From contig CATNEN010000031.1 in NCBI GenBank assembly GCA_950097015.1, positions 1,054,001 to 1,118,000 on the forward strand: a stretch of DNA of 64,000 nt. Reading direction: 5' to 3'. This DNA comes from Macrostomum hystrix (Eukaryota > Animalia > Platyhelminthes). Below the pieces are notes generated by a model. That model worked only from the letters and a program-made list of their open reading frames with translations, was not told the DNA's origin and made no database searches. This document shows, in pieces, positions 1-64,000 of this stretch. The position numbers and the translations under genes were made by a program. The stretch's first letter is position 1. Every line of letters starts with the position of its first letter.

Positions 1-1077
1 AAGCTGCAGTCTTTAAGTTAAAGTCTTTCTATCCAATTGCATGACCAGCCAGCGCACAAACCCCCCCTTTTTAAAAGCAAGCTATCTATTCTATGACTCC
101 ATTCGGGGGGTTGGCGTTTGCGCTGAAAGTCTCATATGTACATTCTCTATGTACATTTGCTCCGCCCAGACAAATTGCGGGCCGCGTGCACGCGAGAGCT
201 GAGTTTAAGGGCACATTTAAAACGAGAAAAAGAGTTCAAGCGGAGAAGGGTCTCGAGAAAGTGATCTGTCTTGTTCATGCTGGTTCCAAAAAAGGCGCCG
301 TTGCATTATGTAAGCGGCTTACGCATGCAGGGCCAGTTGTTTTAAAATTTCAACAACTAGCACGATAATTCCCCTTGTTAAAACTATTTTTGTATTATTT
401 GAAATATATCATGCTGCTTGATAGTTCTGATCCAGGATTGAAAAGACTAAGAAATTTAACTAGTCGACACATTTTAATAATAAAGTAATATAGTTGTGTT
501 AACAGTCGGGCTTTGTTTTTCATGCAGCTGCATTTTTTGTTGTTGTAAATAAACTACAAAATGTGCTGCCCATGTAGATTACAGTACAGTTAGTAACATT
601 GTTAGCTTCATCGGCTCATGATTCACAATTCATTGTAGGGCCTAGTCAAACAAAGAGGATACCTCTAATAAAGCTCATATAGGATATGGCAGGAGATAAG
701 GGCTTTAAAGAGCAAGAGTGAGACTCATTTCCACTTTCATCTCTATCCCGTGACCTGGCTGGCTGAGCCTAGTGACTGTCTCTGTCGGGCCTCTTACACC
801 GCGTGCAATACAGGCTGTGGCTCGCTGGGCAATAATCAGCTCTATGGACCAGCTGGAAGCGAGTATTGAAATTCAGCCGTAAGCTTCGCATAAAATAGTG
901 CAGCGTGAGCTTACTCATACAGTCAGTCATTGAATTGCAGTCTTGAGGGAAGCTAACATCTTTATTGCATGAGCATTGACATTATCGATGGTAACGCAGA
1001 GGCAAATACTTGCACACACCTTCTCTGCCATACAGGATAATGTAATCGAAAAAGAGGTCAAAACTGTACCTGGAGCT

Positions 1078-2517
1078 TGGAGGTTGATGAGTGACCAAAA
1101 CTACCTGGAGGTTGATGAGTGACCAAAACTACCTGGAGGTTGATGAGTGACCAAAACTACCTGGAGGTTGATGAGTGACCAAAACTACCTGGAGGTTGAT
1201 GAGTGACCAAAACTACCTGGAGGTTGATGAGTGACGAAAACTACCTGGAGGTTGATGAGTGACCAAAACTACCTGGTGGTTGATGAGTGACCAAAACTAC
1301 CTGGAGGTTGATGAGTGACGAAAACTACCTGGAGGTTGATGAGTGACCAAAACTACCTGGAGGTTGATGAGTGACCAAAACTACCTGGAGGTTGATGAGT
1401 GACCAAAACTACCTGGAGGTTGATGAGTGACCAAAACTACCTGGAGGTTGATGAGTGACCAAAACTACCTGGAGGTTGATGAGTGACCAAAACTACCTGG
1501 AGGTTGATGAGTGACGAAAACTACCTGGAGGTTGATGAGTGACCAAAACTACCTGGTGGTTGATGAGTGACCAAAACTACCTGGAGGTTGATGAGTGACG
1601 AAAACTACCTGGAGGTTGATGAGTGACCAAAACTACCTGGAGGTTGATGAGTGACCAAAACTACCTGGAGGTTGATGAGTGACCAAAACTACCTGGAGGT
1701 TGATGAGTGACCAAAACTACCTGGAGGTTGATGAGTGACCAAAACTACCTGGAGGTTGATGAGTGACGAAAACTACCTGGAGGTTGATGAGTGACCAAAA
1801 CTACCTGGTGGTTGATGAGTGACCAAAACTACCTGGAGGTTGATGAGTGACGAAAACTACCTGGAGGTTGATGAGTGACCAAAACTACCTGGAGGTTGAT
1901 GAGTGACGAAAACTACCTGGAGGTTGATGAGTGACGAAAACTACCTGGAGGTTAATGAGTGACCAAAACTACCTGGAGGTTGATGAGTGACGAAAACTAC
2001 CTGGAGGTTGATGAGTGACGAAAACTACCTGGAGGTTGATGAGTGACGAAAACTACCTGGAAGTTGATGAGTGACGAAAACTACCTGGAGGTTGATGAGT
2101 GACGAAAATTACCTGGAGGTTGATGAGTGACCAAAACTACCTGGAGGTTGATGAGTGACGAAAACTACCTGGTGGTTGATGAGTGACCAAAACTACCTGG
2201 AGGTTGATGAGTGACGAAAACTACCTGGAGGTTAATGAGTGACCAAAACTACCTGGAGGTTGATGAGTGACCAAAACTACCTGGAGGTTGATGAGTGACC
2301 AAAACTACCTGGAGGTTGATGAGTGACCAAAACTACCTGGAGGTTGATGAGTGACCAAAACTACCTGGAGGTTGATGAGTGACGAAAACTACCTGGAGGT
2401 TGATGAGTGACGAAAACTACCTGGAAGTTGATGAGTGACGAAAACTACCTGGAGGTTGATGAGTGACGAAAACTACCTGGAGGTTGATGAGTGACCAAAA
2501 CTACCTGGTGGTTGATG
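1078..2517. repeat. 28-bp minisatellite (CTACCTGGAGGTTGATGAGTGACCAAAA), about 51 copies
   Basis: Unit recurs every 28 bp (1081, 1109...); only scattered single-base variants; no unique spacers. Confidence 0.97.
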
Positions 2518-3566
2518 TGGGATAAAAAGTTGCAGTGTGCCGCAGGCTAAGTTCTGTGTACTTGTGTCTTAATCCACTGAAGCTCCTTGAAAAGCCATAA
2601 CCAAGTTTTAAGAGAGAGGCAAAGATTGCTAGTACTATTTTGGCGCCCAGTTCGATTAGGTGCGCTAAGGTGGATAATATAGTACCCATGCAAATAGCAC
2701 TTGTACTTCACTTACCTGTAATCCGGTATTGGTGCAGGGCGCAGGTAAGCCTTCCCTTCTGAGTAAAGCAACCAGTTTTGGAAGGTGGACAAAAGGGTAA
2801 GAGAGTGCGGTGGCCAAAAAAGATTTGGTAAGAGCTTATACCGGTCGTTGGTTCGCTTGTCACAGCTGCGCTGGACAGCTACCAGATCCCTACTGGCTAT
2901 CGGGAATCGGAGGTAAAGAGGGAAGAATTTAGGCTTAGTAGAAGCGGGGCATAGGACAGCCGGCCGACACTGCAAAGACTTGTGGCGGAATCATAAAAGT
3001 TGCGGGCGTAAATATAGGAGCAGCGGAATGGCTGTTGGAGGATTTCAAAATGTGGGATTAGCATGAGGAGATCGTTGAGAAGGAGGGGCTATCGTGTCGT
3101 GCCTCTTGCCAGAAGCCCTGTTAAACTTTCTATATTTATAAAAGCGAGCGCACGGGACAGAAGACCAGGTGGCATCCACCTCAGCAATTCCCGCCCACTG
3201 GGAGAATCACCCGGGCCAATGGGATCATCAGAACAAGCTACAGCTTGCCGGCTGGGGTGGGCCCGTCTCTTTGTGAAGTGATCTCACCCGTACACTAGAG
3301 GCCTCAAGAAAGAAGACGGATTTAAATCAAGTGTATTTTTTAGGAAACTCATGACTGTAAAATGGCAAGCGATTGAGTGGAATTGAGTGGAACACGAGTT
3401 ATTACAACTTGTAATTATCATTCCCCTGTAGGCAACGCAGAAAATACCGAAAATGATCTCATTACATACCTTACTCCTGAATAAGGTACAATTATTGTGA
3501 TTTTTATTACATTTTAGTTAATTAACCTACACGCCGAAGGAAAATCAAAATACTCAAATATTAAGA

Positions 3567-4150
3567 GAACACTCACTCAATGAAGGATTGGGAGAAGACT
3601 CACTCACTGATGGGTTGGGAGAACACTCACTTACTGAATGATTAGGAGAACACTCACTCACTGAAGGGTTGGGATAACACTCACTCACTGAAGGGTTGGG
3701 ATAACACTCACTCACTGAAGGATTGGGAGAAGACTCACTCACTGAAGGATTGGGAGAACACTCACTAACTGAAGGATTGGGAGAACACTCACTCACTGAT
3801 GGAATGGTGAGAACACTCACTCACTGATGGATTGGGAGAACACTCACTCACTGATGGATTGGGATAACACTCACTCACTGAAGGATTCGGAGAACACTCA
3901 CTAACTGAAGGATTGGGAGAACACTCACTCACTGAAGGGTTGGGATAACACTCACTCACTGAAGGATTGGGAGAACACTCACTCACTGAAGGATTGGGAG
4001 AACACTCACTCACTGAAGGGTTGGGAGAACACTCACTCACTGAAGGGTTGGGATAACACTCACTCACTGAAGGATTGGGAGAACACTCACTCACTGAAGG
4101 ATTGGGATAACACTCACTCACTGAAGGATTGGGAGAACACTCACTCACTC
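3567..4150. repeat. 27-bp minisatellite (CTCACTCACTGAAGGATTGGGAGAACA)
   Basis: Direct tandem units; explains the 9-aa SECSPNPSV repeat ORFs. Confidence 0.95.
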
Positions 4151-4798
4151 AAGCATTTAAAAGTGCGTGATTGTCATGAGGAGGACGTTGTGGAGAATGT
4201 GGAAGGAGACTATTGTTGCTGTAGGGGTTAAACCCACGGGATTTGCCTTCGCGCTTCGAGTAGGTTAACCGTTGAAGAGAAAATTGAAGATGAAGATAAT
4301 TTTTGTGGTTCATGACCCAGAAAATTCTTTATCTGAAGAATCAATATTGCTTGTTTGATTTTGCAATCTTTTTTAGACTGAGAAAATCGAAGTTCAATAA
4401 AACTTCAAGCCAGGTTTGCGCCACAGTCGTGGGCTCAAACATTTGGTTCTAATCTGAAAGCTGTATCTATTGCCCTGCTAATTAAAATACTGATTCTAGT
4501 TAAATAAAAGAATTTCTCTTTCATCTCATCGAAACTGTGGAACTCGTGGTCAAAATCAATTAAGGGAAAGACTAGAATCACTCCGAAAATAGCAGGATAC
4601 GAAACACGGAGACCTAATCGGCGCAGCAGCTGCTTGGCAACGGGCTGCTGTTCTTCCCACAACTTGTTCCAACTAACTTCCTATGTTTCTCACCGGTTGT
4701 ATTTCTTTACTTTCGGATTTTTCACACGAGAAGTATCTTATTGAGAACATGTACATGTCTCCAGGCGCTATATTTAATATTCTTCTTGTGGAAGAGAA

Positions 4799-7700
4799 GA
4801 GGCATGGGAGAGATGAGGCATGGGAGAGATGAGGCATGGGAGAGATGAGGCATGGGAGAGATGAGGCATGGGAGAGATGAGGCATGGGAGAGATGAGGCA
4901 TGGGAGAGATGAGGCATGGGAGAGATGAGGCATGGGAGAGATGAGGCATGGGAGAGATGAGGCATGGGAGAGATGAGGCATGGGAGAGATGAGGCATGGG
5001 AGAGATGAGGCATGGGAGAGATGAGGCATGGGAGAGATGAGGCATGGGAGAGATGAGGCATGGGAGAGATGAGGCATGGGAGAGATGAGGCATGGGAGAG
5101 ATGAGGCATGGGAGAGATGAGGCATGGGAGAGATGAGGCATGGGAGAGATGAGGCATGGGAGAGATGAGGCATGGGAGAGATGAGGCATGGGAGAGATGA
5201 GGCATGGGAGAGATGAGGCATGGGAGAGATGAGGCATGGGAGAGATGAGGCATGGGAGAGATGAGGCATGGGAGAGATGAGGCATGGGAGAGATGAGGCA
5301 TGGGAGAGATGAGGCATGGGAGAGATGAGGCATGGGAGAGATGAGGCATGGGAGAGATGAGACACGGGGGAGATGAGACATTGTGGGGTAATGAGACATG
5401 GAGAGATGAGACACGGGAGAGATGAGACACGGGGGAGATGAGACATTGTGGGGTAATGAGACATGGAGAGATAAGACACGGGAGAGATGAGACACGGGGG
5501 AGATGAGACACGGGAGAGATGAGACACGGGGGAGATGAGACACGGGAGAGATGAGACACGGGAGAGATGAGATACGGGGGAGATAAGACACGGGAGAGAT
5601 GAGACACGGGAGAGATGAGACATTGTGGGGTAATGAGACATGGAGAGATGAGACACGGGAGAGATGAGACACGGGAGAGATGAGACACGGGAGAGATGAG
5701 ACACGGGAGAGATGAGACACGGGAGAGATGAGACACGGGAGAGATGAGACACGGGAGAGATGAGACACGGGAGAGATGAGACACGGGAGAGATGAGACAC
5801 GGGAGAGATGAGACACGGGAGAGATGAGACACGGGAGAGATGAGACACGGGAGAGATGAGACACGGGAGAGATGAGACACGGGAGAGATGAGACACGGGA
5901 GAGATGAGACACGGGAGAGATGAGACACGGGAGAGATGAGACACGGGAGAGATGAGACACGGGAGAGATGAGACACGGGAGAGATGAGACACGGGAGAGA
6001 TGAGACACGGGAGAGATGAGACACGGGAGAGATGAGACACGGGAGAGATGAGACACGGGAGAGATGAGACACGGGAGAGATGAGACACGGGAGAGATGAG
6101 ACACGGGAGAGATGAGACACGGGAGAGATGAGACACGGGAGAGATGAGACACGGGAGAGATGAGACACGGGAGAGATGAGACACGGGAGAGATGAGACAC
6201 GGGAGAGATGAGACACGGGAGAGATGAGACACGGGAGAGATGAGACACGGGAGAGATGAGACACGGGAGAGATGAGACACGGGAGAGATGAGACACGGGA
6301 GAGATGAGACACGGGAGAGATGAGACACGGGAGAGATGAGACACGGGAGAGATGAGACACGGGAGAGATGAGACACGGGAGAGATGAGACACGGGAGAGA
6401 TGAGACACGGGAGAGATGAGACACGGGAGAGATGAGACACGGGAGAGATGAGACACGGGAGAGATGAGACACGGGAGAGATGAGACACGGGAGAGATGAG
6501 ACACGGGAGAGATGAGACACGGGAGAGATGAGACACGGGAGAGATGAGACACGGGAGAGATGAGACACGGGAGAGATGAGACACGGGAGAGATGAGACAC
6601 GGGAGAGATGAGACACGGGAGAGATGAGACACGGGAGAGATGAGACACGGGAGAGATGAGACACGGGAAAGATGAGACACGAGAGAGATGAGACACGGGA
6701 GAGATGAGACACGGGAGAGATGAGACACGGGAGAGATGAGACACGGGAGAGATGAGACACGGGAGAGATGAGACACGGGAGAGATGAGACACGGGAGAGA
6801 TGAGACACGGGAGAGATGAGACACGGGAGAGATGAGACACGGGAGAGATGAGACACGGGAGAGATGAGACACGGGAGAGATGAGACACGGGAGAGATGAG
6901 ACACGGGAGAGATGAGACACGGGAGAGATGAGACACGGGAGAGATGAGACACGGGAAAGATGAGACACGAGAGAGATGAGACACGGGAGAGATAAGACAC
7001 GGGAGAGATGAGACATGGAGAGATGAGACACGGGAGAGATGAGACACGGGAGAGATGAGACATGGAGAGATGAGACACGGGAGAGATGAGACACGGGAGA
7101 GATGAGACACGGGAGAGATGAGACACGGGAGAGATGAGACACGGGAGAGATGAGACACGGGAGAGATGAGACATGGAGAGATGAGACACGGGAGAGATGA
7201 GACACGGGAGAGATGAGACACGGGAGAGATGAGACATGGAGAGATGAGACACGGGAGAGATGAGACACGGGAGAGATGAGACACGGGAGAGATGAGACAC
7301 GGGAGAGATGAGACACGGGAGAGATGAGACACGGGAGAGATGAGACACGGGAGAGATGAGACACGGGAGAGATGAGACACGGGAGAGATGAGACACGGGA
7401 GAGATGAGACACGGGAGAGATGAGACACGGGAGAGATGAGACACGGGAGAGATGAGGCACGGGAGAGATGAGACACGGGAGAGATGAGACACGGGAGAGA
7501 TGAGACACGGGAGAGATGAGACACGGGAGAGATGAGACACGGGAGAGATGAGACACGGGAGAGATGAGACACGGGAGAGATGAGACACGGGAGAGATGAG
7601 ACACGGGAGAGATGAGACACGGGAGAGATGAGACACGGGAGAGATGAGACACGGGAGAGATGAGACACGGGAGAGATGAGACACGGGAGAGATGAGACAC

Positions 7701-10700
7701 GGGAGAGATGAGACACGGGAGAGATGAGACACGGGAGAGATGAGACACGGGAGAGATGAGACACGGGAGAGATGAGACACGGGAGAGATGAGACACGGGA
7801 GAGATGAGACACGGGAGAGATGAGACACGGGAGAGATGAGACACGGGAGAGATGAGACATGGAGAGATAAGACACGGGAGAGATGAGACACGGGAGAGAT
7901 GAGACACGGGAGAGATGAGACACGGGAGAGATGAGACGCGGGAGAGATGAGACACGGGAGAGATGAGACGCGGGAGAGATGAGACACGGGAGAGATGAGG
8001 CGCGGGAGAGATGAGACACGGGAGAGATGAGACGCGGGAGAGATGAGACACGGGAGAGATGAGACACGGGAGAGATGAGACACGGGAGAGATGAGACACG
8101 GGAGAGATGAGACATGGAGAGATGAGACACGGGAGAGATGAGGCGCGGGAGAGATGAGACATGGAGAGATGAGACACGGGAGAGATGAGACACGGGAGAG
8201 ATGAGACATGGAGAGATGAGACACGGGAGAGATGAGACACGGGAGAGATGAGACACGGGAGAGATGAGACACGGGAGAGATGAGACACGGGAGAGATGAG
8301 ACACGGGAGAGATGAGGCACGGGAGAGATGAGACACGGGAGAGATGAGACACGGGAGAGATGAGACACGGGAGAGATGAGACACGGGAGAGATGAGACAC
8401 GGGAGAGATGAGACGCGGGAGAGATGAGACACGGGAGAGATGAGACACGGGAGAGATGAGACACGGGAGAGATGAGACACGGGAGAGATGAGACACGGGA
8501 GAGATGAGACACGGGAGAGATGAGACACGGGAGAAATGAGACACGGGAGAGATGAGACACGGGAGAGATGAGACACGGGAGAGATGAGACACGGGAGAGA
8601 TGAGACACGGGAGAGATGAGACACGGGAGAGATGAGACGCGGGAGAGATGAGACACGGGAGAGATGAGACACGGGAGAGATGAGACGCGGGAGAGATGAG
8701 ACACGGGAGAGATGAGACATAGAGAGATAAGACACGGGAGAGATGAGACACGGGAGAGATGAGACACGGGAGAGATGAGACACGGGAGAGATGAGACGCG
8801 GGAGAGATGAGACACGGGAGAGATGAGACGCGGGAGAGATGAGACACGGGAGAGATGAGACACGGGAGAGATGAGACACGGGAGAGATGAGACACGGGAG
8901 AGATGAGACACGGGAGAGATGAGACACGGGAGAGATGAGACACGGGAGAGATGAGACACGGGAGAGATGAGACACGGGAGAGATGAGACACGGGAGAGAT
9001 GAGACACGGGAGAGATGAGACACGGGAAAGATGAGACACGAGAGAGATGAGACACGGGAGAGATAAGACACGGGAGAGATGAGACATGGAGAGATGAGAC
9101 ACGGGAGAGATGAGACACGGGAGAGATGAGACATGGAGAGATGAGACACGGGAGAGATGAGACACGGGAGAGATGAGACACGGGAGAGATGAGACACGGG
9201 AGAGATGAGACACGGGAGAGATGAGACACGGGAGAGATGAGACATGGAGAGATGAGACACGGGAGAGATGAGACACGGGAGAGATGAGACACGGGAGAGA
9301 TGAGACATGGAGAGATGAGACACGGGAGAGATGAGACACGGGAGAGATGAGACACGGGAGAGATGAGACACGGGAGAGATGAGACACGGGAGAGATGAGA
9401 CACGGGAGAGATGAGACACGGGAGAGATGAGACACGGGAGAGATGAGACACGGGAGAGATGAGACACGGGAGAGATGAGACACGGGAGAGATGAGACACG
9501 GGAGAGATGAGACACGGGAGAGATGAGGCACGGGAGAGATGAGACACGGGAGAGATGAGACACGGGAGAGATGAGACACGGGAGAGATGAGACACGGGAG
9601 AGATGAGACACGGGAGAGATGAGACACGGGAGAGATGAGACACGGGAGAGATGAGACACGGGAGAGATGAGACACGGGAGAGATGAGACACGGGAGAGAT
9701 GAGACACGGGAGAGATGAGACACGGGAGAGATGAGACACGGGAGAGATGAGACACGGGAGAGATGAGACACGGGAGAGATGAGACACGGGAGAGATGAGA
9801 CACGGGAGAGATGAGACACGGGAGAGATGAGACACGGGAGAGATGAGACACGGGAGAGATGAGACACGGGAGAGATGAGACACGGGAGAGATGAGACACG
9901 GGAGAGATGAGACACGGGAGAGATGAGACATGGAGAGATAAGACACGGGAGAGATGAGACACGGGAGAGATGAGACACGGGAGAGATGAGACACGGGAGA
10001 GATGAGACGCGGGAGAGATGAGACACGGGAGAGATGAGACGCGGGAGAGATGAGACACGGGAGAGATGAGGCGCGGGAGAGATGAGACACGGGAGAGATG
10101 AGACGCGGGAGAGATGAGACACGGGAGAGATGAGACACGGGAGAGATGAGACACGGGAGAGATGAGACACGGGAGAGATGAGACATGGAGAGATGAGACA
10201 CGGGAGAGATGAGGCGCGGGAGAGATGAGACATGGAGAGATGAGACACGGGAGAGATGAGACACGGGAGAGATGAGACATGGAGAGATGAGACACGGGAG
10301 AGATGAGACACGGGAGAGATGAGACACGGGAGAGATGAGACACGGGAGAGATGAGACACGGGAGAGATGAGACACGGGAGAGATGAGGCACGGGAGAGAT
10401 GAGACACGGGAGAGATGAGACACGGGAGAGATGAGACACGGGAGAGATGAGACACGGGAGAGATGAGACACGGGAGAGATGAGACGCGGGAGAGATGAGA
10501 CACGGGAGAGATGAGACACGGGAGAGATGAGACACGGGAGAGATGAGACACGGGAGAGATGAGACACGGGAGAGATGAGACACGGGAGAGATGAGACACG
10601 GGAGAAATGAGACACGGGAGAGATGAGACACGGGAGAGATGAGACACGGGAGAGATGAGACACGGGAGAGATGAGACACGGGAGAGATGAGACACGGGAG

Positions 10701-11027
10701 AGATGAGACGCGGGAGAGATGAGACACGGGAGAGATGAGACACGGGAGAGATGAGACGCGGGAGAGATGAGACACGGGAGAGATGAGACATAGAGAGATA
10801 AGACACGGGAGAGATGAGACACGGGAGAGATGAGACACGGGAGAGATGAGACACGGGAGAGATGAGACGCGGGAGAGATGAGACACGGGAGAGATGAGAC
10901 GCGGGAGAGATGAGACACGGGAGAGATGAGGCGCGGGAGAGATGAGACATGGAGAGATGAGACACGGGAGAGATGAGACACGGGAGAGATGAGACATGGA
11001 GAGATGAGACACGGGAGAGATGAGGCA
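4799..11027. repeat. 6.2-kb 16-bp satellite: (GGGAGAGATGAGGCAT)n at about 4799-5355, then (GGGAGAGATGAGACAC)n, containing a 2071-bp higher-order duplication
   Basis: 16-bp period; minus strand has no stop codons, so all three frames are open; rare variants recur 2071 bp apart. Confidence 0.97.
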
Positions 11028-12399
11028 CTGTGAAGAAAAATCTCGTCTCTTAGCTTGAGAGTTTTACAGAGTTTTGCTTTCGGTCCAAACTATATTTGTG
11101 GCAGTTAAGAAGACTATTATAACTTTTTCCTATTCAGGAAATCTACGAGTTCGTATGGTATCTTTTGTCAGATCGTGCAAGTGAAGACGACTAGAGAGAA
11201 TTGAAAATAAAATTAATATTATCAGCGAATTTTCGAGTTAATTAATTATTCAGCGAATTAAGCTCGATCGCGTTTCCCAAATGCTGTCTGAATTCTACAG
11301 AAGTAAGAAATATGCGTCAGCAGTAAAATCTATCGAGGAAGGTCATGACCATGAAAGGCAAGCCTGGACAGAGGATAATGCAGCCCTCTGCTAATCGTTT
11401 TTTCCTAGTTTCATGTTTTAGAAAGCACAAACCCCTGCTGTACAATCCCTAATATGTATAGCTATTGTGCTGGCACACTTAAAGCAGATGCATGCACGAA
11501 CGGTCACTTAAGAGAGTTAGCAGTTGGCTGCATCATGAAGCAAATTCGGATCCCGTGTTGAACTGACCTGACTGGTGGGGCACTGCAGACTGCGCTGTAT
11601 ATACTCTGTACGAGTTAGTCAACACGCTTCTGGCTTCCCAGGCAATGCCAGACCTGACCACTTTTGAAATTATACCCGTCGCTGGTGGCATGGGGTGGTC
11701 CCGCTGTATCGAGGCAAGTTCATTTTTTCAGCATTTTTTGTAAATGAAGCGCTATAGTTTTTAGCTGTATTGTATATGCCCAGCAACAAAGATGGGATAA
11801 TTTGCCTATGCACGCGTGCCCCGTACCTAGACGCACCATGTCCATCTCCGCTCAGACTTGACCACTGTGTCAGGTTTTGCATAGTTAAGGATACAGTTGC
11901 GGCAACCAATTAATAAGCGCGTGCCAATTCCAAGTGAAAACTAGCTAGGCCATACCCATCGACTCTCCAAGATTTGGTATCGATGCACTGAATTGATTTC
12001 CCGCCCGGGTCCATCATGTCACTTCTAAGGCTTATAATTGCTTGGCCAGCCAGGGTCATAAGGGGACACATGCTATTGCATGCAGTGCAGCACCTATTGA
12101 TCCAATGTTTAAGGCTGCTATCTTCTCCAATGATGTAACAAGCATCTCTACTGGATGAAAGCACACTATAGCTTGTATGTCTGTCTGTGTTTCTTATCCT
12201 TCTTCAGCCATGCAGCAAAAGTTGGTATAGAATGAATTTCAATGCACTTAAATCAACTCAGCGGTTGAATTGTACTTCATGCAAATAATTTTCACACAGT
12301 TTTCTGTGTTGCAATTGAGTGAATAACTCGGTGGCAGTATAATATGAGGCTTGTCCTCCGTTCAAAATACCACACCGCGAATGTCATTATATGATGACA

Positions 12400-12990
12400 T
12401 TGCTATCGACCACCGCCTTGAACAGCGCCGCCCTCTAGTATAGCGAACAGGTATAGGGCCTCGGACTGCAGGACTGCAGGACAGGGCGAAAAGGCAGCCC
12501 AGCCTAGCCGAGCCAGCAGCGATGCCGCAAATCTTCGCGGACGTCAGGTGCCATCAGACCACCGAGGTGATGAACTGCTTACAGCGCGGAAGCTCCGTTA
12601 CATGCCCGTCAGCACATCGGCAATATATTGCGGCACGCAGAGCACGCCGGTCTTCCTCGTGATGACCACCAAGCCGACGCTCGCTGCAACGCCAACCATC
12701 TTGTTTAGCTTGGCCGCCCTCTACGGTCAAGGACAGCAGCGCGAGGTCGTCGGTGTAGCCAAGTAAGCTAAGCCGCCTTTCCAGTTGACGTCGACCCACG
12801 CGTCGTCGCCGCCGGTTTGGAAGAACAGCACCAAGAGTCAAGTCCCAGGACAAACAGAAACGGCGCTGGTGTGTCCCGCTCGAGCACGCCGGATCGGATG
12901 TCTCGAATGAGTCAGACAGGCCGTTCGGCATCATCTGCTCATCCCGTATTTTAGCACAGTCGTACAAAGCCATCAAGAGATGCACTGCTG
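12400..12990 (-). mobile_element. Decayed non-LTR retrotransposon (LINE) reverse-transcriptase fragment
   Basis: ORF 12554-12985 contains LLGYTDDLALLSLTVEGGQ (YADD catalytic motif variant). Frameshifted pieces downstream read LGGL..DVREDLR..., VLQSEAL..., RAALFKAVV, typical of the post-RT region of RTE/CR1-like LINEs. Confidence 0.8.
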
Positions 12991-15900
12991 CTCACTGAGC
13001 AAGCGAGAATTTTTGATGAGCTGATGAAAATTCGAGGCTTTAATTTTGAATATTAGAAACTCATCCTGTAATCAGTTCCTGAACACGTCCCTTATAATTT
13101 TGTGTTTTTTCGACCTCGAAGACTGACCACACAACTGTTTGAATGCAGGATACATGTTGATTACTTACTTAGCTAATATTCTATTTGCTTGAACCACTTT
13201 AAATTTACTGCGTGTGCAGTTGTTAGGTTCCTGTTCCAACAATCGGAGATGTATTTATACGAGTATTCAGACTGTAACTTCGACTAGAGTGGTAAATTTC
13301 ACCGTTTAATTGGAATCGAAGGTGGAAATTTTCGAGTTCGAAGCCCGCAAATTAACTGATATTAATTTAATTGGGTTTAGTTGGTTCGCAGACATTCCAG
13401 GACTGCAAGTTATCTGAAAAACATTTTTGCTCATGGCGGCTGCGCAAACTCAATAATGGTTAATCTTGTTTGTTGCTGCTGTTTTAACTTTTTCATTTAA
13501 ACGTTAAATTAAACAAAAATGTTTACTGATTGTAAAAATAAAACTATAGTCATATTTCATCAAACAACTATTTGTAAAATATAATTAGTCAGTTTGTCGT
13601 TCTGTGTTCTTTAGTTGGCCTCGTACTAAACATTTTCAAATCGGCGGTTATAAAATATTATTTTATTCAAATTAAAATGGTTTCAATCGATCGAACGCGA
13701 CCCTGCTAGTAAATTTATCACCCTGAGCAGAAAACAGCAGATACTTTTCGACTATTGCCATCGAGCGCCTGTCCTCCGCGTAGATATTTACAATATTCCA
13801 AAGAAATTCTACAAAAAAAACTATCAGGACATTTTGATAATAATTAGAGCCTCAAGGTCCGCTGTAAACTGCCGATTAAAACAACACGCAATAAAAGCTA
13901 ATAATATTAGCACTGCTTTCCTTGAGTGCACGTAAGAAACTTTTAAAAGTACCAAAAATTGTTTATTAACTATTTTTATCTGTCTAAGAAAAAAATTAAT
14001 TCAAACTTACGTCTTTTGTTAATTTTGTCAATTGATGTTGTTGATGCTTGCTGCTTATTATCGTCCATCTCATACAGCATGTAATCGTAGAAAGATTTCT
14101 AAAGGCTTGAATTCTAGTTCTATGTACAATAATTACTATCTTATCATTTATCTATATCTAGCCTATTTAGTATACACAATGATGGATGTTAAAATAGTAC
14201 AGTAAAACAACACACGTAATGTATTATCGATGATCGAATGATTTAGCAGTGTTATACCTATTTTTGTAGGCTACAATTTAAACTGTGTATAGTTCTTGTC
14301 TAACCGACTCAAACCAAGGCCATAAATTACTAGCGCTAAACATTTCCTCACGCCGTGCCGTGACTATTATAGGGAAGTGGATTAGCATTGATGTACCTTA
14401 CTTATGTCACCACTTCAAGGTGACTAAATTGAGGACTGTATAGTTCATTAGCGATAGGCCCTAGTGTAAATTAAACCAATTTCTCATCATCAATATTCGT
14501 GTCATCAGATTAGGCTGATCCCAACTTTCTGCTGTCACAAACTATGAACATTATGTATTTTTTAGCTCATAGGCCTATTTACAGTAGAATGTTGTTCTAC
14601 TGTTCTAGTTGTTCTAAAGTTTCATATTTGACTCCAACCTTTTTTGGACTGATTGGTGGTATTGACCAGACAGGATGTGAGAGTAATATACAAGCAGTTA
14701 ATATACAAACAGCAATTTGAATTATTAAGATATCTAAAGGGTTAGGGCCTAGGCCCTACCTAATTTTCTATTTGCACATCATAAGGCAAGGTCTGACCAC
14801 TGTACTCATAATATAGTAATACTACATAATACATATTGTAGCATTACCACATTAATGCTTGAAATACATGTCGCATTTTAGTACAAAATGTAAAGCTAAA
14901 AACTAGTACTAAAAGTTTGATTAGTACCCAATTGTCCTTAAGCTATTAAAATATGTTACCTATTTATTAGTTTTTATGCTAGTTTTGAGTTTTAATAAAA
15001 CTATTTCATGTAGCCTTTTTACAAATTATAAGAAAGAAATTTATGTAGTGTATATATTTATTGTAAAATTAATTAATTATTTTTCTTTATATTTCTCTGT
15101 CCTCATTCCATTCTACATATCATTGATTCGCAAAAAGTTAAATGAAAGAAAAAATGATTACAATTTCTTATGTTTTTTTTCAAAAATTTCAGCTTTGGGT
15201 AATATTATCAGCTTTGTCATAATTTGGGTTAACTTATATAGCTAAATCTAATGAACCAAAGCTATATTTACACACAGATGTCAGTGAATTTAAATTAGGC
15301 CACTCAGCCCCTTTGGAACTTGCAAAAAACTATGAGCTGATGGTAGCCTAGGCTATCATTGCCAAAATTCACCCATTAAGAACAGTTTTTTAAGTCAAAA
15401 TATCATGTTGTAGGCTTTCTTTAGGAGGTTCATGGCTGAAAAACAGGGAGGTCTTGATGCATTGACTTTAATTGCAGCTAGCCACCTCTGCATTGTTCTC
15501 TATGAGATAGAATTTATGTGAGGTCATTAAAGATGTTAAAAGAAGAATTTTAATGTATAGTTATTGAAGTCATGAAGTTAAGTTATTATTTGCATTTGCA
15601 TAAAATATTGCAAAAATTGTATCTTTTAGTTGAATATGTAGTAATAGTTGTTTATGAATTCTTGGCTTTATAAAAAGTTGAGATTTTTCTGAAAAAATGA
15701 TAATATGAGATTTTGATTGCAGAAACTTCAAATTCCAGAGTTAAGGCTATTAAAATGATGAGATGCTTAATGCTAGCTAGGCATGTTGCTTACCTTTAGG
15801 CTCACCAACTAGCTGTACAATGTTTGAGACAAACATATTCTTGTATCTTGGTTTTGGCTTTTCCAAAGACATTTAGAGCAGAATATTTGGAAACAAAAAG

Positions 15901-16106
15901 TATTTAAAGTTTAACAGCAGTGTAACAATTGGGTGTGCTCACAGATACTATAATAACTATTATAGTATTATAGTAGTTATAATAGTATAGTTATTATAGT
16001 ATCTTTGGGTGTGCTGAACTTTTTCTAGTACAATGACACTCCTTAATCATTAATTAGTATTTGGCATAAAAATAACTTCATTTGTCAATGTTTTTTTTGC
16101 AGCAGC

Positions 16107-18086
16107 ATGAGTCAAAAGCAGCCGCAGCTGCAGCAGGCTTTAACACCTAGTCGGCCATTCCTAGTTAGTGGCGGTGGCAATGCATCGCCGGCTCCTCCTC
16201 CATCGCCCGCATCTGGCGTGGCAACTCCGCTGGGCAAGTCAAGCGGAGCCGGGGGCGGCAAGTCCGAAGTAAAAGTGCCGAAGCCGCCGAAGGCGCCTGA
16301 AAAGCCCTTAGTGCCCTACATGCGCTACAGTAGACGCGTTTGGGAGCGCGTTAAGATTGACAATCCCAATCTTAAGCTGTGGGAAGTGGGCAAAATTATT
16401 GGCCAAATGTGGCGCGAGCTTGGCGACGATGAGAAGCAAGAATTCGTCGAGGAATACGAAGCCGACAAGGCCCAGTACAGCGAGGTCCTGCGCCAGTATC
16501 ACAACTCGCCGCAGTACCTGGCCTGGCTGGCTGCCAAAGAGCGAGCCGAGCGCCTCGCCGAAGAGGACGCAGCCAACGCCGCCTCGGCATCGGCCACTGC
16601 GGCTGCTGCTATTGCCGCCAAACGCGAAGGTCGCGGACATCATCATCACCATCATCATGCAATGGACTCGCTTGGCGATCCCGACGCTGATGGAGCCGGC
16701 GCAGACTCATGGGCTCTGGGCGTCAACGGCGTCCTCTGGGACGACGAGCTGGACGAGGCCTGGTCGATTCGGCACGCGGCCACGCTTCGCTACCGCCGCA
16801 ATCATCGCCTGCTGATTGAGGTGCTGTCCGAGGCTCGGGTGCCAGACAGTCGGCAGTTGGTGCCGCCGGCTCGAGTACACAGCCTCAGGCGGCAGTGCGA
16901 GTCTCTGGAGGCGCACAACTCCCGCCTGGCCACTGAGCTGACGGCTTTGGAGACGCAGCACGAGGAGCGCCGGGCGCAGATGCAGCGCTGGACGGATCGA
17001 TTTCGTCAGGCCGTGCAAGACTCACTGGAGGCCAAGCCCAAACCAGACTTTATCGAGCTGTTTGCCAAGGCTCGAGACGACGCTGCGACTGGTCGCCTAG
17101 GCAACGAAGACGCAACCAGGCTAGCGCCGCTGCAGCCGATAGCCACCACGAGTAACTCGCCTCCTCCGCCGGCGCCACCGCCTCAGCTTCCGCTGCCGCC
17201 TCAGCTTCCGCCGCCTCAGCTCCCACATCCTCAGTCTACGGTTCCGGAGCCGCGTCAACAGCCAAGCCAGATGCCAGTTCCGTCTCATCCTCTGCCGCAT
17301 CAGCAGCATCACCATCTTCAGCAACAGCAGCTTTTGCCGCCGCCGCCTCCGCCGCTGCCGGCGTCACCTTCGTCCTCTGCGCCAGATTCTTCTAAACCGC
17401 CAGCTAAAAAGCGGAAGAAGAAGAAGAAGAAGGAGCCGGCTCCGCCCACGCAGCAAACTCCGCCGCCGCCTCCGCAGCAGCAGCAGCAGCAGAATTCTTC
17501 GGTGGGACCTCCGCCACAATCGGCTAAGTCGCATCACGGAAGCACGAAGCAGCAGCAACAGCAACAGCAGCAGCCGATGCAAATGCACCAGCATCAGCAG
17601 CATCTTCACCAGATGGAGCAATCCTTGCCGGAGTCCGGGTCGGCTCTTCCGCCACCCGCCGGTTATCCTCACCAGCCGCCTCATCATACCATGACTTCGC
17701 AACCTGGCCATTTCGGGCCGCCTCAGCCGCACCCGCCGCCGCAGCACTTTGGTCAGCCGTCGCCTGGCCCGCCTCGCTACGTCGGCGGAGGCTTCGCCGG
17801 GGCCCCGCCTGGTCCGCCCTACATGGGCCCTCCGCCTGGCGGCCCCTACTATCACCATCAGCCTCAGCAGCCGCTGCCGCCCTACGGCTACGATCCGTCA
17901 GCCGGTTATCCGTCTATGCCTCCGCCGCCTCCTCCTGGCGCTTATCAGCAGCATCATCATCAGCAGATGCAGCAGCAGCAGCAGCCTCTGCCTCCGCAGC
18001 CACCAGGCGGTGGGCCACCATACTCCGGCGTCCCGCCACCGGGTATGATGCAACATCATCACATACCGTTTCCTCATAACTGCTGA
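16107..18086 (+). CDS. SMARCE1: SWI/SNF (BAF) subunit SMARCE1/BAF57/Bap111 orthologue, 659 aa, one coding exon
   Basis: HMG box PKPPKAPEKPLVPYMRYSRRVW...KLWEVGKIIGQMWREL...YHNSPQY; NHRLI-type motif (RYRRNHRLLIEVLSE) and following coiled coil; long P/Q/H-rich C-terminus; T8-GCAG acceptor at 16091-16102 just before the ATG. Confidence 0.93.
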   Translation: MSQKQPQLQQALTPSRPFLVSGGGNASPAPPPSPASGVATPLGKSSGAGGGKSEVKVPKPPKAPEKPLVPYMRYSRRVWERVKIDNPNLKLWEVGKIIGQMWRELGDDEKQEFVEEYEADKAQYSEVLRQYHNSPQYLAWLAAKERAERLAEEDAANAASASATAAAAIAAKREGRGHHHHHHHAMDSLGDPDADGAGADSWALGVNGVLWDDELDEAWSIRHAATLRYRRNHRLLIEVLSEARVPDSRQLVPPARVHSLRRQCESLEAHNSRLATELTALETQHEERRAQMQRWTDRFRQAVQDSLEAKPKPDFIELFAKARDDAATGRLGNEDATRLAPLQPIATTSNSPPPPAPPPQLPLPPQLPPPQLPHPQSTVPEPRQQPSQMPVPSHPLPHQQHHHLQQQQLLPPPPPPLPASPSSSAPDSSKPPAKKRKKKKKKEPAPPTQQTPPPPPQQQQQQNSSVGPPPQSAKSHHGSTKQQQQQQQQPMQMHQHQQHLHQMEQSLPESGSALPPPAGYPHQPPHHTMTSQPGHFGPPQPHPPPQHFGQPSPGPPRYVGGGFAGAPPGPPYMGPPPGGPYYHHQPQQPLPPYGYDPSAGYPSMPPPPPPGAYQQHHHQQMQQQQQPLPPQPPGGGPPYSGVPPPGMMQHHHIPFPHNC

Positions 18087-18771
18087 TGTACAAATTGATG
18101 CCCTTTACTGTGTACCATACTTACACTTTTATAGCTTAACCTTTTTCTGTTTTTTATTTATTGGAATCTTCCGAATTATGCTTTTACAATTTAGCCTATT
18201 GATAATTCGGTGTTGATACCCCAACATTATATGCACGTGTATTTGTTTACATACTTAAAGCTATGTTTATCTATCGCGCATGGCTATCTAGCATAGTCGC
18301 GCATCAGCTCAAAAATCTCACAGCTGCTTAGCGTTTGCTCCAGTTTTATTATTTATATATATAATTTAGTTTTGTTTTGTTGCATTCTTGCGAATCTTGA
18401 ACTTGTTGTCTATATGTCTATGGTATAAAGCTGATTTACTTTAATGTTCGTTTATTATGAACAAACTCTGACTATACTCATGCACGTGTTTTATGCCGTT
18501 TGAGATCATAATTTTTCAATTAGGACATGTTGTTTATTTATTTTCGGATTTCTCTTAACTTCTCTTACTCACAGTTTGCAACCTGGTGAATTCGTTTGCT
18601 TTCTTTTTATATTTAAGGACAAACTGCCCTCTATCTTTTGATTTAGCCTTAATAAACTTTCTGCTATTGTTGCATGCTTACTAACTAAGCCTAACTAATT
18701 GTGTGCCTACTTTTTGGCATACCACAGTTAGGATCTAATATAAAATTTCTTGCTGTTTTAAGAGCTAGCTG

Positions 18772-19085
18772 CAAAATAGCTGCAGTTCCAAAGAAATAGC
18801 TGCAGATTCTAAGAAATAGCTGCAGTTCTTAAAAAATAGCTGCAGTTCCTAAGAACTAGCTGCAGATTCTAAGAAATATTTGTGGATTCAAAAATAGCTG
18901 CAGTTCCTAAGAAATAGCTGCAGTTCCTAAGAACTAGCTGCAGATTCTAAGAAATATTTGCAGATTCAAAAATAGCTGCAGTTCCTAAGAAATTGCTGCA
19001 GATTTTAAGATGTGGTTGCAGTTCCAAAGAACTAGCTGCAGATTCTAAGAAATAGCTGCAGTTTTTAAGACCTAGCTGCAAGTTC
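18772..19085. repeat. Degenerate 20-bp minisatellite (AAATAGCTGCAGTTCCTAAG)
   Basis: Tandem units downstream of SMARCE1. Confidence 0.88.
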
Positions 19086-19854
19086 AAGGAACCAACAAGA
19101 CGGGACCTGTGACCGAAGTTAGATAAATCCGGTATCACTCTGTTAAGCCTTCCATTAGTTTTCTTTTCAACCTAAAATTGCCTTTATCTTTGTCTGGAAA
19201 TTTTAAGCACGTATTGCCTACTAATAGTAATAATTCTTTTATGAATCACTAACAAGGCTCCAGTAGTTTTTTATTGCATGGCAGAGTTTTCAAGTCTTCG
19301 TTAATTTTTTTGTTTATCCCGCACATTTTGAGTTGCTATTTTTCTTAAACCAAGAATCAGCATGCGAACCATGTTTTCTTGATAAATAGTCTAAGCTTAA
19401 TTATGTTTCTTAAATTATCAACACTTAGTCGGCCAGATATTTACACTTGTCAGTTTTATATTTGTAAAGGACCACAATTTTTTTGCGCGTTTCCAGCTTT
19501 TTTCTCACCTGTCTGTATTTATTGTTTTATTAATCTGTGCTAGAATGCCAGTACATCTGCTCTCTTTCTCTCTGCACATACAAATATATATTTTTACTTT
19601 TGTGCTATTTGAAAGTGCACGAGCTGGCTACTTATAGTAGCTAGCTGTCCCTGCTTTGAATGTAAATTTTCAGTTTTTGATCATCTGGCTTTATTTGTGA
19701 CAGTTTAACGGACTTTTTAATATACCATTTTCTCATGCGGACACTGATAACACGGTAGCTGATCATAGAATTTCTAATATTGTCTCCTTGTACTTTTTTC
19801 ATTTTGTAATGATGAAAACTGCCACACACTTCTGTGGTCCGTCTAATAGTTATG

Positions 19855-20965
19855 GAATCTGTCTAACAGGTCTAGGGTTTGCCTAACAGTTCTAGGGTCT
19901 GTTTAAAAGTTCTAGGGTCTGTTTAACAGTTCTTTAGTCTGTTAAACAGCTCTTTAGCGTACGTTTAAGAGTTCTAGAGTTTGTCTCACAGTTCTAGGGT
20001 CTGTCTCACAGTTCTAGGGTCTGTCTCGCAGTTCTAGAGTCTGTCTCACAGTTCTAGGGTTTTTCTAACAGTTCTAGGGTCTGTCTCACAGTTCTAGGGT
20101 CTGTCTCACAGTTCTAGAGTCTGTCTCACAGTTCTAGGGTCTGTCTCACAGTTCTAGAGTCTGTCTCACAGTTCTAGGGTCTGTCTCACAGTTCTAGAGT
20201 CTGTCTCACAGTTCTAGGGTCTGTCTCACAGTTCTAGGGTCTGTCTCACAGTTCTAGGGTCTGTCTCACAGTTCTAGGGTCTGTCTCACAGTTCTAGGGT
20301 CTGTCTCACAGTTCTAGGGTCTGTCTCACAGTTCTAGGGTCTGTCTCACAGTTCTAGGGTCTGTCTCACAGTTCTAGGGTCTGTCTCACAGTTCTAGAGT
20401 CTGTCTCACAGTTCTAGAGTCTGTCTCACAGTTCTAGGGTCTGTCTCACAGTTCTAGGGTCTGTCTCACAGTTCTAGAGTCTGTCTCACAGTTCTAGAGT
20501 CTGTCTCACAGTTCTAGGGTCTGTCTCACAGTTCTAGAGTCTGTCTCACAGTTCTAGGGTCTGTCTCACAGTTCTAGGGTCTGTCTCACAGTTCTAGGGT
20601 CTGTCTCACAGTTCTAGGGTCTGCCTAACAGCTGTATGGTATGTCTAACAGTTCTAGGGATTTTTCTAACAGTTCGAGAGTCTGTCTAACAGTTCTAGGG
20701 CTGTTTAACAGTTCTAGGGATTTGTCTAACAGCTCTGAGGCCTGTCTAACAGTTATGGAGTCTGACTAACAGTTCTAGGTCTATCTAACAGTTCTAGGTC
20801 TGTCTACCAGTTTTAGGGTCTGTCTAACAGCTTTAGGGTATGTCTAACAGTTCTAGGGATTTTTCTAACAGTTCGAGAGTCTGTCTAACAGTTCTAGGGT
20901 CTGTCTAACAACTGTAGGGTCTAAAAGTTCTGGAGTCTATCTAACAGTTCTGGGGATTTGTCTAA
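19855..20965. repeat. 20-bp minisatellite (CTGTCTCACAGTTCTAGGGT) with homogeneous core and degenerate edges
   Basis: Near-perfect units at about 19990-20625. Confidence 0.95.
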
Positions 20966-21401
20966 CAGTCTGGAGGGTTTAGCTAACGGTTTAAAAATGT
21001 TGTTTCAAAGTTTTAAACATAGATGCTAAAAGTCTAGATATATTTAACAACAGGTAAAACATGTCGCGTGAAGTTAAAAATTAGTAAACTTTGGTAATCA
21101 AACATGTCAGTCTTGTTTTCAATAAGGTTTTGATTATTAGTTGCGATCACGCAGGCTTCGAAATGGCTTAAGAAAAGCAGCTTTTAAGTCTCTACAAAAA
21201 GCGATTAGCGAAATTTACAAATCTGAAGCGATTAGTCATTGATTACGCAATACACTACCGGTACGCAATAAATTTTGCACTAAAAACAAGCGCCAAGACC
21301 TACATGCTAGATGCCTAGACTGCGAGCTTAACAATTAGCTGTAGTCCTAAAAGTGAACCATGTTTTGCTTGTGCACTATTGAGGACTCGATTGGAGGCAA
21401 C

Positions 21402-23462
21402 TCAAACCGTGGCCTCCAATAGGCCTCCACCGGTTGGTAGAGAATTCTCGCCTTCCTCCTGCAACTGCGGTTGCGCCTCCGTCGCCGCCGAAGCTTGCTC
21501 GCCGGCGATGAGGCCCAGGTTGACGGTGTTGCTGGTCACCAGCTGGGTGCCCTCAACCAGCAGGAAGCTGGCGTGCAGGTTCTGCGCGCTGCGCATCATC
21601 TCCTGCAGTTCAGTCTCGTTGGCCTCCTGGCGCCTGCTGAAGTACGGCAGGAACAGCGCGCTGAATATGGCGGAGCTCAGGGCGAAGAGACCGCCGCCAA
21701 CGGCGAACGGCAGCAAGTACCTGGTGCTGGGGCTGTACAGGGAGGCTGCGAGCGGCGAGCCGGCGCAGGTGCTGATCCCCCTGGCCAGTGTGATGAGGCC
21801 GAAGGCGCTGGTCAGGTTGTCCAAGCCCACCAGGCGGCACAGAATCTCCGAGGTGAGGGTGATGAAGGGAGCCAGGGTGACGCCCAGAGCGGTGTAGGTG
21901 GCGGTCAGCACCGGGAAGCTGGTCGAGTAGTTGAGCAGCAGGACCAGGATGGCGCTGAGTAGCAGCGAGACATTGTTGACGAGGAGGGGCGACACTTTCG
22001 GATTCCCCGCCGCCCAGCCCACCAGGATGCGGCTGAGCGTGTTGGCGCTGCCGAACGCCGTGTTCAGGTACTTGGACTCGCCGTCGGACACTCCTGCCTC
22101 TCGGGCGAAGTCGCTGACGAAGAACAGAGGAATGTAGAAGGCCATCATTGTGGCCAGATTGCCCAGCCAGAAAATCAAGTAGCTGGAGTCTTTCATCAGC
22201 GAAACGTCAGTCATCATGAGAAACGCGTCGCGTATTGGTTTCGGCAAGCAGCGCGAGCTTGCCTCCTCAGGCTCAGTTTCCTTTGCGCCTTTATTCGGCT
22301 GGGCGGTGTCCTTCATCGTGCTTGGTGACGTGGCCTCACCAGGTATTCGAGTCATGGACAGAAATAGTTGACTTGGCGTCAGCACGGACTTGCTTCTGAC
22401 CTTCGTGCTGGCCAGGCTGGCAACTGAGCCAGCGTAGAAGATGTCCTTGCGGTACAGAGGTCTCTTTAAGTCCTCTACAGCGGCGGTTGCTATGGGGTCG
22501 TCGCGCACCGCCCGAACGTCGAATTGGCGAGCCCGTGCAGCCTTCGCCACCCGACAGCGGTTGCTCGCGGAGCCCGCTGAGGATTTCACCCTGTGGTCCA
22601 CCAGAGAAGGAAGCGAGTGCAGCGCCTTTCCCATGCTCTCGGCTGAGCCCAGGTTGATGGCGCTTACAGTCGAGGCGAACAGTTCCCGACAAGCGGCGGC
22701 CTCGTCCGTGTCTTCGGGCCTGCGGCTTCTGTCGACTCGAGAGGCACAGCGCCGCCGCTGCTGCACCGGCTCCGGCTTCGGGTCGTTCGGTTTCATGAGG
22801 GCGCCGAACACGGCTGAGTTGAGCACTATCCCGGCCAGGATGAGCAGGCAGTTCCTCCAGCCCAGAGTCTCAGCGAGGGCTCGGGTCAGCGGTCCCATCA
22901 CCATGGTGCCGATTCCCGTGCCACAGACAGCGAGGCCCATGGCCAGGGCGCGGTACTTCTCGAAGTAGAAGTTCACACACACCATGGAAGGCAGGTAGAT
23001 CAAGCCGAAGCCGATGCCTCCGAGGACGCCGTAGCAGATGGTGAGGGCGAACAGGCTGGGCGCGAAGCTGCTGAGCACGAACGCCACTGTTGCAACCAAC
23101 GCGCCAGCGATGCAGACGGGCCGACAGCCGAACTTGTTCACCAGAGCGCCAGCAAGCGGTCCTGTCAGCAGGTAGACTCCGCACAGTAGCGATCCGATCA
23201 GCGTTACAGAGGCCTTGTCTGCGTTGAAGTACTCGCAGAAGTCTCCCAGCAAGTAGCCGAAGGAATTAGCGATGCCATCTACGATGAAGCTGTTCATCAT
23301 GCAGGCTACAGTCACCACCCAGGCGTAGCCTCGGTCTAGCGGCAGCGGCAGTACCTCCTCGCCCTTCACCGGCACCACCTCCAGGGCTCGGTTGTCGTCC
23401 GGCCCGTCCGTCACCATCAGACTCCGCGCTTCGTCAGCCGCCGTTGCTTCGGCAGAATTCAT
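21402..23462 (-). CDS. Monocarboxylate transporter family (SLC16/MCT, MFS) protein, 686 aa, one exon
   Basis: PLDRGYAWVV N-terminal MCT motif, LVNKFGCRPV MFS motif A, YFEKYRALAMGLAVCGTGIG; about 12 hydrophobic segments with a large central loop. Confidence 0.93.
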   Translation of the reverse strand: MNSAEATAADEARSLMVTDGPDDNRALEVVPVKGEEVLPLPLDRGYAWVVTVACMMNSFIVDGIANSFGYLLGDFCEYFNADKASVTLIGSLLCGVYLLTGPLAGALVNKFGCRPVCIAGALVATVAFVLSSFAPSLFALTICYGVLGGIGFGLIYLPSMVCVNFYFEKYRALAMGLAVCGTGIGTMVMGPLTRALAETLGWRNCLLILAGIVLNSAVFGALMKPNDPKPEPVQQRRRCASRVDRSRRPEDTDEAAACRELFASTVSAINLGSAESMGKALHSLPSLVDHRVKSSAGSASNRCRVAKAARARQFDVRAVRDDPIATAAVEDLKRPLYRKDIFYAGSVASLASTKVRSKSVLTPSQLFLSMTRIPGEATSPSTMKDTAQPNKGAKETEPEEASSRCLPKPIRDAFLMMTDVSLMKDSSYLIFWLGNLATMMAFYIPLFFVSDFAREAGVSDGESKYLNTAFGSANTLSRILVGWAAGNPKVSPLLVNNVSLLLSAILVLLLNYSTSFPVLTATYTALGVTLAPFITLTSEILCRLVGLDNLTSAFGLITLARGISTCAGSPLAASLYSPSTRYLLPFAVGGGLFALSSAIFSALFLPYFSRRQEANETELQEMMRSAQNLHASFLLVEGTQLVTSNTVNLGLIAGEQASAATEAQPQLQEEGENSLPTGGGLLEATV

Positions 23463-23556
23463 TGCTCAAACTTTAGACCAAATAGCCTTTATCGTTGCTA
23501 AGTACACCGCCTCCGTCTTGCCTGAATCCTGCTGCTCGGTGCACCAAGACTCTTGC

Positions 23557-23564
23557 TATTTATA
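23557..23564 (-). promoter_or_regulatory. TATA box (TATAAATA) of the MCT gene, with a GC box (GGGCGGG) at about 23627-23633
   Basis: Consensus TATA about 95 bp upstream of the ATG at 23462 on the same strand; function is inferred. Confidence 0.55.
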
Positions 23565-24351
23565 AGGCCGGCCCGGTCAGGTTGGAGTGGCAGCGCCGCT
23601 GAGCCAGATAACGTAGGACACACCTACCCGCCCGGCTCCGCTTCACTTTACTTCTCTGTTTCCAAGCGGATTTTTGAGAAATTGCAACACTCGTCAACTT
23701 ATAGCCCCATTTTTATAGCCAGTTCTGTGTAGTCGTGGCTTATACATAAACGGGTTGTGTAAAAACATTTTACATCTTGCGCCTTAAGCATGTTGTATTG
23801 CAATGCACATTTGGTCAGAGTTGATCAGCTATCAGGTCCATCCAAGTTTCAACTTAAAATGCTTTTCGATTGTAATGAAGCACAATTGTAGTGCAAATTT
23901 GACTTGTGTAAGCTCAACGACAGAAACTCAATTGTGTCCTCCCACAAGTGTCCCGAGGCAGTTAGGAATCAAAACAAACTATTTATTGCTGCGCTTTCGC
24001 GCGACTCAGCCCAAGGTTAGAGAATGCTGTTACGCATTGAAAATCGACTCGCTGACTAAAACAGATAGCGGGGCCGAACCCACCAATGGAGGACAATTGT
24101 CAGATAAAAATAAAACCGAAGCCTGTAAACCGGTTGTGTGACAAGCTCGTTTATTAGTTTAAGTTAGTGACGAGTTTCTCTTAACCGTTGGAAATAAAAA
24201 CTGTGCAATTGTTTCAGAGATTTTTAATTGGCATTTCGGAACCTGTTTAAACTGGTTCCAGCGAAATGACAGAACAGAGTTAGCTGCCTAAAATAATTTC
24301 GAAATTTATAAATTTTATACTCTCGAGCATCCACTAGATAATGCGTTTTGT

Positions 24352-24612
24352 CTCTCGCACGGCTGTGGGCGGACTCCTGGGCACACTGCACACAGACACC
24401 GTACGCAGGTACACAGGTTTGTACACCTGCGCTGACTTTTATATTGTCAGACAATTTAAACTCTCACTGTGCCTTGGGGGTTGGCCCAAAAGGGCGTCAC
24501 TAGCAACAAGGCCCCAAAGCCTTCTCTCCGCGGCTGCGCCCAAGATGAAACTGGCCTCGCCGCGGATTCGAGCTCAAGAACCTTGGTGTGAAATGCTGGC
24601 GTGTTAACCGCT
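24352..24612 (-). mobile_element. Diverged, 3'-truncated copy of the tRNA-derived SINE
   Basis: Reverse complement aligns by eye with 44190-44450 (AGCGGTTA...CACCAAGG...GGCGAGGCC...GGGCGCAGCCGCGGAGAGAAGGC...GCCAACC...AAGGCACAGTG). Confidence 0.8.
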
Positions 24613-25730
24613 TTTCTATTGCTATTGCTTTATTAATGAAAAAATCATCTGGACCATTTCGAACGTTAGGGTGTTTTTATTTAAAAGCTTAATAACAGTA
24701 AATTATTACTTGCCTTCATTATATTTAAGCAGAGGCAAAAGCTTTGCTACCAACATCACCTTGACTACGCTTATAGTAAGGAAGCATATCAAAGTGCGTA
24801 GGCTGTGTTGACAGTCAAATCATATTTACAATATATAGCATTACAAATTTATCCTAAAAAGCACACGTTTGTAGAAAAAAGTAATTTCATGATTGTTATC
24901 CGGGAAATATCTAGGAATTTTAGTAATTGGATAAATGTAATTCCAAAAGATTCGAAAGGCTTGCAAACTAAAATAGAGAAAAACATTTAGCACTCTTAGG
25001 ACAGCTTCACTGTCCAGATTTAACCACAGTAAAAACTATAGAGAAATATTTGAGTCGCAACAACATGACTCTAAAAAAACTAAATCGCGAATGACAAAAA
25101 GCAAGCATTTAATCAACTCAAAACTTTTTAATAAGTCAGTTTTTAATGGAATGTGCTAGACAACTGATTAAAAAAAGCTGCAATGCTAAAAACTTCAAAG
25201 CACCAAATCAATTAAAAATTTAGTAAAATAATTATAATATTTTATAAAAAAACGAATGAGTTTTTGAAAGCTAACTTTGAAATGGCAAACAGTTAATTTA
25301 ATTCGATGCGGTGAAGGCACAATATTAGTAAATTATTTATAAAAATTATAAAAAATATACTAAATATATTACTAAAAGAATTGTATAGCTTTATAGTTAA
25401 CGCGTACTCGCATAAGCTTAGTTCGTATATAAGCAAATACAATTTGGGAACATATAGTAGTCATTATATGCACAGGCTAACAGCAAAAACAAATTGACTG
25501 AGTTTTTGTGTAGCGAATCAAGAAAAATTTATGTTTATGGCGAGAGTTACGATACAATATAAAGTAAAAGTCTGCAAAATTCATGTAAAAATAACCTGGC
25601 TAAGCCTAAATCAGACAGGCATGTAACAGTTGGGAACATATTGACAGATTATCGTTGCCGCATAGGCTGGGCATCTAGCAGTTATTAAATAATGGTTCTT
25701 TGGAGTGCGTGTGTTTTTTAAAGAGTGTGT

Positions 25731-25965
25731 TGTCACCTGTGGGTGAGGATTGGCCATCTAAAAGACTGTCTATGGTGTCACCTGCGGGTGAGGATTGGCC
25801 CTCTAAAAGACTGTCTATGGTGTCACCTGTGGGTGAGGATTGGCCCTCTAAAAGACTGTCTATGGTGTCACCTGTGGGTGAGGATTGGCCCTCTAAAAGA
25901 CTGTCTATGGTGTCACCTGCGGGTGAGGATTGGCCATCTAAAAGATAGTCTATGGTGTCACCTGT
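25731..25965. repeat. 45-bp minisatellite, about 5 copies, next to the SLC6-like stop codon
   Basis: TGTCACCTG recurs every 45 bp (25731, 25776...). Confidence 0.92.
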
Positions 25966-25978
25966 ACGGAGGGCAGCC

Positions 25979-28900
25979 TCACTTAAACGGCCTCAGCTGT
26001 AGCGTGGCGGATGTGAATCCAACTTCTTCACCGCCTCCGCCTCGCCCGATGGTGGAGGCAGCCGGAGTGGCCCCGGAGGCAAGCAAGGCGGAGCGCAATT
26101 TGCTGGGCCCGGCAGCACTCTGAAGATGAAATTCTTGCTCTCTTCTCTGCCTGGCCAGAAGCTGCTCGCCCGGCAGAAAATCTCCGCGTAGTAACCTTTG
26201 GCCAGGATTTTCTGAATCGCCACCGGAGCAGGCGATCATAACAATGAAGCCGACACCGACGCCAATCACAATTGGCGACAGCGCGATGAGCCACCCGAGG
26301 ACGCGAAATCCGAGGCCGATTGGCTGCTGCCGGGTGCCGCTCAGCTCGTAGTGACAGCCCGAGTTGGACGGTTCGACAGTGAAGGCGGTGACTAGATAAT
26401 AGATGTAGCAGGCGGCGGATATTACACAGGCTAGGCCAAGTGCTATGAGGAACAACAGCCTGGCCACCATGACCTGAGACCGGACTCGGAAATAAGCGAT
26501 GAAGAAGCCGATCCCGACACCGGCGACCACCACAACCAGCAGCCGGTCCATGTACTGGTCGTACAGGCGCAGCCACCTAAAAAGTGGGAAATTTTGCTGG
26601 CGTTGAAATGAGCACAAATAATTTCCTCCCAGATACTAGCTATATTTACGGTTCTTGAGCTATATTTACCAGTAGCCGGAGCGCAGAATGCAGGGAAAGC
26701 TTAGCGCCAGCATAGCAACGCAGGCCAATCCGGCAATCAGGCGATAGACTCCATTCCGCCGGTCCTCCATCGATCGATAACGACGTCGCAACCGGTCTGT
26801 GATACTATCGACTGACGCAACCAGCAGCAGGGCTTGAGATAGCAGCAGGCACAGGTAGAGGCCTATATAGTAACAGACTGACACAGCAGGGTGGATGGCG
26901 AACTTCGATAGCACGTGCGGAATCAAAGTGAACGGCAGGGCGTAGCTGTGGGCCACGTGACAGCGCAGGTAGTCCAGATCGTAGGCTGGCGGGTTGAAGG
27001 TTTAATCTGCGTCTGTTCAGATTCTCACACTGGGATTATTGTGTTTATGTTGATTCTCACACTGGGATTATTGTGTTTATATTGATTCTCACACTGGGAT
27101 TATTGTGTTTATATTGATTCTCACACTGGGATTATTGTGTTTATATTGATTCTCACACTGGGATTATTGTGTTTATATTGATTCTCACACTGGGATTAAT
27201 GTGTTTATATTGATTCTCACACTGGGATTATTGTGTTTATATTGATTCTCACACTGGGATTATTGTGTTTATATTGATTCTCACACTGGGATTATTGTGT
27301 TTATATTGATTCTCACACTGGGATTAATGTGTTTATATTGATTCTCACACTGGGATTATTGTGTTTATATTGATTCTCACACTGGGATTATTGTGTTTAT
27401 ATTGATTCTCACACTGGGATTATTGTGTTTATATTGATTCTCACACTGAGATTATTGTTTTTATATTGATCCTCACACTGGGATAATTGTATTTACAGCT
27501 ATTGATCCTCACATTGGGATTATTGTATTTACAGCTATTGATCCTCACACTGGGATAATTGTATTTACAGCTATTGATCCTCACACTGGGAGGATCTGCA
27601 GAATTTATCGTGAGAAACTATAAATTGTATTTTTACCTATTGATCCTCACACTGTCCTACAGTCCTACTTTTAAGTTGCTATAAAAAATCCGATAGTAAA
27701 TATTTTTAGGCTTCACATGTACTGTCAGTCTCTACAAGCGGACTTTAAAGACGATTAGTAAATTACGTAAATAGACCTTACCATAGGCATAGCACACTAC
27801 TGCCAGTAGAGTAGGCAGATTGACAAGCAGGCCAAACAGCACTATAATCGGCAGAAATGTAAGGTGCATAGTCTTCCGTCCGCGCCGCACCCAGGAGCCC
27901 ACAGAGGGCCAGACTCCGTGCCAGAGGTGCAGAGAGGAAGACAGCTGCACGCAGGTAGACAGGAGGCCCCATAGGAGCGGCTGGAACTGGTACTGATCCC
28001 AGGCCATCGTGTTCAGAGGAATCGTGGATGCGAAGCTCCGATAGAAGCGCTCCCAGATCTTCTCGATCCCGGCGGTGTCGCTGGGTCTGTTGGCGACGAT
28101 GACAGCGAATGGCAGCACGGTGAGGACGAACGACAGCGGCGCCAGGCCGTACAGCAGCCAGCCGAAGACGCGCGGACCCCAGAGCACAGTGAGTAGGATG
28201 AACAGCCAGTTGAGCAGATGTGGCACAGTATTCAAACCGTCTAGTTGGAACCAGCGCGGAAACCAATGGCTCAATATGTCCTCCGATGTGTCCATGTTGA
28301 AGCTGAGGTAGAAACCCTCCTCAGCTGTTGGGCCTTGTTGAGTTCTTTGCAATATTCTGCGATGGTTGATGAAATCGGAATTATTTAGATGCTTTGCTTG
28401 AGGTTGGTAATATGGACAGCAGTGCCAAGCAAAGTGACTGCAGTTTAAACTTTACTCACTCTCGACATTCTATCTTTCGATTCCAAACATCGTGACAGCT
28501 GCCCCACATAAAAGTGGCGCCCACACAGTGCCTGCTGTCACACGGATAGACTGAGAAGAAGATGTAGGACAGGCAATGGGTCATTATGCTGGACACATAG
28601 ATAATGCTGAAGATGTTTCTTATTATCATAGCAAGACCGAATCCTGCAAGAGTTCATTTAAGTAGTGTGGTAAAAATTATTATGAAAAAATTGGTAAACA
28701 TGGGTTACAAAAGCATTTCTTAAAGTACTTACCGAAGCTTATTGGAAAGAACTTCTCAAACAATGCTAGAGTGCCTCTTTGATATTGATTTCCAAGTCGA
28801 ATTTGAACATAAAGCAGTGGCCAACCAATTAGCAGAATAAACACTATAATTGCTGTGAGGGCCCAGCCAGATCCGAAATAGAAGCACTCTTGGATTTTAA

Positions 28901-29006
28901 CCATTGTTGTTAGTGACATGGTACAAAACACAGCCAACACTAGCTGGGCAATAGTCCATTTCGGAGATGCATCAACAAACTCATCTGATTCATTGTCCAT
29001 CAACAT
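25979..29006 (-). CDS. Divergent SLC6 (neurotransmitter:sodium symporter) family protein, 5 exons, about 675 aa
   Basis: Exons 29006-28733, 28643-28460, 28437-27782, 26985-26670, 26576-25979; all introns GT-AG with matching phases (1,2,1,2); 2028 nt in total. SLC6-like segments: IGWPLLYVQIRLGNQYQRG...PISFGFG (TM2-3), WGSCHDVWN...C (EL2), PTAEEGFY, QLSSSLHLWHGVWPSVGSW (TM6), SGYWWLRLYDQY. Confidence 0.78.
27021..27655. repeat. 32-bp minisatellite (ATTCTCACACTGGGATTATTGTGTTTATATTG) in SLC6-like intron 3
   Basis: Period 32 (27021, 27053...). Confidence 0.95.
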
Positions 29007-31311
29007 CTTTAGTTTAAAGACTCTGAAAAAATGTATGTTTTGAACTTAAAACATTTGATTAGTGGCATGTTTGTTGTGACATAAATATTTTTTTAAAAAA
29101 TATATAAAAGGTATAGCTTTCTTTTCAAATCGCTATGTTTAAAGAAGAAGTTAATAAATTGTACTATAGCTAGCTACCTATTGCAACGATGTGTAAAGTG
29201 GTAAAATTCAAGTGCTTGAATTTATTGTAAGTATCAAAAACTAAAAGACAAAAGTAATTTGTCTTTGCTATTTAAAAAATAAGTAAAATTAAATACTTAT
29301 TTTTTATTGCATAGCTTTCACTGTAGCTATGCAAAATTTAAGAAGATGATGGATAGTAATGCATCAACAAGTTTTGCATAAGAAAACTAGTTAAATTTGT
29401 AAAAAATGGGCCTGGCAATGTGAATGTGATTGTCAGTTTATTTAAATGTGCAATCACACTTAGTCACTAAAAGTTTATCTAAAGTTAGCCAGAATATAAT
29501 TTCGTAAAAGGAGTAACAAGTGCAAAAAATAAAGGCTCGTTTGAAATAACAATAAACCTATTACAATACAGAACTACTTAGCCTAACACTAGTTGCAGCG
29601 CTTAGTCAGCAGGTGTGGTAATGCTGGGCCTCTACCATCTTTAGTCAATGAGAGCAAAAATATGAAGAATTTGTTAAACTATATCTCGATGCTTATAACT
29701 ACATTACATGTAGGTCTAACTGCTTGCGCTTAACAGTAATTTTAAAGGCCATAAAATTATCGACGGTGTTTCCTTGAAAGTGTGGAAATACTTTACTTTT
29801 GAAGTGGTATTAAGTGGCGCATAATAACAAGCTTTATCAATAGAGTAGTGCAATTTAGCTTAAAATACAAAAAGAAATAAATTTATTTATTAAAAAAGCT
29901 CAAGAATATAACATATACTTGTACTTACCTGTCACAAAAGTTTTCTACGAATTATATAAATTTAAATGAAGAACTAAATATATTTCAATTATGTAAGTAA
30001 GTTTTTAACATAAAAGTACGCTCAATAATTTTTTTACTATAAGATTGACCCTAACAGATGATTTAAAGATTATTCACTATGCGACGGAATGAGTGACATC
30101 GTTAAGCCGACTGGATCCACGATTATTATATTGTATTTTAATATTTTCTTGTTTAGTTTTAGTTTCTGGCTCTAAAAAGCTTTAATTTAAAATATATACT
30201 CTTTTGAGCAGTATTTATAGTTGTACTGTCAATTCAAATTAAAATGATTTAGTGCCACAAGCTAGGTGTTTTTGCAATGCCACATTATGTACTATAGACA
30301 GTGATAATAAACAGTTCAGGTAACTTGCTTGCTAATTTAGTATACTATATTAGGCTATATAGTATTTTCTATTTAGCCCTAATCTTTATCAAAGTTTTAA
30401 GATAAAAATAATAGTTAATATAGGATGCTAGAGTGGGAAAAATAAATTCATTTTTAGCAAGGTAAAGGTCTAGACTCTAGCTAGCTACAAATAGGCATTT
30501 TTTTTGAAATGTCGGCAATAATTTGGATGACAAAGATTATGTAAAGTATTGATAAAGTAAAAAAAAACGAAACAAATGTTGAGCTTAAAATTACAAAAGT
30601 TTTACAAGAGCTAAGATGATGAGTATTTGAGATGTCAGTGATTCTAGCAAATCATTTATAAACTTGCATCATGTTGTGTATAATATCAGTTTTTTATAAT
30701 TATTAATCCACTATAACAAATGCCCTGAGGTGATTGCATTTCAAAAGTACAACACTTCATGTCTTTAGGGTCTCACTGAAGCAAAAGAGGCCTTAGTATC
30801 AATTCTAAAGTGCAAAGAGAACTATAGGTTACAAAGGTGAGCACAAACATGCAGAGCCCACTCAGTTTTTGAGGGCAATCATTTTCAATACTATGAGTAC
30901 ATTCAAATAATTACTAAATATTATGTATTTATTAGGTAACATTACAGAGCCAACACTAAACTGCCAAATTGTTTTCTCCCTTTTGGAGAAAAAACTTTTT
31001 TGTTATTTTAGTTTTATTGTAGTTTAACCTGTATCAAAAGGTTGCATTATAAAACCTTGAATAATTTTAATTTGGTTTGTATTTAGTTTAAAAAAGTGCT
31101 GTACTTTTTATGTACTTTAGTTTCTTGTAAGTTTATGGAGTGAATTAAGTTGACTGTAGTGTGCACAGCTAATACCAAAATTTTAAGTAAATAGTACTTT
31201 GCATGTTGTATATTTGCTTTTTTATCCATTTTATATGGATTTTATTTCATTTGCGATTCCTTCCTAACTTCAAATTATTTTCGCCACCATCTCCCTGACT
31301 GCAGCCTCAGC

Positions 31312-33752
31312 ATGTTGGGCACAGCGGCTGCCCTGCTCAAGCCTCCACTGGTCCAGCCGCCTCAGTCGCTGTCAACTATCGGGGTGCCTCCATCGCTGCG
31401 CGGCAACCAGTCGTTTCTGCTTCCCCAGCCAGCTGGCGGGCCCATTGCTGTTATTGATGCGGCGCAGGCTTCGGGCGAGCGGCTCCTGCTGGTGCCAACT
31501 CAGCTCCCTCTGGGTGCCCGAGTGGCTTCTGTGCCAGCCAGCCTGGTTGCCAGGGGCGGTAGCGGCATCCCCGATCAGCGAATCTCGGTTATTGTCATGC
31601 CGACTGGCCACCTGATGCTGGCTGATGCCATGGCTTTGCCGGCTGGCTTATCTGGCGAGGCCGACAGTGCAGCCAACGCGGCTTCGGCGGCAGCCGCAGC
31701 GATGGCCGCAGCCGCGGCTGCAGCGGCCGTGGCGAGTCGAGGTGTCTCCATTCCGACGCCGTCTCCGACAATCAGCCTGCGCTGCGGTGGTCAAACTTCG
31801 CCAACCTCGGCCAATGCCATTTGCCTAGTGAAGTCTGAGGCAGCCGAGGAGCCGGCACTCGAGGAGGATCATTGCGCCGACGGCGACGACGAAGCCGAGA
31901 TGTCGCTAGAAGAGCTTAGCCGCCGGCCCGACCAGCATCGAAGCGTTGTTGACGGCGTAGATTTAAACGAGATCGGTCAATTCGCGCGCGAATTCAAACT
32001 GCGCCGACTGCGCCTCGGCCTGACCCAGACCCAGATTGGCGCCGCCTTGTCGGCTGCCCGCGGTCCGGCTTATAGCCAGAGCGCCATCTCCAGATTCGAG
32101 AAGCTCGACGTTACGCCACGATCGGCCGCCCGCATCAAGCAGGCGCTGCAGACCTGGCTGACCGAGGCCGAGGACTCCGCCATGCTCCAGTCAGCCGACG
32201 AAGAAGGCGGCCACTATCATCAGCCAGATGATGCGGACTACGAAGAGAAGGAAGCCGGGACGACTATCGCCGAATCCGCTGACGCTGCCAGCATCGACGA
32301 TGAGGCAGTCGGGATGTGCGACGTCGTTGAGCCGTCTGGATCCACGGCGCCAGCTGATAATGGCGCGGCCAACAAACGGCCTAGAAAGCGTCGTACTTCT
32401 TTCACACCGGAGGCTCTAGAGGCGTTGAATAGCTACTTCGAGTTAAATAGGCATCCTAGCGGCGCCGAGGTCACCCAGCTGGCCAGAGCGCTGCGCTACA
32501 CTCGAGAAGTGATTCGCGTCTGGTTCTGCAATCGTCGCCAGGCCCTGCGCGCCAACACCGTCAAGCGGCTGCGTCCACCGGTGGCGTCAACTGGCTCCGC
32601 CGCTGCCGCTGCAGCTGTAGCCGCTGCAGCTGCGGCGGCGGCGTCGCTAGCGGCGACTGCATCTTCCGCATCGTCGATGCAGTGCATCGCGGCCCCTGTC
32701 TCGTCGCCTTCGCCGTCAGATTCTCCAGTGAATTTGTCGCAGCAGCCGCATCCGTTGCGGACTCAAGCGCAGTTGACTTCGACAGTGAGTTCTGACTTGT
32801 GCATATGATTCTTCAGGTGAGATTGTAGCCGTGAGATTCATCAGGTGAGATTGTAGCCGTGAGATTCGTCAGGTGAGATTCTTCAGGTGAGATTGTAGCC
32901 GTGAGATTCTTCAGGTGAGATTGTAGCCGTGAGATTCTTCAGGTGAGATTGTAGCCGTGAGATTCTTAAGGTGAGATTGTTGCCGTGAGATTCTTCAGGT
33001 GAGATTGTAGCTGTGAGATTCGTCAGGTGTGATTATAGCTGTGAGATTCGTCAGGGAAGATTATAGCTTGAGATTCATCAGGTGAGATTATAGCCGTGAG
33101 ATTCGTCAGGTGAGATTATAGCTGTGAGATTCGTCAGGTGAGATTCGTCAGGTGAGATTATAGCTATGATATTAATCAGGTGAGATTATAGCTGTGAGAT
33201 TCGTCAGGTGAGATTATAGCTATGATATTAATCAGGTGAGATTATAGCTGTGAGATTCGTCAAGTGAGATTATAGCCGTGAGATTCGTCAGGTGAGATTA
33301 TAGCTATGATAATTATCAGGTGAGATTATAGCTGTGAGATTCGTCAAGTGAGATTATAGCCGTGAGATTCGTCAGGTGAGATTATAGCTGTGAGATTCTT
33401 GAGGTAAGATGGTAGATTTGAGATTATTTAAGTAAAATAGTAGCTGTGAGATTCTTCAGGTGAAATAGTTAATATGAGATTTATAAGGTAATTTATGTAA
33501 ATGAGATTTGAGATATGAGATCTAGTGCTTTTCTAGTGCGAACGAGTGATCTGGAGCTCAGTATACAAAAATTTGTTGGGGTAGAAATATCAGATGTCTC
33601 ATCTATCTACATTCCTGTATCCCAGTGGATCAATTGGAATGCTTAAAGCCTTTCAATTCAATCGCCGCCCGCAGGTTCCCGCATCCTCGTCACCCAAATC
33701 GCCGAATTCGGTGCTGAGCGCGCCCACCTCATCTCCGCAGACGCTGCCTTAG
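31312..33752 (+). CDS. POU6F: Class VI POU homeodomain transcription factor (POU6F/Brn-5/pdm3-like); exons 31312-32784 and probably 33675-33752
   Basis: POU-specific domain FKLRRLRLGLTQTQIG...GPAYSQSAISRFEKLDVTPRSA and homeodomain RKRRTSFTPEALEALNSYFE...REVIRVWFCNRRQ are class VI diagnostic. Phase-0 donor ACA|GTGAGT after 32784 and acceptor CCCGCAG|GTT at 33675 give VPASSSPKSPNSVLSAPTSSPQTLP*. Confidence 0.9.
32808..33480 (+). repeat. 28-bp minisatellite (GATTCTTCAGGTGAGATTGTAGCCGTGA) filling the POU6 intron
   Basis: Tandem units, more degenerate towards the 3' end. Confidence 0.93.
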
Positions 33753-36014
33753 AAAGTCGGTGTCCAAGCCGATAAAACACTGCTGAACAGCTTGCTGATA
33801 TATGATACTACTTTTGATTCTAGTAGTATGCTAAATTCAGTTCTAGTGTTACAAAAACGAGCTTATTACTCGTAGCGACTGTCACTGAGCAAATTTTAGC
33901 CGCCTAGTTGTTTTAGGCTAGTTTTCTAAAGCTGCCCCTTTTGCAAGCTTTCTATTTCTGTTTGTGTGGCTAGACTATTGTGCAACACAAACGCGTACCA
34001 AAGAATTCTAAAGTAATAAATAACTGTAAGGCAATTATTTTATTCTATAACTTTTACAATGCATGTCCCACTATTCTACTGCTAGTAGCAGTAGCTTCAA
34101 CTGTTTCCGCTTGTTGTTTTGTTTACCGTTAGCTTTTTTATTAGCCTTCTGATCTAAAAATGAATTTTTTGTGTCATTGACACGAGTGAAATAATTGTTC
34201 TAATCACTGTTGATCTGTCTTGCCTAGCCTATACGATCATGTACTAGTTCTCATAACCTGGTGGTCTGAAACTCGAATCTCAGCTCAGGTAACCTATTTG
34301 TGTCCTTGAGCCCCATTACCTTAGTTTAACCAGCTGTAAAATGGATACCAGAATTTACCCGGGCGAGATTGGTCCTCCAGTCCACGAAGTCAACAGCCTC
34401 TCTACAGCCTAGAATTCTAGGTTGTACTACTGGAAAATGTCAGGCCAAACAGGGCTAGAGTAACTTTTAATAAGTTTTGTCTCTATACAGATCGTGACTG
34501 CTGCTTCCCCATGTTGATCACCTTTTTACACAATCTAATTTATAGGTGTGAGGATCACGTTGTCATTTTAGCCGGTCAACAACATAGGAATCTACCTGTT
34601 TCTGCACTTCGACTTTTTTGCGGCCATGACAATTTTATATTTTTGTTTGTTCGTATTAAGAGCACGCAATGACCAAATAGTTATGTTTTGTTTTCGTTAC
34701 TTCTAGCTGTCCGTTTATTGGTTTGGTGTCACATTTTATCAGTTTTATTTCTACAGAAAACATTTTTTGTGTTCACGCCGCTTCGTAAACAAATTTTGGC
34801 GACTGTTTGAGTACATTGAAGTGTTTTTTCACCAGTTTCATCATCATACAATCTTTTTTTTATCGCTTGTCCACGTCTTCTGTACCTGGTCCTGTGGCTT
34901 CTATTTTAACGTGTATTTGATTTAGTTGATCCTTTTTTGTGCGGTCTCTACAGCATGCGGCATTAACTCCTACGTCTAGAATTTGCAGCATTTGCAGCAG
35001 CTTGTTTAGTTTGTTAATCATTGTTTGAGTTGTTTATTTGCAACTTATTTAACAGAGAATAGGCACTGCAGTTCCCAATTACTGACTATTTGTTCTCTCG
35101 TGCCTACCAAGTGACAAATACCCAATAATAAGACCTAGAATCCATGCTATTTGGTTTGGTATCTGTTACAACCGTCTGATCATTTCTGTTGCAATATAAT
35201 AATTCTGCTTTTGATCTATCTATAATAGATACATACTTGTCCAAACCCTGTACAGTTAAGTAGTACATGCTGAGTAATTGTGTGAGTCCACATTAATCAA
35301 TTTCTTTAAAGACAGTACAGAATTAACTCACAAAACAGCAGTTGATATATATTTGTTAATGTGGCCAAATAGATTGGCCTTCTTGCACAGCCAGGATTGA
35401 AGTGTACTACTGACTGTGTTCCAATTTCAATACGACCAATTGGCCACGCCGATTTCAAATCAATGAAAACATTCTAGAATATGCATGAAATAAACAAAAA
35501 ATTTGAGACTACTAATTTCCCTGGAAAGAAAAAGCATTAATTAAAAAGCACTAAATTTGAGAACAGTATTGGCAGCTTTAGCTTTCGTATTTTTCTTTCG
35601 GATTGGGAAATGCAATTTGGAAATTTGCAGTTACAAAGCGCACATTAGTGACATTGAAAAATCAATTATGAGCTAGAAATAATTTCAACAATTTCTGATC
35701 ATCAAACATAGAAACATTTTACTCGCAGACGATGGAAAGCTTGATCCACGGCAATTCGCCATTTGGGTGGAATGAGTTTTTTATACACGCAACACTTAAT
35801 CTTCGATGCTTCACAATAAACCTAATGAGAAAAATCGATCGATAGATGAATGATTAGAAAAGATATCACGGGCCAATTATTGACTGAATAAATATAAATA
35901 GCAAATAAAAACGGAATACTCTACTGATACTGCTATTGGACAGTAGTATTTCTAAATGAGAATTTTTTTGTGAAAAATTGTCCAGAAATGATAATACAGA
36001 TTTGTGGAAACAGT

Positions 36015-39000
36015 CTAGGAACTGGCTGATGCGGATGCGGAGGCGGCAGCCCGCATCAGCTGGAGGCTCTCGTGGCAGCGGGCGCAGACTCGCACCGGCA
36101 CCCGATACTGCGGCGGCAGGGGGGCGCTGTGCGAAGAGCAGTCGGCGCAGAACACTTCGCCGCAATTGCGACAGTGATGCTGCGGCGGAGAAGGGGAGGC
36201 CAGAATTACCAAGCGAATTGTGTTTATCGGAATGTCAATGTCAATTGTCTCACCCGTCGAAACGTCAGGCTAAACAGCTTGTCGCATTGGCTGCAATGCT
36301 TAGCCTGATCGTCGCGCACCCAGACCCGGCTCCGCGTGGTCTCCTGAGACACCTGCAGGCGCTGATTGTCGCGGCCGATGTCCAGCAGAGCTGACTGCAG
36401 CTCCTCCAGCTGTCGCCGCTGGCTGGCCAGCTCCCTGTTAAGTCTGTCGCGCTCGTCGCCATCAACAATGAGGCGCTCAGTGAGGCGGCGCTTTTCCTCC
36501 TCCAGGTTGTCAACCTGGCGCTCGCTCTCTGAGGTAATTAAAAAAATGTGAATACTTAAAAACATTTACTATTAACTACTTAAAGTAGTTGTAGAAAAAA
36601 ATCAATGAATTTCCTTTATTATATCTGACTTTCTAATATCTTGTACAATTCGTCCAAGCAACTCACCTCTCCTAGTAGTATTGAGGGTCTCCGTCAAGCC
36701 TTGAATCTCGGCTCGCATGGCCTCCACATCGCGGGCCGATTCAGCCAGGCGAGCCTCGGCCACTGAAAGTTGCTCAGCCGCCCGAAGCTGCTCGGCCTCC
36801 TAAGAAGAAAAATAATTGCCGACTCAATAAAACAGTACCAGTTTAAATAAGCATTCGCTGTCGGTAACTCACCCGGCTAAGCCGCAGTTCCCGCAGATCA
36901 GCGTCCCGACTGTCGCGTTCAGCCTCGGCAGCTGACAGCCGGCCGGTCAGTTCGGCCAACTCGGCAGTCTTGGCCTCGACTGTTTGACGCAGCGTCAGCT
37001 CAGTTTGCTGCAGCAAGGCTTGGACTGCGCTTAACTCAGCTGCCCGCTGCGAATGCAGAGGGTTGGATGAGGGGGGTGAAAGTAGACTTGTTTGACCGAT
37101 CAGCGAACGGGAGTGTTTTCAACTTTTCTCAGCCTAACCAATCAGTGAACTGGAGGGTTTTCTCAGCCTGACTAATCAGTGAACTGGATGGTTTTTCAGC
37201 CTGACCAATCAGTGAACTGGGGGGTTTTTTTCAGCCTGACCAATCAGTGAACTGGAGGGTTTTCTCAGCCTGACTAATCAGTGAACTGGGGTTTTTCCAG
37301 CCTGGATTGGCTTATCTGTCATTCTTGGTACGAAAATGCATTACGGTTTTGTATATAAAAATAAAACAACAAGGAAACACTGTTTTCCCACCGCCTGCAG
37401 CTCCTCCAGCCGTGCGGTCGCCAGATTCCGCTGCTGCTCCGCCTCTACCCGCTCGGACTCCAGCTCTGCCGCGAGGCGGTCGCCGCTGGCCCGCGACTCG
37501 GCCAGGTCCGCTATCAGCGAGTCCCGCTCGCGTTGCAGATCAGCTGTCTGTTGGCGAGACGTCTCCAGCTGCGCCATGAGGGAGTCCCTCTGCTGGCCAG
37601 TCTCAGCTGCTTGCTGCTGAGCGGATGCCAAGGCTGCTGCCTTTGAGTCCAGCTCCTGGCTGACACATGTCAGCCTTTGATGCAACTCAGCCAGCTCCTT
37701 GTTTAGCGAGTCCCGCTCTTTACTGACAACAGACAGTTGCTGACGAGTGTCGGCTAGATCACCTGTCAGCGAGTCCCGCTCCTGACTGACCGTGGCAATC
37801 TCCTGACGTACTTCGGCTAGGTCCTTAGTCAAGGAGTCCCGCTCGCGGGCTAGTTCGCCAGCTGCCTGTCGCGACTTTGCAAGCTCGCCGTTTAGCGAGT
37901 CCCGCTCATGAGCGAGTTCCTCCGCGCTTTGTCGTGAAGATCCTAGCTGCAGGATCAGCGAGTCCTGCTCTTTGATCAGCCCGTCCGACTCCAGCTGCAA
38001 GCTTTTCAATTGGCTTGAAAGCGAGTCCCGCTCTACGCTCAGCTTATTCGCTTTTTCGCTAACAGCGGCAATATGGGCAGTCAGCGAGTCCCGCTCTTCA
38101 ACTAGCTTGTCCATAGCGGACCGGCTGGAAGCCAGGTCGGCAGTCAGCGAGTCCCGCTCTTCAACTAGTTTGTCCATAGCGGAACGGCTGGAAGCCAGGT
38201 CGGCAGTCAGCGAGTCCCGCTCTTCAACTAGCTTGTCCATAGCGGAACGGCTGGAAGCCAGGTCGGCAGTCAGCGAGTCCCGCTCTCTGCTCAGGCCAAG
38301 CCGAGTGGATTCCAGCTCAGTGTGCAGTGAGGCCAGCTCTTCGCCCAGCCTGCCAGCTTTCTGCTGAGCCTCAGCCAGCTGTTCAGCCAGCGAGTCTCGC
38401 TCTCGATGCCACCTGTCGACTTGGCCGTTAGCCTCCGCCAGCTGGTCTTTCAGGGAGTCCCGCTCTCGAGTCAGCTGGGCCGAGGCGTCGCGAGCGGCGT
38501 CTAGATCGACAGTCAGCGAGTCCCGCTGGCCGACGAGGCCTTCGGCTTCCAGCCTCAGAGCTGCCAGCTGGGCTGTCATCGATGCCAGCTCGGCCGTCAG
38601 CCTGTCGACCTGTTTGCCTGTCTCCGCCAGCCGGCCAGTCAGCGAGTCCCGTTCGCTAGCCAGCTGGGCTGAAGCCTCGCGAGTGGCCTTTAATTCCACG
38701 GTCAGCGAGTCCCGCTCTCCAACCAGACTGTCAGCCCGCTGTCTGGTGGCCTCAGCCTCCGCGTCCGAATCAGCCAGGCTCGACCTCAACTGAGACAGCT
38801 CCGCCTGAAAGATTGCGAGATGCCGAAACGGTTTAAACTAAATAGCCGCAATATGACATGGAGAAAACTGCAATCGCTAACCTCGTGCTTATCGCGAGCG
38901 GCAGTCAAAGATCGCTCCAATTTCTGAAGCCTCTTCTCCTGCTTGGCCATCGATTTTGACTGCTCCTGCGAAGAAAATGGACATGAACTTAATTGCAGCA

Positions 39001-42000
39001 CTGGTAGCTTCATGAACATTTCATCGCCAATGTCAGCAGCAGCAGCAGCATCTCATCAGCATCAGCATCGTCAACATGATCAGCATCAGCCTCGTCAACA
39101 TGATCATCATCAGCCTCGTTAAGATGATCATCATCAGCATCGTCAACATGATCATCGTCAGCCTCGTCAACATGATCATCATCAGCATCGTCAACATGAT
39201 CATCGTCAGCCTCGTCAACATGATCATCATCAGCATCGTCAACATGATCATCGTCAGCCTCGTCAACATGATCATCATCAGCATCGTCAACATGATCATC
39301 ATCAGCCTCGTTAAGATGATCATCGTCAGCCTCGTCAACATGATCATCGTCAGCCTCGTCAACATGATCCTCATCAGCATCATCAGCGGAGCCCGACGGC
39401 ACAAACCTGCTTCTCGCTCTCGAATCGGCTGACAGTCTGTCGCTCTGTTTCCAACTCTTCAACAAGCTGGCACCTCGCCGATTCCGCCGACTGAGCCGCC
39501 TCAGTAGCCTCGGCCAGCAGTCGTTCGGCGCCGTCCGCCCGATCGCGTTGACCGGAGAGCGCGGCGCGAAGCTCCGTCGCGGCAGTCTCCACCTGTGCCA
39601 GACGTCCCCGCAGCTCCTCGGCGAGGTTGTCTAACTCGCGCTCTCGACTGGCCGCCTCGGCAGAAGCGGCAGCCGACTCAGACTGAATCCGGTCCACCTT
39701 CTCTGTGAGCAGGCGCTCAAGGTTGCACTTTTCTGAGTAGGCGGCCTCGCCAGCTGACAGCTGCTGACCAATGGCGGAAATGGCCTGGTACCGACAGGGC
39801 ATGAAAGATCAGGTCGGTTAGAGCTCTCACTACAGGCCAATTAGCGGATTAGAGCTCTCACTACAGGCCAATTAGCGGATTAGAGCTCTCACTACAGGCC
39901 AATTAGCGGATTAGAGCTCTCACTATAGGCCAATTAGCGGATTAGAGCTCTCACTATAGGCCAATTAGCGGATTAGAGCTCTCACTATAGGCCAATTAGC
40001 GGATTAGAGGTCTCACTATAGGCTAATTAGCAGATTAGAGGTCTCATCCTACAAAGTTATGTCAGTTTAGATAACACAGAGTCTATGCTAGCAGCCGACC
40101 TTGAATATCGATTCTCAAAATAGAATATTTTTATATTAATCAATTCAGCTATGCTTCAACTGTTTAACTTACCTGCTGAAGTCTTTGAGTCTCCTCTTTA
40201 AAGCTGACGGCAGCCTCGGCAGCCTCCCGTCTCAGCGTCTCGACGCTGGCGTCGGCAGCTGCCCTGGCGTCGCGCTCGGCGGCCAGTTCAGATCGTCGGG
40301 CGGCCAGCTCATCGCCCAGCTGACGCTCGCGCTGCTCAGCCTCACCAGAAGCCGCATCCAACTAATCGGAGTGAGCGATTAGAAATGCACAGGTGAATAA
40401 AATTCTGATAAGAAGAATTTTTTTATTTCCCAGAACCAACCTGAGCCTGAAGTCCGTCAGCCCGCTGACGCTGTACGCCGAGTTCAGCAGTCAGCTTAGC
40501 CAGCTCCTGGTCAGCCGCACTAGCCTTCTCCCTCAGCAGCTGGCAGTTCTTCAAAGTCAGAGATATAATTTCGGATTTTTTAAGCTGTGGATACAACTTT
40601 GAGTAGTGTCTAATGATGAATCCTGGGAAGATTCCAACCTGAGGAATCGACTCAAACTGTGCGATCAATCCTGGGAAGATTCCAACCAGAGATACCTACT
40701 CAAACAGTAACCAATCCTGGGAAGATTCCAACCAGAGATACCTACTCAAACAGTAACCAATCCTGGGAGGATTCCAACCAGAGATACCTACTCAAACAGT
40801 AACCAATCCTGGGAAGATTCCAACCAGAGATACCTACTCAAACAGTAACCAATCCTGGGAGGATTCCAACCAGAGATACCTACTCAAACAGTAACCAATC
40901 CTGGGAAGATTCCAACCAGAGATACCTACTCAAACAGTAACCAATCCTGGGAGGATTCCAACCAGAGATACCTACTCAAACAGTGACCAATCCTGGGAAG
41001 ATTCCAGCCTGAGATACCTACTCAAACAGTAACCAATCCTGGGAAGATTCCAACCAGAGATACCTACTCAAACAGTGACCAATCCTGGGAAGATTCCAGC
41101 CTGAGATACCTACTCAAACAGTGACCAATCCTGGGAAGATTCCAACCAGAGATACCTACTCAAACAGTGACCAATCCTGGGAAGATTCCAACCTATAATG
41201 CCTTCTCAAACAGTGACCAATCCTGGGAAGATTCCAACCTAAAATGCCTTCTCAAACAGTGACCAATCCTGGGAAGATTCCAACCTAAAATGCCTTCTCA
41301 AACAGTGACCAATCCTGGGAAGATTCCAAAACGAATTCTTTCAGACAATTCTGAAAGACAAAATTCTTCTGACAAAAGTGACTCATACTGGGAAAAAACG
41401 ATTCGCATGCAAATGTAGCTGCACTCACCCGCATTGACTTGCCCAGCGTGTCCATCGCCTCCTCGAGGCTTGCCTGAGTTCGCGCCGTCTCCGCCTCGGC
41501 GCAATCCTTGGCCGACTCGGCCGCCCGTGCTGCTTCGGCTGCCTCGGCCAGCTTGGCCTCCAACTCGGCCGCCTCGCGGCGCAGGCAGTCGGCCTGCTCC
41601 TCCAAGTTGGCCGTCATCGCCTCCCGTTCGGATAGCAGGCGAGTCATTGCGGCTTCGCGCTCGCGGATCTGCTTGACCCTGGCTGCCTCCGCCTCTGCTT
41701 CGGTCGCCGAATTGGCAGCCAACTCGGCGGCTGCTCGAGCTTCGGCCAGCTCGCCAGCCAAAGCTTCGCGCGCGGCCCGCTCGCTGGCCAGCCTGGCGCG
41801 GGACTCCTCGCGCAGGCGCGCCAGCTCCCGCTCTTGGGCCTGCGCAGACGCCGTCAGCCGGGCAATCTCATCGTCCCGCTGACGCAGCCGAAGCGACTCC
41901 GCTAAGCGAGACTCCTCGCGCATTGCGGCCGCCTGGCGATCGAACTCCTGACGCATCTCGCCAGCCTGCTGGGCGGCGCGCTCCTCCGTGGCAGCCAGCC

Positions 42001-45000
42001 GACGTCGGGCGTCGTCAAGTTCAGCGCACAAAGTCCTGAGCTCCGCCTCCTTGCTGCAGTTTGACCAGGGAGTGGACAAAGGCTAATAAGGCATGATTTA
42101 TGCACTGCAGGCACTGCAGCATTAAAGCGAGGAATACCCAGCAATAAGGAATCTGTCAATGAAGAACGAAGAAATTCGAGAATAAGTTAATGATTTTAAC
42201 TTATTAAAGAATCAGCCGAAAAAGGCAACTGTACGGAATCAACAAAAACAAACCCGTCGACAACTCAGGAATCTAAGAAGTGAAGGATGGAATCTGCCGA
42301 ATAAATTATGATACCGATGGAATCTGCCGAAAAAAGAATGGAATCTTCCGAAAAAGGATGGAATCTGCTGTATGTACTTGTAGTATGGAATCTGCAGAAA
42401 ACAGGAATCTGCCGAATAAAATATGGAATCTGCCGAAAAAGGATAGAATCTGATGAATAAAAAAATGTAATCTGCTAAATTAAGGATGGAATCTGCGAAA
42501 CCCAAGAACACTGTGAATTAAAGGATGGATCCTGCCGACAGTGAGGATCTCACCTGGCCAAGCAATCGCTGGCCTCAGCCTCTCTGGCACCGGCAGCCTC
42601 GGCAGCTGCCAGCTCCACGGCGGCCAGCCGGTGCTGTAGTTCGGCGCGCAATTCGCCGATTCGCGACTCGGCCGCCAGCTCAGACGAGCGCTTGCTGGCA
42701 GCCGATTCCTCCTGCTGCTGTTGGCGCAGCTGCTGCAGCTCGGCTTCTTGACTGCGGAGAATGAGGTTCGATGGCTCAGCTTGGAGAGCGATGTCGTTTT
42801 AATAGGAGAATAATTAATAGCTTTAGAGTTTTCTTTAGCTCACCGCTGACGGAGTTGCTGAAGTTGACTGTCCATCTCGGCTGTCAGGGATTTGCGCAGC
42901 GCCTCCAGCCGCCTGGCTGACTCGATGCCAGCGTCTTCGAGCCGGCTCTGCAGTTCAGCACTGGTCTGCTTCAGCTCCTGAACTTGCTTCCGGTGCCTGC
43001 CAGGTCAGGGGATGGGTATTTCTGATTTTCTGATTGGTCCGTAAGGGAAATTGATACAGTGCGCTGATTGGTCAGAAAAGGAATCTATCTAGGGCGCTGA
43101 TTGGCCAGTGTAAGAAACCGATCCAGTTCGCGGATTGGCCAGTGAGGGAAACTGATCCAGAGCTGATTGGTTAGTTTAGAAAACTGATCCAGAGCGCTGA
43201 TTGGCCAGTTTAGAAAACTGATCCAGAGCGCTGATTGGCCAGTGAGGGAAACTGATCCAGTGCACTGATTGGTCAGAAAGAAATTTTTTCACTTACTATT
43301 AGACAATCAGATAAATAAGGCGCACATCAAAATTTACCTTTGACTAGCCTCCTTAAATTTCTGCTCCAGCAATTGTTTTTCCTCAGTCAAAGCTTTCAGG
43401 GCTCGCTCAGACTCCCTAGCAATGGCGCGAAATATGGATTAGGAAAGTTTTTTTATACAGCAATAGAAAGTGGATTTTTTAAATTGCTCACTCGGACTTT
43501 GACTGCAGCTCAGCGCGTAGTAATTCAATCTCTTTATCCCTTCTGCAATTTTCAAAATAGTTAATCAAATCAAAGAATAACTCTGTCTGGTCAGGGAAGA
43601 GGATGTTAGAGAGGAAAATTAGATTGTATCTAGTTGCTATGCGAATCTGTCTCACCGCTTGGCATCATTCTCGGCCTTCTGTTGAAGGGCCTGCTTCTCA
43701 GACATCAGATTCTTTAGTGCCTCGTCCGCTGACCTGCAAACAAATGCGCCATGCAAAATAATACCAAAACGCATTTTTTATTTGAATTTAAAAAGTTCGA
43801 ATCTCAGCCAGTCCATGGACTCATGTGCCGAGCAATAGCTGTGTCAGTCGTCATTTCTACGAGATTCTATATATTCCCATTACTAGGGAGGGTGAGTGGC
43901 AGAGCGGTTCAGATGTACAGTGCAGATGTACAACCTGTGCGAGGTGTGTAGACTGAATTGTCTACCAGTTTAAACCATAGATAAATAAAAACAACTCACC
44001 CAGATTTGGACTGCAGCTCGAATGTTAGAGACTCGATGAGCTCGTCTTTTCTGCAAATTAGTTAAAATAGGATTTTAAATGCACCTTAGAAAGCAAATCA
44101 CAGTAGAAACACCATCCTATTTTTCCCCGGTGAAAGACCGTTGTATTTAAAGACCCCGTGCTATTTCTACTGTTAAGGGGGGTCGGTGGCAGAGCGGTTA
44201 TCGCGTTTGCCTCTCGCACCAAGGTCCCTAAGTTCGATTCCACGGCGAGGCCACATTTATTTGGGGCGCAGCCGCGGAGAGAAGGCTTGGGGGCTTGTCG
44301 TGCAATTTACGCCCTTGAGGGCCAACCTCCAAGGCACAGTGAAGTGTGTACACTGCCTGACGATGAGAAAGTCAGGGCAGATGTACACACCTGTGTGAGT
44401 GTGTGCCTGCGTACAGTATCTGAGTGCGTGTGTGCTCAGGAGTCAGCGAGATGGGTAGAATTGCCTCCTCGCTGGCTGCGGGTCTAGTGTCACTAAATGA
44501 TGTGCCATTGCCCGCAGCCCTCCTGCAATTATTATTATTATTATTATATTCTACTGTTAAGACTCAACTCACTTTTGAATCTCTTCATCTGCAATGCGCT
44601 CAGCTTCCAGCTTATCAGATTCGATTTGCTTCACTCGCTGCTCTGCGGCGCTGAAATATTTACCGAGAGAAAAACTGGCCTACTTTCAGTAGTAGTTCAG
44701 GAAATTATAGCTAATTTAAATAGATAAATCATGCATATTACTCACTCAAGCTTCGATTGCAGGCTAAGTTTCTGTGATTCCATAGCCTGGTCCTTCCTGA
44801 AATAAATGCAATTTGACCGAAGGATCAGGTCTGGGAGCTCACAAACTGACAAACAAGCCAAAAAACATGACAGAGTGAAGCTAACCTCTGATTTTTCTCG
44901 GCCATCTTTTTCTCAAACTCTTGTCTCTCATCGTTGAGTGCTTTTAAAGTACTCGCTGCGGCACTGAAAAGTTTTTTAAATAAGGATTTCAATCGTTTAT

Positions 45001-48000
45001 TAAGCTTTTTAAAGCACAAAAGCATATGCAGTCTGTGCCGAATTCATACTCAGATTGTGATTGCAGTTCCGCCTTCAACGAGTCGATTAGCTGCTGAGCA
45101 CTGCAATTGGAATGTGAGAGAAAAACACTGCTTTATCTGGTTTTTACATTTGGCTGTCCCAAAAGTAGTGTTCAAAGTAGTATGTGTCAACTCCTAGATC
45201 TTGGTGTCAACTCATAGACCTTTGTGTTAACTCATGGAGCATGGAGTCAAGTCATAGACCTTTGTGTTAACTCATGGAGCATGGAGTCAAGTCATAGACC
45301 TTGGTGTCATAGACCTTGGTGTCATAGACCTTAGTGTCATAGACCTTGGTGTCATAGACCTTTGTGTTAACTCATGGAGCATGGAGTCAAGTCAAGGACC
45401 TTGGTGTCATAGACCTTGGTGTCATAGACCTTTGTGCCATAGACCTTGGTGTCATAGACCTTTGTGTTAACTCATGGAGCATGGAGTCAAGTCATGGACC
45501 TTGGTGTCATAGACCTTGGTGTCATAGACCTTGGTGTCATAGACCTTAGTGTCATAGACCTTGGTGTCATAGACCTTTGTGTTAACTCATGGAGCATGGA
45601 GTCAAGTCATGGACCTTGGTGTCATAGACCTTGGTGTCATAGACCTTTGTGCCATAGACCTTGGTGTCATAGACCTTTGTGTTAACTCATGGAGCATGGA
45701 GTCAAGTCATGGACCTTGGTGTCATAGACCTTGGTGTCATAGACCTTTGTGCCATAGACCTTGGTGGCATAGACCTTGGTGTCATAGACCTTTGTGTTAA
45801 CTCATGGAGCATGGAGTCAAGTCATGGACCTTGGTGTCATAGACCTTGGTGTCATAGACCTTGGTGTCAAAGACCTTGGTGTCATAGACCTTGGTGTCAT
45901 AGACCTTGGTGTCATAGACCTTGGTGTCATAGACCTTGGTGTCATAGACCTTGGCGTCATAGACCTTGGTGTCATAGACCTTGGTGTCATAGACCTTGGT
46001 GTCATAGAACTTGGTGTCATAGACCTTGGTGTCATAGAACTTGGTGTCATAGACCTTGGCGTCATAGACCTTGGTGTCATAGACCTTGGTGTCATAGCCC
46101 TTGGTGTCATAGCCCTTGGTGTCATAGACCTTGGTGTCATAGACCTTGGTGTCATAGACCTTGGTCAACTCATAGACCTTCGTGTCAAAATATGGAGCTT
46201 GGAGTGAATTTATGAATCCAGGAGTAAGCTCATGGAGCTTGGAGTGAATTTATGAATCCAGGAGTAAGCTCATGGAGCTTGGTGATAAGTCTTAGTGTGT
46301 TGTCAATTCCCACTTACCGTTGTTTTTCAGTCTCGGCTGCGGCTTCAACCGTTCTCTTGTCCGCGGTGAGCGAGTCCAGACACTTTTGACTTTCACTTGA
46401 AGAAAATAAAAGCAAGATACAACAATTTTTTAAGACAATGAATTTGGATATTTTCTGTAATCCTAGAAATGACAGAATCTCACTCCAGTCTGCGCTGCAT
46501 ATTATCCAGTCGGTCCGTTGATTCCTTTTCGCGTCTAAAAATATAAATTCGGCTAATTTGACCAAAAAAGAAATTTATGAAAGCGGAACTTTTTCATAAA
46601 GAGCCAAAATTCGCACCTGACAGATTCCTCTTTGAGGCATTCGATTGCCTGCCTCTCGGCAGCCAGTGTTTGCTGTGCTTCCTCTGCTAGCCTGCTTATT
46701 TGTTACATAAGAATTTCAGTTTTAAAAGTGCGTCGAAATAGAGAACAATTAAAAGGCACGAAGGCATGTACACCAGAACGTAAGGATGTGGTCAGACAAT
46801 GTACTTGTAATAGGGGGGTTTCACGGAGAGTACTTTGAAGGTAAATGGCGGTCGGGGTGTGGGAGAGTGTACATTGGAGGTGAATGGCGGTCGGGGTGTG
46901 GGAGAGTGTACATTGGAGGTAAATGGCGGTCGGGGTGTGGGAGAGTGTACATTGGAGGTGAATGGCGGTCGGGGTGTGGGAGAGTGTACATTGGAGGTAA
47001 ATGGCGGTCGGGGTGTGGGAGAGTGTACATTGGAGGTGAATGGCGGTCGGGGTGTGGGAGAGTGTACATTGGAGGTGAATGGCGGTCGGGGTGTGGGAGA
47101 GTGTACATTGGAGGTGAATGGCGGTCGGGGTGTGGGAGAGTGTACATTGGAGGTGAATGGCGGTCGGGGTGTGGGAGAGTGTACATTGGAGGTGAATGGC
47201 GGAAGCACTTACGCAGTTTTAGCTAGCAAATCCGCTGTAAGCTCTTCAATTTGTTGATCCTTACTGTAAGTAGTGAATGTGAGTTTTTGTTGATAATAGA
47301 GTTTGTTTCAGCTGTAACAAATTATTGCTCACACGCACTTCTGAATTTCGAATTTAATTCTCGTCTCAATGGCCTGCTTCTCCTCAATGAGGCGTTGAGT
47401 TGACCGCTCAGCTTTTCTAAAAATATTTTTGAATTTTTTGTTTTTATTCCCGATGCAAAAAGCACTTTTAAATAAAGTTAAAAGACTTACTCGGCCACAG
47501 ATTTCAGTTGGTCTGTAAGCGAGTGAATTGTTTCATCTTTTCTAAAACCATACATGACAGAAACGGTTGATTAAACATTTTATAGAGTAAAAACAGCATT
47601 AAGGTTCATATTTCAGTAGCTTACTCTACTAGTTTTTTATTCAAATCGGCTATGGCGGCAGCAGCCGCAGCTTCTGCTTCCTTGACGTCGGCATTTGACG
47701 CTGCAGTGTCGAGCTTGACGCCGGCCCTGATGAAGTCGCTGGTGAGATCCGGTGGTATCTCAATATCGGCATAGCTGGTAAGACCGTTGCTGTCAGCCGA
47801 TGGACCGTTGGCAGGTACCTGACAGTGAGACAGTGCCTGGTTTAACCTACAAACTTGCATCTGGCCTTTGTTAACAGTAGAAAGACCAACCACGGGAGGT
47901 AGTTCAAATACCCACATTCTACCTAAATATTTAACTAATCACCATGAAAATCCAGAACATAAACTGAAATTTTCCGCTCTATACGATGAAACAGTTAGTT

Positions 48001-49985
48001 CATCGTACAGGGCGGAAAACTTTGATCCATATCGTGGACTTTCACGAATATCGGTCATTCTGTTTGGAAGCCATCGTGAAGTAGGCATTGGGTATTTTTG
48101 AAATACTACCGTGTTTTCCTCAGGGGGGAAAATAGCATGCTATTTCTACTGTTAACCAATACACTTGCCCAGCGGCGAGCCACATCTTCAGTCATTATAG
48201 GTCCTCTTTTCAGCCAATTTAGGTCCACATCTTCAGCCAGTTTAGGTCCACATCTTCAGTCACTTTAGGTCTACATCTTCAGCCAGTTTAGGTCCACATC
48301 TTCAGTCACTTTAGGTCTAGATCTTCAGCCAATTTAGGTCCACATCCTCAGCCAATTTAGGTCCACATTTTCAGTCACTTTAGGTCCACATCCTCAGCCA
48401 ATTTAGTTCCACATCCTCAGCCAATTTAGTTCCACATCCTCAGCCAATTTAGTTCCACATCTTCAGCATACATTGACTTCTCTTTCTTTATCAAAGTTGG
48501 AAGCAACCTAATAGCAATTGATACTGCTTCAAAACAACATCATAACCAAACCTTTAGCAGGTCCTGCTGTTGCAACAGCTCTGTCTTCAACTGTTCAATC
48601 GTGTCAATCATGGCTCGTTCCTTCTGGTTGAATTCATAGATCAAGGCTTGCTGCTCGTGCAGGGCGTCCTTATGCTGCTGGTCCAGCTGTTGCGCCACTA
48701 TAAAACAAATTGCTGAATAAACATTCGATCACCCTAAGTATTATTCGAAATCAAATAACAGCAGAAACTTGGTCACCTACGCAGCGCTTTGCTTTCATTT
48801 GAGGCCAGCAGTTGCTGCTCAAGCAGGAAAATTTCTTCAGAGGCCTGAAAACGATAAAAATGAAAGAAAATGTGTAGGAAAACATGATTGAAAAGTCTGC
48901 CAACAGGTGGAAACTCACGTTATTGTTATTAGCCGAAGCCGCGCCAGCACTGGCCAATCGCTGGCTCAACTCCGCATTCTCCAACCTCAGCAGGCGCACA
49001 GTTTTCTCTAGGTCAGCTAAGCTTTCAGCTTTGCCAGATTGTTGCTGATCGAAGGCGCGATCGAACCTGCGTATCCAAGAACAGTGCCAAAGTGAAAACA
49101 CTTTACTAAAGACTGTGATTGTGTTAAAATTACTGATCTCACCATTCCAAAAACAAGAGAAGTCCATCTCACGGTTTGCCTCTCCACATTCCTACCCCGA
49201 GACATCCACCTCACGGTTTGCATTCCACATTCCTACTCCAAGAGACGTCCACCTCACGGTTTTCCCTCTACATTCCTACTCCAAGAGACGTCCACCTCAC
49301 GGTTTGCACTCCACATTCCTACTCCAAGAGACGTCCACCTCACGGTTTTCCCTCCACATTCCTACCCCGAGAGACGTCCACCTCACGGTTTTCCCTCTAC
49401 ATTCCTACTCCAAGAGACGTCCACCTCACGGTTTTCCCTCTACATTCCTACTCCAAGAGACGTCCACCTCACGGTTTGCCTCTCCACATTCCTACCCCGA
49501 GAGACGCCCACCTCACGGTTTGCCTCTCCACATTCCTATCCCGAGAGACGTCCACCTCACGGTTTGACCTCCACATTCCTACCCCGAGACGCTCACCTCA
49601 CGGTTTGTCCTCCACATTCCTAACACAAGTGAAGTCCATATTAATCTAAATGGAATTATGCAAGCCTCAAGGCCCTGGCTCACATAACATTGGCCTCAGC
49701 GGTGGCCAAAGAAGACATCGAATTGCTAATCGAAGCAGTGGACGGCGAGGCTGTTCCAGCCGTCTGCTCCGCCTCGTCGGCTGAATGCGCGGCGAGAAAG
49801 TGATGAGTGAGAGCCTCGGCTGTGCCAAATTTAATCATGCAAGTCGGACAGAGAAAGCCCTCAACCTGGGACGACACTGTGCTGGGACCGCCGCGCTGCG
49901 CTGTTGATGCGGCCGACGGTGCGTCGCCGCCGCCGCCGCCTGCTTGCGATTTCGGCTTGGCCTTTTTTAAAAAGTTGGACAGCAT
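36015..49985 (-). CDS. EEA1: Early endosome antigen 1 orthologue (N-terminal C2H2 finger, very long coiled coil, C-terminal FYVE), 31 exons, about 1879 aa
   Basis: N-terminal [26 protein letters not shown]; C-terminal [10 protein letters not shown]...VWVRDD...[13 protein letters not shown]...RVC (FYVE). Hand-spliced exons: 49985-49684, 49066-48919, 48844-48781, 48697-48552, 47818-47625, 47541-47491, 47416-47339, 47263-47213, 46691-46617, 46534-46484, 46395-46318, 45100-45050, 44963-44886, 44796-44746, 44650-44573, 44050-44000, 43733-43656, 43542-43492, 43415-43338, 42996-42844, 42751-42554, 42053-41429, 40539-40441, 40361-40173, 39784-39407, 38965-38882, 38804-37392, 37046-36873, 36799-36667, 36528-36254, 36179-36015. 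All GT-AG, phases consistent, 5640 nt in total. Confidence 0.88.
37100..37305. repeat. Degenerate ~34-bp intronic minisatellite (TTCTCAGCCTGACCAATCAGTGAACTGGAGGGTT)
   Basis: About 6 units in an EEA1 intron. Confidence 0.8.
39045..39385. repeat. 24-bp intronic minisatellite (TCATCAGCATCGTCAACATGATCA)
   Basis: Lies in EEA1 intron 38966-39406; stop-free in several frames. Confidence 0.9.
39818..40045. repeat. 31-bp intronic minisatellite (GAGCTCTCACTACAGGCCAATTAGCGGATTA)
   Basis: Period 31 (39821, 39852...). Confidence 0.92.
40610..41330. repeat. 46-bp intronic minisatellite (AATCCTGGGAAGATTCCAACCAGAGATACCTACTCAAACAGTAACC)
   Basis: Period 46 (40681, 40727...). Confidence 0.94.
43040..43275. 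repeat. Degenerate intronic repeat with CTGATTGG and AAACTGATCCAG cores
   Basis: About 6-7 diverged units in an EEA1 intron. Confidence 0.7.
44100..44173. mobile_element. Short internally deleted MITE-like copy (ACAGTAGAAA...TTTCTACTGT)
   Basis: 10-bp perfect terminal inverted repeat shared with the copies at 47874 and 58401. Confidence 0.6.
44178..44548 (+). mobile_element. Full-length tRNA-derived SINE with (ATT)n tail and 13-bp target-site duplication
   Basis: Pol III A box TGGCAGAGCGG 44187-44197; B box GTTCGATTCC 44232-44241; 3' stem GGCTGCGGG/CCCGCAGCC (44474-44482/44511-44519); ATT tail; TTCTACTGTTAAG at 44165-44177 and 44549-44561. Confidence 0.88.
45195..46285. repeat. Compound intronic minisatellite: 15-bp unit (GTCATAGACCTTGGT) punctuated by a 40-bp block
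   Basis: TGTGTTAACTCATGGAGCATGGAGTCAA recurs at spacings of 100, 100, 115, 100 and 115 bp, followed by a pure 15-mer run. Confidence 0.93.
46838..47202. repeat. 39-bp intronic minisatellite (GAATGGCGGTCGGGGTGTGGGAGAGTGTACATTGGAGGT)
   Basis: About 9 near-identical units; source of the 13-aa repeat ORFs. Confidence 0.95.
47874..48151. mobile_element. MITE-like element with ACAGTAGAAA terminal inverted repeats and an internal 21-bp-arm hairpin
   Basis: TTAACAGTAGAAA...TTTCTACTGTTAA; imperfect longer TIR (TTCAAATACCCAC / GGGTATTTTTGAA); hairpin 47970-47990/47999-48019; homologous to 53007-53352 and 58401-58616. Confidence 0.75.
48165..48470. repeat. 23-bp intronic minisatellite (TTTAGGTCCACATCTTCAGCCAA)
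   Basis: Period 23 (48241, 48264...). Confidence 0.9.
49165..49620. repeat. 43-bp minisatellite in EEA1 intron 1
   Basis: CCACCTCACGGTTT recurs every 43 bp (49206, 49249...). Confidence 0.92.
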
Positions 49986-50230
49986 CTCGCTGCGGCCACT
50001 AATTATAAGGGACTTTTTTAAAGCTAGAAGAGAGAAATTATATAACCAGCGTGGTGAGTGGGTGCAACATTCAATTAATATTGAGTTGATTATATTAAAA
50101 ATTATATATTTTATATATATAATTTAGACAAAGACTGCGTACAGCTGTTCAGTCCGTGGACTGGGGAGGCCGCCACACCAAACAAAGCTGGTGCTGGTGA
50201 ACCATTTTACAGCCAGGTGAACTGAAGCCC

Positions 50231-50478
50231 AGGGTCAGTGACAGAACGGTTCATCTCTCTGCGGAGAGAAGGCTTGGGGGCTTGTCGTGCAATTTACGCA
50301 CTTGAGGGCCAACCTCCAAGGCACTGTGTACACTGCCTTGGCAGAAAGTCAGGGCAGATGTTTACACCTGTATGCGTGTGTGCTCAGGAGTCAGCGAAAT
50401 TGGCAGAATTGCTGCGGGTCTAGTGTCACGAAATGATGTGCCATTGCCCGCAGCCCTCCTGCAAATATTTTTGTTATT
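50231..50478 (+). mobile_element. Internally deleted SINE copy with 11-bp target-site duplication
   Basis: Degenerate head GGTCAGTGACAGAACGGTT; body matches 44270-44527; AACTGAAGCCC at 50220-50230 and 50479-50489. Confidence 0.85.
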
Positions 50479-51777
50479 AACTGAAGCCCTAAGGAATTTA
50501 GTTTCCTGCTCAAGGGCCAAGATTCGAACTCCTGACTTCGCGGTCAACTAGATTGGCAACTATATTGGCAATTATATAAAAATTAGAATGAATTCATCCA
50601 ACATGTGAAATGAATTTAAAAGCCAAAGAAACTGACGACAAAAAACGCATTCCGTGTATTTTGTTTATGCTAAACAAAAAGACACATCAGATTTTACAGT
50701 TAGAAACTGTATTACTATTAGCATACTATGCCTGTCACTGTAGAGTGCAAGATAAAATAATGTAGATTTTAATTAAATTGAAAAGTAAAGATTGCAATAA
50801 ACTGTCATATGCACTACCATCGATATAATCTTATAATTATTACACCAAAAACATTAACTACTGGAATATTAACACAGTTGAAATATCAGCAAAGCAAAGC
50901 GAATATGAAGCGATATGCATTAGATACTATTAAACATTTGTTACGCTTTTTAGATCTATGCCATGCAACGTAGATGGATAATGTGACTCTTTCGCATACA
51001 ATAAGCATTTTCGCATTCAGCTGTGTTTTGCTCACCCGCATATATTTATAATTCTACATGAAAAACAAAACATTTTAAAACAGGGAAAGAGCGCAAGCTG
51101 CACTACTGACATAGTAGCGATGGTGAGAAAAAACTGCCGTAAAAAACACGAAAACAGCACTGTGTCACGAACGATATGTAACAGAAGGTCAATGTGTAAA
51201 AAGTAACGAGTTAACCATGCATTATTAAATTAAATTCATTACAAAAAACCGTTTAAACAGCAAATAAAAATTTAGAATTGCTTTTTAAGTTTCCCCGTAT
51301 AGCATTAACAGACAATTAGTCTTTTGAGTGTGGAAAGTGTTTCAAAAGCAAATGCTTTAACAGAGAATTTTTTCTAATATAATCGCAATAATTGAAAAAG
51401 ACATCAGGAGACAAGACAAATAGCATGCCACTACTTGTTCGGAAAGTGAAAAGCAGAATACGATGACATTTTCCATTGTTGATAAAACATTTATTTGCTC
51501 TTGAGTAAATAACACAGACTTAACAAAGACTAAACCGAATAAGTCAATAATTTTATAGCTGCAAATAAGCACAAAATAATAATAAACTAGAGTATGATTA
51601 TCGTTTCTTAAATAATATTCAATAACCAATTTTAAAGTGTGCCATACTAGTAGTATCTAGTATTAAACAAATTTACTAGAAGTAAACTTGACCTTCTTTG
51701 TTACGAGTCTAACAGGCTGGCAAGTTTTTACAATCAAGTACAGACGTTACTCGATGAGGTTAAAAATGACTAACGCG

Positions 51778-52762
51778 CACCAGTAACAGGATCTTACTGG
51801 TGTCTAACAGGATCCTACTGGTGTCTAACAGGATCCTACTGGTGTCTAACAGGATCCTACTGGTGTCTAACAGGAACCTACTGGTGTCTAAGAGGATCCT
51901 ACTGGTGTCTAACAGGATCCTACTGGTGTCTAACAGGAACCTACTAGTGTCTAACAGGAACCTACTGGTGTCTAAGAGGATCCTACTGGTGTCTAACAGG
52001 ATCCTACTGGTGTCTAACAGGAACCTACTGGTGTCTAAGAGGATCCTACTGGTGTCTAACAGGATCCTACTGGTGTCTAACAGGATCCTACTGGTGTCTA
52101 ACAGGAACCTACTGGTGTCTAAGAGGATCCTACTGGTGTCTAACAGGATCCTACTGGTGTCTAACAGGAACCTACTAGTGTCTAACAGCAACCTACTGGT
52201 GTCTAAGAGGATCCTATTGGTGTCTAACAGCAACCTACTGGTGTCTAAGAGGATCCTATTGGTGTCTAACAGCAACCTACTGGTGTCTAACAGGATCCTA
52301 CTGGTGTCTAACAGCAACCTACTGGTGTCTAAGAGGATCCTATTGGTGTCTAACAGCAACCTACTGGTGACTAATAGGATGTAACTGGTGTCTAACAGGA
52401 ACGTACTGGTGTCTAACAGGAACCTATTGGTGTCTAAGAGGATACTTCTAGTGTCTAACAGGAACGTACAGGTGTCTAACAGGATCTTACTGGTGTCTAA
52501 CAGCAACCTACTGGTGTCTAAGAGGATCCTATTGGTGTCTAACAGCAACCTACTGGTGACTAATAGGATGTAACTGGTGTCTAACAGGAACGTACTGGTG
52601 TCTAACAGGAACCTATTGGTGTCTAAGAGGATACTTCTAGTGTCTAACAGGAACGTACAGGTGTCTAACAGAAACCTACTGGTGTCTAACAGGATCCTAC
52701 TGGTGTCTAACAGGATCCTACTGGTGTCTAACAGGATCCTACTGTTGTCTAACAGGATCCAA
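51778..52762. repeat. 21-bp intergenic minisatellite (CTACTGGTGTCTAACAGGATC)
   Basis: Source of the 7-aa repeat ORFs LLDTSRI and LLVSNRI. Confidence 0.95.
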
Positions 52763-53006
52763 CAGATTTCTAAGCAATGAAGAAGCAGAAAGTGTTGAGC
52801 TGTGGCAAGCGAACAGCAAATAGCGTACTTGCCTATACAAGCGCACTCCTAGTCAGTAGATAGAGCTTAGGGTGATTTGTCGCGCAGCAAAGCATTACTT
52901 AGCCTAGTGCGGCCTGAAATACTTGTTTTAAGCGTCGCATTACAACACAGAATTGAATTAAATACACTAAACCACAAAAGTACACAAATAAGAGAAAAAC
53001 ACGTTA

Positions 53007-53352
53007 ACAGTAGAATAACCACGTGGCTACTTCAAATATCCACATCTCCCAAAATATTCAACCAATCCAGGCTAACACAGACTAAAATTTTCCGCTCTAT
53101 ACGATGGAACAACTGCCAGAATCGAAAATCATCGACACCGTCGAGATATTCAACGATTCTCGTCGCGGTGTCTGGTGGCAAACATCACCAATATAGGCAT
53201 AATTTTTCAGGTAAAAAAATCATGTACCCAAGTCAAGTCTAGATGATTCTGACTCGGAAGGCTTTGAAATTTAGTCTATCGAGAAGGGCGGAAAACTTAA
53301 GATTCAGTGAAGTAGGCAGCGGGAATTTGAAATTGCCCCGTGGTCTTCCTGC
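53007..53352. mobile_element. MITE-like copy with decayed right end
   Basis: Left end TTAACAGTAGAATAACCACG...TTCAAATATCCAC; inner TTTTCCGCTCTATACGATG...ATCGAGAAGGGCGGAAAA; right GTGAAGTAGGCAGCGGGAATTTGAA. Confidence 0.65.
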
Positions 53353-53373
53353 AATTAATTAAGCGGCCCCAGC

Positions 53374-54756
53374 TCAAAGGTCGTCATCTGCCTCCATCTT
53401 GACGTCCTCGTCGACATCGCCGTCATCACCGACGCCGACTCCGGCGCCACCCCCAACGCCGGCAGAGCGGTTTCGATGAATCTTGGCGTGCTTAGCTAGG
53501 CCGGAGCAGTCAAAGAATGCTTTGCCGCAGTCGCCGCACTCGAACGGCCGCTCGCCGGTGTGCAGCCGCATGTGCATGCGCAGGTAGTCCTTGCGCACGA
53601 ATCGCTTGGCGCACACGAGACAAACGTGCGGCTTCTTGCCCGTGTGATTGCGCATGTGCCTGGCCAGGGCGGAGTTGTAGGAGAATCTCTGGCCGCATCG
53701 GTTGCAGGCGAACGGTTTGACACTGACACTGCTGGCGCCGCCTGCATTGTCGGCATTGACGGCGCCGACGCTGCTCAAGTTTGGCGTCGCCTGCGCGGCT
53801 CGCCTCTGCTGCTGCCGCTGAAGTGGATCCAACTGTGGACGCAGCGGACGATGCTGCGTCAGCGGCGGTGGCGGTGGCGGAGAACGCATCAAAGGAGGAT
53901 CCAGAGGTTGGACTAGCAGACGCAGCGAGGGCGGCGGCGAGGGAGTGGGAAAATTGATGGGCTGATGGGCGACCGCCACGTGCCTGGATAAGGAGGCCTC
54001 GTCACGGAACCGCTTGCCGCAGTTTGGGCAGGGAAGGAATACGGCCGCTGCGGCAAGCTGCTGCTGATGATGATGCTGCTGCTGATGCTGATGACGATGG
54101 CCACCAGAGGAGGACCCCATGTGCACTTTTAGATGAGCCTTGAGGTGTTCCCTACGGGGAAAGCGCCTGTCGCACTGGCTGCAGGCGTAGGGCAGCTCGC
54201 CAGTGTGGCTACGCCTGTGGCGAACCAGGCTGGACCTGGCCGTGAAAGTCTTGCCGCACTCGTTGCAGGTCAGCATTTGTTGGCGTCGGCGCGCTGGTGG
54301 CGGCGCCCGGACAGGCGGTAGAGGCAGCTTGTTGGGCAGATGAAGCGGCGGAGGCGGCGTTGGAGGCGGCGGAGCAGGCGGCGTTGGAGGCGGTGGCGGT
54401 GGCGAAATTGGCGGCGGCGATGCTGGCGGAGGCGACGAAGAGGCTTTGATCTCTGGCTCAGCCGGCCAGAGCATCGACTTTGGCAGGCGGCTGTCGTCGC
54501 CGCCGACTGCCAACAGTTGAACTTCCAGTTCGTCGGCTGAGGCGGCGCAAAATTCTAGGAACCCCAGCCGAAGGCAGGGGTCATCTTCGTAGTCGCAGTC
54601 GCGAGCGAGGTCCAAGAGACGGGCGCGCCAGCTAATGGTGGCACTTCGATTGTTTTCAGAATCGGTTTTATCTGCCGAGCCGTTACTGTCGCTGTTGATG
54701 TTATTGTTGCCATGGTGACCGTTGACGGCCGGCAGCGACGGCGAGGATGATTCGGT
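53374..54756 (-). CDS. C2H2 zinc-finger protein (six fingers in a 2+1+3 arrangement, Pro-rich linkers); 5' exon not resolved
   Basis: Canonical fingers with TGELPY, TGKKPH and TGERPF linkers; acceptor AATTTGCAG|ACC at 54756; the ORF-track N-terminus is a 16-bp repeat. Confidence 0.85.
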
Positions 54757-54777
54757 CTGCAAATTTAGGACAGGAAA

Positions 54778-54988
54778 CCAGGTAGACAAGGAGACAGATA
54801 GACAAGGAGACAGGTAGACAAGGAGACAGGTAGACAAGGAGACAGGTAGACAAGGAGACAGGTAGACAAGGAGACAGGTAGACAAGGAGACAGGTAGACA
54901 AGGAGACAGGTAGACAAGGAGACAGGTAGACAAGGAGACAGGTAGACAAGGAGACAGGTAGACAAGGAGACAGGCAGACAAGGAGATA
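54778..54988. repeat. 16-bp minisatellite (GTAGACAAGGAGACAG)
   Basis: About 13 units just upstream of the ZF acceptor. Confidence 0.93.
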
Positions 54989-55294
54989 AGAAGTGAGAAT
55001 GCCTTATTTTGAAAGTGCATAAAAATAAATAAATAAAATGAATTCTACAACATTCAGGTTCAATCACTTTATGATCCTTCAGAATTCATTGTTGAATTTT
55101 ACTATCATATTTGTTTCAAGTATTCTCTAAATATAATAAAAGTAAAAAAACTTCATATCAACAAACGGCTTAAATGCATAGCAAATGCAGTTTAGGCCTA
55201 CCATAAAAGACAATGTGTTTCTTCATTGCGTTTTGCAATCAAGCAAGAACAGACAAAAAAGAATAAACTCTCTTTATGAACATTATTAGAATCA

Positions 55295-55475
55295 AAGTGT
55301 CGCCTAAAGCCTCGCCTAAAGTATCGCCTATAGCCTCGCCTAAAGTGTCGCCTATAGCCTCGCCTAAAGTGTCGCCTAAAGCCTCGCCTAAAGTGTCGCC
55401 TAAAGCCTCGCCTAAAGTGTCGCCTAAAGCCTCGCCTAAAGTGTCGCCTAAAGTGTCGCCTAAAGTGTCGCTCAA
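55295..55475. repeat. 12/24-bp repeat (TCGCCTAAAGCC/TCGCCTAAAGTG) right after the TRMT2B stop codon
   Basis: Tandem units in the probable 3' UTR. Confidence 0.88.
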
Positions 55476-55478
55476 GGT

Positions 55479-57203
55479 CTATCGAACAAAGTCCAGCACC
55501 AATTCGATGTGTCGACAGTTTGGAAACAGGTCAATCGGCTGACAGCCGGCTAGTCGAAACGGCCTGCCCAGACCCTCCGGCATCATCAGGCGCAGAAAGT
55601 TGTCAGTTGGCTGACCCTCCGGCCGGCAGGAGATGTACACAACCCGGTCCACAGCGGCGCAGGCTCGAATCGCGGACACGGAATTATCATCAAGACCGTC
55701 GCGAGCTGGATTGAGCACGCAACAGACGGTCGGACTAGTGTCGACGGAGAAATGCAGACGCTTGGAAAAGAAATGCTCGGCCGACTCGCAGTGATATTCG
55801 TAGGCATCATTTGGCAGCTCGTTGAGCAGGGCATTGTCCAAGGCGTCTCGCACAGCCGACGGATTAGCGTCAAAGCCGATGACTCGATCGAATTGGCGAC
55901 TGTCGAACAGCACCTGGCCGATGACGCCGGTGCCGCAGAAGGCGTCCAATAGGAGGCGCGTCGGACGGTCGCATCGGCTGGCACTGGCCTGATCATTGGC
56001 CAGCAGCTGGCGCAGATAGCTGTACAAAGTCTCAGCCGCGGCTGTGTTATTCTGGAAGAACGAATGCGGTCGCACTTTGAAGCGTCGATCTAGCAGGCGC
56101 TGCAGCAGAGAGTCGCGGCCAAACAGGTGACGCGGCTCGGCCAGCTGGAAGCAGTCGCTGCTGGCCTGGCAGAAGCCGGACACCAGGTTGAGACCGGACC
56201 GCAGCACCAGGGGGAAGAATTTCTCAGTCTGTGTCAATTGAGCAATATGCATTGTAAATGGCGTGAATCATTTGGGAAGACGCAAGTGGGCTTATGTAAG
56301 GTTGCTAAGGACCAGGGGTCAGAGGACTGACCAACATTATGATAGACTAACACACTAACAGAACACACACACACACTAACAGAACACACACACTAACAGA
56401 ACACACACACACACTAACAGAACACACACACTAACAGAACACACACACACACTAACAGAACACACACACACACTAACAGAACACACACACACACTAACAG
56501 AACACACACACACACACACACACCAACAGTCGCAAGCACTCACCAGCTCCGCTTGGATTCGCTCCTCGACACCGGCCGGCAATTGGGCGTGATAGCAGAC
56601 CTCCAGCATGAGCTCCGCCTTCTCGTTGGTACGGGCCACCATTCCGGCCCAGGCTCCGTTGGGATTTCTATACCGATCGTAGGGATCGAATTCGCTCTCG
56701 CCGCTGCGTACAAAATGTGTGAACAATTCGAACGATCGCGCATGTATCGGACAGGTGCTAGACAGGTGATCAATGGCGAAACCCACGCGTCGGTGAGGAA
56801 AGCCGGGCTCAAACATTCGCACCTGCATACTGTGGCCAACAATCGGCCAGCCGTCTGGCCCATACAGAGCGGAGGTGCCGTTACGATTGCGTTTGAACCA
56901 GTCGCTGCCAGCTGGGTGAAGCACGGCGGGCACATGGCACAGCGACTGGCGCCGACTGTCGGAACTGCCGCTTCGGCCGGGGCTGGCGTCGCTCAGGCAG
57001 TTGGCCAGTCGGCTGATGATGCTATCGGCCCGTCGATGCTTCAGCTCCAACTGGGCCGGGTAGGGCACCCAAAGCAGAGGCTGGACGTGCCGGCGGATGC
57101 GATCCAGAGGGCGGGATATTCGCGACAGGGGCAGCGAGGCGCGGAATGGTCGACGCCGTATAGCGGATGCGGCGCCGACTGCGACGGCGGCGGCGGTTGC
57201 GCA
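55479..57203 (-). CDS. TRMT2B: tRNA/rRNA m5U methyltransferase of the TRMT2B type; exons 57203-56544 and 56228-55479; start codon unresolved
   Basis: PYPAQLELK, FKVRPHSFFQNN, LDAFCGTGVIG (SAM motif I), VLNPARDGL (NPAR as recalled for TRMT2B, not the DPPR of TRMT2A/TrmA), YISC (catalytic Cys), PIDLFP..RHIELV; Arg-rich, acid-free N-terminus resembling a mitochondrial presequence; phase-0 GT-AG intron. Confidence 0.82.
56345..56522. repeat. CTAACAGAA(CA)n compound microsatellite in the TRMT2B intron
   Basis: Direct inspection. Confidence 0.9.
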
Positions 57204-57299
57204 CTAGAAAAGTTTAAATGCAGGGAACTGTCGACTAGGCATAGAAACTAAAAATAGGAAACCAGGATTAACAAAAAACTAAAAAAACTACCTAAAAAA

Positions 57300-57805
57300 C
57301 TAGGTTGACTGATGGACAGGTGAAGCAACCTAATTAGACTGATGGACAGGTGAAGCAACCTAATTAGACTAGATTGACAGGTGTACAAACTTATTAGGTC
57401 AGATTGACAGGTGTACAAACTTATTAGGCTAGATTGACAGGTGTACAAACTTATTAGGCTAGATTGACAGGTGTACAAACTTATTAGGTCAGATTGACAG
57501 GTGTACAAACTTATTAGGTCAGATTGACAGGTGTATAAACTTATTAGGCTAGATTGACAGGTGTATAAACTTATTAGGCTAGATTGACAGGTGTACAAAC
57601 TTATTAGGCTAGATTGACAGGTGTACAAACTTATTAGGCTAGATTGACAGGTGTACAAACTTATTAGGTCAGATTGACAGGTGTATAAACTTATTAGGTC
57701 AGATTGACAGGTGTATAAACTTATTAGGTCAGATTGACAGGTGTATAAACTTATTAGGCTAGATTGACAGGTGTACAAACTTATTAGGCTAGATTGACAG
57801 GTGTA
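57300..57805. repeat. 30-bp minisatellite (AGATTGACAGGTGTACAAACTTATTAGGCT)
   Basis: Source of the YTCQSSLISL repeat ORF. Confidence 0.95.
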
Positions 57806-58400
57806 ACGACCCAATAGACTAGATGCTTAGGTCTCAGAAAATGAATAGTCAATAATCTATGCAATAATAATATTGTTGGTTAACTAATGTTGTAAAAATA
57901 TATTTCTTTGGTTACGTTTACTGCAAATTACAAACAGTTCTGATTAGTTAAAAAAGTATTTACTTAAATTTTGAGATTTTACAATAAACTTGGACAAAAA
58001 CGGAATCAGTGTAGTAATAAATATACTGTCGCACATGAAAGACTCAAAAAGGCAAATTCGATCTACTATGAATGAGTAGGCAATCAGTGCATAATCAACG
58101 CGTCAAAACATTTTTATAGATTCACATCCTTGCAAGTCTACTAAGCTAGTCAGTAATATACGAGTATATTCTATTAATATTAAATCCCAGCAAAAAAAGA
58201 CAAAAAACAAGCAAAAAGCAAAATCAACATAATACACAACATATTTTAGAAGCTGAAAAAAAAATCCGGAAGTGTTTTTGACAGTCGAAAAACTCAGATT
58301 ATGATCCGCGCATAAAAAGCTAATTTACTAATCTATAGGTACTCCTTGCACTGATTGTGAATTGAATTCGCGATTTGAGCAGCTTAACTCAAACAAATAA

Positions 58401-58616
58401 ACAGTAGAAAGGGGCTTTATCAATTATCTCCTAGAAAAGTTCAGTCAATCGCCATTTAAGCCCAGATCGAAAAGGGCGGAAAATGTTTATTCACGTGGTG
58501 GACTTTCACGAAATTCGGTCATTGGGTTTGGGATCGTGGAGTATTGTGAAGTAGGCAGTGGGTATTTGAAAAACTCTTTTTATCCTCAGGGGAAAATAGC
58601 GTGCTCTTTCTACTGT
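58401..58616. mobile_element. MITE-like copy (ACAGTAGAAA...TTTCTACTGT)
   Basis: Same termini; internal GGGCGGAAAA...GTGGACTTTCACGAA...CGGTCATT...GTGAAGTAGGCA matches 48010-48150. Confidence 0.75.
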
Positions 58617-58741
58617 AGATTGTCGGAATTAAAAAAATGTTCATTTCCTGATTAAAATCATTGCAAATGATGGACGATATGCAGTTTAATTTTCATATAA
58701 ATAAATCTTGGAGGGGTATAGTAGCCACCTTACCCAGTAAA

Positions 58742-59728
58742 TCTAGATTGGGTGCAATGACCAATCCAAAGAGACCCTAGATGAGGTGCAATGACCAATC
58801 CAAAGAGACCCTAGATTGGGTGCAATGACCAATCCAAAGAGACCTTAGATGAGGTGTAATGACCAATCCAAAGAGACCCTAGATGAGGTGCAATGACCAA
58901 TCCAAAGAGACCCTAGATTGGGTGCAATGACCAATCCAAAGAGACCTTAGATGAGGTGCAATGACCAATCCAAAGAGACCCTAGATTGGGTGCAATGACC
59001 AATCCAAAGAGACCTTAGATGAGGTGTAATGACCAATCCAAAGAGATCCTAGATGAGGTGTAATGACCAATCCAAAGAGTCATTAGATTGGGTGTAATGA
59101 CTAATCCAAAGAGACCCTAGATTGGGTGCAATGACCAATCTGAAGAGACCCTAGATTGGGTGCAATGACCAATCCAAAGAGACATTAGATTGGGTGTAAT
59201 GACTAATCCAAAGAGACCCTAGATTGGGTGTAATGACCAATCCGAAGATACCCTAGATTGGGTGTAATGACTAATCCAAAGAGACCCTAGATTGGGTGTA
59301 ATGACCAATCCAAAGAGACCCTAGATTGGGTGTAATGACTAATCCAAAGAGACCCTAGATTGGGTGTAATGACCAATCCAAAGAGACCCTAGATTGGGTG
59401 TAATGACCAATCCGAAGATACCCTAGATTGGGTGTAATGACTAATCCAAAGAGACCCTAGATTGGGTGTAATGACCAATCCAAAGAGACCCTAGATTGGG
59501 TGTAATGACTAATCCAAAGAGACCCTAGATTGGGTGTAATGACCAATCCAAAGAGACCCTAGATTGGGTGTAATGACCAATCCGAAGATACCCTAGATTG
59601 GGTGTAATGACCAATCCGAAGATACCCTAGATTGGGTGTAATGACCAATCCGAAGATACCCTAGATTGGGTGTAATGACCAATCCGAAGATACCCTAGAT
59701 TGGGTGTAATGACCAATCCGAAGATACC
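58742..59728. repeat. 34-bp minisatellite (CCTAGATTGGGTGTAATGACCAATCCAAAGAGAC) with an internal GATTGG/CCAATC stem
   Basis: Period 34 (58743, 58777...). Confidence 0.95.
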
Positions 59729-59805
59729 TTATTTTTAATCAATGCATTAGACTTCAAGCGAGACTCAGCAATATACGATTTTGAGCAGCAGTGCCCACAC
59801 CGGAA

Positions 59806-62800
59806 TCAAGCAATCAGATCAACAGCCGCAGCGCCGCCTCGGTCAGCAGCATGCTCTCCAACGGCATCAGTGGGGGCTAGGCAGCGTACATTGCGCACAG
59901 CCTGCATCAGCTGTGGAAATTCTGGCTCAGTGAGGTGCTCACGAAACACCTGGGCAAAATCATCCAGCTGGAATAGCGTAGCAGTGACGGGTGCCGCCCG
60001 GGTGGTCAGCCTGAGAAAGTAGATGTCCAGGATGAGAGCAGTGAAGGTGTTCATGATGATGATAGCGCTAACCAGCCACCAGACAGCAAAATAGAGCTTT
60101 GAAGCCTGACCAGCTGCACCCGCAAAGGTGTTGGCAATCACGTGCCAATTGTTGACAATCATCAGATTCCACAGGACAACAATAGCCGATGCGAAATCGT
60201 TAAAGTGCAATGAAGCATAATTAAGCCTGGCGTAGGAGTCGCAGGCAGTCTGGTTGGTCAGCGCATCGGCCGTGATTCGATTGTTGAATAATTGGATACC
60301 AATCACTGCGAACACATAGTAGGCTACGGCAAGTACGCCTAGAAAGAATCTCAGATTAGCCAGAATGTCGCGCATTGAGTCCCAGACAATCTTGATAGAT
60401 TTAAGCCTAGGCACAATGCGCAATACTCGCAGTACAATCAGAATATTTGTTAGACGCATTAGCAGGTGTAGAGCCAAGGCCTGCTGGGCAGTTTTAGTTA
60501 GCCGGGACCAGCGCAAACCCAGGTAGGCAGCAGACAGGCCCAGCAGCAGTAAAGTGCAGCCGCCGTAGAAGGTGTGTTCCCGTTGCTGGGAGAAACAGCG
60601 CCAGCCTAGAGCCCACAGTAGCAACAGGTGTTCGACAGTATAGAAGCCGACAAATGCATAGTTGACTATCATAGCCTGGTGTTCGGCCTTGTACCGATCA
60701 AATTTAGTTGCTACGGGATCTGAGGCCAGGTGCACTGACACCTGAATTTGATGAATCAATAACATTGTCATCAGTGCAATATTGTTAGCAATAAAATATA
60801 TAAAAATACTTACCGCAATCAAAGCGGTATTGGCGGCGCAAACGGCAATGGAAAACCAGGAGAAATATTTGTGAATTACAAACCGCTGCAGCTGCCGCGC
60901 TGGCGGCCAGGCACGCTCTCTGACCTGATGCACCTGCGGAGCCAAATTTGGGCAGCGGGGAGCGATTAATATGGCCTAGGGATAAATCACTGCACCGCGA
61001 GAGTGAGACCAGGGCTTAGGGAAGCACGGGGAGTGAGATGCAGGCTAGATGCAATGAAGGGAGAGACTGAGATGTAGGCTAGATGAAATGAAGGGAGAGA
61101 CTGAGATGTAGGCTAGATGAAATGAAGAGAGAGACTGAGATGCAGGCTAGATGAAATGAAGAGAGAGACTGAGATGCAGGGTGGGTGAAATGAAGAGAGA
61201 GACTGAGATGCAGGGTGGGTGAAATGAAGAGAGAGACTGAGATGCAGGCTAGATGAAATGAAGAGAGAGACTGAGATGTAGGCTAGATGCAATGAAGAGA
61301 GAGACTGAGATGTAGGCTAGATGCAATGAAGAGAGAGACTGAGATGTAGGCTAGATGAAATGAAGAGAGAGACTGAGATGCAGGGTGGGTGAAATGAAGA
61401 GAGAGACTGAGATGTAGGCTAGATGCAATGAAGGGAGAGACTGAGATGTAGGATAGATGAAATGAAGAGAGAGACTGAGATGCAGGATAGATGAAATGAA
61501 GAGAGAGACTGAGATGTAGGCTAGATGAAATGAAGAGAGAGACTGAGATGTAGGCTAGATGAAATGAAGAGAGACTGAGATGTAGGGTAGATGAAATGAA
61601 GAGAGACTGAGATGTAGGCTAGATGAAATGAAGAGAGACTGAGATGTAGGCTAGATGAAATGAAGAGAGACTGAGATGTAGGCTAGATGAAATGAAGAGA
61701 GACTGAGATGTAGGGTAGATGAAATGAAGAGAGACTGAGATTTAGGCTAGATGAAATGAAGAGAGAGACTGAGATGTAGGCTAGATGAAATGAAGAGAGA
61801 CTGAGATGAAGGGTAGATGAAATTAAGAAAGAGACTGAGATGTAGGGTAGATAATATGAAGAGAGAGACTGAGATGCAGGGTAGATGAAATGAAGAGAGA
61901 CTGAGATGTAGGCTAGATGAAATGAAGGGAGAGACTGAGATGTAGGCTAGATGAAATGAAGAGAGAGACTGAGATGTAGGCTAGATGAAATGCCGGGAGA
62001 GGCTGAGATGCAGGTAAAGCTTAGTGGGAAATCACTACACACCGATTTAGGTCGGGGCAGATCCAGAACGGCGAATCCGCGCTTAAAATCGTTAAAGCTC
62101 AGCAGCGCACTGTGGCCGGCGAAGTTCTGTAAAAAGGAAATATTGCAAAATGCATACGAGCATATAAGTACGTATATATCGAACTCGTTTAAGCGAAGCA
62201 AATAATCAATAATCAATAATATCCGTTCTGGAGACCCACTCGAAAGAGGCCACGGGAGATAACAGCGGACTATTATTAAAGAGGCCTTGGGAGATAACAG
62301 CGGACCGTTATTAAAGAGGCTATGGGAGATAACAGCGGACCATCTTCAAAGAGGCCATGGGAGATAACAGCGGACTATTATTAAAGAGGCCTTGGGAGAT
62401 AACAGCGGACCGTTATTAAAGAGGCTATGGGAGATAACAGCGGACCATCTTCAAAGAGGCCATGGGAGATAACAGCGGACCATCATTAAAGAGGCCTTGG
62501 AAGATAACACAGACTAGGCCGTACAGCCGCTATTGTCCGCTGGCTAGCACAAAGAAGCATCAAAATGGCACCTCTCTGAGAATGGCGAGTCGCCACTCGG
62601 GCAGTCGAAGACGGTCAAGCAGGGCCACGACGCAGACCAGTGGGACAGTGGCAAAATCTGGACGCTCGCATAGCAACCGTTGTTTACGCCTCAGTAGCTG
62701 CTTCAGTCTTTTAGACTTGTCGAAACTGCAACAGCAGTGCAACGCCTGAAATGCGGCCAGCACGCCAAGGCGACGCCGAAAAAGGCGCGTCTGCATCGAG

Positions 62801-63681
62801 CCGGTGAGGTAACCACGAAACTGGTTGTAGAACACTGCGGTCAGCATGTTCATAAAGCAGAACAGGCCAATGAACAGGTAGACCATGAAGAATACAGAAT
62901 AGAGCCGGTTGAAATTGTACGACCTCATGGTGACGTCTGGATTGTTTGCCGTAGTTAGCAGGACCAGCATGTTGAACAGAGCCTGTGGAAAGCTGCTGAA
63001 CTCGTTGCCCATTTCAACCTGTGCGATTAAACAGTGAGACTATGTCAAATGGGTCAAGGGTCAGAGAATTAAACGAGGAACAGAGAAGGTCAGAGAAGGA
63101 ACAGAGAAGGTCAAATGACGAACAGAAAGAACAAGGAACAGGGAAGGTCAGAAGAGGAACATTGAAGGTCAAATAAGGAACAGAGGTCGAATTGGTAGGA
63201 AAGCTTTTGATTCAACTAACCAAAGCGGTGCTATTGTTCCCAGTAGCATTTGTTTCTCCGGCCTCTTCAACGCGCATATCAAGCGCCAAATCGATTGGCT
63301 GAATAATACACATTGCAATCAATGTGAAGATGAACAAGTAGACAGCTATAAGGATTAGGACTCTGTGGGGAAAGATTAGAAAATTATAGCTAATAAATAA
63401 GCAAGCAAGCAAATTAAGCAGGTAAGAATTGCATAGGATGGGATGGGTACTCACGTGAGCACCTGTGGCACAGTTCTGTGCAAACACTTAATAGTCTTCT
63501 TCATCAGCGAAGAATGCTGCACAAGAAAGAACGGCCGAAGCGCCCGGTGCACGTGAAAGAAGCCGCTGCAGCCGGATGCCACAAAAGCCACAGACATTGT
63601 GGCCGACAGGCTCAATATAATAAAGTAGGCTATTAACCAGGGCTGTTTGAGCACATCCTGCTCAGACTGAAGAAGCACCGA
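59806..63681 (-). CDS. TPCN2: Two-pore channel TPC2, 3' part (5' exons lie beyond the window)
   Basis: Exons 63681-63455, 63362-63221, 63018-62572, 62126-62043, 60975-60814, 60741-59806 with consistent phases. Motifs RALRPFFLVQHSSLMKKT, LVLLTTANNPDV (pore I), YNQFRGYL...LFRRRLGV and FNDFASAIVVLWNLMIVNNW (pore II) match TPC2. Confidence 0.9.
61040..62012. repeat. 34/32-bp purine-rich intronic minisatellite (GAGAGAGACTGAGATGTAGGCTAGATGAAATGAA)
   Basis: Fills TPC2 intron 60976-62042. Confidence 0.94.
62245..62510. repeat. 35-bp intronic minisatellite (GGGAGATAACAGCGGAC...AAAGAGGC)
   Basis: Period 35 (62254, 62289...). Confidence 0.9.
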
Positions 63682-63774
63682 CTGGAATTGAAGTTAGGTT
63701 TGCCGGTAGATCTCGGTGAATTAAAAAAAAATTTTTAATTCTGGCGAAATGACAAAAAATAACGGGAGATCCTG

Positions 63775-64000
63775 ATAAGAATCACGGGAAATCTCACTAA
63801 GAAGTCCTATTCAGAATCACGGAAAAATCTTATTGAGAATCACGGGAAATCCTACTAAGAATCACAGGAAATCCTACTGAGAATCACGGGAAATCCAACT
63901 GAAAATCACGGGAAATCCAACTGAGAATCACGGGAAATCCAACTGAAAATCACGGGAAATCCAACTGAAAATCACGGGAAATCCAACTGAGAATCACGGA
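63775..64000. repeat. 22-bp intronic minisatellite (GAATCACGGGAAATCCAACTGA), running off the window end
   Basis: Period 22 (63904, 63926...). Confidence 0.88.

Follow-up and report, generated by a model that had tools for sequence, protein, structure and literature searches.

An array of seven two-exon modules in the coiled coil of a predicted EEA1 from the flatworm Macrostomum hystrix

How did a run of short exons with repeating lengths come to build part of a coiled-coil tether, and could such a run serve to adjust the length of the tether? The question is raised by a gene of the flatworm Macrostomum hystrix, located in a genomic stretch of 64,000 nucleotides that is here called the window and in which all positions given below are numbered. 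The initial annotation named the gene EEA1 and proposed that an ancestral exon pair had been duplicated in tandem with its introns, that the introns had then diverged, and that alternative splicing could set the length or flexibility of the protein. EEA1 is the best-studied coiled-coil tether whose length and flexibility perform mechanical work. According to a modelling preprint, such work relies on deviations of the coil from a regular heptad pattern (10.1101/2020.05.04.076919).

Identity and domain architecture of the gene

The gene model comprises 31 exons on the minus strand, from position 49985 to position 36021, and encodes approximately 1878 aa in a frame without a stop; 17 successive introns in the model are in phase 2. 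The first coding exon (U1; 49684–49985, minus strand) contains the start codon and a C2H2 zinc finger of the Rab5-binding type found in EEA1. The Pfam match to C2H2 was weak, and the top match among solved structures was Early endosome antigen 1 (3MJH_B, E 7.2e-5, 31 aa), where the finger aligned to the chain segment SSEGFICPQCMKSLGSADELFKHYEAVHDAG. At the opposite end of the gene, exon D11 (36254–36528, minus strand) encodes a coil preceding the FYVE domain together with the first third of that domain (WxxD ... RR). The remaining part (HHCRNCG ... RVCARC) is located in the last coding exon (36021–36179, minus strand), with the stop codon at or just past its low end. The Pfam FYVE score was 49.6 bits for the last exon and 20 bits for the exon before it, the PDB FYVE matches of the last exon include the EEA1 structures 1HYI and 1JOC, and the PI3P-binding motifs of this C-terminal domain read WVRD, RRHHCR (interrupted by an intron) and RVC. 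The coil directly before the FYVE domain is of the EEA1-specific kind, as the best structural match of exon D11 was EEA1 (1JOC_A, residues 2–85, 84 aa, E 2.1e-11), followed by the RUFY1 family at 1.6e-4. A genome-wide search with this exon identified a single copy of the EEA1-type C-terminal exon.

The finger and the FYVE domain are separated by a coil of approximately 1700 aa with a strong hydrophobic periodicity of 3.5–3.6 and many coiled-coil Pfam matches. Part of it is encoded by the largest exon, D8 (37392–38804, minus strand; 1413 nt), a GC-rich heptad coil built from ERDSLT units of about 21 aa, inside which we identified a young repeat of 63 nt in 3.3 copies (38076–38286, minus strand). 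When the 461 aa of this exon were compared with 1.84 billion protein representatives, only generic coiled-coil proteins were recovered, the best with 34% identity, and the FYVE motif RRHHCR or RKHHCR was present in none of these matches.

We also considered the possibility that the gene encodes another FYVE coiled-coil protein that shares the end domains of EEA1 by chance. The finger match is short, the FYVE part of the last exon gives a slightly higher score to RUFY1 than to EEA1, and no EEA1 relatives could be detected for the central coil. However, in the 84-aa alignment covering the pre-FYVE coil, EEA1 (1JOC) is the best match by six orders of magnitude in E-value, and the RUN domain that characterizes the N-terminus of RUFY proteins is absent from the flatworm protein, which makes a chance resemblance very improbable. 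Judged by its sequence, the gene is probably the EEA1 ortholog of the flatworm, present as a single copy. Its identity is seen at both ends of the protein, with an EEA1-like finger at the N-terminus, the pre-FYVE coil and the FYVE domain at the C-terminus and a long coil between them, in agreement with the name that it was initially given. By its likeness to EEA1, the protein is predicted to bind Rab5-GTP and PI3P and to tether endosomes.

The exon array and its origin

Just past the N-terminal part of the protein, the donor of exon U5 (47625–47818, minus strand), which goes from phase 0 to phase 2 in the gene model, opens the run of phase-2 introns. It is followed at positions 47541–43338 on the minus strand by 14 exons of 51, 78, 51, 75, 51, 78, 51, 78, 51, 78, 51, 78, 51 and 78 nt, which form seven tandem modules of 43 aa, each consisting of a 51-nt and a 78-nt exon (75 nt once). 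Each of the 14 lies between an AG and a GT, all introns are in phase 2, cutting the codon after its second base, and joining the exons yields an open frame of 300 codons (300 aa). The coordinates are exactly as first described for this array, and the peptides quoted at that time are found in its translation. Module 1 consists of the short exon E1 (47491–47541) and the long exon E2 (47339–47416; donor AA/GTGCGT), module 2 of E3 (47213–47263) and E4 (46617–46691), and module 3 of E5 (46484–46534) and E6 (46318–46395), all six being predicted from AG/GT sites and the open frame. The 75-nt exon E4 has a tandem acceptor (aag/cag/), by which an in-frame form of 78 nt starting at 46694 is also possible.

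The modules resemble each other in sequence as well as in exon structure. At a lag of 43 residues, the mean BLOSUM62 self-similarity was 1.09 with 29% identity, compared with −0.24 ± 0.12 in 2000 shuffles (z = 10.8), and, apart from the multiples 86, 129 and 171, all other lags stayed at or below 0.37. In leave-one-out profiles, six of the seven modules obtained 17.5–42.9 bits and thereby surpassed all 233 windows of the remaining coil (maximum 16.7). The exception is module 3, the most diverged, with a score of 6.5 bits that falls within the null range; its sequence is not recognisable as that of a module, and its membership follows from exon sizes and phases alone. Likewise, the pattern K-D-x-x-I-x-x-L-x-x-x-L-Q-S-K-S, which had been attributed to the short exons in general, is present in modules 1, 2, 4, 5, 6 and 7 and nearly absent from module 3. 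The seven units thus combine neighbouring exons of equal length and phase with homology between copies that is above background in all but one of them. In every copy, one intron interrupts the codon of module position 18 and another the codon shared by two successive modules. The nucleotide identity between modules is 45–57%, with 0.31 at third codon positions, and the DNA of the cassettes is unique in the 220-Mb assembly.

A search with the seven-module profile yielded no further significant copies in the rest of the protein. The neighbouring exon D1 (42844–42996, minus strand; 153 nt, phase 2-2 in the gene model), which carries the motif AELQSRLE, matched weakly (i-E 0.022) and may be an eighth module that has degenerated and lacks the inner intron. 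The next exon, D2 (42554–42751, minus strand; 198 nt, phase 2-2 in the gene model), is the final symmetric phase-2 exon.

The 13 introns of the array were unalignable in an all-against-all blastn comparison, the sole shared stretch being short (33 and 26 nt, introns 10 and 11), and no regulator-like conserved element was common to them. Intron 3 (521 nt) is filled by a minisatellite with 9.7 copies of a 39-nt unit (46826–47202) and intron 6 (1217 nt) by satellites with units of 15, 20 and 40 nt (45183–46282). Most of the 522 nt of intron 10 belong to a dispersed repeat of approximately 370 nt (44175–44547), for which we found at least 3988 candidate copies, 95–98% identical among those scored, and a very high contig depth; ARAGORN did not find a tRNA-like gene in this repeat.

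That an exon pair was duplicated in tandem with its introns, which then diverged, is borne out by the homology of the modules, the location of the introns at homologous codons and their lack of alignable sequence. The ancestor was probably a two-exon unit bounded by introns and copied repeatedly by unequal recombination within these introns. Copying of the two-exon unit with its introns would explain why the intron positions and the phase are identical in all copies, and the run of same-phase introns, as the automatic product of in-frame tandem duplication, needs no selective explanation. Third codon positions and introns are saturated, from which we infer that the duplications are old, an age judged within this one gene. 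Several introns would later have been inflated by satellites and by the young dispersed repeat.

An alternative hypothesis is that the 43-aa repeats first multiplied without introns, which were then gained in parallel at equivalent proto-splice sites. Intronless growth of repeats does happen in this gene, as exemplified by the large repeat exon D8, and many of the array boundaries read AG/G or GA/R and are thus similar to proto-splice sites. However, introns would have to be gained independently at least 13 times, hitting the same two sites of each module and phase 2 every time, and the modules are too diverged at the nucleotide level to have kept identical target sites. Duplication of one unit with its introns is far more economical, and we attach very little credence to the parallel gain of introns.

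Splicing of the array and geometry of the coil

Modules 4–7 are covered by RNA data, consisting of transcript contigs assembled from four runs of one study, which extend over exons 7–14 of the array. Seven joints were obtained (43414/43491, 43542/43656, 43731/43998, 44050/44573, 44650/44746, 44795/44885 and 44963/45050), all of the form CT..AC on the plus strand, and these correspond to the predicted introns 13 to 7 given the ambiguity of the cut. In module 4, exon E7 (45050–45100) is delimited by the joint 44963/45050 and by a depth that stops at about 45100, and E8 (44886–44963) by joints on both sides in four runs. Joints on both sides were also recovered for E9 (44746–44796) and E10 (44573–44650) in module 5, for E11 (44000–44050) and E12 (43656–43733) in module 6, and for E13 (43492–43542) in module 7, whereas E14 (43338–43415) in the same module is delimited by the joint 43414/43491 and by the end of the contig piece at 43337/8. 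The ends of the contig pieces and the bin depths agree with the predicted outer boundaries, at 43338 for exon 14 and at 45100 for exon 7. From exon 7 to exon 14, each of the seven introns is hence cut at the predicted bases.

The idea that the symmetric exons are regulated cassettes, with skipping of single exons or pairs giving rise to EEA1 proteins that vary by degrees in length or flexibility from one tissue or stage to another, has an arithmetic basis: the 14 exons as well as D1 and D2 are multiples of three between phase-2 introns, and any subset can indeed be removed in frame. Furthermore, the tandem acceptor of exon 4 could gain or lose one codon, and assembled contigs drop rare variants and are blind to minor isoforms, which could exist. 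However, exons 7–14 are present together in a single contig in each of the four runs, and no exon-skipping joint was listed among these contigs, in which minor isoforms are invisible. The splice sites are ordinary, with donors of the GT[AG]AG type and pyrimidine-rich acceptors, the introns share no conserved element, loss of a 17- or 26-aa exon would disrupt the 43/12 hydrophobic register, and the common phase of the introns is already accounted for by duplication. A search of the literature yielded no relevant publication on an exon array or on exon skipping in EEA1. We consider regulated skipping unlikely, and the control of tether length by splicing, as suggested in the initial annotation, is unsupported by this locus.

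The hypothesis that we favor with considerable confidence is that the gene is an EEA1 ortholog with seven 43-aa two-exon modules that stem from an old tandem duplication and are spliced constitutively, so that all exons of the array would be included in the main transcript.

The 43 residues of a module had been interpreted as six heptads plus one residue. The arithmetic is correct, but the hydrophobic periodicity peaks at 3.57 (43/12) across the array, as compared with 3.51 in exon D8, and the array is more aptly described as a regular coil of non-heptad type than as a heptad coil with one break per module. A hydrophobic period between 7/2 = 3.50 and 11/3 = 3.67 predicts lowered left-handed supercoiling, and with a period of 43/12 (~3.57–3.58) the array should therefore be less supercoiled than the heptad coil downstream. 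As a parallel dimeric coil, it would contribute approximately 45 nm of the roughly 250 nm of the tether, with each module accounting for about 6.4 nm. Both this dimeric geometry and any mechanical role of the array are inferred. One could go further and suppose that the array, lying next to the Rab5-binding end, is a non-heptad segment (43/12) with mechanical properties of its own that is restricted to this lineage. Each module gained or lost, whether in evolution or by regulated exon-pair skipping at a low level, would then change how far EEA1 reaches by about 6.4 nm and affect its switch from stiff to flexible, a reading that we regard as unlikely.

The array is a clear example of a gene that grew through the duplication of exons, and the evolutionary mechanism is an ordinary one. 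Its significance is that the locus, supported by RNA, illustrates how a tether can be lengthened by fixed two-exon blocks of 43 aa with a built-in non-heptad period, while the young 63-nt repeat in exon D8 represents a second mode of growth within the same gene. The array also supplies a set of well-defined natural modules with which to probe how the length and periodicity of a coil affect tethering.

Comparison with known systems

Human EEA1 (3MJH, 1JOC, 1HYI) and the flatworm protein have in common a C2H2 finger, a very long parallel coiled coil, a FYVE domain with the motifs WxxD, RRHHCR and RVC, and a pre-FYVE coil of the EEA1 type. The flatworm protein, as modelled, is longer, with approximately 1878 aa as compared with about 1400 aa in human, where the coil measures 1275 aa and about 222 nm (bioRxiv 10.1101/2020.05.04.076919, 10.1101/2022.07.18.500463). 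Further features of the flatworm model are the array of seven 43-aa modules with a periodicity of 3.57 and a GC-rich, Ala/Arg-rich downstream coil without close relatives.

Among coiled coils that depart from the heptad, such as those with stutters, hendecads or mixed repeats, of which hendecad families are mentioned in PMC11676326, the array is similar in that its period also falls between 3.50 and 3.67. It differs in that a period of 43/12, as measured in the sequence, is maintained seven times over in step with pairs of exons.

With other cases of tandem exon duplication and phase-symmetric exons (PMC3632108, PMC9741552), the flatworm gene shares adjacent homologous exons of equal length and phase, a pattern that unequal recombination in introns should leave, although the duplicated unit is here an exon pair rather than a single exon. 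Furthermore, the copies described in PMC9741552 are mutually exclusive substitutes for one another, whereas those of the flatworm are all included together, as seen for exons 7–14 in the contigs.

Structure and splicing of the exon array

The array consists of 14 minus-strand exons, which were located by stop-free stretches and splice-site reading and form seven consecutive pairs of a short and a long exon, referred to here as modules 1 to 7. Each short exon measures 51 nt (exon 1, 47541-47491; exon 3, 47263-47213; exon 5, 46534-46484; exon 7, 45100-45050; exon 9, 44796-44746; exon 11, 44050-44000; exon 13, 43542-43492). The long exons are of 78 nt (exon 2, 47416-47339; exon 6, 46395-46318; exon 8, 44963-44886; exon 10, 44650-44573; exon 12, 43733-43656; exon 14, 43415-43338), except for exon 4 (46691-46617), which is of 75 nt. 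All 14 exons are directly preceded by AG and directly followed by GT, and they start at codon base 3 and end after codon base 2, such that all introns are in phase 2. Joined together, they yield a frame of 900 nt that is open without interruption. The splice sites and the open frame confirm the exon lengths and the phase given in the initial annotation. Exon 4 has a tandem acceptor (aagcag, 46691-46697) with two sites 3 nt apart, both in frame, of which the upstream AG would give an exon of 78 nt.

The RNA data comprised transcript assemblies from four runs of a single study and organism, which contain 36-38% of the sampled words from a 10-kb stretch, approximately the exonic share of that stretch. 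Contigs were aligned to positions 43290-45150, a segment that was picked to leave out long tandem repeats and that covers exons 7 to 14. In each run, one contig of 3.7-4.1 kb spans this segment with seven joints, all of which are CT..AC on the plus strand and match the predicted introns 7 to 13 exactly, given the ambiguity of the cuts. Exons 8, 10, 12 and 14 are spaced by 50-53 nt of contig, and thus the 51-nt exons sit between them. The outer boundaries lie at 45100 for exon 7 and at 43338 for exon 14, as read from bin depths and the ends of contig pieces. For exons 1 to 6, the junctions are predicted from their splice sites, from the open frame and from homologous intron positions.

The initial annotation also suggested that the length of the tether is tuned by alternative splicing. 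This idea was not supported, since no exon-skipping joint was listed over exons 7 to 14 in the contigs of the four runs, which are blind to rare isoforms. On the present RNA data, splicing-based tuning is unlikely to be a major feature. The run of phase-2 introns, 17 in succession from the donor of the upstream exon U5 to the acceptor of the downstream exon D3, is explained by duplication itself. A unit bounded by introns duplicates in frame only if the flanking introns have the same phase, and each duplicated copy then inherits that phase. The run is therefore a footprint of the duplication history, for which selection for skippability is not required. In general surveys, symmetric phases have been tied to the evolution of modular exons (PMC3632108).

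Homology and age of the modules

Self-comparison of the array (299 aa) gave a peak at lag 43, with a mean BLOSUM62 score of 1.09, 29% identity and z = 10.8 against shuffles. The next-best lags were the multiples 86, 129 and 171; lags that are multiples of the heptad scored at most 0.17 and all others at most 0.37. Modules compared in register have 3-20 of 43 residues identical, with modules 4, 6 and 7 being closest to one another. With leave-one-out profiles built from six modules, modules 1, 2, 4, 5, 6 and 7 scored 17.5-42.9 bits, above the maximum of 16.7 bits for 233 windows from the rest of the coil and also above shuffled modules, while module 3 reached only 6.5 bits. The introns are at identical positions across the modules, in the codon for position 18 and in the codon that links successive modules. 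By these sequence comparisons, six of the seven exon pairs are homologous. The lag-43 signal, the profiles and the shared intron positions all favor the proposed tandem duplication of an exon pair together with its introns.

The short exons are 45-57% identical at the DNA level, third codon positions only 31%, and the array introns cannot be aligned with one another, which argues that the duplications are old. The array should thus be common to related species. When the protein was searched with a profile of the seven modules, no convincing further copies were identified. The downstream exon D1 (42844-42996, minus strand; 153 nt, phase 2-2) encodes AELQSRLE about where the short-exon motif is expected, and may represent an eighth, degenerate module that lacks the inner intron.

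Nine of the 13 array introns are 74-113 nt long, and the four long ones contain repeats. There is a 39-nt minisatellite in intron 3 (521 nt), satellites of 15-40 nt in intron 6 (1217 nt), a dispersed element (about 370 nt; 44175-44547) in intron 10 (522 nt), and a short stretch in intron 11 (266 nt) that is in common with intron 10. A genome search for the intron-10 element gave at least 3988 first-look candidates, with scored copies 95-98% identical, and its transcript-contig depth is very high (thousands). ARAGORN found no tRNA-like gene in the element, which resembles a young short interspersed element that is, or was until recently, active. Almost all long introns of the gene are occupied by a minisatellite of their own (39055-39385, 39818-40046, 40619-41329, 43030-43283 and 37124-37304, with units of 24, 31, 46, 34 and 34 nt, respectively).

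Identity of the gene

A gene model built by reading outward from the array with the same rules has 31 exons on the minus strand, from an ATG at 49985 to a stop region near 36020, with GT-AG introns throughout, no internal stop and a product of about 1878 aa. The first exon encodes a C2H2 finger, and human EEA1, with its Rab5-binding finger (3MJH_B, E 7.2e-5), is the top solved-structure match. The FYVE domain (Pfam, 49.6 bits plus 20 bits) is spread over the last two coding exons, divided between RR and HHCR, and contains the WxxD, RRHHCR and RVC motifs. Across the pre-FYVE coil, 84 residues match EEA1 (1JOC_A, E 2.1e-11), far ahead of any other protein. FYVE loci number more than two dozen in the genome, whereas the EEA1-type pre-FYVE exon occurs once in the 220-Mb assembly. 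Architecture and both ends of the predicted protein thus support its identification as an EEA1 ortholog, as initially annotated.

Three other FYVE loci (G000:C7:1835507-1835635, C37:2852053-2852178 and C38:24856770-24856892) start matching at profile position 22-24, like the last EEA1 exon, which suggests that several genes have the same intron position inside this domain. If the model is right, contigs of three runs start ahead of the ATG (49986-50045), by 9, 39 and 57 nt, and an acceptor-like site (ttctag) is located 38 nt upstream of it. Both would fit leader trans-splicing, which is common in flatworms. Long minus-strand open frames nearby resemble an ion-channel-like multi-pass membrane protein (59809-63039; 389-aa exon), a methyltransferase (55482-56267), a protein with multiple C2H2 zinc fingers and linkers rich in Pro and Gln (53377-55044) and a multi-pass transporter (25982-29045).

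Growth and geometry of the coil

The composition breaks sharply inside the gene, between 43338-47541 and 36021-42996: the array exons are Lys/Glu/Gln-rich with 39-55% GC, whereas those downstream have 61-70% GC and are rich in Ala and Arg but nearly devoid of Lys. The large downstream exon D8 (37392-38804, minus strand; 1413 nt) is composed of ERDSLT units of about 21 aa. It contains a 63-nt coding repeat (38076-38286; 3.3 copies, 97% identity) that encodes three identical 21-aa units, which points to recent growth of the coil within an exon. Read from the sequence, the coil has two growth modes, old exon-pair duplication and recent slippage or recombination inside an exon. No relatives of D8 above 34% identity were found among 1.84 billion cluster representatives, and close relatives of this protein are thus absent from that collection. 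No account of an exon-pair array or of a period of 43 residues in EEA1 turned up in full-text searches, a weak negative since most gene-structure data lie outside papers. The array provides an RNA-backed case, in a mechanically interesting protein, of tandem exon duplication, a mechanism that is already well known.

The module had been described as six heptads plus one residue. The arithmetic is right, but in a Fourier analysis of hydrophobic residues over the whole array, power is highest for a period of 3.57 residues (43/12 = 3.58) and nearly absent at 3.50; the peak for D8 is at 3.51. A crude sliding-window assignment places a register shift approximately every 21-22 residues, twice per module. 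We read the array as a regular non-heptad coil with 12 core positions per 43 residues, corresponding to three heptads plus two hendecads. Such a coil is expected to supercoil less than a heptad coil. In a modelling preprint on EEA1, a flexibility switch was seen only with coil discontinuities (bioRxiv 10.1101/2020.05.04.076919), and it is therefore conceivable that the periodic non-heptad segment has a mechanical role. Taking 0.1485 nm per residue, the array is computed to add about 45 nm, with each module contributing about 6.4 nm, and the whole coil would be about 250 nm long; for human EEA1, a length of about 222 nm is reported (bioRxiv 10.1101/2022.07.18.500463).
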